Part shown: one piece after another, positions 1-56,047 of the stretch
Layout: each line of letters begins with the position of its first letter
Position numbering within the stretch: the stretch's first letter is position 1
DNA from: Clostridia bacterium
GTDB lineage: Bacteria; Bacillota; Clostridia; Christensenellales; Borkfalkiaceae
Length of the DNA stretch: 56,047 nucleotides
Direction of reading: 5' to 3'
NCBI GenBank assembly: GCA_029061465.1
Contig: JAIDRY010000176.1
Coordinates: 1 to 56,047, forward strand
Translations under genes and position numbers: made by a program
The notes under the pieces: generated by a model
Told to the model about the DNA's origin: nothing
Seen by the model: only the letters and a program-made list of their open reading frames with translations
Database searches by the model: none

Positions 1-943
1 CTTTGCAGATGCCGTTGAATACGTCTTCGCCGATTTTTGCAAACTTCTTATCAACAAAGCCGAGGCGCGCGCCCTTCATCATAGCGTACGCAATCATAGC
101 ACTGCCTGAGGTTTCAAGATAATTCCCCTCTCTGCCGCCCTGGTCTACGACCTGCCAGAACATTTTTTTATCCTTATCGATATAGCGTTCAAGCCCTTCG
201 ATAGTGTCTTTGAAAATTTTTATAAGCTCGGCTTTGAGTTCGTCCGCACCGACAAAATAACTTATCGCATCGACAAGCCCTACCGTATACCAGCCGACCG
301 AACGCAGCCAGAAGCTTTTTGAAAGTCCCGTTACGGGGTCGCTCCAAAAGGCTTTTTGGGAATAGTCCCAGCCGTGATAGTAAAGCTTCTTTTGCTTGTC
401 GTACATGTTGTCGTACACGGCTTTAAACTGCTTTACTATATCGGCGTAGTTTTTGCCGCCGTTGAACTCGGCTTCATAGCGGGTATAGAATACCTGCGCC
501 ATATACAAACCGTCAAGCCAAACCTGCTGGGGATAAATTTTCTTGTGCCAGAAGTTTCCGAGGGGCGTTCTGGGCTGACTTTCAAGCTGTTTGTTTAAAA
601 GCTCAATTGCCCTTTTATACTTTTCTTTGCCCGTCTCGCGGTATAAATCGAAGAGCACCCTGCCCTCGTTTATATTGTCAACATTGTACGTTTCAAGCTC
701 GAAACCGCGGATACTGCCGTCCTCGGAAACGTACCAGTCTACAAAGCCGTCGATAAAGTCAAGATACTTTTTATTCCCCGTCAGCTTGTAGAAGGTGTAC
801 AGCGAAGTCATCATACAGCCGTCTATATAGTTCCAACCCGGCTCTTTGCCGTGCTTGATGTTCTCGATATTCCATATCGGGGCCTGCGGTGTGGAGTCGT
901 CGATAAGACGGTCTATGTATCTGTCAATTACGGAATAATCCAT
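1..943 (-). CDS. GH105 unsaturated rhamnogalacturonyl hydrolase (YteR/YesR-like), C-terminus cut by window edge
   Basis: Absent from the ORF track because it runs off the left edge. Reverse-strand ATG at 943..941. My hand translation reads MDYSVIDRYIDRLIDDSTPQAPIWNIENIKHGKEPGWNYIDG... and ends ...AYAMMKGARLGFVDKKFAKIGEDVFNGICK at position 2, with the frame open throughout. The pattern is typical of the GH105/GH88 fold. It lies next to GH28 in a pectin locus. Confidence 0.8.
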   Translation of the reverse strand, partial: MDYSVIDRYIDRLIDDSTPQAPIWNIENIKHGKEPGWNYIDGCMMTSLYTFYKLTGNKKYLDFIDGFVDWYVSEDGSIRGFELETYNVDNINEGRVLFDLYRETGKEKYKRAIELLNKQLESQPRTPLGNFWHKKIYPQQVWLDGLYMAQVFYTRYEAEFNGGKNYADIVKQFKAVYDNMYDKQKKLYYHGWDYSQKAFWSDPVTGLSKSFWLRSVGWYTVGLVDAISYFVGADELKAELIKIFKDTIEGLERYIDKDKKMFWQVVDQGGREGNYLETSGSAMIAYAMMKGARLGFVDKKFAKIGEDVFNGICK

Positions 944-953
944 ACTTTACCTC

Positions 954-2495
954 TTATTTTTCAATTATATTAGTGCAGTTTTTCTTTATAATCTTTTCAC
1001 CGACCACGCCCGAAAAGCTCACGTTTTTTAATACGAGGGTTTCCACATTATCGACGTATAAGCCGCCCTTGCAGTATTCTTTCACGTTTGAAAGCATTGC
1101 AGGCTCGTAAGATTTAGCGTCTTCTTTAAAGGAGAAAGAAACGTTTTCAAGCTCGACCTTCTTTATGGGAAGCTCCGTAAGTCCGTCGAAGTAGCCCGCC
1201 ATGCACTCGCAGTCGACGCACTCTATATCCTTGAACTTAAAGCTGCCCATGCGCGGCGTACCGTCGTCTACGGGAATATTCTTATCTCTCGACCAGACGT
1301 ATTCGCTGAAACCGTCCGGGTCGCAATAATAGTACGCATTTATTACTAGCGGAGTTATGACGTTTTCCATTTTGATATTTTCAAACGTAACGCCGTCTAT
1401 AACGCCGTCCTTGCCTCTGCCGCGGCGTGTCTTAATGCGCAAGCCCCTGTCGGTGTGTCTGAAAAGGCACTGACTGACGGAAAGGTTTTTAACGCCTCCG
1501 CTCATTTCGCTACCCAAAACTATTGCGCCGTGTCCGTTTTCGAACAGGTTGTTGCGGAGCGTATGATTTGACGCGGGGGTTTTATATGTCTTGCCCATAT
1601 ACAGCTTGCCTGACTTTATCGCGCAACAATCGTCGCCTACGCTGAAAGCACAGCCGATTATGTCAACCTTGTCGCAGCTTTCGGGGTCAAGCCCGTCGGT
1701 ATTGGGTGCATCGTAAGGGTTTTGCAAGCGCAGGTCGTAAAAAGCAAGATTTTGGGAAAAGAAGGGATGCAAATTCCAGCCTGCGGAGTTTTTGCAGGTA
1801 ACGCCATGGAAAACCACGTCTTTACACTTGTTTAAAAATACAAGGCGGGGACGCGCAACCTCTCTGCCCTTGGGTGTATCCCACCAGGTGGATTTATCTG
1901 CGTTGCCGTTGATAGTACCCTCGCCGACTACCTGTATGTTTTTCTGCTTATATGCGGAAATAAAAGATTGGTGACAGTCGTGAGGCTCGCCCTCCCAGCT
2001 TGCAAGTATCTCCTCCTTGCCGTCTATATAGGTGCGGGCAGGTATGTACGGATAGCACTCCTCGCGTGCCTCGCCCAAAATGCAGGCGTCCTTTTTAAGC
2101 TCTATGATAATATCGCTTTTAAGAATTATAGGACGGATAAAATAAACTCCGTCGCTGAAAACAATCCTGCCGCCTGCGGGACATTTGTCTATTGCCATTT
2201 GTACAAAGTATGTGTCGTCTGAAACGCCGTCCGCCTTTGCACCGAGCGCCTTTACGTCGATAACCGCCGCTTCACTCTTGGTTGTAAAGGTTACTTTGCA
2301 GTCGCCTAAGGAAGTTGTTACAGAGTACTCCGTATCGGGTTCGAGGTTGAATACGGAAAAGACGTTTTCATTCCTTTCGCCGCCTACGGGTTTACCGTTT
2401 AAAAATACTTTGTACGGCTGCAAATTATAATAAGGGTTTTTATTGTTAAATTCGAAGCACGCAGACACTGCGGAAACGAAAAGCATTTTAAACAT
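954..2495 (-). CDS. GH28 polygalacturonase / exo-poly-alpha-galacturonosidase
   Basis: 513-aa ORF carrying the four GH28 signature blocks: NTDGLDPESC, GDDCCAIKSG, GHGAIVLGSE and RGLRIKT. It has a parallel beta-helix-like repeat pattern and overlaps the upstream gene by 8 nt. Confidence 0.88.
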   Translation of the reverse strand: MFKMLFVSAVSACFEFNNKNPYYNLQPYKVFLNGKPVGGERNENVFSVFNLEPDTEYSVTTSLGDCKVTFTTKSEAAVIDVKALGAKADGVSDDTYFVQMAIDKCPAGGRIVFSDGVYFIRPIILKSDIIIELKKDACILGEAREECYPYIPARTYIDGKEEILASWEGEPHDCHQSFISAYKQKNIQVVGEGTINGNADKSTWWDTPKGREVARPRLVFLNKCKDVVFHGVTCKNSAGWNLHPFFSQNLAFYDLRLQNPYDAPNTDGLDPESCDKVDIIGCAFSVGDDCCAIKSGKLYMGKTYKTPASNHTLRNNLFENGHGAIVLGSEMSGGVKNLSVSQCLFRHTDRGLRIKTRRGRGKDGVIDGVTFENIKMENVITPLVINAYYYCDPDGFSEYVWSRDKNIPVDDGTPRMGSFKFKDIECVDCECMAGYFDGLTELPIKKVELENVSFSFKEDAKSYEPAMLSNVKEYCKGGLYVDNVETLVLKNVSFSGVVGEKIIKKNCTNIIEK

Positions 2496-3192
2496 CTGCA
2501 GTCTTCTCCTTTTTATTGCGCTTTACAAGGTACACTACTAAATCCTTAATTCCAATAAAAGCCATATCCGCAATAAGGCAGAACGTGCCAAACAGAAGCG
2601 GCTCGACGCCCGTTATGCCGTTACTGCCGTTAATGGAATTAATCAAAATATTTAAACCCAGATACATTCCGTTTACGCACGCCGCAATAACGATGTAATA
2701 TAAAACGTTTGTAAAAAACGTCCAGTACGCTTTAAACGGAAAGGGGAACATCATGTAAGGGTCGTACTCGCGATTGTCGCGCTCCATATATCTGAAAAGC
2801 GGATTGACTAAAAGCTCGGTTACAACCCCCAAGATGATGCCTGTAAAAACTATCAAATCGAGCGGGTCGCCTATAAAATTCTGTAAGCCGAACATTACAA
2901 AATAGCACACCGCACCGGCAAACCACCACTTGACGAAAATTGCTTTAATCCATGTGGGAATTCGCCCCAAAAAGTCAACCTTGTACGGGTCGAACTCTTT
3001 TTTTCTGCCGCCGCGGGTGTAAGCATTCTTGTCGTCCACACCCGTACAATCGGAAATGTACATAGATAAATCGTTGTCATCGGGAGGGGCTTCGCCCTTT
3101 AAAGCGGCAACCAGCTCGTCCATTTTATCGACTTTTAAATCGTAAAAGTTTTCGATAGTCGTTTCTTTAAAATTTTTCTTCTTTTTAGCCAT
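2488..3192 (-). CDS. uncharacterised multi-pass membrane protein
   Basis: 234-aa ORF with a Lys-rich cytoplasmic N-terminus followed by several long hydrophobic segments (WWFAGAVCYFVMFGL, IVFTGIILGVV, YYIVIAACVNGMYLGL, LLFGTFCLIADMAFIGI). No motif recognised. Co-oriented with the ABC/GH28 operon. Confidence 0.6.
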   Translation of the reverse strand: MAKKKKNFKETTIENFYDLKVDKMDELVAALKGEAPPDDNDLSMYISDCTGVDDKNAYTRGGRKKEFDPYKVDFLGRIPTWIKAIFVKWWFAGAVCYFVMFGLQNFIGDPLDLIVFTGIILGVVTELLVNPLFRYMERDNREYDPYMMFPFPFKAYWTFFTNVLYYIVIAACVNGMYLGLNILINSINGSNGITGVEPLLFGTFCLIADMAFIGIKDLVVYLVKRNKKEKTADV

Positions 3193-3262
3193 AGGGACCT
3201 TTTAGGAAAATAACCGACAAAATAACTTTTGCCGGTTATTAGCTGTAAACTCAAATTGAAAA

Positions 3263-3952
3263 TCAGTCTTCCTCGATATCGATTTCGCCGTGCATATTCT
3301 CGGTCGCCGATTCAAGCTCAACCTTGGTATTGATTTTGTTGATGAGTTTAGCGTATACGGGAAGCAATGCGAATACGATTGCGCTTACGCCCAAAAGCAC
3401 GATGTGAACAAGCACATAGGGCTGAACGCTTTCAATTGACTGATACATCGACGTGCCTGCCGTGATATTTGCAAGACAGGTGTTCATCTGAACGTAGTAA
3501 ACAACGTCGCAAGCTATCATTGCCGCAATCATAACGAATACCAATACGATAAAGAAAATATTGGGTTTTTTGCGCTTGGGGAAAGCGTTTAAAAAGCTTA
3601 CCAAAACCAAGAGCGACAAAAGCGTAGTTACGAATACGCAGATACCCGTTGCTTTAACGTGGACGTTTGCCGCCGAGCTGTTAATTGCCTGAGATACGTT
3701 AAACAGCACAAGCAAATAGTAAATGGTAACGATTGCAAGGAATACAAGCGGAATGTTATGCGGAGCGCGCTTCAAAGCAACAACCTTTTTACGCAGCCAT
3801 TCCTTAGCCTTTGCTTTAAAGCCCGACTTCTTAGGTTCCTGATTTACGGGAGTAGAAACCGGTTCTTCTACTTGTGCGGGTGCGGCTTCTTCAACTACAG
3901 GTGCAGGGGCGGGAGTTTCTTCGGTTTCCAATACTTTTTCATTTTCTGCCAT
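3263..3952 (-). CDS. uncharacterised membrane protein with Pro/Glu/Ala-rich N-terminal tail
   Basis: 229-aa ORF. It has a low-complexity N-terminus (ETEETPAPAPVVEEAAPAQVEEP) followed by 5-6 hydrophobic helices. Family not recognised. Confidence 0.6.
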   Translation of the reverse strand: MAENEKVLETEETPAPAPVVEEAAPAQVEEPVSTPVNQEPKKSGFKAKAKEWLRKKVVALKRAPHNIPLVFLAIVTIYYLLVLFNVSQAINSSAANVHVKATGICVFVTTLLSLLVLVSFLNAFPKRKKPNIFFIVLVFVMIAAMIACDVVYYVQMNTCLANITAGTSMYQSIESVQPYVLVHIVLLGVSAIVFALLPVYAKLINKINTKVELESATENMHGEIDIEED

Positions 3953-3965
3953 AGTTTTTCCCTCC

Positions 3966-5051
3966 TTACCTTATAGCCTTGCCCGGCGTATCGCCTTGGG
4001 GCAGTTCGAAGAAGTGCGTCATCTCGGGGTCGAAGCCGATATTGATTACGTCGCCCTCCTTATAATTGCACCACTCGGCAAACTTGCCGACCACGATTTT
4101 GTTTCCTATTTTGCCGTGAACAAGCGTGTTCATTCCAAGGTTTTCGTTGTTAGTTACGTTAAGCTTAACAGGGCCGTCGCGCAAAATATTTTCGGGACGG
4201 ACGCCGAGTATAACCGACTTATCCTCGTAATCCTTTAAAATTTCCTTCTGTTTAGCATTTAAGGGATAATTGAAAAGCTCGCACACGAAGTGGCCCTTTT
4301 CGATTTTACCCTCAAACATATTCATAGGAGGAAGTCCTATAAAGGTTGCAACGAAGGTATTTGCGGGTTTTTCGTACAGGTCGATGGGATTACCTATCTG
4401 CTGTACGTGCCCCATTGACATACATACGATTCTGTCAGCCAAAGTCAACGCTTCGGTCTGGTCGTGAGTTACGTACATCATCGTTGCGCCGAGCTTTTTA
4501 TGTAAAAGCATTATCTCTCTTCTCATCGAGCCGCGAAGCTTTGCATCGAGGTTGGAAAGAGGTTCGTCAAAGAGGAAAACTTTGGGGTTACGGACGATTG
4601 CACGACCCATTGCAACACGCTGGCGCTGACCGCCGGAGAGCTGTTTGGGCTTTTTGTTGAGCTGGGTTTTGAGGTCCAAAATCTCAGCCGCCGCCATAAC
4701 CTTTCTATGGATTACTTCTTTGTTTTCTTTACGGAGCGTAAGCGAAAACGCCATGTTCTCGTAAATAGTCATATGTCCGTACAGAGCGTAGTTCTGGAAA
4801 ACCATTGCTATATCTCTGTCTTTGGGCGGAAGTCTTGTACAGTCTTTACCGTCGATAATGAGCTGACCTGCGGAAATATCTTCAAGTCCCGCAACCATTC
4901 TTAGCGTTGTTGACTTTCCGCAACCGGAAGGTCCGACCAAAACTATGAACTCACCGTCGGCTACTTCGAGGTTAAAATCGTAAACCGCCTGAACACCGCC
5001 GTCATAGATTTTGTCGATATGCTGTAAACTCACGTTAGGCATTCTGTGCAC
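3966..5051 (-). CDS. ABC transporter ATP-binding protein, MalK/MsmK/UgpC type
   Basis: Walker A GPSGCGKST, ABC signature LSGGQRQRVA and Walker B FLFDEPLSNLD. It has a C-terminal MalK-like regulatory/TOBE region. Confidence 0.92.
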   Translation of the reverse strand: MHRMPNVSLQHIDKIYDGGVQAVYDFNLEVADGEFIVLVGPSGCGKSTTLRMVAGLEDISAGQLIIDGKDCTRLPPKDRDIAMVFQNYALYGHMTIYENMAFSLTLRKENKEVIHRKVMAAAEILDLKTQLNKKPKQLSGGQRQRVAMGRAIVRNPKVFLFDEPLSNLDAKLRGSMRREIMLLHKKLGATMMYVTHDQTEALTLADRIVCMSMGHVQQIGNPIDLYEKPANTFVATFIGLPPMNMFEGKIEKGHFVCELFNYPLNAKQKEILKDYEDKSVILGVRPENILRDGPVKLNVTNNENLGMNTLVHGKIGNKIVVGKFAEWCNYKEGDVINIGFDPEMTHFFELPQGDTPGKAIR

Positions 5052-5562
5052 CTCCCGCTAAATTGTCTTCTTTTTTAAGCTCTGCTTCAAGGTCAACTTC
5101 GCCGTTTTCAAGCTTTTTGTTGAATGCTTTAACGCTGTTGCTGCGAATAAAACCGATAACGCCGGAAGCTATTATAAGTGCGCCCGAAGCCGCAAGGAAT
5201 ATAGTCATAGCAAGGAAAGTACCCCAGTTAATCGCCTCTGCGGTAAGTCCGCCGAGGGGCAACCAGAATATTCTTGCCACCTGCAAAGCACCTACTATCA
5301 CTTGCATGGGAAAGAGCTTGGAATTATAGTTCTTTACCTGCTCGGAGAAAAGGAACACGAACAACAGGAAGAACAAATTATAAACTACGTCGAAAGCAAT
5401 CGACCAGTTATAATAATAATTACCGTTTTTAACCTGCGCATATAAAACAAGGAAATACAGGCAGCCGCACACAAGCCCCAAAAGAGCAAGGGTTGCGCCA
5501 AGCTTATTCTTTTTATAGCGCTGAATATCGTTTTGTATTACGGGGTTTTTAGCCTGCTTCAT
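5035..5562 (-). CDS. uncharacterised small membrane protein
   Basis: 175-aa ORF with four clear hydrophobic helices. It overlaps the flanking genes by 17 nt and 4 nt, which suggests translational coupling. Confidence 0.55.
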   Translation of the reverse strand: MKQAKNPVIQNDIQRYKKNKLGATLALLGLVCGCLYFLVLYAQVKNGNYYYNWSIAFDVVYNLFFLLFVFLFSEQVKNYNSKLFPMQVIVGALQVARIFWLPLGGLTAEAINWGTFLAMTIFLAASGALIIASGVIGFIRSNSVKAFNKKLENGEVDLEAELKKEDNLAGGAQNA

Positions 5563-6182
5563 ACCGCTTCACCTCCCGCGACCTGATTGCCTGCGGCAAG
5601 AAGTTTTTTCTCGCCACGCATCAGCATTATTTTCCAAATTAAATTTAATATAAGTGCGACAGCCGCAAGGAATACGAGTAAATATACAACAAATCCCAAG
5701 TCGAACATTAACGTGCTGTCACTGTAATGCTTTACTACATTACCGGGACGACCGTCCCAATACTCTTTCCAAGCAACGAAATCTACGTTGAGAAAGTTTG
5801 CTCTCCAAAGTGCGTTCATAATGAAAGCGGTAAGAGATAAAGCGATATCGCCGCCTGCGCACACGCCAATTGCAACATAGTTTGAGATATAATAATTTCT
5901 TCTTTTATTGCAGGCGGTTATGTATAAAAGCACGGCAAGCAAAATCATAACTATACCGAAATACATAAGCATTGTGTTGAAGCCCTGTATGTCGTTGTAC
6001 AGCGTAGCGTCGTATTTGCCACTCGACGCCTTAAAACGAGACTTACCTGAGGTATTATTTAAAGTAAGCCCCAACTCTGACATTGCGCCCGACAGGTAGA
6101 AAAACGCAAAGAGCGTTGCTACCGCGCCGAGTATCAAAAGCGCAAGGCACAGATATTTTTGAAATCTCATTTGAGTCTTCAT
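5559..6182 (-). CDS. uncharacterised membrane protein
   Basis: 207-aa ORF with 4-5 hydrophobic helices. It overlaps the downstream gene by 4 nt. Confidence 0.55.
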   Translation of the reverse strand: MKTQMRFQKYLCLALLILGAVATLFAFFYLSGAMSELGLTLNNTSGKSRFKASSGKYDATLYNDIQGFNTMLMYFGIVMILLAVLLYITACNKRRNYYISNYVAIGVCAGGDIALSLTAFIMNALWRANFLNVDFVAWKEYWDGRPGNVVKHYSDSTLMFDLGFVVYLLVFLAAVALILNLIWKIMLMRGEKKLLAAGNQVAGGEAV

Positions 6183-6195
6183 TGATTATCCCCCG

Positions 6196-6233
6196 AAAAA
6201 TTATCATGCGCCCCGCCCCGAGACGGGGCGCAT
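6196..6233 (-). terminator. intrinsic terminator/attenuator after the binding-protein gene
   Basis: Perfect 10-bp GC-rich stem: ATGCGCCCCG (6206..6215) pairs with CGGGGCGCAT (6224..6233). On the minus strand a TTTTT run follows (complement of 6196..6200). It lies 12 nt downstream of the stop at 6245. Confidence 0.55.
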
Positions 6234-6244
6234 GAACGAGTTAA

Positions 6245-8866
6245 TTAGTCGTTGTTTATAGTTGACTTAATATAGTTCCAGTAATCTTTTGCCAAATCCC
6301 AAGCATTGCCGTAAGCATATTCTCTGCTTTCGGTAAGTTCCTTAACCGTAGGAGCATCTTTATCTTTATCTATTTGCTTCGTAAGAAGGTCTGCAGTGGA
6401 AGTATACGCAACTTCAACCTTGTTACAGCTGTAAGTTGAATCTGTTCCGTAAAGGATTATCCAAGCCATAATGCTGTATGAGTTCTTAGTATCGCCGTAG
6501 AGATGCTTATAGTTAGTCATAAACGACGTCTTGAGATAGTCGGTGTTGTCCTCGTCGGAAATAGGCAAGCCCGAAGGAACGCAGGTGTACCACCAGTTGT
6601 TCTCGTCGATGTCGAGGGACATACCCTTTATGGTGCCGAGTGCAAGACCCGTTGAAACTTTGGTTGCGCCCGCTTCACCCATCTTAGAGGTGAGCTGGTT
6701 TTCAAACGACTGGTCCTTAACGCCTACGGGAAGGGTGGAACCCACGAGATAACGCGCATAGTTCGTGAAGCTCAATGCAGCCTTGGTTACGTTGCTGTTG
6801 TCGGAAACTTTCCAATTGTTTACACTCTTACCGCGGAACGAATCGTAAACGTCGGTAGTAATCTTGGGAGTAATCTTACCCTTATAGTCATAACCGGAAT
6901 ATTTAACACCCTTGTAGATGAAGTAGTTGCCTGCGTTGATTTCTTCCTGAGTAGCTTCCTTACCGTACCAGAAGCCGCCCTTACCTTCCGCGTCGCCCTT
7001 AGGACCGAACGTGGAAACTATCTGACCGTCGCTTGAATAGAGATAGTCGATGAACTGAAGAGTTGCCTTGAGTTTATCAGGATTACTTGCAATTGCGCCG
7101 TTTGCCGCAAGACCGCCGGTCTTGGTCGAACGCCAGCTCTCGCTGAATCTCATAACGTCGGTATGGTTGCCGTCGCCGTCAACGTCCCACTTTGCAACGG
7201 GAGTAACGATTGCGCCGAATCTGTAAGTACCCTCTTTGTCGAGAGCGTCGGGGGCACCGCTGATAGTCTTATCTTCCATATAGAAGCCGTACTGCGTCTG
7301 GGTCTGTGAATAATCCCATTCCATAAAGCACTCTACTTCTTTACCAGATTTGGAGCCCGTGGTTATGATACCGCCGGTAGCCGTGAAGTCATATCCGGAG
7401 TTAAAGTTAGCGATAAGTCCCTCTTTAAAGAGCGCGTTCATATTTTCCGCAACGGTATAGAATTCCGCATCGTTTCTTGCGTCGTGCAAGTTACCTTCGC
7501 TGTCGATATAATCATATTCGAGAGTGGAAGCCGTACCGCGTACGCCGTAGAGCTGTCCGCCAAGACGAATAAGGTCGGGAGTTCTGTTGTTGTTACCTTC
7601 ACGGGGGGTAATGCCGCCTACTTCGGCAGAACCAAGCGCACTTGCGTTAGTCATAACGCAACGGAGCATTGCAACGAGGTCGTCAACGTCCCAGCAAGCA
7701 TCGTAGCCGTTGAAGAGGTTAGAACGCTTATCTGCCGCATAATACTGCTTGCCGTCCTCTGTCTGATAGCAAGCGTCAACATATGCACGGAAGAGGTCTA
7801 CAAGCTTATCGCCGGTAGCCTTAGGATTAGCCGTAAGGGCCGCATTCTGAATAGCGACTATGTTGCCGCTGGTACCGGTATAAGCCGCGCCCGCGATTGC
7901 CTCGTATGCAGCTTTAAGGGGCGTGCCGTCTTTCTTGATTTCGGCTACTACATTGTCGTAGTTTTTAACGATTTTAATAACTGCCGTGCCGTCTGCATTA
8001 GCGCTGTCAACGGCAAGCTTGCCCGTTCCCTGCATATAGGGCTGAACGGAAATGCCGTTATACGTAAGAGTTTTATCATTGCCGTTATACTGTCTGCAAC
8101 CAACGTCGAAAGCTACACTTCCCGTAGTTGCCGTATCACCGTTGAGAAGCTTATCAGCCCAGTCCTGACGGATAAGGCAATATCTCTCGATATCGTTGTA
8201 GCCGTCGAAGTAAGGCGCAACGTATATAGTCTGACCCTTACCTGCGTCTGCACCGGTAGTTTCCATACCCTCCTGCAAGAGAGAAAGATATACGACGGGG
8301 TTAGCTTCGAGGAACGCCTTGAAGTGAGGCATGTAGTCAAGGTAGTCTGCAAGGTTCAAAAAGCTGGTTGTCTTTGCTTCTACTATCTTGGACAAATCGC
8401 TCGTAAACAAGTCTGTGTTTTCATACTTGGTATGACCGGTTGAATCAACTTTGGTCAATGCGCCGAGGTTATCTGCCGCCTTAGTACCGTCCCAAACGTC
8501 GTTGAACGTAATGTTGAGGTCCTCGCCCATCTGTGCCCATGCGGGTTTAAGATTTCCGTCGTTATACTTCTTGCCGTCGGGAAGGGTAATTTCGTCCTGC
8601 AACGTCTGGAACGCCGTTGAGTTGACCTTGCCTTCGTGTCCCACTGCAAGATTCAACGTAACCTTATCTCTGTCTCCATAAACGCCGTAGTTTATGTTGC
8701 CGGTATCCTTGTCTATTATGCCGTACAAATCCTTACCGCTGCCTTTTTCAGGCTCGGGTCCGGGTTTAACCGGCGTCGTAGGATTACAAGCAGCCAATGA
8801 AAATACCATCGTGCCGGCCATAACGGTTGAAACAACCGCAACGGCTAATTTTTTGTTTTTGTTCAT
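6245..8866 (-). CDS. extracellular solute-binding lipoprotein of the ABC importer (unusually large, 873 aa)
   Basis: Signal peptide with lipobox (VFSLAAC). It is adjacent to two CUT1/LplBC-type permeases, with LplA-like family-1 SBP character throughout. Confidence 0.8.
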   Translation of the reverse strand: MNKNKKLAVAVVSTVMAGTMVFSLAACNPTTPVKPGPEPEKGSGKDLYGIIDKDTGNINYGVYGDRDKVTLNLAVGHEGKVNSTAFQTLQDEITLPDGKKYNDGNLKPAWAQMGEDLNITFNDVWDGTKAADNLGALTKVDSTGHTKYENTDLFTSDLSKIVEAKTTSFLNLADYLDYMPHFKAFLEANPVVYLSLLQEGMETTGADAGKGQTIYVAPYFDGYNDIERYCLIRQDWADKLLNGDTATTGSVAFDVGCRQYNGNDKTLTYNGISVQPYMQGTGKLAVDSANADGTAVIKIVKNYDNVVAEIKKDGTPLKAAYEAIAGAAYTGTSGNIVAIQNAALTANPKATGDKLVDLFRAYVDACYQTEDGKQYYAADKRSNLFNGYDACWDVDDLVAMLRCVMTNASALGSAEVGGITPREGNNNRTPDLIRLGGQLYGVRGTASTLEYDYIDSEGNLHDARNDAEFYTVAENMNALFKEGLIANFNSGYDFTATGGIITTGSKSGKEVECFMEWDYSQTQTQYGFYMEDKTISGAPDALDKEGTYRFGAIVTPVAKWDVDGDGNHTDVMRFSESWRSTKTGGLAANGAIASNPDKLKATLQFIDYLYSSDGQIVSTFGPKGDAEGKGGFWYGKEATQEEINAGNYFIYKGVKYSGYDYKGKITPKITTDVYDSFRGKSVNNWKVSDNSNVTKAALSFTNYARYLVGSTLPVGVKDQSFENQLTSKMGEAGATKVSTGLALGTIKGMSLDIDENNWWYTCVPSGLPISDEDNTDYLKTSFMTNYKHLYGDTKNSYSIMAWIILYGTDSTYSCNKVEVAYTSTADLLTKQIDKDKDAPTVKELTESREYAYGNAWDLAKDYWNYIKSTINND

Positions 8867-8923
8867 ATTTTTCTCCTTATTTTTTTATTCTTTAAAGGGC
8901 TTTGACCCGTAGAATTGAATTGA

Positions 8924-9841
8924 TTATTCCTTTACGCCGCCCATATTTACACCCTTGGCGAAATACTTCTGGATGAAAGGATAAATTGCAAGAATGGGTA
9001 TAACCGCGCAAATAACCATTGCGTATACTACCGATACGGCCGAGTAGCTGTAGCTTGCTTTCCAAGCCTGCATCTTGTCTGCGTCGCCGCCGCTGGTGAT
9101 TGCGGTATTCTCATCAAGGAAATCCCTTATGTAAACCTGAATGGGCCAGCTGTACGGCTGTTCGTCCATAACCTTTGCCGCCCAGAAGTAACCGTTCCAA
9201 CGGGAAATTCCGAAGAACAGCGCAACGGTAGCGATAGTCGCCTTGCTCATGGGAAGGAATACTTTGGTAAGAATCTGCATCTCGGTTGCGCCGTCAATTC
9301 TTGCCGCCTCCTCAATCTCAGAGGGAACACCCTCGAACGAGTTACGGAGAAGAATTATGTTGGTCGCGTTCATACCCATCGCAAGTACGACCGTCCATTT
9401 AAGGTCGGAAATACCGATGGTCTGGAATATGTTAGCCGTATGCATGTAGTTGGTCCACTGGGGAATAATACCTGCCGAGAACCACATTGTGAATACGAGG
9501 AAGAAGTTCCAGCCGTGTCTGCCGAGTAATCTTTTCTTTGAAAGCGCATACGCGCCGAGGATTGAATAGCCGAGCGCCCAAATCGTACCGAAGAAGGTAA
9601 CGAACAAGGTGTTGGAATAGTTAATCCAGAACATATTGTCGGTAAGCACGTGCATAAACGCATTACCCTGAATACCTACGGGCCATAAAATAACCTGGCT
9701 CTTATCAATAGCTTCGGTCGAGCTGAATGCAGACGAGAGCGCGTAGATAAGCGGGTAAACGCACAAAAGCGCGAAAACTATTAAAACGAAGTAAGCTACG
9801 ATTTTGAATATAAGCTCTGAAGTTTCTGTCTTTCTTTTCAT
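8924..9841 (-). CDS. carbohydrate ABC transporter permease (LplC/YtcP-like)
   Basis: 305 aa with 6 TM helices and an EAA loop (EEAARIDGATEMQILTKVFLP). Confidence 0.9.
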   Translation of the reverse strand: MKRKTETSELIFKIVAYFVLIVFALLCVYPLIYALSSAFSSTEAIDKSQVILWPVGIQGNAFMHVLTDNMFWINYSNTLFVTFFGTIWALGYSILGAYALSKKRLLGRHGWNFFLVFTMWFSAGIIPQWTNYMHTANIFQTIGISDLKWTVVLAMGMNATNIILLRNSFEGVPSEIEEAARIDGATEMQILTKVFLPMSKATIATVALFFGISRWNGYFWAAKVMDEQPYSWPIQVYIRDFLDENTAITSGGDADKMQAWKASYSYSAVSVVYAMVICAVIPILAIYPFIQKYFAKGVNMGGVKE

Positions 9842-9856
9842 TACTCACTTACCCCC

Positions 9857-10951
9857 TTAGTACAACGATACGTCCGAAGCCGTGCGGGCTATCTTGTTTG
9901 CACCGATAACAAGTATCATACCGATAATGTTATTCAGCATTTCCGCCGCAGTACCGAGAGCTTTGTCCTCTTTGTTCACTATCGTCTTCGGATCAGACCA
10001 TCTGTTGGCAAGGGTTGAAACGGTGTCCGCAACCTCGTAGTTGCTCTGCGAGGTTTCGCCCGCGCCCTGTCCTAATAAGAGGTAAATCTTCTCGTAGCCT
10101 ACGGAAAGGAGCGAACCAATCTTCATTATAAGCATTATTACGACAGTCGAAAGGATGCTGGGAATGACTACGTAACGCATCTGGGACATCTTGCCCGCGC
10201 CGTCAATCTGCGCCGCCTCGTAAGAGGTAGGCGAAACCGCAATAACCGCCGCAAAGAATACTATCGAATCGTAACCTGCGTGTTCCCACAAATCCGTGAT
10301 AATGTATATCGCCCTGTAATACTGGGTGGTGTACACAAGGCCGTTATCCAAAAGAGCCTGGTCCGCACCGAACCAACCGAACACTGTGGATACGACGCCT
10401 ATCGTCTGCGTACCTGCAGCATTACCGCGGAAAAGTACGAGAACGAGGGACGTTACGATAACCGTCGAAAGGAACTTGGGAAGGTACACGCAAACCTGCA
10501 TTATACTTCTCACCACGTTCGATTTGACCTCGTTGAAGAACAGCGCCAGAATTATGGGCGTAGGGAAGCCGAACAGAAGTCCGTAGAACGCAGTCGTAAA
10601 CGTGTTACGGAAAGCGCCCCAAAAGTCCGGTGAATAAACGGGGTCGGTAAACAGCTTTTCGAAATACCTTAAGCCAACCCAGTCGTACGTCGCAACCGTC
10701 TGTCCGTCGCCCGTGGTGGGGTTCTTAAAGCACGCCATCAGCTCGTACATGGGCATGTACTTCCAAAGGAAATAAACAAGCACCATGGGGATGAGCATCG
10801 CATACAGACGCCAGTCTTTAAGAATGGTCCAGCCCGTGTTCTTCCATCTGTTCTTCTCAGTTTCGTCCCTTACCTGCTGTTCGGCAGACATGGAATAAGT
10901 CCCCGTCGCCTCGTCGTAGATAAGGAAGTCATCATATTTGAGTTTGAACAT
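9857..10951 (-). CDS. carbohydrate ABC transporter permease (LplB/YteP-like)
   Basis: 364 aa, TM-rich, with an EAA loop (YEAAQIDGAGKMSQMRYVVIP). Confidence 0.9.
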   Translation of the reverse strand: MFKLKYDDFLIYDEATGTYSMSAEQQVRDETEKNRWKNTGWTILKDWRLYAMLIPMVLVYFLWKYMPMYELMACFKNPTTGDGQTVATYDWVGLRYFEKLFTDPVYSPDFWGAFRNTFTTAFYGLLFGFPTPIILALFFNEVKSNVVRSIMQVCVYLPKFLSTVIVTSLVLVLFRGNAAGTQTIGVVSTVFGWFGADQALLDNGLVYTTQYYRAIYIITDLWEHAGYDSIVFFAAVIAVSPTSYEAAQIDGAGKMSQMRYVVIPSILSTVVIMLIMKIGSLLSVGYEKIYLLLGQGAGETSQSNYEVADTVSTLANRWSDPKTIVNKEDKALGTAAEMLNNIIGMILVIGANKIARTASDVSLY

Positions 10952-11051
10952 TGAAAATTTTCCTCCATATCACTTAAATTTTAAGTAAATATTTTCAAGC
11001 GGTTTTCCCCGCTTTTAGACTTTATTTATATTATATAATGTAATGAGGATT

Positions 11052-11777
11052 TTATCTAGAATCGGGCGGATACTCGTCGTAGAGCGATATGCCGTCGCCC
11101 TTTTCCTCTTTTTCGCCCGTGCCGTGAAGCTTTTTCAACTCTTCTTCGTCAAGCTCGGTATAGCCCGCCCACACTTCGTCTTTGGGCGGTTTTATCTCCT
11201 GCGACTGAGCCACGCGCTTTAAATAAAGCTTCTGGTCTTCAAGCATGCCGGGGAGTTTTCTTAAAACAAGTAAAGCTACTGCGGCAAACGCAGTGTTTAA
11301 AGATTCGGCAAAAACATTGCTTCCGAGACAGGCTACAAAATCGTTACCGAAACACACAGCAACTGCCGTCCTTGCAAATATGAGAATTACGAACGCAACT
11401 GCCGGATAAATTAAAGTCAGATACCACTTAGCAAACAGCTTCTCTTTGGGAAGTAGTTTAAAAACAAACCAGCTTAAAGCTATAAATGCGTTGCCGACTG
11501 CGTAAATAACGTACGTTTCCGCAGGGGCGCCAAGCAGTATGCTGTAAAGCACTCCGTTCACTACGGGGAAGATTGCACCGAGCAAATTCCACCGCACAAG
11601 CACTATCAAAGAAATGGTCGTCATAAGCGATACCGAAAACAACATATCGGTAAACCATTTCTTTATGGCGAAAACGTTAATCGTTTCAAACACGCACATA
11701 ATGACCAAAAACAGTAAAATATCCATTAATTTATACTGATTATATGATATTTTACCGTTAATGTTTGATTTTTTCAT
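11052..11777 (-). CDS. uncharacterised membrane protein with acidic C-terminal tail
   Basis: 241-aa ORF with 5-6 hydrophobic helices followed by a charged tail (ELDEEELKKLHGTGEKEEKGDG). Possibly an ECF S-component-like protein, but not recognised with confidence. Confidence 0.5.
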   Translation of the reverse strand: MKKSNINGKISYNQYKLMDILLFLVIMCVFETINVFAIKKWFTDMLFSVSLMTTISLIVLVRWNLLGAIFPVVNGVLYSILLGAPAETYVIYAVGNAFIALSWFVFKLLPKEKLFAKWYLTLIYPAVAFVILIFARTAVAVCFGNDFVACLGSNVFAESLNTAFAAVALLVLRKLPGMLEDQKLYLKRVAQSQEIKPPKDEVWAGYTELDEEELKKLHGTGEKEEKGDGISLYDEYPPDSR

Positions 11778-11942
11778 AAATATGTATCGTGAAACGAATT
11801 AAAAAAGCAAAAAATTGTAAATTCTCACACTTAGCTTACACATTATATCATAGTCAATTTTAAAAATCAATACATTTTCCGATTTTTTTATTGTTACACT
11901 AAAAAAATTGTGATATAATAAACACGGAAAAGGAAGCGCATT

Positions 11943-12878
11943 ATGAAAGAATTTTTTATAACCCCCGCGGACGATATTCAAAGCATTGTAAACGGTTTGA
12001 CCGAGCCTGCGGTTTTGCACCTTGCAAAGGGAATTTACCGCCAGAAAATAGAAATTTGCGCGGACGACGTAACGGTTATCGGTGAGGGTGAGGACACTGT
12101 AATCACCTTTGACGACTACGCGCGGAAGATACACGCCGACGGGCAGGAATACAACACCTTCCGCACCTACACCCTGTGCGTTACGGGCGAGCGGGTGAAA
12201 ATAAAAAACCTCACCGTAGAAAACTCTAACGACGACCCGCGCACGGCGGGGCAATGCGTTGCGCTTTCCGTTCACGCGAAGGAGTTTTGCGCCGAAAACA
12301 TCAACCTCAAATCTATGCAGGACACCCTGTTTCTTGCTCCCTTCCCCGACGATTTGGTTGTACGCTACCGCGGATTTATCCCCCGCCGCCAGCTATACGC
12401 CGAGGGCGCGGGCGTTCACCTTTTTAAAAACTGTAAGATTTTCGGGACGGTGGACTTTATTTTCGGCTGCGCAGAAGCGTACTTTCTCGGCTGCGAAATA
12501 GTGTCGTTAGCCGACCAGAGAAATATCGGGTTTATCGCCGCACCCGCCCACTCACTGAAACAGGAGCACGGATTTTACTTTATCGACTGCAACATTACGT
12601 CGGGCGGTGCGAACGATAGCACGTGCTATTTAGCAAGGCCCTGGCGCGACTTCGGCAAGTGCGCGTTTATAAACTGCAAGGTTGGCGGGCATATCGCACC
12701 CGAGCTTTTCGATAAGTGGAACGACACTGACCGTGATTTGACTGCAAGGTTTTTATATCACAACCTCGACTGCGCCTTTGCCCCCTCGCCCGTGCCGTGG
12801 AGCCGCGGGCTTGACAGTGATGAAACAAATTACATTATAAATAGGTGTAAAAGTAAATTTAAAGCAAATATGCGTTGA
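11943..12878 (+). CDS. pectinesterase (pectin methylesterase, CE8)
   Basis: 311 aa with CE8 blocks QCVAL, MQDTLF, GTVDFIFG and YLARPW. No signal peptide, so probably intracellular. Confidence 0.9.
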   Translation: MKEFFITPADDIQSIVNGLTEPAVLHLAKGIYRQKIEICADDVTVIGEGEDTVITFDDYARKIHADGQEYNTFRTYTLCVTGERVKIKNLTVENSNDDPRTAGQCVALSVHAKEFCAENINLKSMQDTLFLAPFPDDLVVRYRGFIPRRQLYAEGAGVHLFKNCKIFGTVDFIFGCAEAYFLGCEIVSLADQRNIGFIAAPAHSLKQEHGFYFIDCNITSGGANDSTCYLARPWRDFGKCAFINCKVGGHIAPELFDKWNDTDRDLTARFLYHNLDCAFAPSPVPWSRGLDSDETNYIINRCKSKFKANMR

Positions 12879-12911
12879 ATTTGACGATTAATGTAAAACC
12901 TGATTTCAGAC

Positions 12912-12950
12912 AAAAAAAGCTTTCCTGCAGAACTTACGGAAAGCTTTTTT
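12912..12950. terminator. bidirectional intrinsic terminator between convergent genes
   Basis: Stem AAAGCTTTCC (12916..12925) pairs with GGAAAGCTTT (12938..12947). It is flanked by an A-run on the left and a T-run on the right. Confidence 0.7.
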
Positions 12951-12953
12951 ATT

Positions 12954-13355
12954 TTATCTTGCAAAAGGTTTGTTAAACGAACCTATTTCTATAAGATTTC
13001 CTTCGGGGTCGGCTATATAACAAGTCCGCTGTCCCCAGGGTTCGGTAGTGGGTTCCAGCACGGGTTTTGCGCCTTTACTTACCACCTCTTTAAACTGCTT
13101 ATCAACTTCGTCAAACGTATCGACGTACAGCGCTATTTCAAAGTGTCCGTTAAGACCTTTTAAATATTCATACTTTTTGTCCGTCATCTTTTCGAAATTC
13201 TTTCTTTCGTACAGCATAAACAACGTGCCGTCTTTTATAAGATAGACGTTTACGGCGTCCTCGCTTTCTTTTATCTCAAAACCCAGAACGTCGCGGTAAA
13301 ACCGTATCATTGCCGACATATCGTTTACAAACAATCCAAATCCGTCAAGGTGCAT
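12954..13355 (-). CDS. VOC/glyoxalase-bleomycin resistance family protein
   Basis: 133 aa. The size and the pattern (FYRDVLGF...EIALYVD...DPEGNLIEI) are typical of glyoxalase-fold proteins. Confidence 0.75.
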   Translation of the reverse strand: MHLDGFGLFVNDMSAMIRFYRDVLGFEIKESEDAVNVYLIKDGTLFMLYERKNFEKMTDKKYEYLKGLNGHFEIALYVDTFDEVDKQFKEVVSKGAKPVLEPTTEPWGQRTCYIADPEGNLIEIGSFNKPFAR

Positions 13356-13385
13356 AGTAAATCTCCTTATTAAAATATTGTGTAT

Positions 13386-13874
13386 TTATCTTTCGTCCGT
13401 TACAAAATGGCGTACGCCGTTTTGGGGATTTTGCAGCTCGGTTCTGAAAAAAGCGGGATAAATTTTTTGTCCGTCATTGAGTGAAATCCATTTGAGAAAT
13501 TCCTTGCTGTCATCTTCCGTAAACGAACCGCACTTCGGCTCGAAATTGTCAGGGACTTTCATATAGAAGAAAAATGAAACTTCATAAATCAATTTCCCGA
13601 AGTTTGTTTTGGCATCACCGAAAAAATAATTTTCGTGCACGAAACCCAAGCGGTCAATATCCATTTTTACGCCTGTTTCTTCCAAAACTTCCCGAACGAC
13701 CGCTTGCTCTGCGGTTTCCCCGAACTTTATGCGCCCGCCCACGGAATACAAATAATCGCTTCTCTGATTTCCGACCATAAGGACTTTTCCGTCTTTTAAG
13801 ATGATAGCGCCCACGCGGATATTGATAATACCGTCATCACATTGTACACACATATCACGGCTCATAATCTTCAC
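13386..13874 (-). CDS. NUDIX hydrolase
   Basis: Nudix box GGRIKFGETAEQAVVREVLEETG. Confidence 0.85.
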   Translation of the reverse strand: MKIMSRDMCVQCDDGIINIRVGAIILKDGKVLMVGNQRSDYLYSVGGRIKFGETAEQAVVREVLEETGVKMDIDRLGFVHENYFFGDAKTNFGKLIYEVSFFFYMKVPDNFEPKCGSFTEDDSKEFLKWISLNDGQKIYPAFFRTELQNPQNGVRHFVTDER

Positions 13875-13904
13875 CTGCTAAATTGAAATTTATAATAAGA
13901 CGGA

Positions 13905-14531
13905 TTATCTCCACTGGTTCGGCAATACCTTTTTCTCCATATAGGGGAAGGCTTTATCAAATTTATCAACTTCCGTCATATATTTTTCATTATGGACATC
14001 TGCACAATATACGTCGGGTTCATAAAATTTACCCGTTATGCCGAATAGACTTCCTTTGATAAGCTCTATTCCCATAAAAGCATCAAAATTTGTACCGTCT
14101 GGCATTGTTATCCCAAATTTATCCGCCGTTTTAAATCCGTACTTCGGATAGTACGTCGGAACTCCGCATATAAAAATTGAGCCGTACCCCAACGCTCTTG
14201 CTTTTTCCATTGACTTATTAAGTAGCTGTTTCCCTATTCCTTTTTTCTGGAAACCGGGGTCAACACACAGCGGACCGAAAGAAAGCGTATCTAATTCCGC
14301 GTCCGGAGTTTTAATTTTCGCTTTTGCATACAAAATTGCCCCGATTATTTTATCTTCAATCTCTGCAAGCATAGATAACTCCTTAACGCAAACATCACTA
14401 TTCCATAAACTATGAACAGTATAATGCTCATCGCAACCGGGCATATTCAAATTCCAAAATGCTTTTTTAGCTACACACTTGACTTCATACAGGTCTTCAT
14501 TTTTAATGTTTCTTATTACGGTATTTATCAT
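13905..14531 (-). CDS. GNAT family N-acetyltransferase
   Basis: 208 aa with the acetyl-CoA binding motif FQKKGIGKQLL. Confidence 0.8.
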   Translation of the reverse strand: MINTVIRNIKNEDLYEVKCVAKKAFWNLNMPGCDEHYTVHSLWNSDVCVKELSMLAEIEDKIIGAILYAKAKIKTPDAELDTLSFGPLCVDPGFQKKGIGKQLLNKSMEKARALGYGSIFICGVPTYYPKYGFKTADKFGITMPDGTNFDAFMGIELIKGSLFGITGKFYEPDVYCADVHNEKYMTEVDKFDKAFPYMEKKVLPNQWR

Positions 14532-14568
14532 AATAAAATTCCCTTGGCTTTTTGCAAGTTCAAATAAT

Positions 14569-14612
14569 CACGAAAAATTGCCGTCGCAGAATAGACGGCA
14601 ATTTTTGTGAAC
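14569..14612 (-). terminator. long hairpin terminator after uxaC (copy 1 of a repeated 44-nt element)
   Basis: CACGAAAAATTGCCGTC-GCAGAATA-GACGGCAATTTTTGTGAAC. It forms a 16-17 bp stem with a 1-nt bulge. The T-run on the minus strand lies immediately after the uxaC stop (14616). Confidence 0.7.
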
Positions 14613-14615
14613 TGT

Positions 14616-16037
14616 TTAATTATTAAATCCGAAGAATTCAGCGGCGTTGTTGTAGCAAATATCTTCAACTATCTTGCCGAGGCGGGGAAGCTCTGCCGCG
14701 GGGTACTGACCGCTTTCAACGAGATTGCCGAGCATATTGCAAAGCAGGCGGCGGTAGTATTCGTGGCGGGGATAAGCGAGGAACGAGCGGCTGTCCGTGA
14801 GCATACCTACCGACTGCGCAACAAGCCCTACCTGCATAAGTGTTTCGAGATTCTGGCGCATGCCGTCAAGCTGGTCTAAGAACCACCACGCCGTACCGAC
14901 CTGAACCCTGCCCTTGACGCCTTCCTTCTGGAAGCAACCGGCAAGTACGGTCAACGCGTAGTTGTCGCGGGGGTTGAGACAGTAAAGAATGGTTTTAGGC
15001 ATATCGCCGTCCTTGTCAAGCTCGCCCAAAAGTGCGGAAAGCTTTTCCATATAGACCGCGTCCTCGATTGCATCGAAGCCCGTATCGGGTCCTATCTTTT
15101 CAAGCATGGATTTTGAATTGTTGCGGAGTGCGCCTATATGGTACTGCTGCGCCCAGCCGTACTTTGCATATTCCTTTGCAAGGAACACGAGCACGTAGCC
15201 CTTGTACTTATCCTGCTCGCTGTCGGTTACGCTTTCACCCTTCATTCCCTTTAAGAAGATTGCGTTTGCCTCTTCATAGGTTGCGGGCGCGTAATGCACC
15301 ACGTCAAGCGCGTGGTCGGAAAGCTTCGAGCCCATTTCGTCGAAGAATTTAATTCTTTCCGCAAGCGCTTCGCACAAGTCATTTAACGTTTTAATGGGTT
15401 TGCCTACAACGCCCGAAAGCTGGTTTACCCAGTCCTTGAACCAGGAAAGTTCGACGTTTAGCGCCTTGTCGGGACGGAACGCGGGACGGACTTTTACCTT
15501 TAAGGTTTTGTCCTCGTTCATCTTTGCGTGCCATTCGAGACTGTCAACGGGGTCGTCGGTAGTGCATACCGTCTTTACGTTGAACTTATACATCATCTCG
15601 CGCGCGCTCAGAGTTTCAAGCACCTTGTTGGCTTTGTCCCAAATCTTTTTTGCGTTTTCCGCGTTTATCACGTCGTCTATTCCGAAGTATCTTCTCATTT
15701 CGAGATGCGACCAGTGATAGAGCGGGTTACCCACAAAGTAAGGCATACTCTCCGCAAACTGCAAATATTTTTTGTAGTCGTCGTCGGGTCCCGAAATGCT
15801 GTCCTCGGCGTAGCCTCTTGCGCGGAGTGCGCGCCACTTGTAGTGGTCGCCGTATCTGTCGCCCGCGCCCAGCCATACTTCGGCAAGGTTTCTGAATTTC
15901 TTGTCCTCGTAAATTTCCCTGGGCTGCAAGTGACAGTGATAATCTATAATAGGCATCTTTTCGGCGTGGTCGTGATATAACTTCTGCGCCGTTTTGGTTT
16001 CAAGGAGAAAGTCCTTATCCATAAAAGCTTTCATCAA
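14616..16037 (-). CDS. uxaC: glucuronate isomerase
   Basis: 473 aa with the characteristic N-terminus FLLETKTAQKLYHDHAEKMPIIDYHCHL and the DHYKWRALRA block. Confidence 0.93.
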   Translation of the reverse strand: MMKAFMDKDFLLETKTAQKLYHDHAEKMPIIDYHCHLQPREIYEDKKFRNLAEVWLGAGDRYGDHYKWRALRARGYAEDSISGPDDDYKKYLQFAESMPYFVGNPLYHWSHLEMRRYFGIDDVINAENAKKIWDKANKVLETLSAREMMYKFNVKTVCTTDDPVDSLEWHAKMNEDKTLKVKVRPAFRPDKALNVELSWFKDWVNQLSGVVGKPIKTLNDLCEALAERIKFFDEMGSKLSDHALDVVHYAPATYEEANAIFLKGMKGESVTDSEQDKYKGYVLVFLAKEYAKYGWAQQYHIGALRNNSKSMLEKIGPDTGFDAIEDAVYMEKLSALLGELDKDGDMPKTILYCLNPRDNYALTVLAGCFQKEGVKGRVQVGTAWWFLDQLDGMRQNLETLMQVGLVAQSVGMLTDSRSFLAYPRHEYYRRLLCNMLGNLVESGQYPAAELPRLGKIVEDICYNNAAEFFGFNN

Positions 16038-17506
16038 AGTGTAACCCCCGTTTTAAATATTGCTATTTCTCTGGTTTCGTTGAGTTCGTTCTTTGCGGGT
16101 TTGCCGTTAGCCGTTTCCACGATTAAGTCGATAAGCTTTTCAAGCTGAGTATCGAAATCGCTGTCAAGCACCGCGCCCGCATTGAAATCAATCCAGTTAG
16201 CCTTGTTTTTGGCAAGGTCGGAATTCGTTGCTATTTTTAAGGTGGGGACGAACCCGCCGAACGGCGTCCCCCTGCCGGTTGTGAAAAGCACCAGATGGCA
16301 ACCCGCCGCCGCTATGTTGGTAACGGCGCACATATCGTTGCCCGGTCCGTTTAATAGGTTCAGTCCCTTGCGCGTTACAAAGCCGTCGTCGAAAACTACG
16401 TCCTCAACGGGGCCCGAGCCCGACTTCTGAGTACAGCCGAGGGACTTGTCTTCAAGCGTCGTAATGCCGCCCGCCTTGTTGCCGGGGGAAGGATTTTCAT
16501 ACACGGTCTGACCGTTGCGGCGGAAGTAGTCTTTAAAGTCGTTTATAAGTTTTACGACCTTATCAAACGTTGCCTCGTCCTTCGCCCTGTTCATCAAAAG
16601 CTGTTCCGCGCCGAACATTTCGGGAACTTCGCTAAGTACCGTAGTGCCGCCCGCGGCTACGATATAGTCGCTGAAAAGTCCTACAAGCGGATTTGCGGTA
16701 ATGCCCGAAAGTCCGTCCGAGCCGCCGCACTTTAACCCGACTTTGAGACAGGAAATATCCTTTTCCGTCCTCTTGTCGTTTCTGATAACTTCGGCAATTT
16801 CCTTTAAAAGCGCAACGCCGCTCTCTATTTCGTCCTCGGTTTCCTGACAGACGAGGAATTTTACGCGGTTATTATCAACCTTGCCCAAGCCCTCTTTGAA
16901 AGCGGACATCTGGTTGTTTTCACAGCCCAGCCCCAAGACGAGCACGCCGCCCGCATTGGGGTGCTTAACCATTTTCTGCAAAATGAGCTTCGTCCTCTCG
17001 TGGTCGTCGCCGAGCTGCGAACAGCCGTAAGGATGGGTAAAAGTGAAAACTCCGTCGTAGCCCTCCGTGCCGTAGCGTTTTTTAAACGTTTCGACAATGA
17101 GCTTCGCCTGTCCGTTTACACAGCCGACCGTGGGGATAACCCACAGCTCGTTGCGTATTCCGACGTCGCCGTTCTTTCTTGCATAAACGTTTACCTTGCG
17201 CCCCTTAATAGGCTTTAAGGGCGTTGCCACCTTGTTGTAGGTGTATTCGAGATTTTCCGAAAGGTTTGTTTTAACGTTGTGCGTATGCACGTGCGCGCCC
17301 GCGGGAATATCCTCGGTAGCGCAGGCAATGGGGCTGCCGTACTTTATTATGTTTTCGCCCGCGTCCACGTTGCGCAATGTGAATTTGTGCCCTTTCGTTA
17401 TATCTTCGGTTAAAACTACGCCCTCGTGCATTTCACCCTTTTTCAGGTCGCAAAGGGCAACCGCCACGTTGTCGAGCGGATTGATGATAATAGTATTTTT
17501 AGTCAT
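16034..17506 (-). CDS. uxaA: altronate dehydratase
   Basis: 490 aa with a SAF-like N-terminus (IIINPLDNVAVAL) and a UxaA/GarD-type C-terminal domain. It overlaps uxaC by 4 nt. Confidence 0.9.
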   Translation of the reverse strand: MTKNTIIINPLDNVAVALCDLKKGEMHEGVVLTEDITKGHKFTLRNVDAGENIIKYGSPIACATEDIPAGAHVHTHNVKTNLSENLEYTYNKVATPLKPIKGRKVNVYARKNGDVGIRNELWVIPTVGCVNGQAKLIVETFKKRYGTEGYDGVFTFTHPYGCSQLGDDHERTKLILQKMVKHPNAGGVLVLGLGCENNQMSAFKEGLGKVDNNRVKFLVCQETEDEIESGVALLKEIAEVIRNDKRTEKDISCLKVGLKCGGSDGLSGITANPLVGLFSDYIVAAGGTTVLSEVPEMFGAEQLLMNRAKDEATFDKVVKLINDFKDYFRRNGQTVYENPSPGNKAGGITTLEDKSLGCTQKSGSGPVEDVVFDDGFVTRKGLNLLNGPGNDMCAVTNIAAAGCHLVLFTTGRGTPFGGFVPTLKIATNSDLAKNKANWIDFNAGAVLDSDFDTQLEKLIDLIVETANGKPAKNELNETREIAIFKTGVTL

Positions 17507-18947
17507 TTACAAATTCCTCTACCGCCTTTCTCATGCCCTTCGTCTGTATGCTTTCAAGGTATGCGGCAACAGTCTTTGCGATATCGGGGTGGATAGTATT
17601 CATATCCATATCCCACGCCTCTTTCCACGCAAGCGTATCCTTTGCAAGCTTGAGATAATCGCCGTTAAAGCCGTCCCAAAGGCTCTTCCACTTTGCAAGG
17701 TATTCAGGGTCGTCCGCAAGCTTGATATCCTCGCTGCCCCTCTTGCCCTTGTGGAATGCGATTATCGCCGCAAACGAGAACAGAAGATGCTGGGGGAGCT
17801 TTCCTTTAAGCTTAACGTAGTCGGTAAGCGTAGGCAGAAGCCTTGTTTTGAATTTGGTTGTCGAGTTGAGCGCAATCGACATAAGCTCGTGGCGAATGAA
17901 CGGGTTGCGGTATCTCTCTATAACGCTGTTTGCAAACGCAGTCATCTGGTCTGCGGGAAGGTTGATTGTAGGATTAACCTCGTCGAACACGAAGTCGCGC
18001 ACGTACTTGGAAATGGTATTATCGTTCATAGCTTCGCCCACGGTGTCTATGCCCGCAAGGTAAGCAACGGGCACGAGCGCAGTGTGCGAACCGTTGAGTA
18101 TTTTAACCTTTCTCTGCTTATAGGGCTTTATGTCGTCCGCAAAAATTACGTTGAGCCCCGTGCTGTCCGCGGGAAGATATTTCTGAACGACGGGTTCTTT
18201 TTTGAGTACCCAGAGGTGGAAAATTTCACCTTTTACCACGTTGTTATCGATATAGCCCGTTTCCTTCTGAATTTCCTCTATTTCGTTTTTAGGATAGCCG
18301 GGGACTATTCTGTCGACAAGCGTAGAGGTGAAGTGGTTTGCCGTCTTAACCCACTCGATAAACTTTTTGTCCATCTTGTTAATCTGGGCAAGCTCGACAA
18401 GGCAACGGTAAAGCTCGTCGCCGTTGTTGTCTATAAGCTCGCAGGGGACTATTGCAAGCCCCTTGTTTTTATCACCCTTGAAATGGTCGTAACGTCTTTT
18501 TAAGAGTGCTAAAAGTTTCCCGGGGAAGCTCTTGGGGCAGACGGAAAAGTCTGTGTCGGTAGGGTCAACGGCAATGCCCGCCTCCGTCGTGTTGGAAATT
18601 ATAACCTGCAAATCCTCGCTTTCGCCGTATTTGAGGTATTTTTCGTAATCGGCAAAGGGGTTAATGCAATCGTCTATAACGTCGATAACTCTGCTCTTTT
18701 TTACCTTTTCGCCGCCGTCAATTCCTTCGAGGCGCAGGGTATAAAGTCCGTCCTGCTCGCCTAACTCTTTTACTCTGCCGAAGGGCATGGGCTGAACTAC
18801 CGCCACTCCCGCGTTGATTGCGCCCTTGTCATTCAAGTCCTGTATAATCCATTCAACGAAAGCCCTTAAAAAGTTTCCTTCGCCGAACTGCATAATCTTA
18901 ATTTTTCTTTCGGGTTTGTTATATAATTTTTTGCTTAAAAGTTCCAT
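17499..18947 (-). CDS. uxaB: tagaturonate reductase (altronate oxidoreductase)
   Basis: 482 aa, mannitol-dehydrogenase family, with N-terminus IMQFGEGNFLRAF. It overlaps uxaA by 8 nt. Confidence 0.9.
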   Translation of the reverse strand: MELLSKKLYNKPERKIKIMQFGEGNFLRAFVEWIIQDLNDKGAINAGVAVVQPMPFGRVKELGEQDGLYTLRLEGIDGGEKVKKSRVIDVIDDCINPFADYEKYLKYGESEDLQVIISNTTEAGIAVDPTDTDFSVCPKSFPGKLLALLKRRYDHFKGDKNKGLAIVPCELIDNNGDELYRCLVELAQINKMDKKFIEWVKTANHFTSTLVDRIVPGYPKNEIEEIQKETGYIDNNVVKGEIFHLWVLKKEPVVQKYLPADSTGLNVIFADDIKPYKQRKVKILNGSHTALVPVAYLAGIDTVGEAMNDNTISKYVRDFVFDEVNPTINLPADQMTAFANSVIERYRNPFIRHELMSIALNSTTKFKTRLLPTLTDYVKLKGKLPQHLLFSFAAIIAFHKGKRGSEDIKLADDPEYLAKWKSLWDGFNGDYLKLAKDTLAWKEAWDMDMNTIHPDIAKTVAAYLESIQTKGMRKAVEEFVND

Positions 18948-18984
18948 AAAAAGCCTCCGTTAAAATCAAAAATCCCCTGAAAAT

Positions 18985-19028
18985 CACGGAAAATTAGCTT
19001 CGCAGAATAGAAGCTAATTTTCGTGAAC
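18985..19028 (-). terminator. long hairpin terminator after the second ABC ATPase (copy 2 of the repeated 44-nt element)
   Basis: CACGGAAAATTAGCTTC-GCAGAATA-GAAGCTAATTTTCGTGAAC. Flanks, loop and bulge match copy 1, with fully compensated changes in the upper stem. Confidence 0.7.
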
Positions 19029-19033
19029 CGCTA

Positions 19034-20140
19034 TTAGTGCCTCTTTAAATCGCTTTCAACGGCAAGCTCCGTTTCAGCGTCGTAAACGTAAGCCGCCTCG
19101 TAGGGAACAAAGAACTTGAATTCGGAACCCATTGCAGGCGTGTGGTGGGGATTGACTTTCAAAATAATGTTAACGTCGCCCACGTTTGCGTAAACGTTGG
19201 TGGTGTCGCCCAAAAGCTCGGTAAGCTCTACGTTGGAGCTTATAACGTAGCCCTTTGCGCCCTTGCTCTCTTCAACAAGCTTGATAGCTTCGGGTCTGAA
19301 CGCAAATACTACTTCCTTGCCCTCGATGGAAGAAACGTCTTTGACGACGGGCTTGAGGTCGAACTGCTGACCGCCGACGGAAATTTTACCGCCCTCTACT
19401 TTGCCCTTTATAAAGTTCATAGGAGGCTCGCCTATGAAGCCTGCAACGAAGAGGTTGCGGGGGTGGAAATACAGCTCGTAAGGAGTGCCTATCTGCTGAA
19501 CGTATCCGCCCGACTTCATAACTACTATTCTGTCCGACATAGTCATAGCTTCGGTCTGGTCGTGGGTTACGTAAATTGTAGTTGCGCCGACCGAGCGGTG
19601 AATTTGTTTGATTTCCGAACGCATGGTTACGCGCTGCTTTGCGTCGAGGTTTGAAAGCGGCTCGTCCATAAGGAAAATTTTAACCTTTCTTATGAGCGCA
19701 CGGCCTACCGCGACACGCTGACACTGACCGCCGGAGAGGTTTCTCGGAAATCTTTCGAGATATTCTGTAAGACCGAGGATTTTTGCCGTCTGCTTAACCT
19801 TTTCGTCGATAACGTCCGCATCCACGCCTTCAAGCGTAAGACCGAAGCCGAGGTTTTCGTACACGGTGAGGTGAGGATAGAGCGCGTATGACTGGAATAC
19901 CATTGCGATACCTCTGTCGCGCGACGACATCTGATTTGCGAGAACGCCGTCGATATAGAATTCGCCGGAAGTAATATCTTCAAGTCCCGCAATCATACGA
20001 AGCGTCGTCGATTTACCGCAGCCCGAATCGCCTACAAGACAGATAAATTCTCCGTCCTTGATTTCCATATTGAAATCATGCACCGCATGATAACCGTTAG
20101 GATAAACTTTGTTTACGTCTTTGAATAAAAGTTGTGCCAT
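19034..20140 (-). CDS. ABC transporter ATP-binding protein, MsmK/MalK type (second copy)
   Basis: Walker A GDSGCGKST, ABC signature LSGGQCQRVA and Walker B FLMDEPLSNLD. Confidence 0.92.
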   Translation of the reverse strand: MAQLLFKDVNKVYPNGYHAVHDFNMEIKDGEFICLVGDSGCGKSTTLRMIAGLEDITSGEFYIDGVLANQMSSRDRGIAMVFQSYALYPHLTVYENLGFGLTLEGVDADVIDEKVKQTAKILGLTEYLERFPRNLSGGQCQRVAVGRALIRKVKIFLMDEPLSNLDAKQRVTMRSEIKQIHRSVGATTIYVTHDQTEAMTMSDRIVVMKSGGYVQQIGTPYELYFHPRNLFVAGFIGEPPMNFIKGKVEGGKISVGGQQFDLKPVVKDVSSIEGKEVVFAFRPEAIKLVEESKGAKGYVISSNVELTELLGDTTNVYANVGDVNIILKVNPHHTPAMGSEFKFFVPYEAAYVYDAETELAVESDLKRH

Positions 20141-20202
20141 TTTATTTTCCCCTGTTATTTATTTTTATTTTAATTTGCAAGTTTTTTTGCTTTTACAATC
20201 GA

Positions 20203-21072
20203 CTATTTCAAATCCTGCGTTTTGATATTGTCCATATCGTCGTAGGCCTGGTTTTCGCCGCACATACCCCAGATGAAGGTGTAGTTGTGCGTGCCCACTC
20301 CGCTGTGGATTGACCAGCTGGGCGAGATAACCGCCTGTTCGTTGTGCATAATGATGTGGCGGGTTTCATCGGGCTTGCCCATAAGGTGAATTACCGCCTG
20401 GTCCTCGGGAACCTCGAAGTACATATACACTTCCATTCTTCTTTCGTGCGTGTGGCTGGGAAGAGTGTTCCATGCACTGCCTTCCGCAAGCTCGGTCATA
20501 CCCATTGCAAGCTGACAGCTTTCGCACACGTCGCCGATAATGAACTGGTTTATCGTGCGCTTGTTAATTCCTTCAAGCGTGCCGAGGTGGCGCTGTACGC
20601 AATACTTAACGCCCTCGGGAGCGGGCTTGCCCTCGACGGGTTTAACTATTTTTACCGTGGGGTAGGTCTTGTGCGCGGGGCTTGAATTGATATAGAATTT
20701 TGCGGGATTGGAAGCGCTTACGGACGAGAACTCAACCTGTTTCGTTCCCATTCCGATATAGATACCCTCTTTAAAACCTATCTCGTATTTTTTGCCGTCA
20801 AGCGTGATTACGCCCGCGCCGCCAATATTGATAACGCCCATTTCGCGCCTTTCCAGAAAGTAAGCCGTTGCAAGCTCCTTGAAGGTGCCGAGGGACAAGG
20901 TCTTTTTAACGGGCATTGCGCCGCCCGCTATTATTCTGTCTTGGTGGGAATAGGTGAGGAGAATATCGTCCGCCTCGAAAAGCTTTTCAATTAAATATTT
21001 TTCCCTTAGCTCCTTAGTGTCGTAGTGCTTGGAATCGTCGGGATGGTTTGCATACCTTACGTCAAATTTCAT
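20203..21072 (-). CDS. kduI: 5-dehydro-4-deoxy-D-glucuronate isomerase
   Basis: 289 aa. The N-terminus ([28 protein letters not shown]) and the cupin core are typical of KduI. Confidence 0.9.
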
Positions 21073-21102
21073 AATTAATTTCCTTATGTTTTTTATTTGT
21101 TT

Positions 21103-21942
21103 TTAAACTCTGTTCCAGACTTCCTTTATAAAGTTCACGCAAGGCACTATGTCGTCGCCCGTGGTGCCTTCCAGAACGAGAACGGCGTTTTTATCGTACG
21201 CCTTTATTTTAGAAAGTATTTTATCGAAGTCGAACATTCCTTTGCCGGGGGCAACCTGCTTAAGCTTTCCGTCCTCGAACACGCAGTCCTTTATATGGAA
21301 GACGTGGATTTTACCCGCAAATGTCTTTAAGCCTTCTTCCAAAATTTCGAGATAGCTTTGGTAGTTGGAAGCGTCGAGGTAATTATAGATATCGAATATA
21401 ATTTTAATATTGTCCGCGGCAATCTCGTCCACCGCCCTTTTTAGGGTGGCAACGTTCCAGCAGACGTGCCCCGCAGCGCCTTCCATTCCGACGAAAGCGC
21501 CGACCTCTTTTGCGTAAGCGGCAAGCTCTTTAAAGGTTGCGATTACCGTTTGCAAAGCTTCTTCCGTGCGGTTTAAAGGATTGTAAGTCCACTTGTCGTC
21601 GTTAAAGCTGCCCGTTTCCGAACCGACCACGTTACAGCCGAGGTATTTGGAATATTTTATATACTCCTTAAAAACCGCCTTGCCGTTTTCAACCTTACTT
21701 TTATTGGAATGGACGGGATTGAAGTACGCGCCGATAAGCCCTACGTTTATTCCCGCGTCCTTAAGCGCATTGCCGATATTTTGAGCAACGGATTTATCTA
21801 GCTGCCCCGCCTCGTACTTGATTTCGTCCATAAATTTATACGCGACGAGCTGCACCGCGGAAATACCGCACGCGTTCGCTTTTTCTATTGCATTTTGTAA
21901 CCCCTTTACGCCGAGGTCGTGTGTGCGAAAAGCTATTTGCAT
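21103..21942 (-). CDS. sugar phosphate isomerase/epimerase (xylose isomerase-like TIM barrel)
   Basis: The ORF track starts at 22014, but that 24-codon extension overlaps the kdgK 3' end. The in-frame ATG at 21942 (MQIAFRTHDLG...) lies 8 nt after the kdgK stop. TIM-barrel pattern with the family's conserved E/H positions. Confidence 0.75.
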   Translation of the reverse strand: MQIAFRTHDLGVKGLQNAIEKANACGISAVQLVAYKFMDEIKYEAGQLDKSVAQNIGNALKDAGINVGLIGAYFNPVHSNKSKVENGKAVFKEYIKYSKYLGCNVVGSETGSFNDDKWTYNPLNRTEEALQTVIATFKELAAYAKEVGAFVGMEGAAGHVCWNVATLKRAVDEIAADNIKIIFDIYNYLDASNYQSYLEILEEGLKTFAGKIHVFHIKDCVFEDGKLKQVAPGKGMFDFDKILSKIKAYDKNAVLVLEGTTGDDIVPCVNFIKEVWNRV

Positions 21943-21949
21943 TTTGATT

Positions 21950-22981
21950 TTATCTCTGAACGCGACCCGAGCCGTCGCCGCCAGCCAACGCCTCAACTTC
22001 CTTGCGCGAAACAAGGTTGAAGTCGCCGGGGATAGTGTGTTTTAATGCGGAAGCCGCAACGCCGAATTCGAGCGCCGACTTGAAGTCTTTGCCGTCTAAG
22101 AAGCCCGTGATTACGCCGCCCGCAAAGCTGTCGCCGCCGCCTACACGGTCAACGATAGGGTGAAGCGAATAGGTCTTGGAATGATAGAATTCCTTATCCT
22201 TTGCGCTGTAAATGCAAGCCGACCAGCCGTTGTCCGAAGCCGAGTGGCTTACGCGGAGGGAGCTTATGCAATACTTGAAGCCCAAATCCTTAACCATTCT
22301 TTCAAAGATATCGCGATAGCCCGCAAGCTCCAAATCACCGCTGGTTACGTCCGTCTTGCCGGGCTTGTAACCGAGAACGAGGTCCGCGTCCTCTTCGTTG
22401 CCGATACAAACGTCAACGTATTTCATAAGGTTGGTCATTACCTTTTTAGCCTTATCGCTCGACCAGAGCTTTTTACGGAAGTTCAAGTCGCATGATACCG
22501 TTACGCCGTGCTTTTTAGCAGCCTTTAATGCTTCCTCGGTGAGAACAGCCGCGCTGTCCGATACGGCGGGAGTAATACCAGTGAAGTGGAACCAGTCCGC
22601 GTCCTTGAAGATTGCGTCGAAGTCAAAATCCTTAGCGGTTGCCGTAGTGATAGAGGAATGAGCTCTGTCGTAAACGACCTTGGAAGGTCTTATTGAAGCG
22701 CCCGTTTCCAGATAATAGATACCCAGCCTTTCACCGCACTTTGCGATATGGCAAGTTTCTACGCCGTATTTTCTGAGTGACGCGATAGCGCATTCGCCGA
22801 GCTCGTTGTCGGGAACTGCGGTTACGAATTCGGCTTTGTGTCCGTAGTTTGCGCAGGATACCGCAACGTTTGCTTCACCGCCGCCGTAGTTGATATCGAA
22901 CTCGTCGGCCTGAATAAACTTTTCATTGTTGGGGGTGGAAAGGCGGAGCATTATCTCGCCCATGGTTACTATTTTTTTCAT
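21950..22981 (-). CDS. kdgK: 2-dehydro-3-deoxygluconokinase (PfkB family)
   Basis: 343 aa with PfkB motifs (GGGEANVAV near the N-terminus, GGGDSFAGG near the C-terminus). Located in a KDG pathway context. Confidence 0.88.
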   Translation of the reverse strand: MKKIVTMGEIMLRLSTPNNEKFIQADEFDINYGGGEANVAVSCANYGHKAEFVTAVPDNELGECAIASLRKYGVETCHIAKCGERLGIYYLETGASIRPSKVVYDRAHSSITTATAKDFDFDAIFKDADWFHFTGITPAVSDSAAVLTEEALKAAKKHGVTVSCDLNFRKKLWSSDKAKKVMTNLMKYVDVCIGNEEDADLVLGYKPGKTDVTSGDLELAGYRDIFERMVKDLGFKYCISSLRVSHSASDNGWSACIYSAKDKEFYHSKTYSLHPIVDRVGGGDSFAGGVITGFLDGKDFKSALEFGVAASALKHTIPGDFNLVSRKEVEALAGGDGSGRVQR

Positions 22982-23021
22982 TATGTTTATCTCCTTATAT
23001 TTGCTAACACAGTTGACTGAT

Positions 23022-24041
23022 TTATTTTTTTAAAACAAGGTGCACGGCAAACCCGCCGAACTCGTGTTTTAAGTACGCCACGTTCATAACGCCTTCCGCG
23101 TTGTATTTTATAGAAGTTTCGTCCACTTCATAGCCGCGGAGCTTTAACTGATAAGCCGCACGTTTTACCGAGTTGGTTGCGATAGCAATGTGCCCGTACT
23201 TTCCGCGGAAGGGCTTTTTCATCATCTCCATATAGGTTGAAGCGAATACCGAGCTGTTGCCCACCTTCTTTTCAAACCCGAACGCCGCGTCGAATTCGTC
23301 TGCAACAGCTTCCGCCTCCTCGGGATTTGCACAGTTAAGTCCGACGTGAACCATAGTAAAGCCTAACATCTTGTCGATAGCTTCACGGCAGAGCTTGGTT
23401 ATACCTGCCCAGTCGCCAGCATTGATAAGCGCGGGAGGGACTATCCAGCTTCCTCCGCAGCATACTACTTTTTTAAACGCAAGATAATTATTAAGGTTAT
23501 CCGCAGTTACGCCGCCCGTAGGCATAAAGCGCATAGTCGAATAGGGTGCGCTTATCGCCTTTATGTAGGCAATGCCGCCCGCCTGCTCCGCGGGGAAGAA
23601 TTTAACGAAGTCCAGCCCTAATTCCAAAGCCTGCTCTATCTCGCTTGCAGAGGATACTCCCGGCGCGAAGGGCACGCCCTTATCAAGGCAGTGCTTAACT
23701 ACTTTTGCGTTAAGACCGGGAGCAACGCAGAATTTTGCGCCCGCTTTAATAGCCGCGTCCGCCTGCTCGCAGGAAAGCACGGTACCCGCACCCACAAGCA
23801 TATCGGGGTAAGCCTTGGTCATTCTCTTGATAACTTCGTCCGCACCCTTTGCACGGAAAGTTACTTCCGCACAGTTGATACCGCCGTCGCGCAGCGCCTT
23901 TGCAAGGTTTTCGGCGTCGTCCACGTTGTCGAGCTTAATTACGGGAACTATTCCAACGTTTTCAAACTCGTCCACAAGTGCGTCAATCTTTTCTTTAATG
24001 TTCAATTTGTTTCCTCCCTTTAAAAAGGCATTATCATACAC
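23022..24041 (-). CDS. eda: KDPG/KHG aldolase with extra C-terminal VOC-like domain
   Basis: The N-terminal ~210 aa are Eda-like (VGIVPVIKLDN...CAEVTFR...GAKFCVAPG...VKFFPA). The C-terminal ~125 aa (MVHVGLNCANPEEAEAVADEF...GHIAIATNSV) look like a glyoxalase/VOC fold. Confidence 0.85.
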   Translation of the reverse strand: MYDNAFLKGGNKLNIKEKIDALVDEFENVGIVPVIKLDNVDDAENLAKALRDGGINCAEVTFRAKGADEVIKRMTKAYPDMLVGAGTVLSCEQADAAIKAGAKFCVAPGLNAKVVKHCLDKGVPFAPGVSSASEIEQALELGLDFVKFFPAEQAGGIAYIKAISAPYSTMRFMPTGGVTADNLNNYLAFKKVVCCGGSWIVPPALINAGDWAGITKLCREAIDKMLGFTMVHVGLNCANPEEAEAVADEFDAAFGFEKKVGNSSVFASTYMEMMKKPFRGKYGHIAIATNSVKRAAYQLKLRGYEVDETSIKYNAEGVMNVAYLKHEFGGFAVHLVLKK

Positions 24042-24129
24042 TATAATTTTAAATTCACCACGCCAAACCGTCCATACACAAAACGGATTTATATATGTAT
24101 TTTTCGGGCATTAACTAAATAATATAAAA

Positions 24130-24161
24130 GCGCGGATAAAATGCGTAATTTTTACCCGCGC
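24130..24161 (-). terminator. possible intrinsic terminator after kduD
   Basis: GCGCGG (24130..24135) pairs with CCGCGC (24156..24161), with an AT-rich partly paired interior. On the minus strand TTTTATATTATTT follows. The large loop makes this call weaker. Confidence 0.35.
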
Positions 24162-24178
24162 ACTAAATTTAAAACCTT

Positions 24179-24931
24179 TTATCTTCCCAGCCAGCCGCCG
24201 TCTACCGCAAGCGTAAAACCGTTTACGTAGTCGGACGCGGACGAAGCAAGGAAAACAGCCGCGCCCTCGAGGTCGGCAGGGGTGCCCCACCTGCCCGCGG
24301 GGATACGCGCCAAAATGTCCGCGCTGCGCTCTTCGTCCTGACGCAGTGCCTGCGTGTTGTTGGTCGCCATATAGCCGGGAGCAATGCCGTTTACGTTTAT
24401 GCCGTATTTAGCCCACTCGTTGGCAAGCGTCATCGTTACGCCCTTGATTGCAGATTTTGAAGCCGTGTAGGAAGGAACGCGCACGCCGCCCTGATAGGAG
24501 AGCATTGAGGCGATATTAATAATTTTTCCGCCCGACTTCTGTTCCATAAATTTACGCGCAACGGCCTGGGTTAAGAAAAACACCGTCTTTAAATTTACGT
24601 TTAAAACGCTGTCCCAGTCCTCTTCGGAAAACTCGATACTGTCCTGTCTTTTTATAACCCCCGCGTTGTTTACGAGAATATCCACCCTGCCGAACTTGTC
24701 CACGGTTTTTGCGATAATTTCCGGAATGACGTCAACCGAGCTTAAATCCGCGATAACGTTGTAGAAGTTTTTACCGCAGATTTCTTCCGTTTCCGTGCTC
24801 GGTCTGCGCGACACTCCGACGACCTTTGCGCCCGCCTCTACGTAGGCGCGGCAAATTCCCTGCCCGAGCCCCGTGTTGCTGCCCGTAACTATAGCCACTT
24901 TACCTTTTAAAGAAAACTTGTCCAAAATCAT
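24179..24931 (-). CDS. kduD: 2-dehydro-3-deoxy-D-gluconate 5-dehydrogenase (SDR)
   Basis: 250 aa with the SDR motif TGSNTGLGQG and catalytic YTASK. KduD-like N-terminus (FSLKGKVAIVTG). Confidence 0.88.
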   Translation of the reverse strand: MILDKFSLKGKVAIVTGSNTGLGQGICRAYVEAGAKVVGVSRRPSTETEEICGKNFYNVIADLSSVDVIPEIIAKTVDKFGRVDILVNNAGVIKRQDSIEFSEEDWDSVLNVNLKTVFFLTQAVARKFMEQKSGGKIINIASMLSYQGGVRVPSYTASKSAIKGVTMTLANEWAKYGINVNGIAPGYMATNNTQALRQDEERSADILARIPAGRWGTPADLEGAAVFLASSASDYVNGFTLAVDGGWLGR

Positions 24932-24994
24932 TTTTTTATACCCCGATATTTTTTACCTTTATATCTTATATCAACTACCGCAATTTTGCAATAG

Positions 24995-25846
24995 TTATTT
25001 TTCAAAAACAACTTCTTTTCCTGCGCCTATCTCGTAAGTTTTTCCGCGAACTTCAACGAATACGGAAATTGCCGAATTGTTAATTACGCGTTCGCCGTCC
25101 ATTGAGTATATAAGATTTTCATACGCTTTAATGTAGTCGTACACCTCATCCAAAGTCGCAAGCCAAATATCGCCGCTCACTTTTAATCGGGCGCACAGCC
25201 CTTCTATTAAATCCCAGTTGTTATCGTTGTCGAACTCGTACGCGTGCCCCCAGATATTGAGAAGGAGACTTTCGCGCAGCTTCGGCTCTTTTTCGGGAGC
25301 GGAAGCAAAGAACTTGTCAACAATCTCTTCAAGCCTTTTGTCGTTGTGGTGGCAGGTGGCTTTAAGCCGCAGCCAGTCGTTTGGAATTTCGAAAGAATAG
25401 GACGGTTCTGTCGTCCGCGCGTAAATTATGCCGAGCGATTTCAACGCGCTTACCACCTCGTCATTGTACGCGCCGTAAGCGTAAGCCATTCCGCGCACAA
25501 CTCTTTTAAATTTGTTTTCGAGGTAAAGTCTGTTCAGCGTAACTTCCATGGCCGCTTCCGCCAGGGGGACTTTTGTCAGGTAAATATGCTTTTGCCCGTG
25601 CAGCGCAATTTCGTGATTGCAGCCTGCAAAGGTTTTAAACAAGTCATCTTCGTTTAGCCTGTTGTTCCAGTCCTGCGCGTCGAAAAGTCCGCTGTTGAGG
25701 TTGAACGTTCCCTTAACGCCGTACTTGTCGAATATCTTAATAAGTTTTCTGTCGGCGGCAACTCCGTCGTCGTAACTGAAAACCGCCGCCTTGCAAAGTC
25801 CGTTAGGATAGCGCATAAACTTTTCACTGCACATTCTGCTCTTCAC
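24995..25846 (-). CDS. polysaccharide deacetylase (CE4/NodB family)
   Basis: NodB block AAVFSYDDGV. The ORF-track start at 25894 overlaps the MATE gene. A GTG at 25846 lies 6 nt downstream of an AGGAGG (complement of 25853..25858). Alternative ATG starts are at 25834 and 25816. Confidence 0.75.
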   Translation of the reverse strand: MKSRMCSEKFMRYPNGLCKAAVFSYDDGVAADRKLIKIFDKYGVKGTFNLNSGLFDAQDWNNRLNEDDLFKTFAGCNHEIALHGQKHIYLTKVPLAEAAMEVTLNRLYLENKFKRVVRGMAYAYGAYNDEVVSALKSLGIIYARTTEPSYSFEIPNDWLRLKATCHHNDKRLEEIVDKFFASAPEKEPKLRESLLLNIWGHAYEFDNDNNWDLIEGLCARLKVSGDIWLATLDEVYDYIKAYENLIYSMDGERVINNSAISVFVEVRGKTYEIGAGKEVVFEK

Positions 25847-25856
25847 CGTCGTCCTC

Positions 25857-27296
25857 CTATTCGATAACTTCGTTTGCTTCCGTAGCCGCCGCATTTAAAA
25901 GCCCCGACGACTTTTTCCACCTGCCCGAAAGCAGTCTGCCGCCGAACAGCGCTCCTCTGAGAACCCAGTCGGCAACCATTCCTATCCAAAGCCCCAACGC
26001 GCCCATGTGAATACCGGCCCAGTCGCAGGTGAGAATATAGCAAAGCCCCACGCGCATTAAAAGCATTGAGCAGATAGACGAAATCATAACGTACTTCATA
26101 TCCGAGTTTGCCTTTAATACTGCGGGGAGCCCGAATGATAGGGGATATGTTAAAAACTGAGCGGGAAGGCAAATCAAAAGGCACTGCCACGCAATTGCCC
26201 GCGCCTCGCCGGAAATATTGTAAAAATTGAGAAGCGGCTGTGAAAGCGCAAGCGTTGCACCCACGCAAGCCGCGTTACCCACGTAGGAAATGAGCATCAT
26301 TTTTCTGATATAGTACTTAACCATATCCGTATTGCCCGTGCCCACCGCCTGACCTATTACCGTCAGTATAGAGGTGTTAATTCCGTTGCCGACTATCGAC
26401 GACACGGTATTGATATTTGCGGTAACAGAATTTGCCGAGGTGTTGAAATTAGTAACTACGCCGTTTATCACCACGTTGTAGCTTGCAATCGAGATAAAGA
26501 CTATAACGAAAATTTTACCGAGCTGGAAAAGGCTGTTTTCAACTCCGCTCGGCACGGCAAGTTTTAAAATGCGCGTTACGTGGTCCTTATCGAAACGGAG
26601 CTTTGTAAACGAAAACCTTACCGTGTTTGACTTTCTCGTCATTAAAATAAAAGTGAAAAATGCGGGGAAAATTCTTGCAAGCAGAGTGCCGAGTGCAACG
26701 CCCGCTATGCCGAGGTTTAAAGCGTAAATAAATATTGCGTTAAAACCAATATTGAGAAAGAAGCTAATCACACCCGAAAGCATAGTGTTCATACTCTTTC
26801 TCTGCGCCCGCAAAAGCGCGGCGCAACAGTTGAATATCGCAACGAAGGGGAACGAGCCGGCTATTATGTAAAAATAGGTGTAGGCGTTGTTTAAAGTGTT
26901 TTCACCCGACTGCCCGAATAGAAGATTTATTATCTGATTGTTCAGCCCCATGCCGAGCGCCATAAAGACAAGCGACATAGAAAGCATAATTACAATCAAC
27001 TGCTTTGCGCTTTGGTTTGCGTCGTCTATCTTTCCCGCGCCGATAAACTGTGAAGTGAGCACCGCACCGCCCACGCCGAACGCGGTAAAGAGTTGTATTA
27101 TAAGGCTGGAAATCTGGTCCACCTGCGAAATTGCGGTGAGTATGTCGTCGCCCGCGCCGCTCTTTGCGTACGAAGCCATAAGTCCGTCCACCATTCCGAG
27201 CGACATGGAAAGCGCCGATTCTATTACTATGGGAAGTATTAAAAAGAAGAGCGCTTTGTTTGTGAACAAGTCGTATCTTTGTTTGCTTTTTGTCAT
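25857..27296 (-). CDS. MATE family efflux transporter
   Basis: 479 aa with ~12 TM helices and a MatE-type repeat pattern. Confidence 0.85.
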   Translation of the reverse strand: MTKSKQRYDLFTNKALFFLILPIVIESALSMSLGMVDGLMASYAKSGAGDDILTAISQVDQISSLIIQLFTAFGVGGAVLTSQFIGAGKIDDANQSAKQLIVIMLSMSLVFMALGMGLNNQIINLLFGQSGENTLNNAYTYFYIIAGSFPFVAIFNCCAALLRAQRKSMNTMLSGVISFFLNIGFNAIFIYALNLGIAGVALGTLLARIFPAFFTFILMTRKSNTVRFSFTKLRFDKDHVTRILKLAVPSGVENSLFQLGKIFVIVFISIASYNVVINGVVTNFNTSANSVTANINTVSSIVGNGINTSILTVIGQAVGTGNTDMVKYYIRKMMLISYVGNAACVGATLALSQPLLNFYNISGEARAIAWQCLLICLPAQFLTYPLSFGLPAVLKANSDMKYVMISSICSMLLMRVGLCYILTCDWAGIHMGALGLWIGMVADWVLRGALFGGRLLSGRWKKSSGLLNAAATEANEVIE

Positions 27297-27345
27297 AACG
27301 CTCCTCCTTTTAAAATTTTATCTCGGTGCCCCCTCGGATTAGAAA

Positions 27346-28857
27346 TTAATTCTCAGGGTTTACCCTGTTATCCGTACAGGTTACGCGGAAGTGCTTAAAC
27401 AGTGCGCTTCCCTTTGAATTTTCTTCGTTGCTACGCGCATATACCCCGACTTTCGCGCCCGTCCACACGCCGCGCTCCGCCGAGAACTTGTGCGTGAACG
27501 CACTGCCGCCGAATGATAATTTGAACGTGAGATTGTAAGGATTTTCACGCTTAGCGGAAAGACTGAACGTTACGTAATCGTCGTCGTAAAGCTGGGATTT
27601 GGCAAGCGTTTCGTCGGACTCGCCGCCTATCACGCCCTCGCGTATTTCCATATAGTTGGCTCCGTCGCGGCGCACCACGCACGCGTAAACGTACTTGCGC
27701 CCGAACATTACGAAGCCAGCCTCGTCGCCGTCGTTTATCAAATTCAACTTGCACTTGCACTTTATTGAAAAGTTGAAGTAATTTACCTTTTGCATAAAGA
27801 GCTGAGGCACGTCCGAAAGGCTGTTGCCCTCATAATATATGCAATTTAACTTCAACCCGCGCTTTAACGAATACCAGTCCTCTCCGCGGTTTGCGGGAGT
27901 CTGCCACACGAGTGAAAGCTTATCGCCGTCGAACTCGTCGCTCGGGTCTATCGCGTAACCCGTAGAAACATTGACGGGGTATTCGCCGAACGGCACGGGC
28001 GTACCCGCTATATTGTCGCCCTCGTACTTGCCGCATATCACCCAGCCGTTTTCCCACACGGCGGGCTGTAAGTGAACTACTCTACCGTACGCGCCCATAT
28101 CCTGAAAATGCATAAACGCCCACTTTTCGCCGTAGTCGTCCAAATCTATAAGCGCGCCCTGGTGAGGGCCGTTTACGGGGCTGTCGCCCTGTCTGAGAAT
28201 TACTTTATGCTCGTAAGGTCCGTATATATTCTGCGAACGGAGCGCAACCTGCCAGCCCGTCCGCACGCCGCCTACGGGTGCGAGTATATAGAAGTAAATG
28301 CCCTTTTTATAAAATTTGGGACCTTCGATATTGGGCGCAATATCGTGTCCGTCGAAAATTATTTTGTATTCGGAAGTGACGCTCTTCAACTCCTCGTCCG
28401 CTTCCACTACGGCAAGCTTCGAGTTGAAGCCTATCCTGCTTTTGACGAACGCGAACACGATATAGCACTTTCCGTTATGCCATATGGGACAGGGGTCCTC
28501 GTAACCCGCACCGGTTATAAGCGGTCTTAACAGCGACCACTTGCCGTGTAAGTCCTCAGTTTCCGCAACGTAAATTCCCTCGTCGGGGAAAGGGATAAGG
28601 CAATAAAATTTGCCGTTGTGTTCCCTCAGCGACGGCGCCCAAGCGCCTTCGCCGTGACGGACCTTGTTGAACTTTTCAAAGGGGAGCGAATCTATTACGT
28701 AGTTGATTATCTCCCACTCGACAAGATTTTTGGAATGGAGAACGGGCACGCCGGGGACGTGATTGAAGCTCGACGCGACCATGTAGAAATCGTCGCCGAC
28801 GCGTATCACGTCGGGGTCGGAATAATCGCTTACTATAACGGGATTTTTGTACTGCAT
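27346..28857 (-). CDS. GH43 beta-xylosidase/alpha-L-arabinofuranosidase
   Basis: N-terminus NPVIVSDYSDPDVIRVGDDFYMVASSF, followed by a propeller and a C-terminal beta-sandwich. No signal peptide. Confidence 0.88.
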   Translation of the reverse strand: MQYKNPVIVSDYSDPDVIRVGDDFYMVASSFNHVPGVPVLHSKNLVEWEIINYVIDSLPFEKFNKVRHGEGAWAPSLREHNGKFYCLIPFPDEGIYVAETEDLHGKWSLLRPLITGAGYEDPCPIWHNGKCYIVFAFVKSRIGFNSKLAVVEADEELKSVTSEYKIIFDGHDIAPNIEGPKFYKKGIYFYILAPVGGVRTGWQVALRSQNIYGPYEHKVILRQGDSPVNGPHQGALIDLDDYGEKWAFMHFQDMGAYGRVVHLQPAVWENGWVICGKYEGDNIAGTPVPFGEYPVNVSTGYAIDPSDEFDGDKLSLVWQTPANRGEDWYSLKRGLKLNCIYYEGNSLSDVPQLFMQKVNYFNFSIKCKCKLNLINDGDEAGFVMFGRKYVYACVVRRDGANYMEIREGVIGGESDETLAKSQLYDDDYVTFSLSAKRENPYNLTFKLSFGGSAFTHKFSAERGVWTGAKVGVYARSNEENSKGSALFKHFRVTCTDNRVNPEN

Positions 28858-28908
28858 ATTTTAACCTCATTTTTTACGCGCCGAACCTCTGCCCGACGCG
28901 CCTTTATC

Positions 28909-30081
28909 TTATTTAACTTTCTTTTTCTCCACGGTTCCGCCCGTGAGTATTATCATCTTCGCCGCCTCGATAGAGAAGCTGTCCGCAACCACGTGCAGTT
29001 GTTTGTCGAGATAGCCGCGCGCAAGCACCTTTAAGTAAGTTGTGTTTTTAGGGAACTTGGGCACGCGCTTTTTAACTTCTTCCAAAGTAACCGTTTCGCC
29101 GTCCTCGAAGTATCTTCCAAGAACGTCCACGTTGACGATTTCAACCTTACTCTTATCCGAATACTCTTTGCTTTCCTTAATGAGCTTTACGACCGCTTCG
29201 TCCTTTATAAGGTCGTTGACCTCGCCGACCGTAACTTCGTTTCTGGGTTTGAAGGCGTTGCCGCTCTGCGCGTCCTCGTCGGTCAACACTTTAATCAATC
29301 CTCTTTCAATCAACGGCTCGGTTTCCTCGTAAGGGTAGTCGGCTTTGTAGTCGTGCGCTTCAATGTCAAGCTTAACTCTGCCTTCGTTCGCCCTCGCAAT
29401 AAGCTCCTTGGAATAGTTGAGCCTTCTGTCGTTTTTAATGCGGTACAGAAGGGGCGTGCTCTCGTACGCGGCAACTTCCGATTTGTCTACTATAATGTAT
29501 TTGCTATCCGCAAACTCTGCGGGGTTAAGCGCGAGGAAAAGAGAAAGGCTCTTCCCGCGTATCGCCATCTTCGCAATCTTCTGCCTACCCGCGTTAAAAG
29601 TCTCATATCTCCAGCTCAATCTGCTTTTTACGCCCTTATAAGAGAGGAGTTCGTTTTTAATTTGCGAGTAGTATTCCTTTACGGTATCGGAAGACTGAAT
29701 GAGTTTAGCGGTAAAGCTCTTTTTATACTTTATGACTATGTAACGGACTTCGCCGCGCGGCGTCTGTATCTTCATAATCTCTTCGTCGCGTTCTTCTTCC
29801 GCGTCGTCCGCTTCCCCCGCCGTTTCCTCCGTTAATGCGGGGATATTGTCGACTTTTTCCTCTTTGACCGTTTCTTTGATATCTGCGGGACGTTCGCTCT
29901 TTACTTCCTTAACGGGAGCTTTCTTTTCGGCAGGCTGCTGTGCTTTTACAGTTTTCTTGGCCGATTTTCTGCGCACCGCCAAAAAGGCGAAAACGCCGCC
30001 CACGATTAAAGCCAGCGCCGCTACGATTATAATTACCGTTTCAACAGCGCCCAGCCCTGCGGATAAATCAATGATATTCAT
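28909..30081 (-). CDS. membrane-anchored protein with uL15-like C-terminal domain
   Basis: N-terminal TM helix (VIIIVAALALIVGGVFAFLAV) followed by a Lys/Glu-rich linker. The last ~75 aa (VNVDVLGRYFEDGETVTLEEV...YLKVLARGYLDKQLHVVADSFSIEAAKMIILTGGTVE) align by eye with the C-terminus of ribosomal protein uL15. Confidence 0.6.
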   Translation of the reverse strand: MNIIDLSAGLGAVETVIIIVAALALIVGGVFAFLAVRRKSAKKTVKAQQPAEKKAPVKEVKSERPADIKETVKEEKVDNIPALTEETAGEADDAEEERDEEIMKIQTPRGEVRYIVIKYKKSFTAKLIQSSDTVKEYYSQIKNELLSYKGVKSRLSWRYETFNAGRQKIAKMAIRGKSLSLFLALNPAEFADSKYIIVDKSEVAAYESTPLLYRIKNDRRLNYSKELIARANEGRVKLDIEAHDYKADYPYEETEPLIERGLIKVLTDEDAQSGNAFKPRNEVTVGEVNDLIKDEAVVKLIKESKEYSDKSKVEIVNVDVLGRYFEDGETVTLEEVKKRVPKFPKNTTYLKVLARGYLDKQLHVVADSFSIEAAKMIILTGGTVEKKKVK

Positions 30082-30129
30082 ATGTGTAGCACCCCTTTTC
30101 TTTCAGTATATGCAAATAAATTCAGCCGT

Positions 30130-31311
30130 TTATTTTTTATGCAGCTTAGATACGCCAGTCTTTACAGCCGCCTTTGCAACCGCATTTGCCACGGCTTCGT
30201 GAGCGCGCGGGTCGTACGCATACGGCAGGATATATCCGGGGGAAAGCTGGTCGTCCCTCACGCACGAAGCTATACCGAGGGCGGCGGCTTTCATCATCTC
30301 GTAATTTATCGTGCTTGCCCTGACGTCGAGCGCCCCGCGGAAAAGTCCGGGGAAAACGAGCACGTTATTAATTTGGTTGGGGTATTCGCTGGAGCCAGTT
30401 CCGACTATTGCCGCGCCTGCGGAAAGCGCGTCGTCCCTCGGAATTTCGGGTACGGGATTTGCGCAGGTGAAAACCACCGCTTTTTCCGCCATAGACTTAA
30501 CCATATCCTTGGTTACACAGTTGGGGGCGGATACGCCTATGAACACGTCTGCGCCCTTCATTGCGTCCGCAAGCGTGCCCTTTATATGTGCCTTGTTCGT
30601 TACTTTTGCAACTTCTTTGTGGGCGGGATTAAGCGTTTCGTCGCCGTCGCAGATTATGCCGAATTTATCAACCATAATCAAATCGCTGACGCCGAACGAA
30701 AGCAAAAATTTTCCTATCGAAACGCCCGCCGCACCGGCGCCGTTTATGACGACTTTTATATCGGTTATCTTCTTTCGGACGACTTTAAGCGCGTTTATAA
30801 GCGCCGCCGCCATGACTATCGCCGTGCCATGCTGGTCGTCGTGGAATACGGGAATATCGAGCTCCTCTTTGAGCCGCGTTTCAATCTCGAAACAGCGGGG
30901 TGCGGAAATATCTTCAAGGTTTATTCCGCCGAAGCTCTTTGCCATTATCTTTATTGTTTTTACAATCTCATCCGTGTCCTTGGTGTCAAGGCAAATAGGG
31001 AAAGCGTCCACTCCGCCGAAAGCTTTGAATAGTGCGCACTTGCCTTCCATAACCGGCATACCCGCCTCCGGCCCTATGTCGCCCAACCCCAGAACGGCCG
31101 TGCCGTCCGTGATTACCGGAACGGTGTTCCACCGCCTTGTCAAATCAAAGCTCTTAGTCTTGTCGGCGTGTATCGCCAAACACGGCTCGGCGACGCCGGG
31201 GGTGTACGCAAGCGACAGCGCCTCGCGGCTGTCAACGGGCACGCGGACGGAAGTTTCTATCTTCCCGCGCCATTCGGCGTGTCTTTTAAGCGACTGCTCT
31301 CTGTAATTCAT
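30130..31311 (-). CDS. NAD(P)-dependent malic enzyme (short MaeB-type)
   Basis: 393 aa with malic-enzyme N-domain motifs (LAYTPGVA, VITDGTAVLGLGDIG) and the Rossmann motif VVINGAGAAGVSI. Confidence 0.9.
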   Translation of the reverse strand: MNYREQSLKRHAEWRGKIETSVRVPVDSREALSLAYTPGVAEPCLAIHADKTKSFDLTRRWNTVPVITDGTAVLGLGDIGPEAGMPVMEGKCALFKAFGGVDAFPICLDTKDTDEIVKTIKIMAKSFGGINLEDISAPRCFEIETRLKEELDIPVFHDDQHGTAIVMAAALINALKVVRKKITDIKVVINGAGAAGVSIGKFLLSFGVSDLIMVDKFGIICDGDETLNPAHKEVAKVTNKAHIKGTLADAMKGADVFIGVSAPNCVTKDMVKSMAEKAVVFTCANPVPEIPRDDALSAGAAIVGTGSSEYPNQINNVLVFPGLFRGALDVRASTINYEMMKAAALGIASCVRDDQLSPGYILPYAYDPRAHEAVANAVAKAAVKTGVSKLHKK

Positions 31312-31414
31312 AAGTTCTACCTGCCGTATATTTTCGTCAACGCGGACGACGGATATATTATATCACCTTTTCCGCTTCGTTTTCAAGGGTTTTCAAAAAC
31401 TTTTTCACTCCGCT

Positions 31415-31455
31415 TAAAAAAACTTACAGCCGAAGCGCACCGCCCCGGCTGTAAG
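31415..31455 (-). terminator. intrinsic terminator after the FtsZ-like gene
   Basis: Stem CTTACAGCCG (31423..31432) pairs with CGGCTGTAAG (31446..31455). On the minus strand TTTTTT follows (complement of 31415..31420). Confidence 0.7.
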
Positions 31456-31471
31456 TTTATTCGTTTAGTCC

Positions 31472-32347
31472 CTAAGCTTTTTTCGAAGCCAGAATTGAAA
31501 CCCTTACTTCATTCTTTAAGCTTTCGTTTATGTCCGCCGAAAACATAACGGTTGCAGTAGGCGCCACCAGCTCCATTACGGCGTTTGCTGCGGCTTCCAT
31601 CTCTTTAAGATTTAAATCGGCTCCTTCAACGCGCACGATAAGCTTGTCCGCATTTTCAAAAGCCGTTTCAGATAACGTGTTGTGCGCCGCGTGATTTACC
31701 GCATCAACCGCCTTTTCGCTTCCTCCGCCTATGCCGACGCCGAAGTAAACGCTGCCCGCGCCCCTGATAGCAAATAACAAATCTTCGAAGTCCAAATTGA
31801 TTAGAGAAGACTTTACGACGGGGGATATTATAGAGTTTAGCGCCTCGAACAGTACCGCGTCGACATATCTCAAAGCACCGCTCATTGACATACTTTCCGG
31901 CACAACTTCTTGTATTTTATCGCACTGAACGGCAATTGTCATATCCGCTTTTTCTCTCAGCACCTTCAATCCCTTTTTTGAATTTTTAAGCCGCGTCCCA
32001 TCTTCAAAGGAAAACGGAACACACACCGCCGCTACCGTAGGTACGCATATATCCTTGGCTATTTCGGCTATAAGATGGGTTACTTCGGAGCCAAATCTAC
32101 CGCCCATACCCGCAGTCAAAACGACAAGGTCCGCGCCTTTAACCGCAGCTTTTAACAAATCTTTTTCCTCCGCCGTAGGCATTGAGCCGAGCACTATTTT
32201 ATTATTGCAGGTCGATTGATACAGCTCATTATCACTGCCGACCAGATAAAATTCCACTGAATTGTATTGCTTATACCGCAACATATCCGCCACTTTACAG
32301 CCTGAACCACCCACGCCGAACACTTTAATTTCAGGAAATTTTTGCAT
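31472..32347 (-). CDS. FtsZ/tubulin-family paralogue with degenerate GTP-binding motifs
   Basis: 291 aa. Colinear by eye with FtsZ: IKVFGVGGSGCKVADML vs IKVIGVGGGGNNAVNRM, and NLDFEDL vs NLDFADV. The tubulin signature GGGTGTG is replaced by GGRFGSE, the T3 GLGAGANP segment is absent, and there is no C-terminal linker or tail. Confidence 0.7.
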   Translation of the reverse strand: MQKFPEIKVFGVGGSGCKVADMLRYKQYNSVEFYLVGSDNELYQSTCNNKIVLGSMPTAEEKDLLKAAVKGADLVVLTAGMGGRFGSEVTHLIAEIAKDICVPTVAAVCVPFSFEDGTRLKNSKKGLKVLREKADMTIAVQCDKIQEVVPESMSMSGALRYVDAVLFEALNSIISPVVKSSLINLDFEDLLFAIRGAGSVYFGVGIGGGSEKAVDAVNHAAHNTLSETAFENADKLIVRVEGADLNLKEMEAAANAVMELVAPTATVMFSADINESLKNEVRVSILASKKA

Positions 32348-32484
32348 AACCGTTCTCCTTTGTGTAATTATAACTTATCCTTTCAAAATTTGCAAATTTA
32401 ATATTGCCGCCGCTTGACAATTTAAAATGCGTTTGGTAAAATTAAATACGCATTGAAAGCCCAAGCTTTCAAAATAAGTAATAC

Positions 32485-32571
32485 GCCCGAGTGGTGGAAT
32501 AGGCAGACGCAAGGGACTTAAAATCCCTCGGTAGAAATACCGTGCCGGTTCAAGTCCGGCCTCGGGCACCA
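32485..32571 (+). tRNA. tRNA-Leu (anticodon UAA), class II with long variable arm, encoded CCA
   Basis: Acceptor stem GCCCGAG/CTCGGGC. Anticodon stem AGGGA/TCCCT with loop CTTAAAA. Variable arm CGGTAGAAATACCG. T-arm GCCGG-TTCAAGT-CCGGC. 3' end ACCA. Confidence 0.93.
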
Positions 32572-32606
32572 GTAACGCAAGTTGAACTGCAAAAGTTTGG
32601 CTTGCT

Positions 32607-33641
32607 TTATTTTTTGCAAAGCCTTTTATCTTCTTTAAATTTCTTTTTAATCGGACTACCCTCTGCACGATAAATATTTAGATTGTCTAAATCAAAAATT
32701 GAACTCCAAACAGTTTCAAAATTTAATTCTTTTTCATATTGACACATAAAGCCATATTCGCCCTTTAATAATTTTTGAGTGTTTGCAATCAAATCACCTT
32801 GCAATATATCAGGTAAAGACTTAATTACAACATTATATCTTTCAACTGAATTATATACGTTGCCGTCAGAATAATCATACTGTTTCATATTTTCTGATGT
32901 GAAATTATTAACGGTACATATAATTTTCCCACAGCGCGTTTCAATAGGGCGTCTTAGTTGTTTTAATGACGGTGTACATTCCACAACCACCATTTTGCCG
33001 GATTTGTCAGCAAGTAAAATATTACAATTTGAAGCAATAGGCAGTTCATTAAGTAGCGTTATGGCGTGGTCGGTACTTTTTGCTTTTTCAAGCAAATAAC
33101 GCACGATAAAGCAAGAATTGAAACCTGCTTTTATTGCTTCAAGTTTAGTATTGACGAATGTCATAGATACCGCAAGACCGTGCTCATTTAATCCTTCTTC
33201 ACCGTTTATAAAAGAAGAAGTCGTAAGATTGAACCTATTTGCGCCTGCCGGAGAATAAATTTCACTTTTACTGCCATCACGAAGATACGGCGGCAAATCG
33301 TTATTTCTGCCATATATAATGCGCTTATCGTCCGCAAACGCAAATGCCGTACAGCCGCGTACTTCAACGGGAACGTTACTTTCCAAGTTGTACATACAAC
33401 AACCCATACACAAAAGCCACGCCGAAAATTCTTGATAGTCTGCTTTTATCGTATCGGTAACGCCGTTTATTTCTTCGCATACTTCAGGGAAAAATTTTTG
33501 TAACTGCTTTTCACTTTCATATCCGTGCTTTCTTTGAAAATTATCCAAATCAAGCGGAAAAGTTATATTAAATTTATTAAAAATTTTTCCGCGCTTAACC
33601 CCCATTTCATAGTGCTTGCCTTTTAATCTCAAATGATACAT
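32607..33641 (-). CDS. Ntn-hydrolase, peptidase C45 / choloylglycine-hydrolase-like
   Basis: 344 aa. An internal Gly-Cys autoprocessing-type site in VRGCTAFAFADD is followed by YGRNNDLP. The size and pattern are typical of the C45 acyltransferase/hydrolase family. Confidence 0.6.
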   Translation of the reverse strand: MYHLRLKGKHYEMGVKRGKIFNKFNITFPLDLDNFQRKHGYESEKQLQKFFPEVCEEINGVTDTIKADYQEFSAWLLCMGCCMYNLESNVPVEVRGCTAFAFADDKRIIYGRNNDLPPYLRDGSKSEIYSPAGANRFNLTTSSFINGEEGLNEHGLAVSMTFVNTKLEAIKAGFNSCFIVRYLLEKAKSTDHAITLLNELPIASNCNILLADKSGKMVVVECTPSLKQLRRPIETRCGKIICTVNNFTSENMKQYDYSDGNVYNSVERYNVVIKSLPDILQGDLIANTQKLLKGEYGFMCQYEKELNFETVWSSIFDLDNLNIYRAEGSPIKKKFKEDKRLCKK

Positions 33642-34339
33642 TTAGTTCGCTCCTTATATGGTTTTATTGGAACGTAACAGAATAAAAATTTTACGTCAAG
33701 CGTTTTTTTCATAAAATCTGGACTAATCTTATCTTTCGTGCCGTCATCCGTCAGTTCAAACAGAAAGTCCTGAATGTCTTTCCTCGTTGTTTCGTTGACC
33801 TGGTAATGTCCGAACTTCGGCAGAATGTTCCTCGTCAGCAAGTTGACGTAACTTTTATAAGTGGTATCCTTAACCGTTTGCTTCTTGACTTTCAGCCAAT
33901 CGTTTATGAAGTCTGCGAATAGAGGGTAGCCTGCGTTTTGCTTTGCCTTTTCTGTTGTAAGCAGCTTGTCCAAGAATTTTTGTCTCATTATATCGAAGCT
34001 CTTGGACGCAACCTCGATATTGTAACCGTCTCTGCGGAACCGTGCTTGATACAAGCCGTCCACATAGCGGTAGGTTACTATTTTGTCGTTGATTGTAAAT
34101 AATTTCTTTAAGTAGTCGGGCATAGAATTTATCTCCTTTGATTTGAATTTGATAAATCCGTTTGTGCCGTTCTCCTTAAAACCAGCTTTAACTTCCTTTT
34201 TAGTAAGTACTTTCAACCTGTCCAGAGTTATGCTTTCGGAAGCCGCTTTTAATATAATTTGCGTAACTTCGTCGCGCTCGTTCTCGGACGGTATATACTT
34301 AATTGCATTTAATACTTTTTGTAATTCGATGTCTGTCAA
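33629..34339 (-). pseudogene. tyrosine recombinase/integrase, N-terminal fragment only (catalytic domain missing)
   Basis: Arm-binding-like segment YRYVDGLYQARFRRDGYNIEVASKSF. Core-binding (SAM-like) segment FADFINDWLKVKKQTVKDTTYKSYVNLLTRNILPKFGHYQVNETTRKDIQDFLFEL. The ORF then degenerates and stops at aa 236 with no R-H-R-Y catalytic domain. The 3' end overlaps the C45 gene start by 13 nt. Confidence 0.65.
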
Positions 34340-34396
34340 GTATCCTTATTCGGACAGGCGGTTTTCTATTTTACCGCGCCCTTATAGCTTTGAATA

Positions 34397-34639
34397 CTAT
34401 GTTCTCTTTTCATTGCATGTTCCTCCTTCTGAGTTATTTGTATTCAGTTGTTCTTTTAATGCTGTCCAGCCCACATAAATAAGCTGGACTTTTTGTATGC
34501 GGTTGGCTTTAAGGAACTTGTTCAATTCCTCAAAGTCTTCGCGTTTCATTGAGGTTCCCCAAACCGCGTGGGCGGCTTTGCGTTCCTCTTTGTGTTTGTC
34601 TTCGTAACGTTTGTCTATTTCCGACTTCGGTTGTTTCAT
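34397..34639 (-). CDS. small basic hypothetical protein (mobile-element associated)
   Basis: 80-aa ORF that overlaps the upstream TnpV-like gene by 4 nt. No motif recognised. Confidence 0.4.
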   Translation of the reverse strand: MKQPKSEIDKRYEDKHKEERKAAHAVWGTSMKREDFEELNKFLKANRIQKVQLIYVGWTALKEQLNTNNSEGGTCNEKRT

Positions 34640-35010
34640 ACGACTTCCTCCGTATAAATTAGTTCGCTTAAAATTTCTTCTTCGATTGCGTGTTGCAGAG
34701 CGGTCCGTCTGCGGTAATCTTCCATAAACTCACCCGTCCGTTTGTACTGCGGAGAGAGGGAGAGTTTTGCGTAGAGGACGTTGTACATATCCTCGGCTTG
34801 CTTGTCCACGCCGTGAAGATAGGCGGGAAGGTCGGCTATCGTCCAGTCGAGTCCTTTGTCTTCCAGATATTTGTGTTTGAGCGTTCCGTACTTGCCGTAA
34901 ACGTGCTTTTGCGGTTTCACAAGTTGTTGATACCGTTTGATTTCGTCTATGGTCAATCCCTCGTTTCTTTCGGTTTTTGCCAATAATTTTTTGTCTGTCA
35001 TCTTCTGCAA
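34636..35010 (-). CDS. tnpV: TnpV-like transposon-associated protein
   Basis: 124 aa. The pattern YGKYGTLKHKYLEDKG...YLHGVDKQAEDMYNVLYAKL...ALQHAIEEEILSELIY resembles the TnpV proteins of clostridial mobilisable transposons. Confidence 0.55.
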   Translation of the reverse strand: MQKMTDKKLLAKTERNEGLTIDEIKRYQQLVKPQKHVYGKYGTLKHKYLEDKGLDWTIADLPAYLHGVDKQAEDMYNVLYAKLSLSPQYKRTGEFMEDYRRRTALQHAIEEEILSELIYTEEVV

Positions 35011-35086
35011 ACACCTCCGATAAAAAATGTTAATACGATTATAACGATCCGGTTCCGAATGTCAAGAATATAATTAATAAAATTTT

Positions 35087-35992
35087 TTAATCTTCATCCT
35101 CATCTTCGTCCGGCATATACAGTTGGTCGTATTCGTCACCTTCGTAACGGTTGTATCTTCGCTTTTGTGCGTCGCAAGTGTACCAAGTGGGCGATAAGCT
35201 TTCTCCACGTTTGACGTGATAGTTTTCTGAAACCTGCTGATAAAAGTCTTCTTGTAAAGAAGAGTATGTGGTTTCTCCGCCACGTTCTTTCCAGAATTGG
35301 TAGTGAGATAGGAAAGGCTTAGAAGAATAAACGGTTTCATATATAAAGTTGCCATTTAAATCTTTAGCCTGCAAGTAACCGCCGCTTGGACTGCGTTCGT
35401 GACTGTAAATTTTTCTTTGCATACTGTTTGTTACGGGCAAGTAGTAAACTTCTAAAACGTGCCTGTTTTCTTTTTCCAATACATAGGCGAACATTATGTT
35501 TCTGTCTGTTCCATTATAACCTATATATCGAATAGCAAAACCGTAACACCACTTGAAGTACTGTAATCTTTCTTCGTCACTCATATCTTCCCAGAACTCA
35601 CTGTTCCCACCGAAAGCCATACACTCATAGTAAATACTGCGTTTTGTCTTATGGAATTGTAAATTCATTTCGTTAAATACCTGTTGCCAGCTTTCTTCAA
35701 AAGTTAGTGCTTTGGGCTTAAAGAACATAACGGCATATTCAGCATAACAGCTCTCTAAATACTCGTCCATTTTAACGAAGTCCTGTTTATGGGTAATAAT
35801 AGAAACAGTTGCATGTGGCGGACGTGGATAAAGCTGTATGCGCTTACCGTCTACGTACATATAGTTTTTAGACTCTTCGATAAGATACCCGTCCGCATCT
35901 CTGTAAATTTTATATCTTTTAATAATATACCTCCTAATTATTTTTAGCCGCTTGACATTAAAACTTTCTTGTAGTATTATGATAATGAACAT
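35087..35992 (-). CDS. hypothetical protein, acidic C-terminus; distant Mob/Pre (MobV)-like pattern; start uncertain
   Basis: 301-aa ORF. The ATG at 35992 lies inside repeat copy 1. An in-frame AGGAGG (35935..35930) suggests a downstream start, and the next ATG is at 35860. The segment QYFKWCYGFAIRYIGYNGTDRNIMFAYVLEKENRHVLEVYYLPV resembles the MobV block around HxDExxPHxH, but the histidines are not conserved. Confidence 0.45.
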   Translation of the reverse strand: MFIIIILQESFNVKRLKIIRRYIIKRYKIYRDADGYLIEESKNYMYVDGKRIQLYPRPPHATVSIITHKQDFVKMDEYLESCYAEYAVMFFKPKALTFEESWQQVFNEMNLQFHKTKRSIYYECMAFGGNSEFWEDMSDEERLQYFKWCYGFAIRYIGYNGTDRNIMFAYVLEKENRHVLEVYYLPVTNSMQRKIYSHERSPSGGYLQAKDLNGNFIYETVYSSKPFLSHYQFWKERGGETTYSSLQEDFYQQVSENYHVKRGESLSPTWYTCDAQKRRYNRYEGDEYDQLYMPDEDEDED

Positions 35993-36115
35993 TACATTTG
36001 ATAAAATAAACTCTCGTCAGAGAGAGCAATATTATTGTGATAATGAACACCAAGAACTATAAAAGAAAGCCGCTGTTACTTGGCTACATTTGCATTATAT
36101 CACGATAATGAACAC
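35981..36115 (+). repeat. three direct copies of GATAATGAACA in a divergent intergenic region (operator/iteron-like)
   Basis: Copies lie at 35981..35991, 36039..36049 and 36104..36114, spaced 58 and 65 bp apart. The extended contexts are ATTATGATAATGAACATT, ATTGTGATAATGAACACC and ATCACGATAATGAACACT. Confidence 0.75.
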
Positions 36116-36143
36116 TTGTCAAGAGGTTTAATTACATTTTTTT

Positions 36144-36971
36144 ATGAAAAAAGAAAATAATAACGAAATTATTTCAAATTTAAAGTTGGGACAAGAAACC
36201 TTTTCACGCAATATTGGTTTAAGTAAGCAAATATACTTTGGCTTAACTTATGAAGATATTACAAGATATACCGGTATTCCGCAACCTACTATGCTTTCTT
36301 ATGATAAATACTGGGTGTCACCTTATATCTCTGTTGCAAAACAAATAGCAGAATTGTACTGTGTAGATTTAGATACGTTTTGTCGTAAAGATATAGGCTT
36401 TTATAAAGTTGAGCAATTCCAATTGCTTAAAAGATTTGTAAGTAGAGTAGGCGGAGATTACAGCAATATTAAAGAAAAAATAAACGGTTGGATAGAAGAG
36501 CAGTTAAGTGTAAATGAACTCGGTATCTATGAGGAAATAAACAATCAACTAAAAGCAGAGATAGCAAGACTCAATAAAGAAGAACGTGCTGTTGAAATAA
36601 AAAGAGATGACAGAATTGCTGAAAACTTTTCAAGAAACTTTAACAACTTACATAAAAATTTATGTGTCAGTTACAGAAAGATAAGCACTGCATTGGATAT
36701 TTCCATAGGCAACTTAACTCGCCTTAAAAAAGGCGGTGAGCCTATGCTTGAAACTGTTATTAAACTGTCGGCATTTTTCGGTACAACAATAGAGCAAATG
36801 ATTTCAGATAGTCCTGATTTCCATTACGGATACTTGCAACAAGAAGTAGGAAAGTTTAATAATAGATTTGGTGAAATATCTTCTGAAGACATACATTTAT
36901 ATAACCACAAGAAGGCAAATCTATTACCCAAAGAGCAAGCAAAGAAACTTGTTGACGAGTTACTTAATTAA
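36144..36971 (+). CDS. transcriptional regulator with two XRE/Cro-C1-type HTH domains
   Basis: 275 aa. HTH 1 is near LTYEDITRYTGIPQPTMLSYDKY. HTH 2 is near VSYRKISTALDISIGNLTRLKKGGEPMLETVIKLSAFFGTTIEQMI. A coiled-coil linker joins them. Confidence 0.7.
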   Translation: MKKENNNEIISNLKLGQETFSRNIGLSKQIYFGLTYEDITRYTGIPQPTMLSYDKYWVSPYISVAKQIAELYCVDLDTFCRKDIGFYKVEQFQLLKRFVSRVGGDYSNIKEKINGWIEEQLSVNELGIYEEINNQLKAEIARLNKEERAVEIKRDDRIAENFSRNFNNLHKNLCVSYRKISTALDISIGNLTRLKKGGEPMLETVIKLSAFFGTTIEQMISDSPDFHYGYLQQEVGKFNNRFGEISSEDIHLYNHKKANLLPKEQAKKLVDELLN

Positions 36972-36983
36972 ATAAAATAACAT

Positions 36984-37011
36984 AAGGTGTGGAGCATAAC
37001 CACACCTTTTT
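36984..37011 (+). terminator. intrinsic terminator
   Basis: Stem AAGGTGTGG (36984..36992) pairs with CCACACCTT (37000..37008), followed by a T-run. It lies 13 nt after the stop at 36971. Confidence 0.8.
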
Positions 37012-37017
37012 CATTGT

Positions 37018-37091
37018 TTTTGTCTAAAAAAGTTTAAAAAGAACCTTTTGTTGTAGTGTTTTTGGGATAAATTAGACTATTTTAGACAAAA
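37018..37091. promoter_or_regulatory. TAGAC-type operator repeats upstream of the operon-A promoter
   Basis: TTTTGTCTAAAA (37018..37029) is the exact inverted repeat of TTTTAGACAAAA (37080..37091). TTAGAC also occurs as a direct repeat at 37072..37077 and 37082..37087, 10 bp apart and abutting the -35 box. Confidence 0.5.
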
Positions 37092-37094
37092 GTA

Positions 37095-37123
37095 TTGACA
37101 TTAATATTATATTTTGATAGAAT
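37095..37123 (+). promoter_or_regulatory. sigma-70/SigA-type promoter of operon A
   Basis: TTGACA (37095..37100), a 17-nt spacer, then TAGAAT (37118..37123). It lies ~40 nt upstream of the ATG at 37162. Confidence 0.6.
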
Positions 37124-37161
37124 AAGTTCGTTAAAAATAGTTTAATTTTGGATGGTGTGTT

Positions 37162-37689
37162 ATGACAACAAAATTATTTGAACGATTGGTTACAAAATTC
37201 TCTATCAAAGTAACGGATTTAATTAAATATCTAGAGATATCTAAGGCGACAATTTATAATTACCGTAACTTGGATAGATTTGCGGATATTCCCAAGGACA
37301 AGCAGTTAAAGATACTGTATCTTTTCGGTAAAGAAACAGAAGAGGAGCTTGAGCTCGTTTTAGATGAGTCTGATGCTGAGATACTAAATAAATATTTAAA
37401 TCGTATTTCGAGCATATTGACTGACAGTATCAATGGTAAAAAGGAAGAGATAGCATCGCTTGAAGAACTGACAATACAGAATGAAAGATTATTGAAAGAA
37501 AATGCTTCCCTGCAAAGGCAGTTAGTTGCTTTGCAAAAATTTTCCGGTATGGACGAATTTGCACGGGCAATTTTATTTGATAAAGTTTCGGAAATCGTTG
37601 TTGGTGCAAGTGCTGCCGAGATGAAAGAATTTATTGATTACATTGATATTTTTTCTAAATACCGCAAGTACACCGAAAGCAAAAATTAA
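37162..37689 (+). CDS. HTH DNA-binding protein with coiled-coil C-terminal half (first gene of operon A)
   Basis: 175 aa. N-terminal HTH (VTDLIKYLEISKATIYNYRN) followed by a heptad-like region (LEELTIQNERLLKENASLQRQLVALQ). Its stop lies 13 nt before the helicase start. Confidence 0.6.
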   Translation: MTTKLFERLVTKFSIKVTDLIKYLEISKATIYNYRNLDRFADIPKDKQLKILYLFGKETEEELELVLDESDAEILNKYLNRISSILTDSINGKKEEIASLEELTIQNERLLKENASLQRQLVALQKFSGMDEFARAILFDKVSEIVVGASAAEMKEFIDYIDIFSKYRKYTESKN

Positions 37690-37702
37690 AAGGGGCGAAT
37701 AA

Positions 37703-40700
37703 ATGGCATATCTTTATTTGAATTTTGTTGATAATTTGGAATCGGGAAGTCGTAATCCAAACGATTTATATAACACGTCGCTCAATGAACAATATGAAGC
37801 GCTTAAACGCAAAATTGGCGGAACTTATTCGGGGACATTGCAAGAGTTTATTGCGCATTATTGTCCTATAACTGAAAACGAGTATTATCTATCTTTACCG
37901 AGCTTTGACAGAGGAATACGCACCGTTGTAAATAAAAACGGCAAAGAAAACAAGTACATAAACAATATTATTATCCGCCCGATGAAGAAGAAATACGCAC
38001 ACAACGTGCTACCGGAGAATTACGAATTAATTCTGATTGGTGACGTTATGTTTGGAAGCGTTATTTCGGTTTTGATAAAGGGGATTGATATAATTGACAG
38101 CTCCATCGAAAAATTCGGTGAAATGAGAATCATTTGCACTGCCGCGTGTGCATTTTCGAAAACGATGCTTCGTATGGGGGCAACCGTTCCCGATTATGGC
38201 ACAACGGAATTGCATAATTCAGTGCTGACTAATGACTTTGTTGACGAGCTATGCAATGAATTGTATCCGGTTCCAAATCCGAAAGAAGCCCTGAAAACAT
38301 TTGATGAGTGGCAAAGATACATAGATTTCAGGAAGTATTATTTAAATAAACAATCGGAAAGATGTGAAGCTATTTCTGCTGTGGAAGTTTGCGATTCATA
38401 TATGATATCGCGTGAAGCGTATAGGCGTAATGAGGAAGACTACAAGTCGCTTTTGCTTGATGGTATTCCACAATTTGCAAAGGGTGAGCAGGTAATTCTA
38501 TCAAAAGAAGTTCAGGGTGCAGAGAGCTTCCCTTTGATACGCATAGATATAGATAAAAACCGCAAAGAAGTTTTAAGAGTAACCACGGGGAAGAACGGCA
38601 AAGGTAAACCTAAATTCGAAGCTGATTTAAATAGATATACGCGTGATGCAATGGGATTATCAGCTACCGAGCCGAGATACGTTAACGGCGATTTGCCTAA
38701 GGGATTTCGTTTTTATCAATACGTTTTAGGGGAAAGATATTTATTCACGTCTATTGATATTGAACCTGACTGTGAAGCAATTGATAAAAAATTTGAAAAG
38801 AATTGTAAAACGGCGGAAAAGTCAATCGATGAAAAATACGCTTCTATAATAGCGGTTGAATTAAACCGTTTTATGAACGCGCAAACTCCTGCGGTTACGG
38901 CACGGTATACCAAGCAATTTGACGAATACGTAAGCTCATTAAATAATGCGCTTGAAAACGAAGTTCGTGCAAACAGTGACAAAGAGGTGCAAAAAGAGTT
39001 TGAGCGAGCCGAAAAAGAACTGACTGCGCCGATTAAAAACGTGTTCGAAAGGGAACGCAAAGAATTTGAACGCAAGCTTTCCAAGTTAAACAAGGGTAAA
39101 GACGATAAGGATATTGCGCATATCCAAATCGAAATTTCATTATTGGAAGATAAGTACGAAAAGGATTGTGCGAATGCGACGCGTAAACTGAATATCCGTG
39201 ACTTCTATTTAAAGAGAAACGCGAAATTAATTGACAATAAGCGCAAAAGTACCGATATTGCCCTTCAGGTAGAATTGAAAAGAATAAAACAGGAAAAAGA
39301 AGAGCAATTAAAAGCGCAGTACCGTGAATCAATTCGTGCGGAGAAAGAAACAAGCAAAAAAGAATTGAAGCAAAAGTGTGAGGAGGAAAAGGCATATAAA
39401 ATCGATGACGAAACTATTCGTCGTTATTGCATCTATTTCCGCCCCGACGATACAAATAAAACGCTGAAAAATCTTGAAAAGGAAATCGAGGGATTAGGAG
39501 CCCGCTATCTGACTTATGATAACCGGGCAGAAAAGGCAAAGATAGAACGTCAGGAAAAAGCACTTGCTTCTTTTATGGGCGGTTACGTAAAGAATCCATA
39601 TTTGGCTGCATACTTATTTGCGCCGCAGTCGCTCGGTCAAACACCGAGAGCAGTTGGTCAAGAAATAGATTGGTGTTGTGGTTTAAACGACAGACAACAA
39701 GCAGCTGTAACTAAGGCGCTTGCAAGTGAAAGCTTATTCTTGTTGCAGGGACCTCCGGGAACGGGTAAAACACAAGTAATTGCAGAAATTACCGCACAGC
39801 TTTGTCGCAGAGGGAAGAAGGTTTTAATTTCATCTGAAACGCATAAAGCTATCGATAACGTGTTTGAACGCCTTCCTAAAATTCCGGAAATAAGGCCACT
39901 TAGACTCATTCCGTCGCAAAACGGTAAGGAAACCAATTACAGTCCGGAGAAATTGGTTGATAACTTCTATTTGAATATATCCCGTAACCTTGAAAAGCAG
40001 GTTGACAGGTATGAACACTTTGAGGAAACGAAAGAGTCTTTCAATGAAACAATGAACAAGCTTCGTTTGGGTTACGAAAGAGTTCTAAGGTTAAAAAGAC
40101 AAATCGGGCAAGTGGAGCGTGAACGTAAAGACATTTCCGACAATATAAGCAAATTGAATGAAATAATTGACCGTTTGCGCGGAGAACTGTCCGTAGTGCT
40201 TACAGAAGTAGAACGTTACAAAAGAACGGTAAAATATATTGAAGCATATAGATTTAGTGCCGAAGATGTCAAAGAACAATATATTGAAGCGTTTGTAAGG
40301 AATATAGAAGTTTTACTCTCTAAGTATGATTGTTTTAAAGAATTATCCAAAGAAAAAGCGGGTGAGCTTGTAAAATTAGATTTAACGATGGTAAAGGCTG
40401 AGCTTGAAAAACTTTTGTCGGAAGATGTGCTTGTAAAGCTAAAAAATCGTCAGAAGGAATTAAGAGATATTCTTTCAGAGCTGCGCGACCCTGAAACCGA
40501 CGAAGCTCCTCAGGAAGGCGACGCGCATTTTGCAGAGTATAAAAAATATCAAAGTGAATTAAGATCTGTTGTTAATGATATTAAAAGGGCACAGGAAGAA
40601 AGCGAGTTCGATACGTCGGAAAGTGTTATATTTGCGATTTTGCCGCATATTACTAACGATAAATTGAAAAGGCTGTTAGAAGAGCTTACTGCGTTCAAGA

Positions 40701-42289
40701 TAGAAGCGCAACGCACCGTAATCGAATTCAAAGACAAAATTGAGACGGATATAAAATCCGTTCTTAAAAAGCAAGACGGACTCGAAAGCGATATAAGCGA
40801 GAAGCAGCTTGCTATAAGCGGTGAAAAGAGAAAGTATGAAGAGCTTGGCGAAAATCAAACCCTTGCCGAGTATAATGAGCTTAATTCCGTATTAAAGCAG
40901 AGCGTGTCGCGGTTTATACGTGATTTTAATATCGTGCGCGAATATAATCCCGACGATATGGAAGAGGCGTTCTCAATTATTGCCGAGGAGTGGAAAGCAA
41001 TTGAGAAAGATTATCAATCCACACTGACGGAGAATAAAACCAAAATACCGATGTATCGGGGTATTTGTAAGTATCTTGCACAACCGGACATTTTAGAGGA
41101 GGACAGACAGGCGTATACCCGTGCGCTTTTCGATAATGTCAACGTATTCGGTATAACCTGCACGAGCCGAGATAAATTTACGGATGCCCAGAATGAAGAA
41201 CTTCGCCGCTATGGTATCAAGGACGTAAATATACGAACACAAGGAATTGATGTTGTTATTATAGACGAGGTTTCCAAGTCTGCTTTCCTTGATTTGCTTA
41301 TACCTATTTTGTATGGAAAAACCGTTATACTTGTGGGTGACCACAGGCAGCTTCCGCCGATGTACGATTTGCGCCATATGAGAGCGGACGACTTCGAGGG
41401 GCTGGATGAGAGCATTATCACGAAAGAAATAAACGATAAGTACACGGCTTTATATGAGGAATGTTTCTTCAAAACGTTGTATGAAAAAGTTTCCGATGAT
41501 TTCAGAGTAATGCTCAATAAACAGTATCGTTGCCATAGTCATATTATGGAGGTATTCAATCATTTCTATGGCGGCAGTCAAAAGGGATTGACGGTAGGAA
41601 CAAAGCAGCAGGACAACGAAAAACAGCATAATCTAACGGTTCGTTTTGGCGGAAATACCGTTATAGACCCGCAGCATCATATTTATTTTGTTGATTGTGA
41701 AGAGCGTGAATCGAGTGCTTACGAAGGAAGTACGTCTAAAGTTAACGAGCAGGAAGCGCAGGTCGCAATAGAGTTGTTACGTCAGCTCGATAACGCAAGC
41801 GGAGAGCTCGTTAAATCAGGTAAATTCAAAGTCAATAAAGAAAGACGAATAGATGAGCGTCCGAGCGTTGGCGTTATTTGTACTTACGGTGATCAGGCGG
41901 GACTTATCAAGAAAAAGCGTAAAAACAAACAATTCAATAATTTCTCTGGTAAACAGGACGAAAAACTGATAATAAGTACCGTGGATGATTTTCAAGGTGA
42001 TGAGCGTGATATAATAATCCTTTCTATGGTAAGAAATCCTGCGGGAAAGAATTTCGATTTGGAGTTTCTTAAAAAATTCGAACGTATCAACGTGGCGTTG
42101 TCTCGTGCCAGAAAATTGTTGATAGTGGTTGGTGCGCGTAAATTCTTGTCCGATAACGGTATTATCGATTTGCCCGATTTGGAAGGCAAAGGTAAAGGAC
42201 AGCAGAATTTCCACGTGTACAGGAAAATTATTGACACAATCGATTTCAAAGGAAGAATTATTCCTGCACGTGATATCATAGGAGAATGA
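37703..42289 (+). CDS. large SF1 helicase, Upf1/DNA2-like (AAA_11/AAA_12 type), with ~680-aa N-terminal extension and ~500-aa coiled-coil insertion
   Basis: Walker A LLQGPPGTGKTQ (GPPGTGKT = 39749..39772, K689). Walker B VVIIDEVSK (DE = 41264..41269, D1188). Motif III LVGDHRQLPPM, motif IV-like QYRCHSHI, motif V STVDDFQGDERDIIILS, motif VI RINVALSRARKLLIVVG. Confidence 0.85.
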   Translation: MAYLYLNFVDNLESGSRNPNDLYNTSLNEQYEALKRKIGGTYSGTLQEFIAHYCPITENEYYLSLPSFDRGIRTVVNKNGKENKYINNIIIRPMKKKYAHNVLPENYELILIGDVMFGSVISVLIKGIDIIDSSIEKFGEMRIICTAACAFSKTMLRMGATVPDYGTTELHNSVLTNDFVDELCNELYPVPNPKEALKTFDEWQRYIDFRKYYLNKQSERCEAISAVEVCDSYMISREAYRRNEEDYKSLLLDGIPQFAKGEQVILSKEVQGAESFPLIRIDIDKNRKEVLRVTTGKNGKGKPKFEADLNRYTRDAMGLSATEPRYVNGDLPKGFRFYQYVLGERYLFTSIDIEPDCEAIDKKFEKNCKTAEKSIDEKYASIIAVELNRFMNAQTPAVTARYTKQFDEYVSSLNNALENEVRANSDKEVQKEFERAEKELTAPIKNVFERERKEFERKLSKLNKGKDDKDIAHIQIEISLLEDKYEKDCANATRKLNIRDFYLKRNAKLIDNKRKSTDIALQVELKRIKQEKEEQLKAQYRESIRAEKETSKKELKQKCEEEKAYKIDDETIRRYCIYFRPDDTNKTLKNLEKEIEGLGARYLTYDNRAEKAKIERQEKALASFMGGYVKNPYLAAYLFAPQSLGQTPRAVGQEIDWCCGLNDRQQAAVTKALASESLFLLQGPPGTGKTQVIAEITAQLCRRGKKVLISSETHKAIDNVFERLPKIPEIRPLRLIPSQNGKETNYSPEKLVDNFYLNISRNLEKQVDRYEHFEETKESFNETMNKLRLGYERVLRLKRQIGQVERERKDISDNISKLNEIIDRLRGELSVVLTEVERYKRTVKYIEAYRFSAEDVKEQYIEAFVRNIEVLLSKYDCFKELSKEKAGELVKLDLTMVKAELEKLLSEDVLVKLKNRQKELRDILSELRDPETDEAPQEGDAHFAEYKKYQSELRSVVNDIKRAQEESEFDTSESVIFAILPHITNDKLKRLLEELTAFKIEAQRTVIEFKDKIETDIKSVLKKQDGLESDISEKQLAISGEKRKYEELGENQTLAEYNELNSVLKQSVSRFIRDFNIVREYNPDDMEEAFSIIAEEWKAIEKDYQSTLTENKTKIPMYRGICKYLAQPDILEEDRQAYTRALFDNVNVFGITCTSRDKFTDAQNEELRRYGIKDVNIRTQGIDVVIIDEVSKSAFLDLLIPILYGKTVILVGDHRQLPPMYDLRHMRADDFEGLDESIITKEINDKYTALYEECFFKTLYEKVSDDFRVMLNKQYRCHSHIMEVFNHFYGGSQKGLTVGTKQQDNEKQHNLTVRFGGNTVIDPQHHIYFVDCEERESSAYEGSTSKVNEQEAQVAIELLRQLDNASGELVKSGKFKVNKERRIDERPSVGVICTYGDQAGLIKKKRKNKQFNNFSGKQDEKLIISTVDDFQGDERDIIILSMVRNPAGKNFDLEFLKKFERINVALSRARKLLIVVGARKFLSDNGIIDLPDLEGKGKGQQNFHVYRKIIDTIDFKGRIIPARDIIGE

Positions 42290-42290
42290 T

Positions 42291-44498
42291 ATGGAAGAGA
42301 AAATAATAAAACAGATAAAAACTCAATGCCCTTTTCCGCTGTTGATTTATAAGACGCGTATTAAGTATAACGAAGTGCGTAAAGCTTCGGGCATAGCATA
42401 TATTCTATTAGAGCTTATCACCAAGCAACGTTCGGATATGCGTTTTCGTGAAGCATTGTTAAAATTCGGAATACCGGCAGAACTTCACAGTTTGTTTGGA
42501 AGTGAACTTGCTGGCTTAGTCAATAATGAAATAGTTCAGGCAAACTATCCTGCATCGCACTTTGCAAATCCTAAATATTTCGGTGAAATCCAAGTCAACG
42601 ACGTTACTCTTACTGTTAAGGGACAAAAACTGTTCCGCGAGGGCGCAATTCCTACGGGACAGGAGAAGGAAAGGCCAAAGGATATTTATTTCAGTCCCGT
42701 AACGCGTAAATTCGAAGTGCAGTATAATATGCCGTATTCGCCGATTTCCGGTAGTTTTTTGGGCGAGGAGTTTTTGGACAAAGTAGATATTGATATCAGC
42801 GGTTTAGAAGATTATATTAATGCGAATCCCACGAAATTAGGATTGAAAGCCGAAGAGCGTATGATATCTTTTGCAACGGACGAACCGCAAAAAATGAATG
42901 TCCGAAAAGAAGATAACATCACTTTAAATATCTACCCGTCGTTTATAGAGTTTATGTTTGCTGATTCGGCAGAAAGGGCATTCTTTGATAAATATTACTC
43001 TTCTTCGATAATGACGAATGGTATGACCATGAAAGATAAGTTTAAATTCCCTAAGTTAAATGGGAATTTGCTGTCTGTTAATATAACGGATATACGCAAT
43101 CTTACTGCGCTTTATTTACCTAACGAGCTAACCAAACAGGCAGGGCGGCAATGTGTAATATTCTTGCATAGAGGTAATGCGGGTTTAGAACGTGACGATG
43201 TGATTTGCGCGGACAAGCGGTTTGCTTGTGAATTACTTGATAAAATAGACAAAAATGCGCAATTCGCGTTGTTGGACAAGTCAGGGTGCAAAATTTTTTG
43301 TGCGGTAAATGTAGTTATGCCGTGCAAGAATTTCGGAGATGTGCTTACTCTACCACTTTTGACAGAAAGCAATGCGTCCCTCGAAACGTTCCGTGGAATA
43401 GTTGACTGTCTCTATAATGAATACGCAGAAAAACCGTTCGACGACGATGTCGGCAAGGTTGTGTCGTACGCAGTTGAGAGCTTGGGTAATACTGAATACT
43501 TCGGTAAAATAATCAAGAAGAAATTGCAATCGGTAGTCAGGGTGGATGAACGGATAGAAATATTATTAAAGCTGAATTCGGCTTTCAAAAAATATCCATC
43601 GTGGAAAAATGACTTTACGGAAGCGGCTATCGGGCTTTATAACGAAAGCGTGAGCGAAGTTAAAATTGAAAATATCATTTATAAAAATACTGTTTTGACT
43701 CCGCTGAAAGGTGCCCTGCAAATTTCCAATTCGGAATACGTTCGCAAGTTTTCTGAAAACATTTGTAAAACCGAATCCAAAGAAATTGTTTACGAAGCAC
43801 TTGATTCTGCGGGCTTTACCGATATGGAAACACTGTCGGTTGCAAACGTAATAGAAACGTTTATGTCAAACGTTTTAGCAAGAGAAGTAATTGCTTCCGA
43901 AACCGTGCTTGCTTCCAAATATAAGACGGTACATACAAATCTTTGGAAGTTGTGTGATATGCTTGGTATTGAAAACAGCGCGGAATATACCTTGCGCGAA
44001 GATTACAATACAGATGACTTCTTTAATGCCTACGCCACGCTACAAAACGTAATAAAAGCAGTAGAGAAATATAGACCTTTTGCGCCCAAAGAATATGAAT
44101 TATTGGGGCGATATCTTGAGATATTCGAGCCGATTCACGAGCTTTTGTCTATCGAATGTACCGCTTCGGCAAATCCCGAAAAGATTACAAAAAAATATAT
44201 TGACGATTATATCACAAGAGGAAAGTATAAGGACGCAATTTGCGATTTGCTTGTAAAGCTGCAATATGATTTAAGAAAACTTTTGCAGGCAGACAGAGAA
44301 ACGCAAGCCAACGAACTTATTGATATGGCGCTTAACGAAAAGCTTATTTCTAAACCGCAAGTTGATGTGTTACATAAACTGCGTATGTGCAGAAACGGTT
44401 TTCAACATCCCGAGCGAAAACAAATTCCGTTCGATAAACCCACAATAGAAAATTGGCGAGATATCGTATTTATGTTAGGAGGGAAAAATGAGTCATAG
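42291..44498 (+). CDS. 735-aa uncharacterised protein with C-terminal RNxxxH (HEPN-like) motif
   Basis: The start lies 1 nt after the helicase stop, with an AGGAG SD. No known N-terminal domain recognised. The C-terminal helical region ends in LHKLRMCRNGFQHPE, where R701-N-G-F-Q-H706 is encoded at 44391..44408. Confidence 0.6.
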   Translation: MEEKIIKQIKTQCPFPLLIYKTRIKYNEVRKASGIAYILLELITKQRSDMRFREALLKFGIPAELHSLFGSELAGLVNNEIVQANYPASHFANPKYFGEIQVNDVTLTVKGQKLFREGAIPTGQEKERPKDIYFSPVTRKFEVQYNMPYSPISGSFLGEEFLDKVDIDISGLEDYINANPTKLGLKAEERMISFATDEPQKMNVRKEDNITLNIYPSFIEFMFADSAERAFFDKYYSSSIMTNGMTMKDKFKFPKLNGNLLSVNITDIRNLTALYLPNELTKQAGRQCVIFLHRGNAGLERDDVICADKRFACELLDKIDKNAQFALLDKSGCKIFCAVNVVMPCKNFGDVLTLPLLTESNASLETFRGIVDCLYNEYAEKPFDDDVGKVVSYAVESLGNTEYFGKIIKKKLQSVVRVDERIEILLKLNSAFKKYPSWKNDFTEAAIGLYNESVSEVKIENIIYKNTVLTPLKGALQISNSEYVRKFSENICKTESKEIVYEALDSAGFTDMETLSVANVIETFMSNVLAREVIASETVLASKYKTVHTNLWKLCDMLGIENSAEYTLREDYNTDDFFNAYATLQNVIKAVEKYRPFAPKEYELLGRYLEIFEPIHELLSIECTASANPEKITKKYIDDYITRGKYKDAICDLLVKLQYDLRKLLQADRETQANELIDMALNEKLISKPQVDVLHKLRMCRNGFQHPERKQIPFDKPTIENWRDIVFMLGGKNES

Positions 44499-45600
44499 TG
44501 TTGAAATAGATTATCAAGGGCTTGCAATTCAATGCAATAGTGTTTGTGAAGTTGCGGAAAAACGATTGCAAGAGTTGGACGAAATGATTGCAAAAGCAGA
44601 GAGCGCTTCAAGCCGTTTATTAAACGACCAATCTGCACAATTTGTCAAAATGATTTATGAAGAAAGAAAACGACTGGAAAAACAAATCAAAGCCGTTCGA
44701 CAAAGTGCTGAGGGAAAAGCTAAGCGCGGAGTTGTGCGTGTTGATAATGAAAGTGCAGAATATAGACATTCGAACGACAATATTCTGGCTGCGGGGAATT
44801 TGCAACACACCATTGACGAGCTTGCTTCTAAACGATTGATTGAATTTCAAAGTCTTTTGCAAACCCTTTTAGGTGAAAGTATACAAGAACACCAGCGTAA
44901 ACTGCGTGAACAAACTAACGGTGCAATAACGGTTGATTCTCACACTCAATCACACTTGGACAAGATTGAAGACGAGGTTCTTCGCCAGTTTACTTATCTT
45001 GCATATTTGAATGACAATACACTTTCGGGCGATGAATTGTTGCAAGCGGGACAAGTGCTTATGATGCAGAGAGTAAATCAAACTTATGAAGAGCGTTATG
45101 AACAAGAACGTGCAAAAATCCGTGCCGAACTTGAAGCTTCGCGTGTTGCCCCCGAAACGGTGGATAAAGTGCTGAATAAAACACAAGGCACGGCACAAGA
45201 AAAACTTACGTCAATTCGCCAAAATGCTACTGCCGAAATTGTCGGTGAAAAGGTGCGTCAGAAGTCGCTTAAAATTATAATGGACGCTATCAAACAACGT
45301 GGATTTGTTGTTGACAAGAAGAACGTTAAAATTAAACGAGATACAAATGAAGTTGTTTTGGTTGCATTAAAGGCAAGCGGAGAAAAAGCGGAGTTTCGAA
45401 TATTCCTCGATGGTAAATTCATTTACGATTTCCATGGTTATGAGGGACAGGCTTGTCAAAAGGATATAGAACCGTTTATGCACGATTTGGAAGAAGTATA
45501 CGGCATAAAAGTAACCAAACAAACAGAAATCTGGAGCAATCCTGATAAAATTTCTACTATGAAGTATCAGGCAATAAACACCAATAAGAATAAAAGATAA
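44488..45600 (+). CDS. 370-aa coiled-coil protein with small C-terminal alpha/beta module
   Basis: Its ATG overlaps the upstream stop by 11 nt, with a GGAGGG SD. Long heptad-rich, Gln/Glu/Lys-rich helices span aa ~20-260. The C-terminal ~100 aa read IMDAIKQRGFVV...EFRIFLDGKFIYDFHGYEGQACQKDIEPFMHDLEEVYGIKV. Confidence 0.55.
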   Translation: MSHSVEIDYQGLAIQCNSVCEVAEKRLQELDEMIAKAESASSRLLNDQSAQFVKMIYEERKRLEKQIKAVRQSAEGKAKRGVVRVDNESAEYRHSNDNILAAGNLQHTIDELASKRLIEFQSLLQTLLGESIQEHQRKLREQTNGAITVDSHTQSHLDKIEDEVLRQFTYLAYLNDNTLSGDELLQAGQVLMMQRVNQTYEERYEQERAKIRAELEASRVAPETVDKVLNKTQGTAQEKLTSIRQNATAEIVGEKVRQKSLKIIMDAIKQRGFVVDKKNVKIKRDTNEVVLVALKASGEKAEFRIFLDGKFIYDFHGYEGQACQKDIEPFMHDLEEVYGIKVTKQTEIWSNPDKISTMKYQAINTNKNKR

Positions 45601-45611
45601 GGAGAAATATA

Positions 45612-47444
45612 ATGGCACTTACTACAACCTTTAACAGATTAAGACGTGAAATTGGTATTAAAAGATGTGTAATCGTTGAGGGAAACGTCGGCGACGTTTA
45701 TTTAAATGAGAAGAAACAAATAGTTGACTTGAAGCAGTATCTTATGGATATGCTTAAAGCTATTGACTACGATGATGTGCTTTATTGGGATAGAATTGAC
45801 GGTGTGGACGGAGACATATCTCGCCTTTCGGTTATCGATGAAGTGGAAGTAGAGGGTGAAGCTTATGTCTTTTATGATGAAGACGATAAGTCAGAAAAAG
45901 AACAAAAGACAGGCAGCGGACTTTTCAAAGAGCCCGCCGAGATATTTAATATCATTTTTAAAAATTTGAAAAAGCCCAACCGCAAAACCGCATTTGTTTT
46001 GAACTGGGCAGATTATTTGTTTACGACGGGTGGGCAACTGCCGCCCGACGAGCGTGAACTTATTACGCTTCTTGGGAAAGCAATCAAGGATAAAAAAGTT
46101 GACTATCTTTCTGCTGAAGTGAATGAAAGTACAATCGTACTCATTACGAGCAAGCTTGCTATGTTCCCGATATCGTTCTATCAGGGCAATCCCGAAGTGT
46201 CTTGTCTCACGCTTTCAAAGCCCGACAGAGAAGAACGCGAAAAAATGATGGATAAAGTGGAAAGCGGATTTGAGGTTAAGTTAAAACCCGGCGAAACACT
46301 TATGACTTGCGAAAAGAAGAATGAGTATATCGATATGCTTGATGATTTTACAAACCGTGAAATTATTCAGCTTGCGAGACTTTCACGCAAAGAGGGTAAA
46401 ATGCCATTTGAACAGTTATATCTGTTGTTCAAGTACGGTGAAAAGGATAACCCTTGGGAAAAACTTGACTATAAGGCTGTAAAAGATATTAAGAAAATTC
46501 TTGCCGAGCGGGTAGTCGGACAGGAAGAAGCCATCGAAAAAATTGAGAAAGTCGTTGTGAAGGCGTATATGGGGCTTACCGGAATCCATAAATCTTCCAG
46601 TCGTTCCGCGCCCAAAGGTGTGTTGTTCTTCGTCGGTCCTACCGGTGTTGGTAAAACCGAACTTTCAAAAGCTCTTGCAAAATTTCTGTTCGGTGACGAG
46701 CAGGCTTGTATTCGCTTTGATATGTCAGAGTATGCGCAGGAAAACAGTGACCAAAAGCTTATCGGTGCGCCTCCCGGATACGTGGGATATGAAGAGGGCG
46801 GTCAGCTTACAAATGCAGTAAAAGAAAAGCCGTTCAGTATTATTCTGTTCGACGAGATAGAAAAAGCAGCAAAGCCTAATCCCCGTATTTTGGATATTTT
46901 CTTGCAAATTCTTGAAGACGGACGTCTTACCGACAGTAAGGGTGAAACGGTTTATTTCAGTGAAAGCGTTATTATCTTTACGTCAAACCTCGGCGCTTCG
47001 GAAGTGGCTTCGGGCGGTTCCAACGAACAGGTTGCCAAGGAGTTTATTGATATTGTCAAAAACTATTTCGACAATGAAATCAAGCGCCCCGAAATTTTGG
47101 GACGTATCGGTTACAGCAATATAGTTCCGTTCAATTTCATCAAAGACAGGGATTTTACCGTTAAAATAGCAAAATCAAAACTTCGTCCTGTTCAGAAAGC
47201 GATTCTCGAAAAATATAGGATAGACCTAATTTTTGAAGATGAACTGAAATTTATTGACTATATTTTGGGCGGTGCGGATAGCAGTAAGGGTGGTCGTGAT
47301 ATTCTTAATGCAATCAATGATAAGCTTTTGGACGAGCTTGCAATGTTTATGTTCGAAAACAAGCAGGATTTATCGTCGTTCAAGGGCGCAAAAATCGTAG
47401 TCAGCGTATCGAAAGATAAACTGCATTTTGAATTTGATGATTAA
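45612..47444 (+). CDS. AAA+ ATPase with Clp/Hsp100 D2-type module and degenerate N-terminal AAA-like domain
   Basis: The C-terminal half is colinear with ClpB/ClpA D2: VVGQEEAIEKI, Walker A GPTGVGKT (46635..46658, K348), IRFDMSEY, GAPPGYVGYEEGGQLT, Walker B ILFDEIEKA (D414/E415), ILEDGRLTD, sensor-1 IIFTSNLG. The N-terminal ~290 aa lack Walker motifs. Confidence 0.85.
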   Translation: MALTTTFNRLRREIGIKRCVIVEGNVGDVYLNEKKQIVDLKQYLMDMLKAIDYDDVLYWDRIDGVDGDISRLSVIDEVEVEGEAYVFYDEDDKSEKEQKTGSGLFKEPAEIFNIIFKNLKKPNRKTAFVLNWADYLFTTGGQLPPDERELITLLGKAIKDKKVDYLSAEVNESTIVLITSKLAMFPISFYQGNPEVSCLTLSKPDREEREKMMDKVESGFEVKLKPGETLMTCEKKNEYIDMLDDFTNREIIQLARLSRKEGKMPFEQLYLLFKYGEKDNPWEKLDYKAVKDIKKILAERVVGQEEAIEKIEKVVVKAYMGLTGIHKSSSRSAPKGVLFFVGPTGVGKTELSKALAKFLFGDEQACIRFDMSEYAQENSDQKLIGAPPGYVGYEEGGQLTNAVKEKPFSIILFDEIEKAAKPNPRILDIFLQILEDGRLTDSKGETVYFSESVIIFTSNLGASEVASGGSNEQVAKEFIDIVKNYFDNEIKRPEILGRIGYSNIVPFNFIKDRDFTVKIAKSKLRPVQKAILEKYRIDLIFEDELKFIDYILGGADSSKGGRDILNAINDKLLDELAMFMFENKQDLSSFKGAKIVVSVSKDKLHFEFDD

Positions 47445-47982
47445 GTTTAACATTGCAAGTATCAATCAATGTACCGAAGTAGAAGGACCGTATAAAAGAC
47501 TATGCATTTGGTTTCAAGGTTGCAATATTCACTGCAAAGGATGTTGTAATCCTGATTACCAGCCGCTCGTGCCGAAGAATATACTTTCGCTTGACAAATT
47601 AATTTTGATTATAGCTGAAGCAAAAGAAAAATTCGGAATAGAGGGAGTAACCTATTCGGGTGGAGAGCCCACTTTGCAACAAAGTTTGTCTCAGCTTACC
47701 GAAGAGATACATAAGCTTGGGTTAGGCGTTATATCGTTTACAGGTAGAAACTACGAGGAAGTAAAAGAAGTTTTGTGCGGTTGTGATGCAGTATTGGACG
47801 GAGCTTTCATCAAGGAATTGCCCGAAACAAAGCGCCGTATACTCGGTTCTTCAAATCAGCGCATATTATGTTTAACTGATAGATATAAAGATTGTATTGA
47901 TAGGTGGTTTACAAGTATCGGATTAAAGACAGAAGAAATTAATGTCGGCAATAGTATAGTAGTGAACGGTGATAAGTTTTGA
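47437..47982 (+). CDS. NrdG/PflA-type radical-SAM activase-like protein (4Fe-4S single-cluster family)
   Basis: EGPYKRLCIWFQGCNIHCKGCCNP, with CxxxCxxC encoded at 47521..47544. SAM-binding-like GVTYSGGEP. C-terminal NrdG-like LDGAFIKE...ILGSSNQRIL. The ATG at 47437 overlaps the upstream stop (ATGATTAA). The ORF track uses an upstream TTG at 47428. Confidence 0.8.
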   Translation: MIKFNIASINQCTEVEGPYKRLCIWFQGCNIHCKGCCNPDYQPLVPKNILSLDKLILIIAEAKEKFGIEGVTYSGGEPTLQQSLSQLTEEIHKLGLGVISFTGRNYEEVKEVLCGCDAVLDGAFIKELPETKRRILGSSNQRILCLTDRYKDCIDRWFTSIGLKTEEINVGNSIVVNGDKF

Positions 47983-48011
47983 CATTAAAAAGGATAATAT
48001 TCTAAATATTA

Positions 48012-48055
48012 GGTGCAGATAACTGTTATAAGCGGTTGTCTGTACCTTTAATTTT
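48012..48055 (+). terminator. intrinsic terminator closing operon A
   Basis: 12-bp stem: GGTGCAGATAAC (48012..48023) pairs with GTTGTCTGTACC (48035..48046), including two G-U pairs. TTTAATTTT follows. Confidence 0.75.
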
Positions 48056-48163
48056 CTGCAAGAACTTGTAGCCAAAAGTGGGATACAAGAATATATCCTA
48101 AGCAGGATAAGGAAAATGCCACAAAGTGGTATTTTCGACGCGTTCACTTCGATCACTCAAAAC

Positions 48164-48183
48164 AAGCGGGAAACCCGTTTTTT
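48164..48183 (+). terminator. small hairpin plus T-run (second, orphan terminator)
   Basis: AAGCGGG-AAA-CCCGTTT followed by TTT(T). The stem is 7 bp with one G-U pair and the loop is only 3 nt, so the call is weak. Confidence 0.35.
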
Positions 48184-48248
48184 ATATCACTACAGTGATA
48201 TATGTTTGTCGACAAATATTGACTTTGTAAGTTTTCTTATGATATAAT
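48183..48248 (+). promoter_or_regulatory. promoter of operon B with two upstream palindromes (C-box-like operators)
   Basis: Palindrome TATATCACT-AC-AGTGATATA (48183..48202). Perfect palindrome TTTGTCGACAAA (48205..48216). -35 TTGACT (48219..48224), 18-nt spacer, -10 TATAAT (48243..48248). The ATG at 48256 lies only 7 nt after the -10 box and has no SD. Confidence 0.6.
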
Positions 48249-48255
48249 AAATTTT

Positions 48256-48471
48256 ATGAAATCAACTTCATTTTTCGAAACAAAATTAAAACATATCAGA
48301 ACAGCAAAAGGCTATTCTCAAAAGCAACTTGCTGAACTATCAGGTGTGAGCCTACGCTCCATACAAATGTATGAGCAGCGACGAAAAGATATAAACAAAG
48401 CTCAGTCTGATTCGCTGTACCACTTGGCGAAAGTTCTCTGTTGCACAATGGAAGACTTACTGGAAGAATAG
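48256..48471 (+). CDS. small XRE-family HTH protein, controller (C) protein-like
   Basis: 71 aa with HTH YSQKQLAELSGVSLRSIQMYEQRRKDINKAQ. It is the first gene of an RM-like operon and appears leaderless. Confidence 0.7.
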   Translation: MKSTSFFETKLKHIRTAKGYSQKQLAELSGVSLRSIQMYEQRRKDINKAQSDSLYHLAKVLCCTMEDLLEE

Positions 48472-48536
48472 AGTTGTCGAAAAATGTCACAAATAAAGCA
48501 AAATTAATGTCTAATATCTAAAGTGGGGGAAATCAA

Positions 48537-49196
48537 ATGAAATGTCTTTATGAGTTAAATGTTGAGCAGCTTTATAAACTAGTTGAAGAAGATTTGAGCC
48601 TTGATGGCTGGATTATCTGGAACGAGACCCTTGCGAAGCGAACGGAGTCCGCGCGAGAGCTTAAGCGGTTTGATATTATAAAAGATAAAGCAATCGAACA
48701 AGGTTTTATTAATATTGATAATGAAATTGTTACATGGTTTGATACTTTAACTATGTTATACCGTTCGCTCAAAAATATCAGTGATTTAGAATTAAAAGAC
48801 AATTTAAAAATATTCCAAGAATTCCGTATGCCGTATTCTCGAAGAAGAGCAGATTATGTGCTTGTATATGATAACAAAATTTTAATTTTAGAGTTTAGTT
48901 TTGATAAACTTGGATATGCGCAGAAATATGAAGACAAATTACAGCAGGCAAGTAGTTACAAAGAAATACTAGGAGTATTTTTACCAAAAGAAATAGATAT
49001 AGGCACATATACATTTTTGATTGATCCAGACGAAGATAAAGACGGCAGATTTATTTACGATCCAGAAACCAAACGTCGAGTAAATGATGATAAAGTAGAA
49101 GAACTGGCAACAGTGATAGTAAAATTTTTCAAAAAGAATTTAAAGTCGGCATATAACGCATTAAAGCATTTAGATTATGGCGATGGGAATGGGTAA
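48537..49196 (+). CDS. hypothetical protein with PD-(D/E)xK-like core pattern
   Basis: 219 aa. FQEFRMPYSRRRADYVLVYDNKILILEFSFDK fits the E...D...(E-x-K) layout of restriction-endonuclease-fold domains. The final triad reads E-F-S, with a K four residues later. Confidence 0.4.
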   Translation: MKCLYELNVEQLYKLVEEDLSLDGWIIWNETLAKRTESARELKRFDIIKDKAIEQGFINIDNEIVTWFDTLTMLYRSLKNISDLELKDNLKIFQEFRMPYSRRRADYVLVYDNKILILEFSFDKLGYAQKYEDKLQQASSYKEILGVFLPKEIDIGTYTFLIDPDEDKDGRFIYDPETKRRVNDDKVEELATVIVKFFKKNLKSAYNALKHLDYGDGNG

Positions 49197-49242
49197 GCCT
49201 ATTCAATGGTGAAATTTTAAAGAAAATTTATAAGGAATTCAA

Positions 49243-52200
49243 ATGCTAAAAATAGGATTATACGAACAAGTCATAAATAAGCTATTGGATAAAGAGCTGT
49301 CCGAAAATGAAGATAAGCTCAGTCAGACTGCGCATATCGATGAAGGCGAAGCATCTAAAATTCTTTCACAATATATAGCTGAAATTATAGAAAAGGGGCT
49401 TGATTATGTCCACGATAAAGGCGGAAATGTTCAAGACCAAATTCAACTTATAAATCGAATTGTCTCAACAATTATTTCGGAAACAAAAGAGGCGGACTTT
49501 AATGAGCTATCAGTTGCAGAGCGTGCTGAACAACTTTTAGCACTCTTGAATAAAAGGGATACTATCTTAGCAATTAATGAAAAGGCGGAAATAGTTCGTC
49601 CCGAAACATCAATTGCTCAGAGTTCGCTTTTTACTGGAGCAATTAATGAACCTCAGATGTTCAACGAATTGAATAAGGAAATTGTTTCAAGCGATAGAAT
49701 TGATATGCTGGTTTCCTTTATAAAGTGGAGCGGATTGAGGCTCATTATCGACGAGTTGAAAAAATTTACTCAACGCGGTGGAGAACTTCGTATAATAACA
49801 ACTTCGTATATGGGTGCTACCGACATAAAGGCAGTAGAAGAGCTTAGTAAGCTTCCCAATACAAAAATTAAAGTCAGCTACGATACAAAGCGTACACGTC
49901 TTCACGCAAAAACTTATGTATTTTATCGTGATACAGGTTTTACGACCGCATATGTAGGTTCTTCCAACCTTTCAAATGCAGCAATATCGTGTGGCCTGGA
50001 ATGGAATGTTAAGGTAACAAGAAAGGACTTGCCAGAAACTATAGCAAAAATTAAGGCAACATTTGAGAGCTATTGGAATTCAAACGAGTTTGAATTTTTC
50101 TCGGAAGGGCAGAGGGATCGTCTTGTACATGCGTTAAAAGCTGAAAAGTTTTCGGATAGTAATAGTGAGAAATTATATACATTTGACATATCGCCATATT
50201 CATACCAGCAAGAAATATTGGACAAGTTGGAAGCGGAACGAACAATTCATGGGCGCCATCGCAATTTAATTGTTGCGGCGACGGGGACAGGTAAAACAGT
50301 TATTTCAGCATTTGATTATAAAAGGTTTAAGAATCAAAATTCTAATAATGCTTGCAAATTATTGTTTGTTGCACATAGAGAAGAAATCTTGAATCAGAGT
50401 ATAGAAACATTTCGTGGGATTTTGAAGGATGCGAACTTTGGTGATCTATTTGTAGGCAATTATAAACCTGAATCCATTGATAATCTGTTTATATCAATCC
50501 AGACATTTAATTCGCAAGATTTTACTTCTAAGACTAGCCCAGACTTTTATGATTATATAATTGTCGATGAATTTCATCATGCGGCGGCTCCCACATACCA
50601 AAAGTTACTTACATATTATAAGCCTAAAATACTGCTAGGTTTAACCGCCACGCCTGAACGTATGGATGGCAAAAACATATTGGAGTATTTTGGTAATAGT
50701 ATTGCGGCAGAAATCAGGCTTCCTGAAGCTATTGATAGGAAATTGCTTTGTCCTTTCCAATATTTCGGTGTAACAGATATTGTTGGCCTCGATGATATAA
50801 AGTGGAGTAGAGGCGGCTACGATAAGGATGAGCTATCCAATATTTATACGATAAACGAAGAAACCGCAGTGCGTCGTGCCGACTACATAATTGCATCAAT
50901 TTTGAAATATGTGACTGATATAGATGAAGTTAAAGGACTTGGATTTTGTGTATCAATTGAACACGCGAAGTTCATGTCAAATTATTTTAATAACCACGGT
51001 ATCCCTTCAATGTATCTTGTTGGCAGCTCGTCAGATGATGAAAGAAAGAGCGTAAAGAAGAAGCTGGTAAACGGAGAAATTAGATTTATCTTTGTTGTTG
51101 ATATTTATAATGAGGGTGTAGATATCCCTGAGGTTAATACTGTCTTATTCCTTCGGCCCACTGAGTCGTTGACAATATTTTTGCAACAGCTCGGACGCGG
51201 CTTACGTCTTTCAGAAGGGAAAGAATGTTTGACGGTACTTGATTTTATTGGACAAGCAAATAAGAGATATAATTTTGAAGATAAGTTTGCGGCTCTTTTA
51301 TCAAATACTACCCGCAGTATTCAACGCGAAATAAAAGACGGCTTTGTATCTGTTCCTAAGGGATGTTATATCCAACTTGAAAAGAAAGCGCAGAAATACA
51401 TTTTAGAAAATATTCGCGCGTCGTTAAATTCGAAGAGTGGTCTATTGGCAAAAGTTAAAACATTTGAAACCGAAAGCGGGTTAAAGCTTTCGTTAATAAA
51501 TTATATCCATTATTATCACATCGATGTAAGGACGATCTATAATAAAAAATTAACATTTTATTCAATGTGTGAGCAGGAAGGGTTATGGCAATCAACTGAC
51601 CATATTTTTGATGATCCATTTAGAATTTTATTTCACTTTTGTTGTGTTGACTCAATTAAATGGATTAATTTTGTTTTATCTGAATTGCGAAATGGAGAAT
51701 TCAATAAATTGAATTCTTATAACGAAGAACAACAATTAATGGTTAAAATGTTATACTCCTCAATCTGGGATAAGACTCCTAAAACAGAAGGATTTATTGA
51801 TGAAATAGAAGCGTTAAACTTTTTGTTTAAAGATAAATACTTTATTGAAGAACTTATAGAATTGCTTTGCTTATGTAAGAAAGATGTAAATATTGTTGGG
51901 CGAGATCCTGAATTGGATTATATTTGTCCATTAGAAGTGTACTGTACTTATACTCGCGATCAAGTGCTGGCTGCGTTAGGATTCAACGAGGATTATACTG
52001 TTTCGGAAGGTGTCAAGTATTTTAAGGATAAAAATACAGATGTACTGTTTACAACACTTAATAAAACAGATAAGTTTTATTCTCCGACTACAGCATATAA
52101 TGATTATTCGATTAATGAAGAACTGTTTCACTGGCAAAGTCAAAGTACAACATCAGACACTTCATTAACCGGGTTAAGATATATAAATCAAGATAATAAC

Positions 52201-52389
52201 AGTAACAACATATTACTTTTTGTGCGTGAACAAAAGTCAGATAAATTTGGGCCACAGCCTTTTATTTTCCTTGGTAAAGTACATTATGTTCAGCATGAGG
52301 GAAGTAGACCTATGAACATAGTTTGGCAATTGGATAATAATATACCAGCTAAATTTTTATCAAAAACAAATAAATTAATTTTGGGATAA
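49243..52389 (+). CDS. SauUSI-like enzyme: PLD (HKD) nuclease + SF2 helicase + C-terminal DUF3427
   Basis: HKD motif RLHAKTYVFYRDTGFTTAYVGSSNLS (H221, 49903..49977). Walker A AATGTGKT (50275..50298). DEFHH box (50566..50580). Motif VI QQLGRGLRL. The C-terminal ~250 aa follow the DUF3427 pattern (FHWQSQSTTS..., ILLFVRE, PFIFLGKVHYVQHEGSRPMNIVWQLDN). Confidence 0.85.
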   Translation: MLKIGLYEQVINKLLDKELSENEDKLSQTAHIDEGEASKILSQYIAEIIEKGLDYVHDKGGNVQDQIQLINRIVSTIISETKEADFNELSVAERAEQLLALLNKRDTILAINEKAEIVRPETSIAQSSLFTGAINEPQMFNELNKEIVSSDRIDMLVSFIKWSGLRLIIDELKKFTQRGGELRIITTSYMGATDIKAVEELSKLPNTKIKVSYDTKRTRLHAKTYVFYRDTGFTTAYVGSSNLSNAAISCGLEWNVKVTRKDLPETIAKIKATFESYWNSNEFEFFSEGQRDRLVHALKAEKFSDSNSEKLYTFDISPYSYQQEILDKLEAERTIHGRHRNLIVAATGTGKTVISAFDYKRFKNQNSNNACKLLFVAHREEILNQSIETFRGILKDANFGDLFVGNYKPESIDNLFISIQTFNSQDFTSKTSPDFYDYIIVDEFHHAAAPTYQKLLTYYKPKILLGLTATPERMDGKNILEYFGNSIAAEIRLPEAIDRKLLCPFQYFGVTDIVGLDDIKWSRGGYDKDELSNIYTINEETAVRRADYIIASILKYVTDIDEVKGLGFCVSIEHAKFMSNYFNNHGIPSMYLVGSSSDDERKSVKKKLVNGEIRFIFVVDIYNEGVDIPEVNTVLFLRPTESLTIFLQQLGRGLRLSEGKECLTVLDFIGQANKRYNFEDKFAALLSNTTRSIQREIKDGFVSVPKGCYIQLEKKAQKYILENIRASLNSKSGLLAKVKTFETESGLKLSLINYIHYYHIDVRTIYNKKLTFYSMCEQEGLWQSTDHIFDDPFRILFHFCCVDSIKWINFVLSELRNGEFNKLNSYNEEQQLMVKMLYSSIWDKTPKTEGFIDEIEALNFLFKDKYFIEELIELLCLCKKDVNIVGRDPELDYICPLEVYCTYTRDQVLAALGFNEDYTVSEGVKYFKDKNTDVLFTTLNKTDKFYSPTTAYNDYSINEELFHWQSQSTTSDTSLTGLRYINQDNNSNNILLFVREQKSDKFGPQPFIFLGKVHYVQHEGSRPMNIVWQLDNNIPAKFLSKTNKLILG

Positions 52390-52393
52390 GCAT

Positions 52394-53635
52394 ATGAGAA
52401 TAGTAGACTTGTTTTCGGGGGCCGGTGGGTTAACATTCGGGTTTTATTATAAATTAGACAACGGTAGATTTGTTAAAAAGGATAATGCAATAATATTTGC
52501 TAATGAATTTAACAAAAATGCTGCAGCTGCTTATAAAAAAAATTATACTAATGTAAATATGATTGTTGGCGATATCCGTGAAGTTCTCACTGACGAATTA
52601 ATTAGAGAAAAGATAGGGAATGAGGAAGTTGACTTAATTATTGGTGGACCACCTTGTCAATCGTTTAGTACGGTTGGTAAAAGAATATATGATGAAAAGG
52701 CTAAGCTTTTTTGGGAGTATTTGCGACTTATTAGAGTAGTAAGACCGAAGATGTTTTTATTCGAAAATGTAAAAGGTTTATTATCTATGAAAGAGGTATT
52801 CTATAAAAAAGATGAGAATGGAGAAATTTTAAAAGAAAAGAAGCAAATTGGGCATGAAGGTGGAAAACAAAGGACAATAGAAGTTCCAATTGTTGACCAT
52901 TATGGCAAAAAAATTATAGATATCATTAAAAAAGAATTTGGGGATGTAGATAAAGATCTTGGATATGATATTGAATCACAAGTGGTAGATGCGGTGAATT
53001 TCGGTGTGCCTCAAAATAGACAGCGTGTGGTTATTTTAGGAGTACGTAAAGATTTGGGGGTTAAAATTCCAAAATTTGAAAGTGGTAACAAAACTGAATT
53101 GACAATTAGAGATGCGATTTCTGATTTGCCAGTTGTTAACGAAGGCGAAGAAATAAAGTGCTATGATTGTAAACCTCAAAATGTTTATCAAAGATTAATG
53201 CGAGGGGATAATAAAGTATTGCGAGATCACAGCTGTGGAACTTATGGGGATAAAATTCGAACTGTTATACAACATGTAAAACAAGGGCAAGGTCGAAACG
53301 ATTTTAATGCTTTAGTTGATGCAGGGAAAATAGATAAAAAGTATTATTTAACTTCTGGCTATAAAAATACTTATGGTAGGCTTGAAGAAAATAAACCGTC
53401 TACTACTATAACGAATAATTTATCTACGCCTTCAGGATTAAGATGTATTCATTATTCACAAGATAGGGCGCTGACATCGCGTGAAGGTGCTAGAATACAA
53501 TCATTCCCAGATTGGTTTTATTTTGAAGGAAAAAGCAGGGCAGAAATAAATACACAAATCGGTAATGCCGTGCCACCATTAATGGCAATGGCGATAGCAA
53601 GAATAATTGAAAAAGTTTTAGGGGGAGGTAATTAA
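52394..53635 (+). CDS. dcm: DNA (cytosine-5)-methyltransferase
   Basis: Motif I DLFSGAGGLTFGF. Motif IV GGPPCQSFS (catalytic Cys codon 52655..52657). Motif VI ENVKGL. Motif VIII QNRQRV. Motif X GNAVPPLMA. Its start lies 4 nt after the upstream stop. Confidence 0.93.
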   Translation: MRIVDLFSGAGGLTFGFYYKLDNGRFVKKDNAIIFANEFNKNAAAAYKKNYTNVNMIVGDIREVLTDELIREKIGNEEVDLIIGGPPCQSFSTVGKRIYDEKAKLFWEYLRLIRVVRPKMFLFENVKGLLSMKEVFYKKDENGEILKEKKQIGHEGGKQRTIEVPIVDHYGKKIIDIIKKEFGDVDKDLGYDIESQVVDAVNFGVPQNRQRVVILGVRKDLGVKIPKFESGNKTELTIRDAISDLPVVNEGEEIKCYDCKPQNVYQRLMRGDNKVLRDHSCGTYGDKIRTVIQHVKQGQGRNDFNALVDAGKIDKKYYLTSGYKNTYGRLEENKPSTTITNNLSTPSGLRCIHYSQDRALTSREGARIQSFPDWFYFEGKSRAEINTQIGNAVPPLMAMAIARIIEKVLGGGN

Positions 53636-55840
53636 ATGAGTGATAATCAAAAAATCCTTTATGAAGCAAGAAAAGAGGCTAATGAGGAAGATCTCAAAAA
53701 AGAAAGGGAGAGAATAAGAAAATTAAATACTGAAAATGCTATCTATTTCAATTTTTCTTATACTGCATTAAAAATGCTTGGGAAAAACTTGTATAATAAT
53801 CCGTTGTCGGCAGTAGCAGAATTAGTCGCAAATGGTATTGATGCTAAGGCGAAGGATATTTATGTTTACATAGATATGTCGGATAAACAACATTCTACAA
53901 TAGAAATCATTGATAATGGAACCGGTATGAGCTATGATGATTTAGCTGAAAAATATGTCTGGGTTGGAAGAAATAAGAGGCAAGACGAAGCTTTATCATC
54001 CGAAGACAAAGAAGTTATTATGGGCAGAAAAGGTATAGGAAAACTTGCCGCTTTATATCTCTCGAGTAGATATTATATTTTTTCTAAAAAAGATAATGTA
54101 GAATCTCGATGGTTTTTAAATGTTGCTGCATATAAAGATTCTGATTTTCCTAAACTTGATAGATTATCTTCAAGTAAAACAATTGCCAGCCAAGCTGTAT
54201 GGTCGCAAAATAATAGTGGCACCGCTATAATATTGGAAAATGTTGATCTACGGCGAACGGGAAGTAAGAAAATCGAGGGGTTGAAGCGTAATTTATCAGA
54301 TTATTATTTAATTGATGCAATAGGTACAAAAATTTGGGTTGCTGTAGTATCTAAAAAGGGACAGAGAATTGTTTTTGATCCAGTAAAAAAAGCAGTAGCA
54401 TATAAGAATTTTTATGCGATATATGATAATACCAATTATAAAATTGCTGAAAAAATTAGAGATAGTATATCGTTTACCTGGTTATCCCAATTTGAGCATA
54501 TTAAGAATGAAGAAAGGCCTACAATAGTGTTGCCGGCATCACAATTTGTGACATCAGGTGAAGCAGATTTCCAACGAGAGGATGGTACAAAAACAAAGAA
54601 AAGTTATGAGTTGAAAGGTTGGATTGGGATTCACGCAACGATAGATTCAAAGGATGCAGTAGATGTAAATTTTATAAGGAATGAAATTTATCATCCAAAT
54701 AAATTGCGTATATATGTTAGAAACAAGTTGGCAGTAGCAAACTATTTTGATATGCGTGAAAGTACTCAGACTATGGCCAATTATATAGAAGGGGAAATCT
54801 CTTTTGATATCTTGGATGATGATGATTTACCGGATATTGCGACATCAAGCCGACAAGATTTCTTAGATGATGAACGAGTTGAGAAGCTTGTTGAACTTGT
54901 TGACCCAATTATAAGTACTTTGTTTAAATTGAGGAATAAAATAGGACAGCAGATTCGAGCTGAAAATAATGAATATATTGAAGAGCTTAAAGAAATAGAA
55001 CGAAGAAAAAAAGAAGAGGCAGAAAGAGCCCAAGCAGAAGCAGAAAGGTTAGCAAGAGAAGAGTTTGTCAAAAGAGAGTTGGCAGAGCAAAAAGTTCAGG
55101 AGGAAAAGCGCAAGAGGTTACTTGCCGAACAAGAAAAGAATTTTGCTAAAAACCAAACATACTTTTTGGAAAAGCAACTTTCTGGTGATGATAAAACAAG
55201 AGCATATAATACGCATGTTATAAAAAGCAATGCAAATAACATAAGTGATAATTTAGTAACACTACTTGAAGATCATCCAGAATGTAAAGATATTGATGAA
55301 ATCAGGGCCATTTCAATAGCAGATCAAAAAATATTAACTGCTGTAAAATATTATAATAGTGTAATGTATGGGTTAGAGAATAAAATAATAAAGGGAAATA
55401 TCTTAAAATTCATCAAAGACTATGTAGAAGAAGTTTTAAAAAAAGAGTACTTAAGTATGGAAGTTCTATTAGCAAATCCGATAGATTGTATATTTAGCTT
55501 TCCGCCACAGGATTTAACTACTTCTTTAGAAAACATTTTCTCAAATGCAGCAAAGCATGAAGCGAATAAACTTAAAATTAGTTTTGATAGAGAAGCGGAT
55601 TGCATTATTATTAGGTTTTCAAATAATGGTGAACGCCTTCCGGAAAATTGTGACACAAAACAATTATTTGAGTTTGGTTATTCCACGACAAGCGAATCTG
55701 GAGTTTCAATTGGTACTGGAGTTGGGTTATATCAAATTTATGATCTTATTGTTGAAGATTTAGGCGGTAATGTTGACATCTTTAATGATAAAGATAATGG
55801 AGTTACACTGGAGATAAAAATTTATGAAGATAAACTATAA
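53636..55840 (+). CDS. protein with two GHKL ATPase modules: N-terminal MORC/Hsp90-like and C-terminal histidine-kinase-like, joined by a charged coiled coil
   Basis: The N-terminal module has Bergerat motifs ELVANGIDA, IIDNGTGMSYDDL and GRKGIGKLAALY. A central EERRKKEEAERAQAEAERLAREE coil follows. The C-terminal module has an N-box ENIFSNAAKH and a G2-like GTGVGLYQIYDLIVEDLGG. Its ATG directly abuts the dcm stop. Confidence 0.7.
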   Translation: MSDNQKILYEARKEANEEDLKKERERIRKLNTENAIYFNFSYTALKMLGKNLYNNPLSAVAELVANGIDAKAKDIYVYIDMSDKQHSTIEIIDNGTGMSYDDLAEKYVWVGRNKRQDEALSSEDKEVIMGRKGIGKLAALYLSSRYYIFSKKDNVESRWFLNVAAYKDSDFPKLDRLSSSKTIASQAVWSQNNSGTAIILENVDLRRTGSKKIEGLKRNLSDYYLIDAIGTKIWVAVVSKKGQRIVFDPVKKAVAYKNFYAIYDNTNYKIAEKIRDSISFTWLSQFEHIKNEERPTIVLPASQFVTSGEADFQREDGTKTKKSYELKGWIGIHATIDSKDAVDVNFIRNEIYHPNKLRIYVRNKLAVANYFDMRESTQTMANYIEGEISFDILDDDDLPDIATSSRQDFLDDERVEKLVELVDPIISTLFKLRNKIGQQIRAENNEYIEELKEIERRKKEEAERAQAEAERLAREEFVKRELAEQKVQEEKRKRLLAEQEKNFAKNQTYFLEKQLSGDDKTRAYNTHVIKSNANNISDNLVTLLEDHPECKDIDEIRAISIADQKILTAVKYYNSVMYGLENKIIKGNILKFIKDYVEEVLKKEYLSMEVLLANPIDCIFSFPPQDLTTSLENIFSNAAKHEANKLKISFDREADCIIIRFSNNGERLPENCDTKQLFEFGYSTTSESGVSIGTGVGLYQIYDLIVEDLGGNVDIFNDKDNGVTLEIKIYEDKL

Positions 55841-56047
55841 CATTTTATGGGTAGAAGACTATCCAAAAGATATGGAAAAACAATTAAACAGAATAGAAAA
55901 AGTACTGAAGAATAACTTTTTTCTTATTAATGGAAAAGATAAACCTATTACTTCATATGAAAAATTTTTAGAATTTATTAAAAATAAAACAGAAAAAGAT
56001 TTTAGTGATATCGATCTAATTTTAATAGACTATAATCTATCTAGTAA
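55824..56047 (+). CDS. receiver (REC)-like domain protein, 5' part only (runs off window)
   Basis: The ATG at 55824 overlaps the upstream gene by 17 nt. The translation MKINYNILWVEDYPKDMEKQ...DFSDIDLILIDYNLSS has the REC layout: an acidic pair after beta1 (ED) and an Asp at the end of beta3 (LILID). Confidence 0.5.
   Translation, partial: MKINYNILWVEDYPKDMEKQLNRIEKVLKNNFFLINGKDKPITSYEKFLEFIKNKTEKDFSDIDLILIDYNLSS

Follow-up and report, generated by a model that had tools for sequence, protein, structure and literature searches.

A compact gene unit in a 56,047-nt contig of a Clostridia bacterium (the window, that is, the whole stretch of DNA analysed) raises the question of what kind of machine would join a Upf1-like helicase, a predicted HEPN RNase, a coiled-coil protein, a Clp-type ATPase and a glycyl-radical-activase-like radical-SAM protein. 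We find that it is a real mobile five-gene cassette with a variable regulator gene, present in many unrelated bacteria. The reading that we favour, with some reserve, is that of an undescribed defence (conflict) system of the abortive-infection type, horizontally mobile, that would act on RNA.

Layout of the operon and its genomic island

The sequence-only reading of this DNA had proposed a self-contained, translationally packed six-gene operon, and the gene layout agrees. Six ORFs are present, co-directional on the forward strand and tightly spaced; the junctions of genes 1 to 5 are, in order, 13 nt, 1 nt, -11 nt and 11 nt, and genes 5 and 6 share an 8-nt ATGATTAA overlap, given an ATG start for gene 6 at 47437. 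This start yields a 181-aa protein, equal in length to its homologues; the mechanical ORF list places the start at TTG 47428. Each of the starts at 37703, 42291, 44488 and 45612 has a GGAG-type or G-rich Shine-Dalgarno sequence.

On the same strand, a sigma-70-type promoter-like site (TTGACA-17-TAGAAT, 37095..37123), called from its consensus match alone, has 11 of 12 consensus positions and an extended TG. A terminator-like hairpin at 36984..37008, with a 9-bp stem followed by a T run, stands between the unit and the 275-aa double-HTH gene before it (36144-36971), and a second hairpin at 48011-48047, which with its T-rich tail spans 48011..48057, marks the end of the unit in the window. These signals lie where the sequence-only reading had put them, but each single site is only suggestive, because terminator-like sites number 23 in the region where 10.7 are expected, and promoter-like sites 43 where 36.7 are expected.

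The proposed AT-rich island at tRNA-Leu is evident in the GC profile, which is 0.30-0.43 from 32 kb onward versus 0.44-0.51 before, with the tRNA-Leu gene at 32485-32571. Upstream of the unit are an integrase N-terminal fragment and TnpV, and downstream are a PLD-helicase type IV restriction-like gene, a C5 methylase and a GHKL ATPase. The 275-aa gene has no homologue adjoining the system in any other locus.

Distribution and gene content of the cassette

With one search pattern, at least 64 loci were found among 185,579 species-representative genomes, spanning at least four phyla; Clostridia, Bacilli/Mollicutes, Bacteroidota and Campylobacterota are among the hosts. Helicase, 735-aa protein, 370-aa protein, AAA+ ATPase and radical-SAM protein follow one another in this core order across the 64 genome loci and seven IMG/VR viral contigs wherever the sequence suffices, and in a diverged version on Pseudomonadota plasmids of Polaromonas, Moellerella and Acinetobacter. 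Gene order is therefore retained far outside close relatives. At the level of single genes, plasmids of Photobacterium and Leisingera gave matches to genes 4 and 5.

The operon of six genes is real, but its conserved core comprises five, the first gene being interchangeable. Gene 1 (37162..37689, forward strand, 175 aa) has weak HTH matches (E 0.04-0.06, residues 7-41) and is probably an HTH plus coiled-coil regulator, as far as its sequence indicates; the earlier HTH call is consistent with this, although the gene stands outside the conserved core. A homologue lies immediately 5' of the helicase gene in 17 loci, with 62-91% identity, and in other loci an unrelated protein of ~310 aa or ~296 aa occupies the position, so that the first gene is one of at least three unrelated interchangeable forms. 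The other end of the unit varies as well: an RNase III gene follows gene 6, at the position of the downstream hairpin, in 11 genome loci and four viral contigs, and a DEDDh gene follows it in four loci.

A large serine recombinase adjoins the cassette or lies within the few kb of flank examined in all seven viral contigs and in eight genome loci. Seven of the 10 plasmids with a gene 4 match are typed as conjugative, and the plasmid copies are surrounded by IS elements, ArdA and toxin-antitoxin genes. Neighbours at other loci include SIR2-HerA, nSTAND3, AbiEii, type IIG restriction-modification, Csx1/CARF, PDC-S01 and a DpdF/GajB-like helicase. The defence and mobile-element setting assigned to the unit from the window is thus upheld by the recombinases and the frequent defence neighbours, but the outer flanks of the loci also hold ordinary housekeeping genes.

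The 735-aa protein carries an exchangeable RNase domain

Gene 3 (42291..44498, forward strand) encodes a 735-aa protein in which beta-rich, winged-helix-like N-terminal domains are followed by a body of helical repeats and, at the C-terminus, a HEPN domain (approximately residues 570-735, nt 43999-44495). Its AlphaFold2 model has a pLDDT of 92, and the HEPN region is all-helical. The catalytic motif RMCRNGFQH occupies residues 698-706, and R701, N702 and H706 are nearly invariant across 56 diverse homologues. The Pfam HEPN family DUF4145 was matched by 23 of 27 C-terminal segments of the gene 3 family (best 1.6e-8), and further segment matches were to the RiboL-PSP, ApeA, HepT and Swt1 HEPN families. 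The protein thereby carries the R-x4-6-H signature in a helical domain at its C-terminus and resembles the HEPN superfamily by profile, and the RNase domain appears catalytically intact by motif, in line with the HEPN motif noted earlier. A Foldseek search with the whole protein was uninformative, returning nothing beyond helical-repeat noise. Such HEPN families have been tied to restriction and abortive-infection systems (PMC3710099).

In the Pseudomonadota plasmid counterpart, the N-terminal domain is kept and the C-terminus is PIN instead of HEPN. The homology between residues 10-245 of gene 3 and the N-terminal part of the PIN proteins on the plasmids is seen both with hhalign (95% probability, E 2.9e-8) and in HMM matches. 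This exchange of one RNase domain for another marks the gene 3 protein as the likely effector, and it resembles the effector swaps known from conflict systems. Gene 3 is also the fastest-evolving component, at 20-77% identity, versus 65-93% for the AAA+ protein of gene 5, the slowest, within the HEPN branch. The HEPN motif, and to a greater degree the HEPN-to-PIN swap, lend support to the role of RNase effector that the sequence-only reading had given to the 735-aa protein, with the RNase activity predicted from the domains.

HEPN and PIN domains are found too in toxin-antitoxin and RNA-processing proteins, and as classic toxin domains they would suit a module for addiction or competition between mobile elements, in which an RNase toxin under AAA+ and radical-SAM control stabilises its carrier (a plasmid, prophage or integrative element) in toxin-antitoxin fashion and no phage sensor is involved. 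The nearby serine recombinases and the carriage on viral contigs and largely conjugative plasmids fit such a module. A cassette of ~10.8 kb with a 1528-aa helicase nevertheless far exceeds known stabilisation modules, and helicase-plus-nuclease cassettes beside integrases are typical of element-borne defence, so that we regard stabilisation in place of defence as unlikely. Stabilisation and defence roles are compatible, not exclusive.

The Upf1-like helicase

Gene 2 (37703..42289, forward strand) encodes a 1528-aa Upf1/IGHMBP2-like SF1B helicase with AAA_11 (1.2e-26) and AAA_12 (2.5e-39) domains, and its nearest solved relatives are IGHMBP2, Upf1, Sen1 and DNA2. The motifs are intact, including motifs I, II and VI expected of an SF1B enzyme of this type: GPPGTGKT at 683-690, DEVS at 1188-1191, QLPP and RINVALSRA. 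The earlier helicase call therefore stands, with K689 inside the expected motif. The protein is extended by an uncharacterised N-terminal region of ~650 aa and by a ~320-aa insertion in domain 1.

The best PADLOC match of gene 2 is to MkoA (6.4e-93, in two stretches), followed by a second MkoA model (7.4e-73) and MkoC (1e-25), and a helicase-plus-nuclease logic is common to Mokosh and the cassette. It could be supposed that the unit is a divergent Mokosh-type system, in which an MkoA-like RNA helicase has taken HEPN/PIN in exchange for the PLD nuclease and the remaining proteins are accessories. We consider this quite improbable. The top-scoring MkoA stretch, residues 1135-1514, is the SF1 helicase core, and the first 360 residues match no Pfam family or PDB structure. 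Four of the five core proteins are without a Mokosh counterpart and are more constant than the helicase. The cassette itself has no PLD protein; the PLD gene downstream of it in the window (49243-52389) encodes an enzyme resembling type IV restriction proteins (1.7e-219, versus 2.7e-5 for MkoB) and is absent from the other loci of the cassette.

The AAA+ ATPase and the radical-SAM protein form a pair

Gene 5 (45612..47444, forward strand) encodes a 610-aa single-ring Clp/Hsp100 D2-type AAA+ ATPase (AAA_2, 4.3e-50). Residues 292-597 align with the D2 domains of ClpC, ClpE, ClpB, Hsp104 and CLPB (~1e-55), and the Walker A (GPTGVGKT, 342-349), Walker B (FDEIEK, 413-418) and aromatic pore loop (GYVGY, 389-393) motifs that define a D2 module are all present. 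The protein does not show the full-length Clp/Hsp100 architecture of N-domain, D1 ring and middle domain and falls short of the ClpB, ClpA and ClpV models, the ClpB score being 251 bits against a cut-off of 1232. The N-terminal domain of ~290 aa is instead family-specific: residues 1-290 have no Pfam or PDB match and do not significantly resemble the D2 of the same protein. Pseudomonadota homologues align over the full length at ~38-43% identity.

Gene 6 (47437..47982, forward strand) encodes a 181-aa NrdG/PflA-type, glycyl-radical-activase-like radical-SAM protein (Fer4_12, 3.3e-22). Its best NCBIfam model is NrdG (TIGR02491; 1.2e-21, model positions 1-151 of 154), with 77.3 bits against a cut-off of 126.1; the PFLA model gives 63.2 bits against 231.75, and the PDB match is to PFL-activase (1e-5). 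Invariant across 20 diverse homologues are C29, C33 and C36 of the CxxxCxxC motif (29-36), GGEP (75-78), GSxNQ (137-141) and (E/L)GPxxR (16-21; EGPYKR in the window copy). The last of these, the N-terminal GP..R loop, we take to be the DGxGxR peptide-binding motif of glycyl-radical activases. The Clp-D2 and NrdG-type assignments made from the window alone are in agreement with these profiles, the residues singled out then (K348 and E415 in gene 5, C29/C33/C36 in gene 6) falling in the expected motifs. A partner of the glycyl-radical-enzyme type, recognisable by RVxG(Y/F), was looked for, but neither the window region nor the loci contain an NrdD/PFL-type gene, and we found no substrate for the radical-SAM enzyme. 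As a candidate viperin, gene 6 was rejected: the pVip match (2.5e-6) covers only the cluster-binding segment, residues 30-102, and the NCBIfam viperin model gives 20.8 bits versus 180.

Genes 5 and 6 constitute an inseparable pair that evolves very slowly. It recurs beside giant SF1 kinase-helicases of the DUF4011/Hhe-like and ProA-like types; on a Rhizobium plasmid, for example, a ProA/Hhe-like kinase-helicase (489 bits, cut-off 1500) lies beside a gene 5/gene 6-type pair.

The coiled-coil protein

Gene 4 (44488..45600, forward strand) encodes a 370-aa protein whose AlphaFold2 model consists mostly of long helices (9-269) followed by a small sheet (273-316), as the earlier description of it as a coiled-coil protein would lead one to expect; the protein had no match in Pfam, the PDB or Foldseek. 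Residues 309-370 are modelled with low confidence yet are the best-conserved part, and the small C-terminal domain and tail have invariant Y318, G320, C323, D326 and W349-N-P-D. This domain is retained in the Pseudomonadota version (1e-23), and P0334 and P0336 have a coiled coil enlarged 3-4 fold. In the HGYEG loop, the most glycyl-radical-like glycine, G317, is replaced throughout one sub-branch.

A proposed mechanism of RNA-directed defence

In the defence system that we propose, all the proteins would form one complex, as the overlapping or 1-13-nt-spaced genes suggest. The Upf1-like helicase would act as both sensor and motor by loading onto foreign RNA or onto replication or transcription intermediates, and sensing would free or switch on the HEPN RNase at the end of the 735-aa protein, so that RNA would be degraded and translation halted in infected cells. 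As the scaffold, the coiled-coil protein may dock a Clp-like hexamer and the radical-SAM enzyme through its conserved C-terminal domain. We infer a role for the unfoldase/radical-SAM pair within this system: the Clp-D2 ATPase would pull a polypeptide, for which a partner subunit and a phage protein are the candidates, through its pore, and the NrdG-like enzyme could carry out a radical reaction on a protein loop, as a licensing step or a second effector. Gene 1 would be a regulator of transcription, exchangeable from one lineage to another.

The nucleic-acid components of the loci are all of RNA type (Upf1 family, HEPN/PIN, RNase III and DEDDh), as might be expected of a housekeeping or stress machine for RNA surveillance or repair that clears damaged RNA-protein complexes. 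The patchy distribution, the low-GC island, the carriage on mobile elements and the swapped, fast-evolving effector domain make such a function very improbable. Radical-SAM enzymes that mature peptide effectors are known in conflict systems (PMC7159879; HXS system, PMC13128918), but a RiPP-like biosynthetic or protein-modification cluster, with the radical-SAM and AAA+ proteins maturing a peptide or cofactor, is scarcely credible here, as gene 6 is minimal at 181 aa with matches confined to Fer4_12 and the radical-SAM core, the conserved core is without a precursor-peptide gene, transporter or peptidase, and the genes that constantly accompany the two encode a helicase and an RNase.

Comparison with known systems

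No model in PADLOC (v2, 2023) or NCBIfam (r20, 2026) describes the system, and we found no paper that does, so the view that it matches no named system holds against both collections. For Hachiman, Menshen, Shango and Dpd, which had been named as candidates to check, genes 1-6 gave no HamA/B, Nsn or Sng match, and the only hit was that of the gene 2 C-terminus to the DpdJ tail (3.4e-7, PADLOC). An unfoldase paired with a radical-chemistry enzyme is a combination used by no described immune system that we found.

Like Mokosh type I, the cassette is a helicase-plus-nuclease-effector unit of defence islands in which a large Upf1/COG1112-type SF1 helicase is the biggest protein. In contrast to the PLD nuclease of MkoB, a domain absent from genes 1-6, the effector here would be an RNase of HEPN (or PIN) type carried by a distinct 735-aa protein, and Mokosh has no equivalent of the coiled-coil, Clp-D2 AAA+ and radical-SAM proteins. 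Related giant SF1 helicases are found in Hhe and the 'anti-phage protein ProA' (NCBIfam NF042953, NF058533), although the window helicase scores just 82 bits with ProA and 42 bits with Hhe.

A ClpB-D2-like AAA+ protein is shared with Dodola and PDC-M37, where gene 5 matches DolB (8.6e-20) and PDC-M37B (3.4e-33), but over residues 277-468 alone, the generic AAA_2 core; the DolA (DUF6414) and PDC-M37A models had no match among the proteins scanned in or beside the cassette. Prokaryotic viperins and Ophion likewise place a radical-SAM enzyme within a defence cassette, Ophion combining it with PHP and PRTase (bioRxiv 10.1101/2025.09.30.679545), whereas both are without a helicase, RNase or AAA+ partner. 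Gene 6 resembles the NrdG/PflA activases end to end with the NrdG model and in its CxxxCxxC, GGEP and GP..R loop, yet it scores under the curated cut-offs, has an AAA+ ATPase and a helicase as constant neighbours, and occurs also in aerobes such as Polaromonas and Acinetobacter. With the HEPN abortive-infection RNases (DUF4145, AbiD/F/J, ApeA and RloC/PrrC-like logic) the cassette shares a DUF4145-type HEPN domain with an intact R-x4-H motif; here that domain is the tail of a multi-domain 735-aa protein, belongs to a five-protein cassette and is exchangeable for PIN.

A compact six-gene operon

The six open reading frames described in the sequence-only reading were all recovered in the ORF list of the window. 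They are gene 1 (37162-37689, 175 aa), encoding a putative HTH protein; gene 2 (37703-42289, 1528 aa), encoding a Upf1-like helicase; gene 3 (42291-44498, 735 aa), encoding the HEPN protein; gene 4 (44488-45600, 370 aa), encoding a coiled-coil protein; gene 5 (45612-47444, 610 aa), encoding a Clp-D2 AAA+ ATPase; and gene 6 (47437-47982, 181 aa), encoding a radical-SAM protein. For gene 6 the mechanical ORF call begins at TTG 47428; we adopted ATG 47437, with which the gene 5/gene 6 overlap noted earlier (ATGATTAA) is reproduced and the length matches that of the gene 6 homologues. The intergenic spacings from gene 1 to gene 6 are 13, 1, -11, 11, and -8 nt, and each of genes 2 to 5 has a purine-rich Shine-Dalgarno sequence 5' of its start. 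A promoter-like TTGACA-17-TAGAAT with extended TG is present at 37095-37123 (consensus score 11/12), and a hairpin followed by a T run is found at both 36984-37008 and 48011-48047. Single sites of these kinds are suggestive only, since AT-rich DNA contains many of them (43 promoter-like sites versus 36.7 expected); the signals and the gene packing are compatible with one transcription unit. The 275-aa double-HTH gene upstream (36144-36971) was rejected as an operon member, being missing from all other loci.

The gene order is conserved across distant hosts

Clustering at 90% gives 569 relatives for gene 3 and 642 for gene 4, none of them functionally named; at the 50% level gene 3 forms 170 clusters, with full-length members down to approximately 20% identity. 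When each GTDB species was scanned through a single genome, at least 64 loci were detected, a lower bound because the scan relied on one peptide pattern. The loci come from Clostridia, Bacilli, Erysipelotrichaceae, Mollicutes/'Tenericutes' (including the complete genome CP017948), Bacteroidales, Cytophagales, and Helicobacteraceae. The neighborhood is conserved outside close relatives, the order of genes 2-3-4-5-6 being identical in every locus with enough sequence. Identity to the window proteins is 65 to 93% for gene 5, 62 to 91% for gene 1, 44 to 76% for gene 6, 36 to 78% for gene 2, 31 to 76% for gene 4, and 20 to 77% for gene 3, so that constraint is tightest on the unfoldase and diversification fastest in the RNase protein. 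No copy of the cassette was found at the DNA level in complete Escherichia coli genomes, and phage GenBank records gave no match to gene 4. A viral scan with gene 3 alone returned nothing, and one with an alignment of the AAA+ N-terminal domain returned seven contigs.

In the Malacoplasma sp. MAG locus L047 (5482-12130), genes 2 and 3 are split over several ORFs, which probably reflects table-11 translation in a lineage where TGA encodes Trp, rather than pseudogenes. Gene 3 is in two pieces in loci L024 and L032, the latter containing a run of N.

The first and last positions of the operon are variable. Gene 1, with weak HTH matches, occupies the first slot in 17 loci, an unrelated protein of approximately 310 aa in 18, and another unrelated protein of approximately 296 aa in three; ten loci have none of these. 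That the three alternatives are diverged homologs was rejected, as hhalign showed no relation among them. Some loci have a seventh gene directly abutting gene 6, which encodes an RNase III-domain protein of 166 to 170 aa in 11 loci and a DEDDh exonuclease in four.

Gene 2 encodes an SF1B helicase of the Upf1/IGHMBP2/Sen1/DNA2 group: it matches AAA_11 and AAA_12 with all helicase motifs intact, and its solved relatives belong to that group. The first 360 residues gave no match in Pfam (E ≤ 1) or in a PDB profile search. The helicase core is the only part of the operon with strong resemblance to a defense-library model (MkoA of the Mokosh system, 6.4e-93).

The RNase domain of the gene 3 protein is exchanged between branches

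The description of gene 3 as encoding a HEPN-motif protein is borne out by its homologs. In an alignment of 56 gene 3 homologs extending down to 17% identity, R701, N702, and H706 of the LHxLRxxRNxxxHP motif are nearly invariant. When 27 C-termini of approximately 165 residues were scanned singly, 23 matched Pfam DUF4145, a HEPN family tied to restriction systems (PMC3710099), and fewer matched the RiboL-PSP, ApeA, HepT, and Swt1 HEPN families. Gene 3 thus encodes a real HEPN protein. The AlphaFold2 model (pLDDT 92) begins with β-rich N-terminal domains, continues as a helical body, and ends in a C-terminal domain that is likewise helical; Foldseek searches of this model against the PDB and BFVD returned only helical-repeat noise (E ≥ 0.03). 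One homolog, P0031 (801 aa), has a C-terminal extension fused after the HEPN domain that matches the RNA polymerase alpha C-terminal domain family (PF03118), a helix-hairpin-helix nucleic-acid-binding module.

A tblastn search of plasmids detected the gene 4 C-terminal domain in Polaromonas, Moellerella (six records), Photobacterium, Leisingera, and Acinetobacter. Three annotated neighborhoods, those of Polaromonas, one Moellerella plasmid, and Acinetobacter, have the same five-gene order under generic RefSeq names. The 'AAA domain-containing protein' is an SF1 helicase (1e-60 to 1e-70 against gene 2), a 'PIN domain-containing protein' of 720 to 821 aa is in the second position, a hypothetical protein resembles gene 4 (1e-23), the 'AAA family ATPase' matches gene 5 over its full length (1e-142 to 1e-148), and the '4Fe-4S single cluster domain protein' matches gene 6 (1e-30 to 1e-35). 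Confinement of the cassette to anaerobes, which would suit an oxygen-sensitive glycyl radical, is refuted by copies on Polaromonas, Acinetobacter, and Rhizobium plasmids.

Pairwise searches gave no match between the plasmid PIN proteins and gene 3. Profile comparison by hhalign aligned gene 3 residues 10-245 to the N-termini of the PIN proteins (probability 95%, E 2.9e-8), and an HMM of the gene 3 N-terminus matched all three of the plasmid PIN proteins. The docking or sensor half of the protein has therefore been retained across the branches, with a C-terminal RNase domain of HEPN type in one of them and of PIN type in the other. The swap is the clearest single argument for gene 3 as the effector, and also for the cassette belonging to the world of conflict systems.

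An AAA+ ATPase and a radical-SAM protein form a recurrent pair

Residues 292-597 of gene 5 constitute a D2-type Clp/Hsp100 AAA+ module with the pore loop GYVGY, preceded by a family-specific domain (residues 1-290) with no relatives in Pfam (E ≤ 1) or in a PDB profile search. That the N-terminal half might be a degenerate D1 ring was considered, and the hhalign comparison with the protein's own D2 was not significant (probability 0.2). No ClpP-docking tripeptide was seen by eye, and the layout is closer to that of the single-ring disaggregases (CLPB/Skd3) than to ClpA or ClpC. Gene 6 encodes a minimal radical-SAM protein. Its best model is NrdG (77 bits against a cut-off of 126 bits, model positions 1-151 of 154), followed by PflA, and the CxxxCxxC, GGEP, GSxNQ, and N-terminal (E/L)GPxxR loop motifs are invariant among 20 diverse homologs. 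We take the (E/L)GPxxR loop, as a lead only, to be the equivalent of the DGxGxR loop that grips the protein substrate in glycyl-radical activases.

Full-length relatives of gene 5 with an adjoining relative of gene 6 occur in other architectures. An Aristaeella lactis plasmid has the pair in the company of a DUF4011 (Hhe-type) helicase, Ser/Thr kinases, an FHA protein, and a phosphatase. In Rhizobium, the plasmid-borne pair lies 5' of a 2086-aa kinase-helicase that matches the NCBIfam 'anti-phage protein ProA' at 489 bits (cut-off 1500) and Hhe at 332 bits. A Geminocystis plasmid has a gene 5 relative without a detectable gene 6, and a nearby 427-aa ORF weakly matches the gene 4 C-terminal domain (9e-6). 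The constant association is thus that of a giant SF1 helicase with a Clp-D2 ATPase and an NrdG-like enzyme, and the AAA+/radical-SAM pair is a module in its own right.

The Aristaeella locus (L072, NZ_CP069422.1, 1-16000) has two Ser/Thr kinases, a phosphatase of the PP2C type, and a DUF6273 protein, with the AAA+/radical-SAM order reversed; it looks like a phospho-signaling variant of a wider family. The cassette copy on Acinetobacter sp. WCHA55 plasmid pNDM1_010055 is at NZ_CP032284.1 8532-18251, and right after it (L071, 13196-15178) there is a trio encoding an AAA family ATPase (173 aa), a radical SAM protein (328 aa), and a hypothetical protein (162 aa), which may be a second radical-SAM cassette.

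The coiled-coil protein has a conserved C-terminal domain

The gene 4 model is built mainly of long helices, which cover residues 9-269 and give way to a small sheet domain and a tail. Conservation is highest in the last 120 residues, where the invariant positions include Y318, G320, C323, D326, P329, F330, and W349-x-N-P-D. Residues 309-370 are modeled by AlphaFold2 at low confidence despite this conservation, a pattern that fits a segment that may fold only on a partner. In the homologs P0334 and P0336 (613 and 630 aa) the N-terminal coiled-coil segment is repeated three to four times and the C-terminal domain is unchanged, which suggests that coiled-coil length can be adjusted. Foldseek of the gene 4 model gave no match. 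The HGYEG sequence was rejected as a canonical glycyl-radical motif, the first glycine being E or K in a whole sub-branch, and DUF2997, considered as a relative of the C-terminal domain, was matched by only one of 14 members (E 0.086), a weak lead.

The cassette is cargo of mobile DNA

The whole system is present on seven IMG/VR contigs, with RNase III after gene 6 in four of them, and a large serine recombinase lies beside the system or in the few kb of flanking sequence read in all seven; such recombinases are also near the cassette in eight genome loci. The plasmid copies are surrounded by IS elements, an integrase, ArdA, and toxin-antitoxin genes. Neighbors at other loci include SIR2-HerA, an nSTAND3 protein, a DpdF/GajB-like double helicase, AbiEii, type IIG restriction-modification, Csx1/CARF, PDC-S01, and T5orf172, and the outer flanks also carry ordinary housekeeping genes. 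At L044, the Tenericutes bacterium MO-XQ locus (CP017948.1, 15631-20412), a 1593-aa protein starting 17 nt after the radical-SAM gene is a DEAD-box/DpdF-like helicase fused to a UvrD/GajB-like helicase; it may represent a further optional addition or belong to a neighboring system.

In the window, GC content drops at approximately 32 kb from 0.44-0.51 to 0.30-0.43, at a tRNA-Leu(UAA) (32485-32571) that is the sole Rfam match. No second copy of the tRNA 3' end, sought to delimit the island, occurs within the window, which places the far island border out of view. The stretch between the tRNA and the operon (32607-36971) contains a gene resembling AAT-family acyltransferases, an integrase fragment reduced to the N-terminal SAM-like domain (33629-34339), TnpV (34636-35010), and an ORF of 301 aa (35087-35992) that has an acidic tail and no family assignment, and ends with the double-HTH gene. 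A second co-directional unit directly downstream (48256-55840), preceded by a promoter-like site (48219-48248), encodes a 71-aa Xre-type HTH protein, a 219-aa protein with a partial PDC-S41 match, a 1048-aa PLD, SF2 helicase, and DUF3427 protein that PADLOC identifies as a type IV methyl-directed restriction enzyme (1.7e-219), a C5 cytosine methylase (52394-53635), and, at 53636-55840, a protein of 734 aa in which two GHKL ATPase domains are present.

Discussion

We consider the cassette to be, with reasonable probability, an undescribed RNA-targeting defense system; the particular roles proposed for genes 4 to 6 are far more tentative. The sequence-only reading of an unnamed, probable defense unit was essentially right, and is refined here to a five-gene core with variable first and last genes, a confirmed HEPN domain with its HEPN/PIN swap, and a wider family organized around an AAA+/radical-SAM/helicase triad.

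The tight gene packing suggests that the cassette proteins may form a single complex. The helicase would sense, or translocate on, foreign RNA or replication or transcription intermediates, and its action would license the HEPN or PIN RNase, leading to translation shutdown in infected cells by way of abortive infection. A scaffold role would fall to the coiled-coil protein, with its conserved C-terminal domain binding the gene 5-gene 6 pair, and the unfoldase and radical enzyme would work on a polypeptide, either as an arming step or as a second effector. An unfoldase-coupled protein-radical step performed by the Clp-D2 hexamer and the NrdG-like enzyme, possibly on the gene 4 Y-x-G-x-x-C loop, is a speculation that we judge improbable. 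The ATPase would pass an unfolded loop into the radical-SAM active site; candidates are the Y-x-G-x-x-C segment of the coiled-coil protein, which is invariant and predicted to be flexible, and a phage protein. There the enzyme would introduce a radical modification, such as a protein radical of glycyl or thiyl type, that switches the RNase on or destroys the target directly. If true, no earlier immune pathway would have a protein-radical step, and no earlier Clp-type motor would be partnered by a radical-SAM enzyme instead of a peptidase.

If it is a defense system, the cassette adds a family spanning at least five bacterial phyla; gut, rumen, and environmental bacteria carry it on plasmids, on prophage-like elements, and in genomic islands. 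The copies on Acinetobacter, Moellerella, and Polaromonas plasmids make it testable in tractable aerobes, and ready comparisons for dissecting sensor, effector, and regulator are offered by the HEPN/PIN swap, by an RNase III that only some loci have, and by three first genes that can replace one another.

The earlier statement that the operon matches no nameable system stands. Neither PADLOC-DB v2 (2023) nor NCBIfam r20 (June 2026) contains a model that matches gene 3 or gene 4, or the Pseudomonadota PIN and gene 4-like proteins. Full-text literature searches yielded no description combining the parts of the cassette, although an unindexed one may exist, nor did they yield the identity of the NCBIfam 'PLuB' and 'ProA' systems. 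The most constant part of the cassette is the pair of a Clp-type unfoldase and a glycyl-radical-activase-type radical-SAM enzyme, which is without precedent in immunity; to our knowledge, the radical-SAM enzymes of defense are only the viperins, which modify nucleotides, Ophion, and a peptide maturase. What links gene 6 to viperins and Ophion is no more than membership of the radical-SAM superfamily, and what links gene 5 to Dodola and PDC-M37 is no more than a generic ClpB-like core. Mokosh is the closest known system, through the helicase only, and its defining PLD partner is missing from the cassette. We rate the cassette as lying outside every described system, with a predicted function.

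Follow-up and report, generated by a model that had tools for sequence, protein, structure and literature searches.

A predicted HEPN RNase subunit in a mobile five-gene cassette of Clostridia, with PIN-ended counterparts on proteobacterial plasmids

An RNxxxH string near the end of a 735-residue protein, encoded directly downstream of a helicase gene in a 56,047-nucleotide stretch of clostridial DNA (the window), raises the question of whether it marks an RNA-cleaving effector and, if so, what that effector serves. Our answer, which we hold at a probability of roughly 65%, is that this protein serves as the nuclease subunit in a five-gene conflict cassette that is conserved and horizontally mobile, and whose likeliest role is anti-phage or anti-plasmid.

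The C-terminal motif and its HEPN domain

The open reading frame spans 42291..44498 on the (+) strand and starts with ATG, as an earlier note on this DNA, made from the sequence alone, had described. A single base separates its ATG from the stop codon of the helicase gene (TGA, 42287-42289), and an AGGAG is located within the 3' end of the helicase gene, upstream of the ORF; these two features support the translational coupling that the note had proposed. At its other end the gene overlaps the downstream gene for a 370-aa protein (44488..45600) by 11 nt. Over the full 42291..44498 (+) the protein reads as an N-terminal docking-type module, a variable middle and a predicted C-terminal HEPN domain of DUF4145 type (aa ~641-728; 44211..44474, +). 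The predicted catalytic motif, R701-N-G-F-Q-H706 (Rx4H), lies at 44391..44408 (+) and is encoded by AGA AAC GGT TTT CAA CAT, with residue numbers and codons as first read.

By itself the RNxxxH motif is weak evidence, because the loose pattern Rx4-6H is expected 0.87 times by chance in a protein with the composition of this one; for the strict pattern R[NHQD]xxxH the expectation is 0.049. The motif could thus be a chance string in an ordinary helical tail, the more so as the window protein alone matches no HEPN model. This explanation, to which we give almost no weight, is already refuted by conservation. Far from being the orphan that it was taken for, the 735-aa protein belongs to a widespread family with at least 569 homologues in 192 clusters at 50% identity. 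When columns are scored over 75 full-length relatives (17-51% identity), R701 is retained in 72, N702 in 70 and H706 in 74; only eight columns in all reach 90% conservation, and these residues account for three of them. We judge the motif to be real because R, N and H are conserved over such distances, placing it among the best-conserved columns of a family that has diverged to 17% identity; in addition, several relatives pass the DUF4145 threshold, as set out below.

The motif is retained throughout most of the family. The strict form R[NDHQ]xxxH is found in 72 of the 81 cluster representatives that have the HEPN core, and the Rx4-6H spacing in 77 (these 72 plus five of the nine exceptions, which were read by eye; one of the five has the motif in its first HEPN repeat). 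R or H is lost in a few family members, and the HEPN domain is wholly absent from two. Three members (P0201, P0206 and P0244) carry a second, degenerate HEPN repeat; such tandem repeats are consistent with a need for HEPN pairing. A profile of the HEPN domain recovered from a set of 5.8 billion proteins only fragments of its own family and no other architectures, and tblastn found the HEPN protein in neither the phage nor the plasmid collections searched.

The HEPN assignment is transitive, through these relatives, because the 735-aa protein itself matches no model: searches of Pfam, PADLOC, NCBIfam, PHROGs and PDB sequences returned nothing even at E up to 10, which leaves it short of the DUF4145 gathering threshold of 23.1 bits. 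That threshold is exceeded by five of the nine relatives tested (28.3, 23.9, 29.4, 25.4 and 24.9 bits), with alignments covering model positions 6-85 of 88. DUF4145 is matched by 33 of 60 full-length relatives at E up to 0.1 and by 33 of 40 isolated C-terminal domains, with a best E of 1.2e-7, and additional Pfam matches among relatives are to the RiboL-PSP, Apea, Swt1, MAE_28990, HepT and HEPN models. By sequence, then, the protein is a divergent relative of the DUF4145 family that lies below scored membership.

The predicted structure points in the same direction. The model of the C-terminal domain (pLDDT 92.6, pTM 0.85) is a compact all-alpha fold, in agreement with the helical character first noted, with helices at aa 646-665, 673-682, 688-705 and 716-730; the third ends at the motif, which sits late in the domain, ahead of the last helix. 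In a Foldseek search of the PDB with this model, ranks 1-23 are all HEPN, HepT, Cas13b or MtlR entries. Probabilities for the HEPN matches reach 1.00, but their E values are weak (best 0.058, none reaching 0.001), with target-normalised TM scores of 0.41-0.57 and rmsd of at least 5 Å. A search of viral structures with the same model was uninformative. Run against PDB sequences, profiles built from the C-terminal domain and from the whole family yielded only a BAR-protein coiled coil, which aligned with the helical hairpin of the 735-aa protein (E about 1e-3), and noise; we judge these matches compositional and rejected them.

The HEPN superfamily is defined by Rx4-6H with a polar residue (N, D or H) directly after the arginine, DUF4145 being a HEPN family that follows the same motif rules (PMC3710099); in R701-N-G-F-Q-H706 that position is filled by N702. 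A second HEPN motif, Ex3[KR], is defined in the same work. Here it corresponds to Q658-Y-D-L-R662 (44262..44276, +) and is kept only partly, position 658 being E in 41, Q in 22 and D in 6 of the 75 relatives, and position 662 K in 23 and R in 16. DUF4145 domains are also typically fused to, or co-encoded with, helicases and restriction components (PMC3710099). Taken together, these sequence features indicate that the tail of the 735-aa protein is very probably an RNA-cutting HEPN domain, its activity being a prediction.

A shared N-terminal module and an exchangeable predicted nuclease end

The residues ahead of the HEPN domain, some 650 by the earlier count, had been said to match nothing. 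This stands for most of their length, but the N-terminal ~280 residues turn out to be homologous to the N-terminus of PIN-domain proteins encoded on proteobacterial plasmids. The conserved module (aa ~10-286; 42318..43148, +) is common to both kinds of protein: hhalign of alignment A4 against A5 places aa 10-286 onto residues 5-273 with a probability of 96% and an E of 4.4e-9. Conservation peaks in two stretches of the protein, the first of which, aa 33-121, falls within this module and has 15 columns reaching at least 80%. The flanking aa 1-32 and 122-202 are conserved in close relatives and have low pLDDT when the protein is modelled alone, although aa 122-202 vary across the family as a whole. 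The middle that follows (43149..44210, +) evolves fast, its column entropy (3.0 bits) being higher than anywhere else in the family; it comprises a beta-rich domain (aa ~203-363), helical repeats (aa ~364-560) and a long helical hairpin (aa ~574-627), with AlphaFold pLDDT above 85 over most of its length. No recognisable family emerged for this region, and Foldseek of the whole-protein model against the PDB yielded only insignificant TPR/solenoid matches.

The PIN-ended proteins belong to the same cassette. We find it in four proteobacterial plasmid lineages, among them Acinetobacter pNDM1_010055 (WP_004826985.1) and Polaromonas pPNAP02 (WP_011798092.1). The five genes are in identical order, the helicase, 370-aa, ClpB-like and radical SAM proteins are homologous, and the counterpart of the HEPN protein is similar in size, with a homologous N-terminal ~260-280 aa. 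In contrast to the HEPN-ended form, whose hosts are gut and rumen Clostridia, the proteobacterial protein ends in PIN_4, and the two middles cannot be aligned. PIN_4 is matched at E 1.5e-19 and 4.6e-22 in the two counterparts scanned, the remaining two being annotated "PIN domain-containing", and the PIN acidic residues D583, E612, D614, D670 and D691 are invariant. The plasmid proteins are annotated no further than "PIN domain-containing protein" or "AAA family ATPase", and no system is named. A blastn search of E. coli genomes with the PIN-variant DNA gave no match.

Exchange of HEPN for PIN on a shared N-terminal scaffold supports the reading of the C-terminus as an RNase effector. With the motif conservation, the HEPN-clan Pfam matches of relatives and the HEPN folds retrieved by the domain model, it upholds the earlier proposal that a C-terminal HEPN on a large, helicase-coupled protein makes a candidate RNA-cleaving effector. 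The natural swap is also a ready-made experiment on effector modularity.

The cassette and its genomic setting

The earlier note had paired the effector with a helicase. The neighbouring helicase gene is confirmed, but the unit is a cassette of five genes rather than a pair: an Upf1/MkoA-like SF1 helicase, the HEPN protein, a ~370-aa protein, a ClpB-D2-like AAA+ ATPase and an NrdG-like radical SAM protein. In a locus scan with alignment A1, these genes are syntenic in each of 17 genome loci taken at species level and in additional loci from metagenomes, with differing flanks. The helicase (1528 aa; 37703..42289, +) has an N-terminal ~650 aa without family assignment, followed by matches to Pfam AAA_11 (1.2e-26) and AAA_12 (2.5e-39) and to PADLOC MkoA (6.4e-93); NCBIfam IGHMBP2-family (7.6e-50) and PLuB_AAA (5e-46) are each below cut-off. 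It is syntenic at all loci and finds the plasmid helicases by phmmer at 1e-59 to 1e-69. Upstream of it, a small ORF of 175 aa (37162..37689, +) is a variable accessory, present at loci L001, L002, L008, L009 and L011 at 64-91% identity and undetected at the others; family scans gave no match above noise.

The 370-aa protein (44488..45600, +) combines an N-terminal part of coiled-coil character with a conserved C-terminal domain (aa ~255-360), and it has no match in Pfam, PADLOC, NCBIfam, PHROGs or PDB. It too is syntenic at all loci, at 40-74% identity, with plasmid homologues at phmmer 1e-20 to 1e-23. The ATPase (610 aa; 45612..47444, +) joins a unique N-terminal domain (aa 1-290) to a ClpB-D2-like module (AAA_2, 4.3e-50), in which Walker A (GPTGVGKT) and Walker B (FDEIEKA) are both invariant; the ClpB model is matched at 2.9e-74 but far below its cut-off. 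The radical SAM protein (181 aa; 47437..47982, +) is NrdG/PflA-like (Fer4_12 3.3e-22, Radical_SAM 5.5e-11), with conserved CX3CX2C and GGEP and an NrdG score of 77 bits against a cut-off of 126. Its ATG at 47437 overlaps the stop of the ClpB-like gene by 8 nt (the ORF list begins it at TTG 47428). The glycyl-radical motif RVxG[FYW], strict or loose, is absent from all six cassette proteins, which rules out activation of a cassette-encoded glycyl-radical target.

The genes evolve at very different rates. The ClpB-like ATPase is the slowest (68-93% identity, against 27-77% for the HEPN protein) and the HEPN protein the fastest, falling to 27% identity where the ClpB-like protein has 69%. Fast evolution is typical of conflict interfaces. 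The trio of 370-aa protein, ClpB-like ATPase and radical SAM enzyme is also found without the helicase and HEPN genes, so the HEPN protein is not essential to this module. Alone, the trio adjoins CRISPR-Cas at loci L022 and L023; the radical SAM and ClpB-like pair also accompanies other helicase-based conflict systems.

These features bear on two other readings of the cassette. The HEPN domain may be inactive, or may serve in binding, sensing or dimerisation, with the true effector being another component that acts by radical SAM chemistry or ClpB-like unfolding. The far better conservation of the ClpB-like and radical SAM genes, which belong to a module that exists alone, would fit this idea, as would the two members that lack HEPN and the degenerate Ex3[KR] of the window protein; many HEPN domains are indeed non-catalytic binding modules (PMC3710099). 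Such domains typically lose Rx4-6H, however (PMC3710099), whereas in this family no residues of the C-terminal half are better conserved than R, N and H. A binding-only role would also hardly explain why the alternative at that position is PIN, a nuclease fold with invariant acidic residues, and we regard an inactive HEPN as unlikely.

The second reading is that of modification and restriction, in which the trio would mark self RNA, DNA or protein by radical chemistry while helicase and HEPN attack what is unmarked, so that the outcome is selective restriction and not abortive infection. The trio stands alone beside CRISPR-Cas, as orphan modification modules do, and its radical SAM and ClpB-like members join other helicase-based systems; without a glycyl-radical target in the cassette, the radical SAM enzyme must find its substrate elsewhere, and the island in the window carries methylation-dependent restriction and methylase genes. 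Yet this reading is drawn purely from gene order, and the radical SAM protein matches none of the known families that modify nucleic acids; it scores best, below cut-off, with glycyl-radical activases. We also know of no HEPN enzyme that reads modifications, and consider the scheme improbable.

The genomic setting argues for an immune role. In the window, GC is low from 32 kb onward, a tRNA-Leu lies at 32485-32571 with an integrase fragment adjacent, and a type IV restriction enzyme and a C5 methylase adjoin the cassette; the window has no CRISPR association. Elsewhere the cassette occurs beside SIR2+DUF87, nSTAND3 and CRISPR I-C and on conjugative plasmids, one plasmid copy being near the anti-restriction gene ardA. 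A non-immune cassette, either an addiction module of mobile elements or a stress or RNA-quality-control module riding islands and plasmids, would equally be found on such elements; Upf1-like helicases and ClpB-like ATPases have housekeeping relatives, and the whole cassette matches no validated defence model. Against this stand the recurrent defence neighbours just listed, a nuclease subunit that evolves very fast and swaps its nuclease domain, as is typical of conflict systems, and a patchy distribution over distant phyla. A non-immune role therefore has little claim on the data. No cassette gene was recognised as a member of a validated defence system, the cassette is absent from PADLOC 2023 and NCBIfam 2026, and we found no description of it in the searchable literature; it looks like an uncatalogued bacterial immune system.

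A working model and its relation to known systems

For the preferred reading, a nuclease subunit in a conflict cassette, we propose the following mechanism. The last ~90 residues would be a DUF4145-type HEPN in which Arg701, Asn702 and His706 form a metal-independent RNA-cleaving site; like that of other HEPN enzymes, it would become complete only through the pairing of two HEPN domains, and its chemistry would leave 2',3'-cyclic phosphate and 5'-OH ends. The conserved N-terminal ~280 residues would most likely be a docking module that ties the nuclease to the upstream Upf1/MkoA-like helicase, because the PIN-ended alternatives share it, and the fast-evolving middle would regulate or sense. 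The helicase would recognise foreign RNA or replication intermediates, upon which the RNase is released or assembled; it would then cut invader RNA, host RNA or both, and infection would be stopped. Abortive infection is only one of the outcomes that this would allow. The products of the other three genes (370-aa protein, ClpB-like ATPase, small radical SAM enzyme) form a module that can be separated from the helicase and HEPN pair.

A bolder version, which we offer tentatively and would not favor on present evidence, is a new cross-phylum immune system built of a Mokosh-like helicase, an exchangeable HEPN/PIN RNase, a ClpB-like unfoldase and an NrdG-like radical SAM enzyme, in which radical chemistry on protein or nucleic acid gates, arms or complements RNA cleavage. 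Mechanisms of this kind have, to our knowledge, not been described for prokaryotic immunity. At the domain level, the work adds to the HEPN/DUF4145 RNases a predicted divergent branch that escapes current models; Pfam fails to detect the window protein itself. As a system, the conserved cassette unites a Mokosh-like helicase, a swappable RNase, a ClpB-like ATPase and a radical SAM enzyme, and includes an NDM-1 plasmid among its carriers. If the cassette does defend against phages or plasmids, it would offer a tractable case both for how helicase sensors control RNase effectors and for an activase-like radical SAM role in immunity.

Comparison with known systems places the cassette near several of them. 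HEPN-MNT (HepT-MntA) and the Cas13 and Csm6 effectors share the type of catalytic motif and supply the best structural matches of the domain model, weak as these are (E at least 0.058). These effectors need HEPN pairing for activity, as is proposed for the 735-aa protein; unlike them, each HEPN protein of the cassette has a single HEPN domain. An HEPN-MNT toxin-antitoxin pair was rejected, since no neighbouring ORF belongs to a nucleotidyltransferase family.

Mokosh type I, in which MkoA is an Upf1-like RNA helicase and MkoB a PLD nuclease, resembles the cassette in its Upf1/COG1112-type SF1 helicase followed by a separate nuclease-bearing protein, and in its presumed logic, where the RNA helicase senses or feeds and the nuclease executes. 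The cassette nuclease, however, is HEPN (PIN in Proteobacteria) where that of Mokosh is PLD, and the cassette further contains the three conserved genes of the trio (370-aa protein, ClpB-like AAA+ ATPase, radical SAM enzyme). One of the two PIN proteins, that of Acinetobacter, matches PADLOC MkoB positions 6-189 with its aa 8-191 (E 1.1e-5), so the link of the MkoB N-terminus to the HEPN family is transitive only, via the PIN proteins (hhalign 96%; 1.1e-5). The 735-aa protein shows no PLD match in Pfam or PADLOC, the MkoB model is matched by 0 of 60 HEPN-family members, and no kinase family is among the Pfam matches of the 1528-aa helicase. Having neither a PLD nuclease nor a kinase domain, the cassette cannot be filed as Mokosh.

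The C-terminal domain resembles the DUF4145 HEPN domains (PF13643, clan CL0291), small and all-helical, with R-[N/D/H]-x3-H late in the domain. One DUF4145 protein, RAZR (PD-T7-4), has been proven by experiment to be an anti-phage RNase and depends on its Arg and His (PMC13017515). RAZR differs in having a zinc-finger N-terminus where the 735-aa protein has ~640 otherwise unassigned residues, and it is a single-gene system, whereas the predicted RNase described here is one subunit of a five-gene operon.

The HEPN assignment of the C-terminal domain

The ORF at 42291..44498 (+) is real, with an ATG start and a product of 735 aa, and it encodes R701-N-G-F-Q-H706 at 44391..44408 (AGA AAC GGT TTT CAA CAT), just as the earlier note had read it. 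When the composition of this protein is shuffled, 0.87 matches to the loose HEPN pattern Rx4-6H and 0.049 matches to the strict pattern R[NHQD]xxxH are expected by chance, so the bare motif is, on its own, no more than suggestive. The protein is not the orphan it was taken for. A word-indexed search returns at least 569 homologues, all unnamed or 'hypothetical' and all from Clostridia / Clostridiales metagenome bins, and an HMM search run exhaustively over 1.84 billion cluster representatives retrieves 192 clusters at an E-value limit of 1e-3 and 97 at 1e-30; full-length proteins of 700-750 aa make up the majority.

The proposed check on the motif, conservation of R701 and H706 in homologues, is borne out. 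Seventeen close relatives (54-79% identity) share the block LHxLRxCRNGFQHP without any change, and in 75 full-length representatives (17-51% identity) no more than eight columns reach at least 90% conservation; R701 (72/75), N702 (70/75) and H706 (74/75) are all among these eight. A census of full-length cluster representatives places the C-terminal domain in 81/83, with the strict motif in 72 of the 81; reading of the nine printed exceptions adds five with Rx4-6H spacing, for a total of 77. Conservation is focused on aa 33-121 and on the active-site motif, and the middle of the protein (aa 203-560) is the most variable part. Two family members, P0258 (691 aa) and P0266 (664 aa), lack a HEPN core but retain the conserved module at the N-terminus; the C-terminal half of each is unrelated and ends in a basic tail, and they may represent a third effector or a regulatory variant. 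Three longer members (P0201, P0206 and P0244, 860-901 aa) carry behind the catalytic domain a second, degenerate HEPN-like repeat lacking R...H, which may form an intramolecular pseudo-dimer.

The window protein itself has no match in Pfam, PADLOC, NCBIfam, PHROGs or PDB sequences, and its isolated C-terminus has none even at E up to 10. The assignment comes through its relatives. Scanned singly, 40 isolated C-terminal domains match Pfam DUF4145, a member of the HEPN clan, in 33 cases (best E 8.6e-7), together with HEPN_RiboL-PSP (10), HEPN_Apea (7), HEPN_Swt1 (3), HEPN_MAE_28990 (2) and HepT-like (2). Full-length members match DUF4145 in 33/60 (best E 1.2e-7) with no second recurrent family, and five of nine members inspected pass its gathering score of 23.1 bits. 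The alignments run over model positions ~6-85 of 88, equivalent to window residues ~641-721, and include the motif. HEPN domains are defined by Rx4-6H with a polar residue after the arginine, often accompanied by Ex3[KR] (PMC3710099). The latter is partial here, with E41/Q22/D6 at position 658 and K23/R16 at position 662 among the 75 relatives, and Q...R in the window protein.

The full-length AlphaFold model is confident for aa ~260-730 and all-helical from aa 364. Modelled alone, aa 565-735 (pLDDT 92.6, pTM 0.85) form a long helical hairpin and, behind it, a compact bundle of helices; the motif lies where the penultimate helix ends. Foldseek returns solenoid noise for the whole protein and nothing at E up to 1e-3 for the domain; below this threshold of significance, ranks 1-23 are all HEPN-type entries (AF_0298, SO_3166/HepT toxins, YutE, TM0613, Cas13b, MtlR and a cyanobacterial HEPN toxin), at probabilities up to 1.00 and target-normalised TM-scores of 0.41-0.57. 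The HEPN assignment thus rests mainly on the sequence profiles of relatives and on motif conservation, which support the original HEPN-type reading of the motif; the structural comparisons agree with it, though weakly. From these comparisons a HEPN fold is very likely: the 735-aa subunit very probably has at its end a HEPN domain whose catalytic motif is intact and conserved. As such it adds a new and divergent member to a known kind of domain.

A five-gene cassette on an acquired island

At ~32 kb the GC content drops from ~0.47-0.50 to 0.32-0.40, right at a tRNA-Leu (32485-32571), and stays low through the window end (32485-56047). An integrase N-terminal (SAM-like) fragment with no catalytic domain detected lies beside the tRNA (33629-34339, -). 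The cassette sits on an acquired genomic island, which bears a single co-directional set of genes (36144-55840, + strand). Just upstream are a 275-aa protein with weak HTH/repressor-like matches (36144-36971) and a 175-aa ORF without family match (37162-37689). The cassette then comprises a 1528-aa SF1 helicase (37703-42289; AAA_11/AAA_12, PADLOC MkoA 6.4e-93), the HEPN protein, a 370-aa protein with no match anywhere searched (44488-45600), a 610-aa ATPase with a unique N-terminal domain and a ClpB-D2-like AAA+ module (45612-47444), and a 181-aa NrdG/PflA-like radical SAM enzyme (47437-47982). Beyond a 219-aa ORF that matches PADLOC PDC-S41 weakly (48537-49196; 2.4e-8), a second defence cluster occupies 49243-55840, directly downstream of the cassette: a 1048-aa type IV methyl-directed restriction enzyme (49243-52389; PLD + helicase + DUF3427, PADLOC mREase_IV 1.7e-219), a 413-aa C5 cytosine DNA methylase (52394-53635) and a 734-aa protein with two HATPase domains (53636-55840).

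The junctions within the cassette are tight. One base separates the helicase stop TGA (42287-42289) from the ATG of the HEPN gene, with AGGAG inside the helicase 3' end; the 370-aa gene starts at 44488, 11 nt upstream of the HEPN-gene stop, and is preceded by GGAGG; between the last two genes there is an 8-nt overlap (ATGATTAA). This layout supports co-translation. The two-gene picture of helicase and effector drawn earlier gives way to five genes in a constant order wherever the contig is long enough (metagenome contigs and 17 loci from species-representative genomes), the third of them coding for a protein of ~365 aa. The flanks vary from locus to locus, and the host bins span Clostridiales, Clostridia, Eubacteriales, Christensenellales, Candidatus Scatosoma, Candidatus Flemingiibacterium, Ruminococcus, Lachnospiraceae and Oribacterium. 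The cassette is a mobile five-gene unit located in defence contexts.

At the greatest distance sampled (loci L017-L020), identity to the window proteins is 41% for the helicase, 27% for the HEPN protein, 40-45% for the 370-aa protein, 68-70% for the ATPase and 46-48% for the radical SAM enzyme, so that the HEPN protein evolves fastest of the five and the ATPase slowest. A further full cassette, at L024 (7700-9523), has a HEPN protein at 22% identity and its ClpB-like gene split into 316 + 279 aa; ClpB-like fragments of 300-400 aa are numerous in the protein database and may stem from repeated splitting of the gene, from decay or from errors in assembly.

The radical SAM enzyme has its cluster cysteines (CX3CX2C) and a GGEP motif, and scores under the NrdG and PflA cut-offs; a glycyl-radical motif is absent from all cassette proteins. 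At two loci (L022, 8881-12461, and L023) the last three genes occur without helicase or HEPN genes, adjoining a type I-C CRISPR-Cas locus, with the ATPase gene split into 470 + 155 aa, at another point than in L024. On an Aristaeella lactis plasmid (NZ_CP069422.1, 4585-15999) the radical SAM and ClpB-like pair stands in reversed order in a different conflict-type operon with a DUF4011 (Hhe-like) helicase, two protein kinases, an FHA protein, a Ser/Thr phosphatase and DUF6273, and so looks like a mobile two-gene module.

A sister cassette with a PIN domain

The ClpB-like N-terminal domain has relatives at 26-29% identity on annotated plasmids. All four proteobacterial lineages checked (Acinetobacter pNDM1_010055, Moellerella conjugative plasmids, Polaromonas pPNAP02 and a Photobacterium plasmid) hold the same five genes in identical order, and their helicase, ~375 aa protein, ATPase and radical SAM enzyme are homologous to those of the window by phmmer. 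The second position is taken by a 699-821 aa protein annotated 'PIN domain-containing'. In the two that were scanned, PIN_4 occupies the very C-terminal end (aa 581-707 of 720 and aa 651-771 of 800; E 1.5e-19 and 4.6e-22), and the PIN region has invariant acidic residues. The sister cassette thus has PIN in place of HEPN. On the Acinetobacter plasmid, an NDM-1 plasmid, the PIN-type cassette is directly followed (11718-13700) by genes for another small AAA ATPase and a second radical SAM protein and by one hypothetical gene, which may together make up a further radical SAM module.

When the profile of 60 HEPN-family members is compared with that of the four PIN proteins, window residues 10-286 match PIN-protein residues 5-273 (probability 96%, E 4.4e-9; 88.5%, E 2.7e-6 with a single PIN sequence). 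By this N-terminal match, the two proteins are one scaffold with alternative C-terminal domains, both of them RNase-type nuclease folds. No other comparison argues as strongly as this swap for the C-terminal domain as the catalytic effector, and it suggests that the common N-terminus plugs into the rest of the machine.

Proposed mechanism and relation to Mokosh

By analogy with established HEPN proteins, the domain would be an RNase that requires pairing. We consider it likely that it is active. A DUF4145 protein, RAZR (PD-T7-4), is an experimentally shown anti-phage RNase dependent on its Arg and His (PMC13017515). The N-terminal module would bind the helicase. Two segments modelled at low confidence, aa 1-32 and 122-202, may fold on a partner; both are conserved in close relatives, and aa 122-202 vary across the family as a whole. 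The helicase would sense invader RNA or replication intermediates and so license cleavage, with transcript destruction and possibly host dormancy or death as the outcome. We put the probability that the HEPN protein is the effector of an immune or conflict system at roughly 0.6-0.65; that the outcome is specifically abortive infection is a tentative reading to which we give rather poor odds.

We found no description of the cassette, or of its radical SAM and ClpB-like pair, in the open-access literature. The nearest comparison is Mokosh, which joins an Upf1-like (COG1112) RNA helicase to a PLD nuclease, with an extra kinase domain within the helicase protein in type I (bioRxiv 10.1101/2022.05.11.491447). 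The cassette helicases match MkoA strongly, and aa 8-191 of the Acinetobacter PIN protein align with positions 6-189 of the MkoB model (E 1.1e-5). The MkoB model matches 0/60 HEPN-family members, and the cassette has neither a PLD nor a kinase domain and adds three conserved genes. We therefore liken it to Mokosh, as an RNA helicase with a separate nuclease, and do not count it as a member. The cassette would be a novel form of helicase-nuclease immunity, to which a radical SAM/AAA+ arm is attached.

Follow-up and report, generated by a model that had tools for sequence, protein, structure and literature searches.

To our knowledge, every characterised member of the NrdG/PflA class of small radical-SAM (rSAM) enzymes arms a glycyl-radical enzyme (GRE) in anaerobic metabolism. 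In the functional GRE class, the substrate protein bears a C-terminal RVxG[FWY] motif in a ten-stranded barrel. The DNA analysed here (the window, 56,047 nucleotides from a Clostridia bacterium, GCA_029061465.1 JAIDRY010000176.1:1-56047) encodes an rSAM protein of this type as the last gene of an operon, the five-gene core of which is referred to below as the cassette. The cassette rSAM protein is like NrdG and PflA in its minimal Fer4_12 core, in a CxxxCxxC motif spaced alike from loop A, and in its GGEP motif and DGxF...GSxNQ block. It is unlike them in having no GRE partner in any checked locus, an additional conserved tail (30-60 aa) at its C-terminus, an AAA+ partner in the operon (73 of 80 loci), a loop A of the form EGPYKR/EGPGxR, and a distribution that takes in aerobes and plasmids.

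Described or candidate defence systems resemble other parts of the cassette. Mokosh, which consists of the helicase MkoA with the PLD nuclease MkoB or of an MkoC fusion, likewise joins a nuclease-type effector to a large SF1 helicase of the Upf1-like kind in the setting of defence islands. The predicted effector of the cassette, however, is HEPN/PIN rather than PLD, and its coiled-coil/YxGxxC, Clp-like AAA+ and rSAM genes have no Mokosh counterpart; with an MkoA-like domain present and no PLD domain in any operon protein, the operon falls outside Mokosh. Gene 4 of the cassette is like Dodola DolB and the PADLOC candidate PDC-M37B (8.6e-20 and 3.4e-33, respectively) in being a single ClpB-NBD2-like module in a defence context, although the profile match is partial, covering the ATPase core only, and the cassette has no DolA-like partner. 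We know of no rSAM component in the Dodola DolB or PDC-M37B systems.

An rSAM enzyme that is essential in an immune operon is the feature that likens pVip, Ophion (OpnA) and HXS (HxsB/C) to the cassette. Ophion and pVip work via nucleotides (bioRxiv 10.1101/2025.09.30.679545), and an rSAM-matured protein effector has been established in antiphage defence for HXS (PMC13128918), which constitutes a precedent for protein-directed rSAM chemistry in defence. Whereas pVip and OpnA are viperin-like and HxsB/C are of the peptide-maturase type, the cassette rSAM protein belongs to another family and has other partners; the NrdG/PflA class includes none of these enzymes, nor is any of them coupled to an unfoldase, as the cassette enzyme would be. 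In the vWA-MoxR-FtsH "ternary" conflict systems, an rSAM effector has been proposed to modify a peptide encoded nearby (Kaur, Burroughs, Iyer and Aravind 2020, PMC7159879). These systems share with the cassette a radical-SAM domain in an AAA+-organised conflict system, but have vWA and MoxR components, neither of which was seen in the cassette. As different systems, the FtsH ternary systems, HXS and Ophion were set aside as descriptions of it. No PADLOC or NCBIfam model covers the cassette, and no published description of it was found in full-text literature searches.

Organisation and distribution of the cassette

The operon is ordered as a putative HTH regulator, an SF1 helicase, a HEPN protein, a coiled-coil protein, a Clp-like AAA+ ATPase and the rSAM protein, and is bracketed by a promoter-like site upstream and a terminator-like hairpin downstream:

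36984-37008: terminator-like hairpin ahead of the promoter-like site
37095..37123 (+): promoter-like site TTGACA-17-TAGAAT with TG extension, upstream of the operon, a consensus match only
37162..37689 (+): 175-aa candidate operon regulator; inspection by eye suggests a heptad-like coiled-coil stretch behind an HTH-like one
37703..42289 (+): 1528-aa SF1 (Upf1/MkoA-like) helicase, from Pfam, PADLOC and NCBIfam
42291..44498 (+): gene 2, 735-aa predicted effector with a beta-rich domain, an alpha-solenoid and a C-terminal HEPN-type RNase domain
44488..45600 (+): gene 3, 370-aa protein with a long N-terminal coiled coil and a conserved domain (about 130 aa) at the C-terminus
45612..47444 (+): gene 4, 610-aa single-ring ClpB-NBD2-like AAA+ ATPase, N-terminal half uncharacterised
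47437..47982 (+): NrdG/PflA-like rSAM gene, 181 aa plus stop, last gene of the operon
48011..48047 (+): terminator-like hairpin with 17 pairs and a T-run behind it, 29 nt past the rSAM stop

A PLD protein is encoded at 49243-52389, past the operon terminator and with its own promoter-like site. The 175-aa candidate regulator yielded no Pfam match and is confined to a subset of cassettes: tblastn identified proteins with 51-69% identity to it directly upstream of the helicase in nine loci (L004, L010, L012, L024, L026, L029, L103, L106 and L107). The helicase matches Pfam AAA_11 (1.2e-26, residues 661-829) and AAA_12 (2.5e-39, residues 1252-1479), which are separated by a long stretch in a protein with a large uncharacterised N-terminal region, as well as PADLOC MkoA (6.4e-93, residues 1135-1514) and the NCBIfam IGHMBP2-family helicase (7.6e-50), and is a probable nucleic-acid sensor or motor. 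Gene 4 encodes the most conserved cassette protein (38-92% identity; 1673 members in its 90% cluster). It matches Pfam AAA_2 (4.3e-50) and ClpB (2.9e-74 over residues 293-606), and presents a Walker A motif GPTGVGKT at 342, a pore loop GYVG at 389 and a Walker B motif DEIEK at 414. With a ClpB score of 250.9 bits versus an equivalog cut-off of 1232, and one ring versus the two-ring architecture of ClpB, gene 4 is classed by profile as ClpB-derived, not as ClpB.

Across 34 ORF-complete loci the order of the five genes is unchanged, and neighbouring genes are separated by short gaps or overlap slightly. The intact cassette recurs in Clostridia, Mollicutes, Bacteroidota and Proteobacteria, between unrelated flanks that comprise SIR2-HerA, HipAB, Fic, ArdA, transposases and plasmid rep genes. 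It is found on plasmids or chromosomes of Acinetobacter, Polaromonas, Leisingera, Sulfitobacter, Halopseudomonas and Lautropia, and strict aerobes such as Acinetobacter and Polaromonas carry it on plasmids. The cassette is a mobile defence-island module, which the first-pass annotation of this DNA had missed, and its genomic context suggests a function in defence. A sister operon, present in Arthrobacter and Rhodococcus, encodes a ComEA-like HHH_3 DNA-binding protein and a DUF2997 protein whose GxxC loop resembles the loop of gene 3. The earlier expectation of an oxygen-sensitive system fitting an anaerobic host is not supported in view of these occurrences, and an oxygen sensitivity restricting the system to anaerobes is rejected.

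A search with the rSAM protein (E<=0.001) gave 566 clusters at 90% identity. The AAA+ genes that share an operon with rSAM relatives are Clp-like in 44 loci, Cdc48/FtsH-like in 28 and Clp-like accompanied by CorA in one, out of 80 loci; the tie to the adjacent ATPase, previously raised as a possibility for this operon, is therefore not incidental. In the locus with CorA (L074), the rSAM/AAA+ pair lies directly after the type III-B CRISPR genes Cmr1, Cas10 and Cmr3-6 and a CorA-like gene. The locus also encodes a beta-CASP nuclease, and no gene-3-like or DUF2997 partner was detectable in it by tblastn of the loci.

Class of the radical-SAM protein and search for a glycyl-radical partner

The following elements of the rSAM protein were located in the window:

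47482..47499 (+): loop-A counterpart E16-G-P-Y-K-R21, from alignment with E. coli NrdG, E. coli PflA and phage NrdGs
47521..47544 (+): [4Fe-4S]/SAM cluster motif C29-x3-C33-x2-C36, within FQGCNIHCKGCCNP
47875..47979 (+): C-terminal tail, residues 147-181 (...TDRYKDCIDRWF...EINVG..VVNGDKF), from alignment

Re-checking of the reading frame on the window sequence confirmed that the ORF is real, as first annotated, with a correct length of 181 aa plus stop instead of 182 aa. The translation contains all the motifs previously attributed to it (FQGCNIHCKGCCNP, GVTYSGGEP at residues 70-78, and LDGAFIKE...GSSNQRIL), and the overlap that had been described between its ATG (47437) and the TAA of the Clp-like gene (47442-47444) amounts to 8 nt, in ...GATGATTAA. 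In the alignment of relatives, the cluster cysteines C29, C33 and C36, the G75-G76-E77 triplet, loop-A residues E16, G17, P18, K20 and R21, and tail residues R149, Y150, W157, F158, E167, N177 and G178 are invariant. Loop A reads EGPYKR in the window protein, the second Gly having become Tyr in its subclade, EGPGxR in most relatives and (D/N)GPGxR in GRE activases. A role for loop A in GRE activases was reportedly described by Vey et al. in 2008. In PflA, loop A shuts over the substrate peptide (PMC10267522). The spacing between loop A and the cluster motif is, by alignment, that of PflA and NrdG and not that of QueE. The C-terminal tail is absent from the NrdG references in the alignment and common to the AAA+-associated rSAM relatives. 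The GGEP and DGxF...GSxNQ motifs are found in the E. coli and phage NrdGs too.

Profile searches assign the protein to the Radical SAM superfamily and to the small Fer4_12 group that holds NrdG, PflA, QueE and relatives. Pfam Fer4_12 (PF13353) matches with 3.1e-22 and 79.8 bits (cut-off 22), aligning residues 15-143 to profile positions 1-136 of 137, and Pfam Radical_SAM (PF04055) with 5.1e-11 and 43.5 bits (cut-off 29.5). The protein scores below each NCBIfam equivalog cut-off in the profile search. Its best match there, NrdG (TIGR02491), aligns end to end (residues 5-144 to positions 1-151 of 154) with 77.4 bits versus a cut-off of 126.1, which the rSAM relatives from sister operons (117-118 bits) also fail to reach, followed by PflA (TIGR02493; 63.3 bits, cut-off 231.75). 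Among the models of other GRE activases (TIGR02494 and others), PFLE_PFLC gives 31.2 bits (cut-off 174.35). The ferredoxin-like insert of longer GRE activases is absent from the 181-aa protein. QueE is marked by a QGEG...G N-terminal motif and a longer spacer to the cluster motif; its profile gives 26.6 bits versus a cut-off of 260.1, and QueE-specific insertions were not found in the rSAM alignment. The viperin model NF038283 gives 20.8 bits versus a cut-off of 180, and PADLOC pVip 25 bits over residues 27-99 only, which is the cluster region. The sole match in a search of solved structures was PflA (E 1e-5). The NrdG/PflA type of the first-pass annotation thus stands, on the Fer4_12 and Radical_SAM matches, with scores under the NrdG, PflA and QueE cut-offs. 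In the neighbour-joining tree, the AAA+-associated rSAM proteins group apart from five bona fide NrdGs, in a clade that is not robust (bootstrap 39/100).

The activase had originally been described as an orphan with no GRE gene in the window, and this description extends to its relatives. With the NrdD and PflB of E. coli and two phage NrdDs as queries, tblastn at E<=1e-3 detected no GRE in the window or among 91 related loci (L001-L091). The NrdD queries did match, as a positive control, beside more distant rSAM relatives in four viral loci (L109, L110, L114 and L115), and bona fide NrdGs from the same searches adjoin NrdD. A motif search for R[VILT]xG[YFW] was negative in all six operon proteins, in agreement with the initial inspection by eye. 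The single RVCGF in the six-frame translation of the window, at 35261 (+), lies in a frame with no listed plus-strand ORF of at least 100 aa. The model of gene 2 predicts a beta domain and an alpha-solenoid, with no GRE barrel and no PDB match, PFL and NrdD included.

Candidate effector and target loop

Two short motifs single out the products of genes 2 and 3:

44391..44408 (+): HEPN motif R701-N-G-F-Q-H706 (Rx4H) of gene 2, from alignment
45439..45465 (+): loop Y318-E-G320-Q-A-C323-Q-K-D326 of gene 3, candidate rSAM target, from family conservation

Residues R701, N702, Q705 and H706 are invariant in the alignment of gene-2 orthologues, and RNxxxH is present in 21/21 orthologues of the Firmicutes type. 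Gene 2 of the window has no Pfam match at E<0.01; three orthologues (L017, L018 and L019) match Pfam DUF4145 (2.8e-5, 2.3e-4 and 5e-3), which is a HEPN family (PMC3710099). In proteobacterial cassettes, PIN_4 takes the position of gene 2. The motif and the DUF4145 matches of its orthologues identify gene 2 by sequence as a HEPN RNase, and as a predicted RNase effector, exchanged for PIN in other lineages, that the first-pass annotation had overlooked. Its AlphaFold2 (AF2) model has a pLDDT of 78.7 and is good over residues 200-731. Foldseek with this model returned no significant PDB match and only generic alpha-solenoid matches (E>0.03), and the search of solved structures gave none for gene 2 or gene 3.

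The C-terminal domain of gene 3 is kept in every cassette, including the proteobacterial ones, and is the second most conserved element of the system, in a family of 382 clusters at 50% identity. Across 176 family members, the conservation of the loop is 0.98 for Y318, 0.99 for G320, 0.98 for C323 and 0.99 for D326, and P0184 and P0186 carry tandem expansions of the coiled coil. The AF2 model combines a helical N-terminus with a C-terminal domain of pLDDT <50, and gave no match in Foldseek. The loop aligns in a consistent register but weakly with the G[IV]KGxxC loop of DUF2997 proteins from the sister operon (hhalign P=0.005-0.015, probability <7%). Comparison of the C-terminal domain with DUF2997 and DUF1257 gave hhalign P values of 0.005-0.03 (probability <7%). 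The domain has no Pfam match even at E<=5, DUF2997 (PF11211) included, and the best 150 proteins listed from a profile search of 1.84 billion were gene-3 orthologues only, with no link to DUF2997 or DUF1257. Homology to these families was not adopted, and the resemblance to DUF2997 is treated as an unproven lead, not as membership. Among possible substrates of the rSAM protein, we rank the YxGxxC loop of gene 3 first.

Proposed mechanism, rival explanations and significance

The explanation that we favour, tentatively and at a little short of an even chance, is that a protein-directed radical enzyme and an unfoldase cooperate in a candidate anti-phage or anti-plasmid system. The gene would encode a functional rSAM enzyme of the GRE-activase class (NrdG/PflA) that is no activase of RNR or PFL, no housekeeping NrdG and not limited to anaerobes, and that has been recruited as a core subunit into a mobile defence-type operon. 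Its [4Fe-4S] cluster (C29/C33/C36) would reductively cleave SAM, and, as in PflA and NrdG, the loop-A region would grip a polypeptide loop, which would lose a hydrogen to the 5'-deoxyadenosyl radical. The target loop would lie on a cassette partner, or on a polypeptide handled by the Clp-like hexamer, instead of a GRE barrel, with G320/C323 of gene 3 as the favoured site, and the radical event (a glycyl or thiyl radical, or the resulting chemical change) may act as switch or cofactor for the RNase effector in infection. The retained loop-A region (EGPYKR, or EGPGxR in most relatives) favours a protein substrate. Counting against the proposal are the Tyr in loop A, the low-confidence model of the gene-3 C-terminal domain, the weak likeness to DUF2997, the CRISPR-linked locus without a gene-3 partner and the low bootstrap; a long-lived glycyl radical is also hard to reconcile with strictly aerobic hosts. 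A more specific version, which we regard as doubtful, would be a new type of immune machinery and has the activase homologue working on or beside the AAA+ ring and performing radical chemistry on a YxGxxC loop (GxxC in DUF2997 proteins) or a threaded polypeptide, thereby licensing HEPN/PIN RNases or CorA as a membrane effector. A radical cofactor or irreversible switch would then be made even in aerobic bacteria, with links to type III CRISPR.

The nucleic-acid-centred partners (the SF1 helicase, the HEPN/PIN RNases, the HHH_3 protein of the sister operon and the beta-CASP nuclease of L074) would suit an enzyme acting on nucleotides, RNA or DNA, which it would modify or damage by producing a chain terminator of the viperin-like kind or by attacking strands directly with a radical, with the helicase or the HHH protein supplying the nucleic acid and the AAA+ serving assembly or regulation only. 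The viperins (pVip), which the protein matches weakly in PADLOC, are established antiviral rSAM enzymes, and small Fer4_12 enzymes include QueE, another weak match, with a nucleotide-like substrate. This account is nonetheless unlikely: the weak viperin and QueE matches cover the generic cluster region only and fall far below cut-off, it is protein-directed activases that the protein resembles in its full-length match, in its loop-A region and in the C-terminal DGxF...GSxNQ block, and accessory genes such as a nucleotide kinase or PRTase are absent from the operon. Alternatively, the rSAM protein may make or destroy a SAM-derived small molecule that steers variable effectors (HEPN, PIN, CorA), and the regulators of the rSAM protein would be the AAA+ and the small partner protein, as TRIP13 and HORMA are for the CD-NTases of CBASS. 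A constant rSAM/AAA+ pair with varying effectors (HEPN, PIN, CorA plus beta-CASP) agrees with such signalling, as does the position of the pair in L074, type III-B CorA effectors being said to respond to SAM-AMP in work by Chi et al. in 2023. It is quite improbable, however, as it leans on one CRISPR-linked locus in 80, no CARF, SAVED or similar ligand-sensor domain was recognised in gene 2 by profiles or Foldseek, and we know of no member of the NrdG/PflA class that makes a diffusible signal.

The minimal size of the rSAM protein, its translational coupling to the ATPase gene and its presence in aerobes, where such clusters are labile, could also be read as signs of an Fe-S/SAM sensor without radical turnover, which would inform the ATPase and the effector of redox state, oxygen, iron or SAM level (e.g. 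when phage SAM lyases deplete SAM). That CxxxCxxC, GGEP, the loop-A residues and GSxNQ are all strictly conserved over a wide phylogenetic range, including substrate-binding elements needless in a mere sensor, makes this very unlikely. An ordinary NrdG or GRE activase with its GRE elsewhere in the genome, next to a Clp-like gene by chance, would be in keeping with NrdG as the top profile match and with a window that spans only 56 kb of the host genome. It is largely refuted, and scarcely credible, given the five-gene arrangement kept across phyla, plasmids and unrelated flanks, the score below the NrdG cut-off, the tail common to AAA+-associated relatives and absent from the NrdG references, the strictly aerobic hosts, and the adjacency of bona fide NrdGs to NrdD.

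The radical chemistry that the rSAM cassette probably performs on a protein would be of a kind not described so far. The operon represents a five-gene candidate defence system with a predicted RNase effector, common in human-gut Clostridia, and at about 10.8 kb it is compact enough for direct cloning and testing. It may also provide a first functional context for DUF2997/DUF1257 proteins. The sister group to which its rSAM protein belongs is widespread, riding on defence islands, plasmids and a CRISPR locus with no GRE in the 80 loci fetched. If the favoured explanation is true, protein-directed radical chemistry would reach into immunity and into aerobic hosts.

The radical-SAM gene and its operon

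The NrdG/PflA-like radical-SAM gene that closes the operon (rSAM) is an intact ORF at window 47437..47982 (+), comprising 181 codons and a stop. The first-pass annotation had given its length as 182 aa, which has to be corrected to 181 aa plus the stop codon; the ORF and the motifs it described are real, with the cluster motif FQGCNIHCKGCCNP (C29/C33/C36 at 47521-47544), GVTYSGGEP and LDGAFIKE...GSSNQRIL all found at the positions assigned to them. The proposed overlap with the upstream Clp-like gene is real as well, the rSAM ATG preceding the TAA of that gene within a shared stretch of 8 nt. Six tightly spaced genes, the last five of which are referred to here as the cassette, lie between a promoter-like site (37095-37123) and a strong terminator-like hairpin (48011-48047).

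Genes of the operon, in window coordinates
37162-37689: 175-aa protein; HTH-like and heptad-like stretches by eye, no Pfam match
37703-42289: 1528-aa SF1 helicase; AAA_11/AAA_12, PADLOC MkoA 6.4e-93
42291-44498: gene 2, 735-aa predicted effector; AF2 model, pLDDT 78.7
44488-45600: gene 3, 370-aa coiled-coil protein
45612-47444: 610-aa single-ring ClpB-NBD2-like AAA+ ATPase; Walker A, Walker B, GYVG pore loop
47437-47982 (+): rSAM

The window also presents features of a genomic island, namely a tRNA-Leu, an integrase fragment and a fall in GC. At tRNA-Leu(taa) (32485-32571) GC falls from about 0.48 to values of 0.32-0.40, and the tRNA is followed by an AAT/C45-family gene (32607-33641, -) and by a 236-aa ORF (33629-34339, -) that has just the SAM-like N-terminal part of a phage integrase. 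The arrangement resembles that of an island that inserted at the tRNA and whose integrase has since decayed. On the 3' side of the cassette, window 48256-55840 encodes an HTH protein, a 219-aa ORF, a PLD-ResIII helicase-DUF3427 protein, a C5 cytosine methyltransferase and a 734-aa protein with two GHKL/HATPase domains, and constitutes a second defence module of the same island. The architecture of the PLD-ResIII helicase-DUF3427 protein resembles that of the SauUSI type IV restriction enzyme.

Placement of rSAM against Pfam and NCBIfam profiles, a check that the first-pass annotation had suggested, yielded Fer4_12 (3.1e-22) and Radical_SAM (5.1e-11) above their cut-offs, and NrdG and PflA as the best NCBIfam matches below their equivalog cut-offs. 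The top match, NrdG, aligned end-to-end with 77.4 bits (cut-off 126.1), and PflA scored 63.3 bits (cut-off 231.75); PflA was also the only match in a search of PDB sequences (E 1e-5). The sequence was aligned with NrdG, PflA and QueE of E. coli and with four phage NrdGs, and across the rSAM group the alignment shows the cluster motif, the GGEP motif and a DGxF...GSxNQ block of the NrdG type. The loop-A region, which reads (D/N)GPGxR in the activases, has its counterpart here: most relatives carry EGPGxR and the window subclade EGPYKR, with Tyr at the second Gly position, and the distance to the cluster motif is of the PflA/NrdG type, not that of QueE. In PflA, loop A shuts over the substrate peptide (PMC10267522). 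A conserved C-terminal extension of 30-60 aa, missing from the NrdG references, is also shared by the group. In a neighbor-joining tree the AAA+-associated enzymes separate from the NrdGs, and PflA and QueE lie outside; the bootstrap value is weak, at 39/100.

Search for a glycyl-radical enzyme partner

The earlier claim that no glycyl-radical enzyme (GRE), the usual partner of such activases, accompanies rSAM is borne out by tblastn searches with NrdD and PflB of E. coli and two NrdDs from phages, which returned no match in the window or in the comparison loci L001-L091. This negative result is meaningful because identical queries detected NrdD next to remoter rSAM relatives on four viral contigs (L109, L110, L114, L115), and because the annotated NrdGs taken as controls adjoin NrdD. 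As the first-pass annotation had noted by eye for RVxGY, a motif of the form R[VILT]xG[YFW] is found in none of the operon proteins, and the AF2 model of the gene 2 product, consisting of a beta domain and an alpha-solenoid, matches no PDB structure significantly, neither PFL nor NrdD nor any other. A canonical NrdG identity for rSAM is essentially excluded.

Distribution of the cassette and of other AAA+ pairings

Homologues of rSAM form 566 clusters at E<=0.001, the best 120 of which are 65-95% identical, and a scan of GTDB species genomes identified 564 stretches encoding a relative, 80 of which were retrieved as loci. The Clp-like cassette is present in 44/80, and its five genes keep one order in 34 loci with complete ORFs as well as in many that are truncated. 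Among the hosts are Clostridia, Anaeroplasmataceae, Helicobacteraceae, Cytophagales, Alistipes, Rhodobacterales, Burkholderiales, Halopseudomonas, Planctomycetota and Synergistales. The flanking genes differ from locus to locus and are unrelated (SIR2-HerA, HipAB, Fic, ABC transporters), and plasmid-borne copies, with generic annotation only, were found in Leisingera, Moellerella, Acinetobacter (pNDM1_010055), Polaromonas CJ2 and Photobacterium. Six IMG/VR contigs classed as viral (L103-L108) also carry the complete cassette, as copies that are either prophage-borne or located on misclassified islands. Directly 3' of the cassette on pNDM1_010055 (L100, 11853-13835) lies another rSAM/ATPase pairing, a small operon annotated as an AAA family ATPase (173 aa), a radical SAM protein (328 aa) and a hypothetical protein (162 aa).

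Conservation decreases from the Clp-like ATPase through the gene 3 C-terminal domain, rSAM and the helicase to gene 2; in the closest cassettes (L001-L015), identity is 85-92% for the ATPase, 56-71% for the helicase and 41-68% for gene 2. The degree to which the ATPase is conserved is unusual, and at 90% identity its cluster has 1673 members, versus 4 for rSAM. One copy, in GCA_948972965.1 (L006, 1990-10549), is decaying, with the helicase split into ORFs of 545 and 738 aa and the ATPase truncated to 292 aa; the near-identical L007 and L008 are intact.

The gene 2 product is predicted from its motifs and domains to be an RNase effector. R701-N-x3-H706 is invariant among close homologues, RNxxxH is present in 21/21 Firmicutes-type orthologues at identities as low as 22%, and diverged orthologues match Pfam DUF4145, a family assigned to the HEPN superfamily by Anantharaman et al. 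(PMC3710099). The protein that takes this place in proteobacterial cassettes has a C-terminal PIN_4 domain and is named "PIN domain-containing protein" in RefSeq. Immune effectors typically show such replacements, here of HEPN by PIN, at a position that is itself constant.

Gene 3 encodes a long N-terminal coiled coil followed by a C-terminal domain of ~130 aa that is kept in every cassette (382 clusters at 50% identity) and whose near-invariant positions include Y318, G320, C323, D326 and N351-P352-D353. In two homologues (P0184, P0186) the coiled-coil segment is tandemly triplicated, giving 613-630 aa versus 370 aa, and the C-terminal domain is unaltered; the coiled coil behaves as an expandable spacer.

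A second AAA+/rSAM arrangement, the sister operon, was identified in 28/80 loci (in the range L056-L088, L091; e.g. L061:6959-10621). It encodes a Cdc48/FtsH-like AAA+ ATPase, IetA-like in PADLOC, a protein with a hydrophobic N-terminus and a weak DUF1257 match (E 0.0033), a 70-aa DUF2997 protein (7.6e-16) with the loop G[IV]KGxxC, a ComEA-like HHH_3 protein and an rSAM relative. Its hosts are Gastranaerophilales, Bacillaceae, Paenibacillus and a methanogen (Methanobacteriaceae MAG), and it is also found on actinobacterial and cyanobacterial plasmids. A third arrangement (1/80) was found in Leptotrichia rugosa (L074, NZ_CP165644.1, 906-11661), where Cmr1, a Cas10 fragment, Cmr3-6 and a CorA-like gene are directly followed by a Clp-like AAA+ ATPase, an NrdG-like rSAM 40% identical to that of the window and a beta-CASP nuclease. 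The occurrence of an rSAM/AAA+ pair as an accessory of CorA/type III genes does not appear to have been described. The remaining 7/80 loci lie at contig edges or are unclear. Across the 44 Clp-like cassettes, the 28 sister operons and L074, the rSAM and the AAA+ ATPase are therefore the constant element and the effectors are variable.

Two relatives that group with proteobacterial cassette enzymes lie outside any cassette. One (L065:9953-14456) is followed by a 359-aa protein and, 1.7 kb on, by an FtsH-type AAA+/M41 protease; after the other (L057:9983-12964) comes a 777-aa protein for which no Pfam match exceeds the threshold. These may represent additional architectures or housekeeping neighbours.

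Putative substrate and relation to known systems

The evidence shows that rSAM is an activase-class enzyme that, within a defence-type cassette, has exchanged its association with a GRE for one with an unfoldase. Judging from sequence features, a protein is the favoured substrate, because rSAM retains the putative peptide-binding elements, its AAA+ partner keeps an intact translocating pore loop, and the small C-terminal domain of gene 3 includes a Gly/Cys loop that is near-invariant. With the GxxC loop of the sister-operon DUF2997 proteins this loop can be aligned in register, although weakly (hhalign P 0.005-0.015). Alternatively, rSAM may act on a nucleotide or nucleic acid, or may yield a SAM-derived signal, as suggested by the CorA/type III-B link at L074, an arrangement possibly connected to SAM-AMP signalling; it may also be a sensor. 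The first-pass annotation had inferred an oxygen-sensitive system suited to an anaerobic host. The occurrence of the cassette in strict aerobes speaks against this, and also against an oxygen-labile glycyl radical stored in the manner of metabolic enzymes; more plausible are a radical event that is transient or a modification that is irreversible.

Neither the cassette nor genes 2 and 3 have a model in PADLOC (2023) or NCBIfam (2026), and full-text literature searches found no description of the cassette. The nearest published precedents are a radical-SAM "effector" noted in FtsH ternary conflict systems (PMC7159879), the HXS system, which has a protein effector matured by rSAM enzymes (PMC13128918), and Ophion and the viperins, which act via nucleotides. 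None of these is known to contain an NrdG/PflA-class enzyme or to pair its rSAM with an unfoldase. The rSAM is a real and non-trivial finding, a variant within a known class of enzymes that belongs to a candidate defence system not described so far, and its mechanism is directly testable.

Follow-up and report, generated by a model that had tools for sequence, protein, structure and literature searches.

SauUSI of Staphylococcus aureus (PDB 7CLG; Xu 2011, Tumuluri 2021) unites in one chain a PLD nuclease, an SF2 ATPase, a helical coupler and an SRA-like reader, and its target context is S5mCNGS. According to Xu 2011, a MutT/NUDIX gene is linked to SauUSI and to 60 or more of its relatives (PMC3141236); near SauUSI no companion methylase was found. 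BwiMMI and EfaL9I (DUF3427-DUF3883; Lutz 2019, PMC6765204) are DUF3427 enzymes whose defence island also holds an adjoining C5 methylase, and their coexistence with C5 methylases has been ascribed to different sequence contexts (PMC6765204, section 31). CglI and NgoAVII are described as encoding a PLD nuclease together with an SF2 helicase-like ATPase and a C5 methylase (PMC7913695). In these systems the R and H subunits are separate, the reader is B3-like and Z1/C accessory domains are present. The TCS-like module of Bellieny-Rabelo 2021 (PMC8011034) consists of a C5 methylase, a HATPase_c_3-HEF_HK-HATPase_c protein and a Response_reg_2 protein; the published set is mostly from Proteobacteria and is a computational prediction only. 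Single systems of MORC/paraMORC proteins, SFII helicases and cytosine methylases were predicted by Iyer 2008, with an N-terminal HKD domain on a few of these helicases (PMC2292703).

The window analysed here (the whole stretch of 56,047 nucleotides, from a Clostridia bacterium) encodes on its plus strand a SauUSI-family type IV enzyme of 1048 aa (49243..52389), as identified from the open reading frame, Pfam, PADLOC and an alignment to 7clg. With domain limits that we drew from this alignment and Pfam, the chain comprises a family-specific N-terminal extension (residues 1-144), the PLD nuclease (145-290), the SF2 ATPase (291-680), the coupler (681-895) and the SRA-like reader (DUF3427; 896-1048). 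Pfam matches are PLDc_2 (150-278, E 8.8e-14), ResIII (316-473, E 1.7e-39), Helicase_C (562-656, E 2.1e-13) and DUF3427 (859-1038, E 2e-25); RE_NgoFVII also matches the PLD domain, and the translation contains HAK...GSSNLS, AATGTGKT, DEFHH and QQLGRGLRL. The PADLOC model mREase_IV (PDLC03659) covers residues 115-1038 with E 1.7e-219, and SauUSI itself (7clg_A) gives E 3.1e-87 in a match restricted to residues 145-776. Compared with SauUSI, the enzyme has about 100 extra N-terminal residues, its reader is barely similar in sequence and a C5 methylase lies 4 nt downstream. BwiMMI and EfaL9I share the adjoining C5 methylase but differ in having a PD-(D/E)XK nuclease and no helicase, and in a neighbour formed by a predicted GATC-specific methylase with Sau3AI/MutH-like nucleases instead of a GHKL-kinase module (PMC6765204). 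Unlike CglI and NgoAVII, the window enzyme is a single chain, and its reader is SRA-like.

Compared as one sequence, the C-terminal reader reaches only 2.8 bits against SauUSI. A profile of 40 C-terminal sequences has the SauUSI reader (801-919) as its sole PDB match (E 7.3e-5), and an AlphaFold model of the reader (pLDDT 85) has SauUSI as its top Foldseek match (E 1.5e-6), followed by SUVH6/5, AspBHI, MspJI, LpnPI and UHRF1. Comparison of the DUF3427 region with the SauUSI pocket, the check suggested earlier, aligns F936, D954 and W964 with F841, D858 and W868; D954 and W964 are conserved in 117 of 119 clusters. Judging from the model, the reader domain looks intact, its fold resembling SauUSI and then the SRA 5mC readers.

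The nuclease gene stops at TAA 52387-52389, and after GCAT the ATG at 52394 opens a C5-cytosine DNA methyltransferase gene (Dcm; 52394..53635, plus strand, 413 aa). It matches PF00145 (E 6.6e-67) and TIGR00675 dcm (200.5 bits against a cut-off of 100.65). No second PF00145 gene was found in the MAG. The translation contains FSGAGG, PPCQSFS, ENV, QNRQR and GNAVPP, which we take to be the numbered hallmark motifs. Its variable region matches none of the solved methyltransferases. The E-values rule out chance as the source of the predicted domain identities of nuclease and Dcm. The sequence-only reading had described a 1048-aa PLD/SF2-helicase/DUF3427 protein of SauUSI type with an SRA-like reader and, 4 nt after its stop, a complete Dcm; protein, family assignment, methyltransferase and junction are all confirmed.

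The TAA of Dcm (53633-53635) is followed directly, with a 0-nt gap, by the ATG at 53636 of a 734-aa GHKL protein (53636..55840, plus strand; Pfam, NCBIfam), and GGGGGAGG just upstream of this ATG provides a strong Shine-Dalgarno sequence. The protein has a paraMORC-like HATPase_c_3 head (57-181), a coiled coil and a histidine-kinase-like HATPase_c tail (625-729); H527, N633, N637, G665 and G693/695/697 are invariant across 32 relatives, and Pfam and NCBIfam reveal no recognisable nuclease domain. Enzymes of the HgiDII/BbrUII restriction family partner with a C5 methylase. Only the N-terminal part of the GHKL protein matches the NCBIfam model of that family (NF050001; residues 40-475 against profile positions 5-404, E 7.7e-47), and its 160 bits fall short of the cut-off of 550. 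In place of the last 255 profile positions the protein has the coiled coil and the kinase-like ATPase. The GHKL stop is overlapped by 17 nt by the 5' part of a receiver-domain effector gene (55824..56047, plus strand), of which 74 codons precede the contig end. Full-length relatives of its product measure 308-379 aa; the closest (P0362, 55% identity) is modelled with a CheY-like N-terminal fold, and an RNxxxH motif is conserved in the C-terminal domain of these effectors. In gene order and architecture the row agrees with the TCS-like module (PMC8011034) and the paraMORC systems of Iyer 2008 (PMC2292703), except that HEF_HK and Response_reg_2 were not detected in the window module at E up to 10.

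Relatives show that the two parts can be separated. In L094 (59% identity) and L112 (55%), the nearest Dcm relatives for which DNA is readable, Dcm is followed by a GHKL homologue and no nuclease homologue is present; L112 carries the full trio of Dcm, GHKL-kinase and receiver protein. Related GHKL-kinase and receiver rows come with nucleases or partners of their own: HNH in L117 and L010, and Pfam HEF_HK and Response_reg_2 with a C5 methylase in L116. Conversely, among 80 loci of nuclease relatives (57-77% identity) a C5-methylase homologue occurs in one, and 77 contain neither a Dcm nor a GHKL homologue. PF00145 was found in none of 127 downstream proteins from 68 loci, nor in the 58 upstream proteins scanned of 118 listed. 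A NUDIX_4 gene lies downstream in 27 of 65 full-length nuclease loci, as in the family of SauUSI (PMC3141236), and the slot between nuclease and NUDIX gene holds various inserts: a BglII-like nuclease (L006), a CoiA-like protein (L014), Wadjet JetABCD (L025, L065) and small unknown ORFs. GHKL modules directly follow the nuclease in at least two separate clades, one with the window and L027, the other with L010. Nearer to the window, of the 18 nuclease clusters that reach 78% identity, at least 11 co-occur with relatives of the window Dcm or GHKL protein, by a proxy of equal-sized contigs instead of observed gene order. The adjacency, whose lack of conservation was said to weaken the sequence-only reading, is not conserved family-wide (1/80 loci) but apparently is in the window sub-clade by the same proxy.

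We consider it probable, with modest confidence, that the locus holds two separable defence modules, placed head to tail in one transcription unit and coexisting through different contexts. Dcm most likely belongs to the adjacent, separate module rather than to the nuclease, and nuclease and Dcm would therefore probably coexist by reading different sequence contexts. The first module would be the 1048-aa enzyme, working on its own as a type IV nuclease of SauUSI type. Its SRA-like reader would flip out a modified cytosine that stands in one particular context; base flipping would activate the SF2 translocase, and cleavage by the PLD domain would follow. The second would consist of Dcm, the GHKL/histidine kinase and the receiver-effector. 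Dcm would mark host DNA at its own motif and serve this module, not the nuclease; the paraMORC-like head is proposed to sense the DNA state, and the kinase-like tail, with the invariant H527, to phosphorylate the receiver domain of an effector of about 335 aa. We propose that the modules coexist because the nuclease reader does not recognise the Dcm-methylated context. Combined, they would cover unmodified invaders (second module) and cytosine-modified invaders (first module). Among the explanations offered earlier, the assignment of Dcm to the GHKL protein is best supported, by the 0-nt junction, the Shine-Dalgarno sequence, L094 and L112 without nuclease, and the published module architecture. 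Disjoint specificities are plausible, the argument being already in print for DUF3427 enzymes beside C5 methylases (PMC6765204). To call the pairing self-defeating was an overstatement, as DUF3427 proteins often stand beside methyltransferases according to the literature.

The nuclease has diverged unevenly in the window lineage. Compared with other family members, the window PLD and helicase domains are 86% and 77% identical, but the coupler and reader (51283..52386, plus strand) only 38% and 61%, against 64% and 78.5% among the others. At columns conserved to at least 95%, the window enzyme departs at 16 of 54 in the coupler and 10 of 79 in the reader, and L027 at 13 of 54 and 12 of 77; W926Y, D945F/Y and M951A are derived residues common to both. 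In both C5-methylase-linked enzymes coupler and reader are thus far more diverged than nuclease and helicase. The L010 nuclease, which stands beside an adenine methylase, shows a single departure across all conserved columns, in the helicase; its 53 coupler and 77 reader columns are free of departures, and it is 91% identical to the module-free L008. The divergence in the window lineage is consistent with tuning to the Dcm context. The divergent reader type is present in 60 of 119 clusters, most of them without a visible gene context, and apparently extends beyond methylase-linked enzymes.

Several of these observations count against two modules and for one integrated system, in which the PLD-helicase would be the DNA-cutting arm of a Dcm/paraMORC-kinase/receiver system, the Dcm mark would protect self, and the remodelled coupler and reader would tie the nuclease to the GHKL sensor or interpret the mark as 'self'. 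The 4-nt gap between genes on one strand, followed by no terminator-like site on that strand, is tighter than chance juxtaposition; there are the linkage proxy and the GHKL modules in two nuclease clades; a nuclease domain is not recognisable in the GHKL protein, whose effector gene is cut here; and coupler and reader are remodelled in C5-methylase-linked enzymes only. In addition, reader distance tracks Dcm distance (r 0.87-0.90, against 0.66-0.73 for the helicase, 12 pairs), a weak argument because kin among the 12 pairs are not independent. The single-system prediction of Iyer 2008, with its partly HKD-fused helicases, also weighs against two modules (PMC2292703). We nevertheless regard an integrated system as unlikely, given the nuclease-free modules of L094 and L112, the 77 loci without either partner and the L010 nuclease, which is essentially that of L008. 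Moreover, nucleases of about 90% identity occur with a GHKL protein of 70%, one of 86% with a GHKL protein of 87%, and nucleases of 90% with a Dcm of 80% or 97%, and module alleles accordingly look swapped rather than co-diverged.

Less probable still is plain juxtaposition at an insertion hotspot, in which the module would have entered the variable slot 3' of the nuclease and since been carried along on a single mobile island, without functional tuning, compatibility being luck or one partner silent. The many inserts accepted by the nuclease-NUDIX slot and the commonness of the divergent reader type, which also counts against two tuned modules, speak for it, as does the gene row's position in a low-GC island adjoining a tRNA-Leu; a search of 36 same-genus genomes did not recover this region. 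However, the divergence is domain-specific, not uniform, and full length is kept by Dcm across 74-97% and by the nuclease across 78-91% identity; the 18 nuclease clusters with at least 78% identity are without exception full length (1047-1048 aa), which argues that the enzyme is maintained alongside Dcm. From the linkage proxy and the coupler and reader divergence, the association of nuclease and methylase appears to be no accident. A classical two-gene restriction-modification pair, with a DUF3427 reading unmodified DNA and Dcm as cognate protective methylase, is very improbable: the 4-nt spacing, the RE_NgoFVII match and the precedent of ATP-dependent CglI and NgoAVII (PMC7913695) favour it, but the reader model keeps the SRA fold with three aligned pocket residues, leaving the earlier suggestion of such a reader without support, 79 of 80 family loci lack a methylase, Dcm appears translationally coupled to its GHKL neighbour and accompanies GHKL genes at other loci, and the CglI-type reader is B3-like and on a separate subunit.

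A consensus scan provided the promoter-like and terminator-like sites. The best promoter-like site (48219..48248, plus strand; TTGACT, an 18-nt spacer and TG-extended TATAAT, 11/12 matches) is preceded by terminator-like sites at 48011-48047 and 48164-48180, and none follows on the plus strand from 48431 to the contig end. That nuclease and Dcm share an operon, as claimed earlier, is an inference. Between promoter and nuclease lie two genes. A 219-aa protein without family assignment (48537..49196, plus strand) has no match in Pfam or NCBIfam, a weak PADLOC PDC-S41 match (2.4e-8) and only sub-threshold NERD and SLFN-helicase leads in the ESM Atlas, and was not found next to the nuclease relatives. 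The other gene encodes an Xre/Cro-type HTH protein of 71 aa (48256..48471, plus strand; HTH_3, E 3.7e-8), with PADLOC matches to capH (1e-7) and, weakly, to RM control proteins. It is possibly the regulator of the gene row, and contig C220 of the same MAG has a copy with 79% identity at the head of a further defence row.

The final 8 kb of the window hold a row of genes, all on the + strand, which opens with an HTH protein (48256-48471) and a family-less 219-aa ORF (48537-49196) that has a weak PADLOC PDC-S41 match. These are followed by the 1048-aa nuclease (49243-52389), assigned by Pfam, PADLOC and its match to SauUSI, a complete C5 methyltransferase (Dcm, 52394-53635), a 734-aa GHKL protein recognized by Pfam (53636-55840) and a receiver-gene ORF, which starts at 55824, shares its first 17 nt with the end of the GHKL gene and runs off the contig. 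Pfam, the translation and our reading of the junction bear out the sequence-only reading that a complete C5 methyltransferase lies 4 nt downstream of the nuclease stop. The GHKL gene in turn has its ATG directly after the Dcm stop codon, and GGGGGAGG lies just 5' of that ATG. The 219-aa ORF was not seen beside relatives of the nuclease; its sub-threshold Atlas leads go to NERD and SLFN-helicase clusters.

The source MAG measures 1.73 Mb in 254 contigs (completeness 81%, contamination 3.1%), and the window is its full contig C86. Dcm is the sole PF00145 gene found in the MAG. GC content drops from 0.45-0.50 to 0.32-0.40 between tRNA-Leu (32485-32571) and the contig end, and at the DNA level the region is absent from all 36 same-genus genomes searched, where nothing beyond the HTH gene or stretches of at most 54 nt matched. 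The tRNA-Leu(taa) sits at the GC drop and is adjoined by ORF 33629-34339, which has a phage-integrase N-terminal SAM-like domain, and by the TnpV-like ORF 34636-35010; together this stretch (32485-35010) suggests a decayed integrative element. The upstream part of the island (37703-47982) encodes an MkoA-like SF1 helicase of 1528 aa (PADLOC MkoA, E 6e-93), then two family-less proteins (735 and 370 aa) and a ClpB-like AAA_2 ATPase with PDC-M37B and DolB matches. It also has a small radical-SAM-like protein (184 aa) with weak pVip matches.

All PLD, helicase and DUF3427 motifs and domains that had been read from the 1048-aa protein were recovered by Pfam and in the translation. The N-terminal part is a PLD-family nuclease with HxK (PLDc_2, E 8.8e-14; HAK...GSSNLS in the translation), which aligns to the nuclease domain of SauUSI (7clg). 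The SF2 helicase-like ATPase matches ResIII (1.7e-39) and Helicase_C (2.1e-13) and carries AATGTGKT, DEFHH and QQLGRGLR as motifs I, II and VI, and the C-terminal reader is DUF3427 at 2e-25. The nuclease is matched by PADLOC mREase_IV at E 1.7e-219 and by SauUSI at E 3.1e-87, the strong match with the latter being limited to residues 145-776. Taken as a single sequence, the C-terminal reader has hardly any similarity to SauUSI. A profile built from 40 C-termini (alignment A1) has a single PDB match, the SauUSI reader (E 7.3e-5), and a Foldseek search with the AlphaFold model of residues 780-1048 (mean pLDDT 85) returns SauUSI as the best match (7clg, E 1.5e-6), followed by the SRA domains of SUVH6, SUVH5 and KRYPTONITE and then by AspBHI, MspJI, LpnPI and UHRF1. 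The proposed SauUSI-type architecture is thereby confirmed.

According to the description of the SauUSI structure in Tumuluri 2021 (PMC7913695), the pocket for the flipped 5mC consists of M829, Y831, F841, I842, D858 and W868. Comparison of the window reader with this pocket, which the sequence-only reading had put forward as a check, gives three consistent pairs: both sequence alignments place F936, D954 and W964 opposite F841, D858 and W868, and the counterparts of M829 and Y831 differ between the two. D954 and W964 are retained in 117 of 119 related protein clusters. The simplest account, judged from sequence and predicted fold, is that the nuclease would be a modification-dependent, ATP-driven cutter of the SauUSI type.

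To its 3' side Dcm joins a different set of genes. In the GHKL protein a HATPase_c_3 head (57-181) is followed by a coiled coil and by a HATPase_c tail of the histidine-kinase type (625-729). Invariant across 32 relatives are H527 and the N- and G-box residues (N633, N637, G665, G693/695/697). For the head region, NCBIfam gives a match to the BbrUII/HgiDII restriction-enzyme family (E 7.7e-47). Full-length relatives of the cut-off receiver ORF measure 308-379 aa, the closest being P0362 (55% identity), whose model (pLDDT 81.7) shows a CheY-like receiver fold across the first ~140 residues and a helical domain in the remainder. Foldseek matches are all receiver-domain response regulators, through those N-terminal ~140 residues, and the helical C-terminal domain yielded no fold or family match. 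In the receiver family (P0362 and alignment A2) R155, G156, T162 and S163 are invariant and R270, N271 and H275 near-invariant, with a Cys-rich stretch after them; this RNxxxH motif recalls HEPN RNases, and on that motif the domain may be called HEPN-like. No match to the remainder of the receiver gene was found in the MAG (81% complete) with the receiver protein of locus L112 as query.

The two closest Dcm relatives among those with readable DNA, at loci L094 and L112, both lie beside a GHKL gene, and the nuclease is absent from both. L112 encodes, downstream of histidine-biosynthesis genes, a Dcm relative (55%), then a GHKL-kinase (38%, full length) and then a 348-aa receiver protein; L094 encodes a Dcm relative (59%) and a GHKL protein (38% over residues 28-486) with a TIR-like domain, and is the only close relative found when metagenomes were scanned with Dcm. 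The L094 row (L094:3594-11313) runs through Vsr, an Mrr-like nuclease, a C5 methylase, an HpaII-like nuclease and a second C5 methylase before reaching the Dcm relative and the TIR-like-domain GHKL gene. More distant GHKL-kinase rows include receiver genes (L114, L117) and HNH nucleases (L117, L010), and L116 combines Pfam HEF_HK and Response_reg_2 with a convergent C5 methylase. One of the explanations first offered for the pairing, that Dcm belongs functionally with the GHKL protein, agrees well with the abutting genes and with the recurrence of Dcm and GHKL in L094 and L112; the simplest account is that Dcm serves the GHKL-kinase-receiver module. Against solved methyltransferases the catalytic core alone of Dcm matches, and no target can be inferred from it.

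The wider nuclease family was surveyed through a scan of species-representative genomes, which gave 80 loci with relatives of 57-77% identity. By tblastn (E ≤1e-5) a C5-methylase homologue occurs in a single one of them (L027, on the opposite strand) and a GHKL homologue in two (L010 and L027). PF00145 was absent by Pfam from the 127 proteins encoded by the next two genes downstream in 68 loci, among which the other DNA methylases are an Eco57I-type enzyme (L010) and an N6_N4 enzyme (L016), as well as from the 58 upstream proteins scanned out of 118 listed, which include one D12 adenine methylase (L032). Upstream neighbours are a mixture of defence and housekeeping genes. Downstream, 27 of 65 full-length loci have a NUDIX_4 gene (NudG/MutT-like) no more than 2.5 kb away in the same orientation (e.g. 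L043:11157-11540), often at a gap of 0-2 nt. Genes inserted between the two encode a BglII-like nuclease (L006), a protein resembling CoiA (L014) or, in L025 and L065, a Wadjet set (JetABCD), in which JetA and a JetB-like gene are followed by additional ORFs as far as the NUDIX gene. Two scans for more loci with the window's diverged reader type had four loci from viral collections in common, and the first gave a fifth, all five with a NUDIX homologue just downstream; of the four checked for the reader motif none matched, and they are assigned to neither reader type. Given the mixed neighbours, the general lack of a C5 methylase and the NUDIX link, the family behaves as an autonomous type IV enzyme. 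By analogy with E. coli NudG, one may speculate that the NUDIX gene clears 5-methyl-dCTP.

A different pattern appears close to the window enzyme. In a FastTree phylogeny of 66 nucleases it is sister to L027 (local support 99); the L010 nuclease lies elsewhere and is 91% identical to that of the module-free locus L008. Public assemblies hold 18 nuclease clusters 78-91% identical to the window's, all of 1047-1048 aa. As a proxy for co-occurrence, which does not include gene order, we compared by eye the exact longest-contig sizes across the nuclease, Dcm, GHKL and cluster-member lists. In 11 of the 18 clusters the size is shared with a relative of Dcm and/or GHKL: two sizes are common to all three (11748, 22814), six to nuclease and Dcm (289159, 18593, 8269, 82635, 12306, 30642) and three to nuclease and GHKL (16117, 11616, 58510). 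Members of those 11 clusters add four more matching sizes, with Dcm relatives (28853, 24081, 11191) or a GHKL relative (108041). Among 101 clusters at ≤73% identity one match was seen (7896; nuclease 69%, GHKL 46%). By this proxy, linkage between nuclease and module is not a one-off in the window's sub-clade. The sequence-only reading had said that an adjacency that is not conserved would weaken it: across the family it is not (1 of 80 loci), within the sub-clade it apparently is (11 of 18 clusters, by proxy). Divergence does not run in parallel, since a nuclease of ~90% goes with GHKL at 70%, one of 86% with GHKL at 87%, and one of 90% with Dcm at 80% or 97%. This suggests that module alleles are exchanged at this site.

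The window and L027 enzymes also differ from the rest of their family, depending on the domain (limits set by us: PLD 145-290, SF2 ATPase 291-680, coupler 681-895, reader 896-1048). Compared with the mean over 300 sampled pairs of other members, identity to the others is 86% for both enzymes against 88% in the PLD domain, and 77% (window) and 81% (L027) against 82% in the helicase. The values fall to 38% and 43% against 64% in the coupler and to 61% and 59% against 78.5% in the reader. In alignment columns with conservation of 95% or more among the remaining family members, the window enzyme departs at 16 of 54 coupler and 10 of 79 reader positions and L027 at 13 of 54 and 12 of 77. Five other long-branch enzymes depart at 3-8 of 53-55 and 2-6 of 78-79, and L010, beside its adenine methylase, at 0 of 53 and 0 of 77. 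Derived reader residues common to the window and L027 are W926Y, D945 to F/Y and M951A. Their reader type is far from unusual, being present in 60 of the 119 clusters that are nearest to the window. For 12 nuclease-Dcm pairs, matched by the size proxy, distances correlate with those of Dcm at r 0.87-0.90 for the reader and 0.66-0.73 for the helicase; as the 12 pairs are kin, this mainly reflects shared inheritance.

The simplest account of the locus is that of two separable modules, in which Dcm belongs with the GHKL-kinase-receiver genes and the specificities of nuclease and methylase are disjoint, as two of the original explanations had it. The nuclease reader would then not recognize the context methylated by the neighbouring Dcm, and the locus would be an ordinary defence-island arrangement. 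We regard it as rather unlikely that the nuclease works as part of an integrated Dcm, GHKL and receiver system; linkage conserved in the sub-clade and divergence confined to coupler and reader speak for it, next to which stand the nuclease-free module loci. A more specific form, in which a type IV methyl-reading nuclease was recruited into a methylase-bearing system, and the remodelled coupler and SRA-like reader spare the host's own 5mC by taking the neighbour's mark as 'self' or a cue from the paraMORC/kinase sensor, seems to us less probable still. If true, a modification-dependent enzyme would follow the classical protect-by-methylation logic. The remaining explanation, a reader of unmodified DNA in a classical RM system, is without support because there is no sign of a lost flipping pocket; an SRA fold, three aligned pocket residues and methylase linkage in just 1 of 80 loci speak against it.

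The two modules were also compared with known systems. In the account of SauUSI in Xu 2011 (PMC3141236), no companion methylase was found nearby, the enzyme is toxic in Dcm+ E. coli, and a MutT/NUDIX gene is linked to it and at least 60 relatives. The lack of a companion methylase holds in the wider nuclease family but is broken in the window, where Dcm follows after 4 nt. The NUDIX link, frequent rather than universal, is not seen before the contig end; two NUDIX homologues lie on other contigs of the MAG. In CglI and NgoAVII the R subunit carries a B3-like reader, and the helicase is a subunit of its own with a Z1 domain; the window enzyme, in contrast, is one chain with an SRA-like reader, and no Z1 or B3 family is among its Pfam matches. 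The family-wide methylase linkage expected of such RM systems fails here, being apparent in the window's sub-clade only, by proxy. The Dcm side has the same architecture as an element predicted in Bellieny-Rabelo 2021 (PMC8011034), there described as two-component-like and tied to C5 methylases and paraMORC ATPases: a HATPase_c_3 head and a kinase-type HATPase_c tail occur in one protein, and C5 methylase and receiver-like gene both adjoin the GHKL gene. Pfam HEF_HK and Response_reg_2 are absent at E up to 10 from the GHKL tail and the 74-aa receiver fragment, and at E up to 0.01 from full-length relatives of the window proteins. The paraMORC restriction-modification themes outlined in Iyer 2008 (PMC2292703) take in such a module. 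Against the HgiDII/BbrUII family (NF050001) the GHKL protein scores 160 bits, versus a cut-off of 550, and covers profile positions 5-404 of 659 only.

Each component therefore has a published relative, and coexistence is already argued in print: for DUF3427 enzymes beside C5 methylases, Lutz 2019 (PMC6765204) invokes different contexts in its discussion of them. In the literature searched, no lineage of SauUSI-type enzymes was found to be described that has a remodelled reader and a stable link to a methylase / paraMORC-kinase / receiver module; such cases may be listed in the supplements to PMC8011034 and PMC2292703. The locus adds a Clostridia example of this module, so far predicted by computation only.

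Enzymes of the SauUSI type form a major obstacle to gene transfer, and we know of no account of how their SRA-like readers shift specificity. The sub-clade offers a natural test case, with constant nuclease and helicase, diverged coupler and reader and a permanent C5-methylase neighbour. If the reader is tuned away from the mark of its neighbour, the residues that determine sequence context could be mapped through a comparison of both reader types.

The MAG has a second defence row, on contig C220 (L120:340-7631). Its first gene encodes an HTH protein that shares 79% identity with the one in the window, and further members are genes for an SRA-HNH enzyme (235 aa), SbcCD-like proteins, two DUF488 proteins, DuOB and a NUDIX protein. 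Provided that the binning is correct, this SRA-HNH enzyme and the window nuclease would give the host two putative 5mC readers next to a single C5 methylase. Another NUDIX copy, on contig C41 (L121), adjoins a type IV secretion coupling protein.
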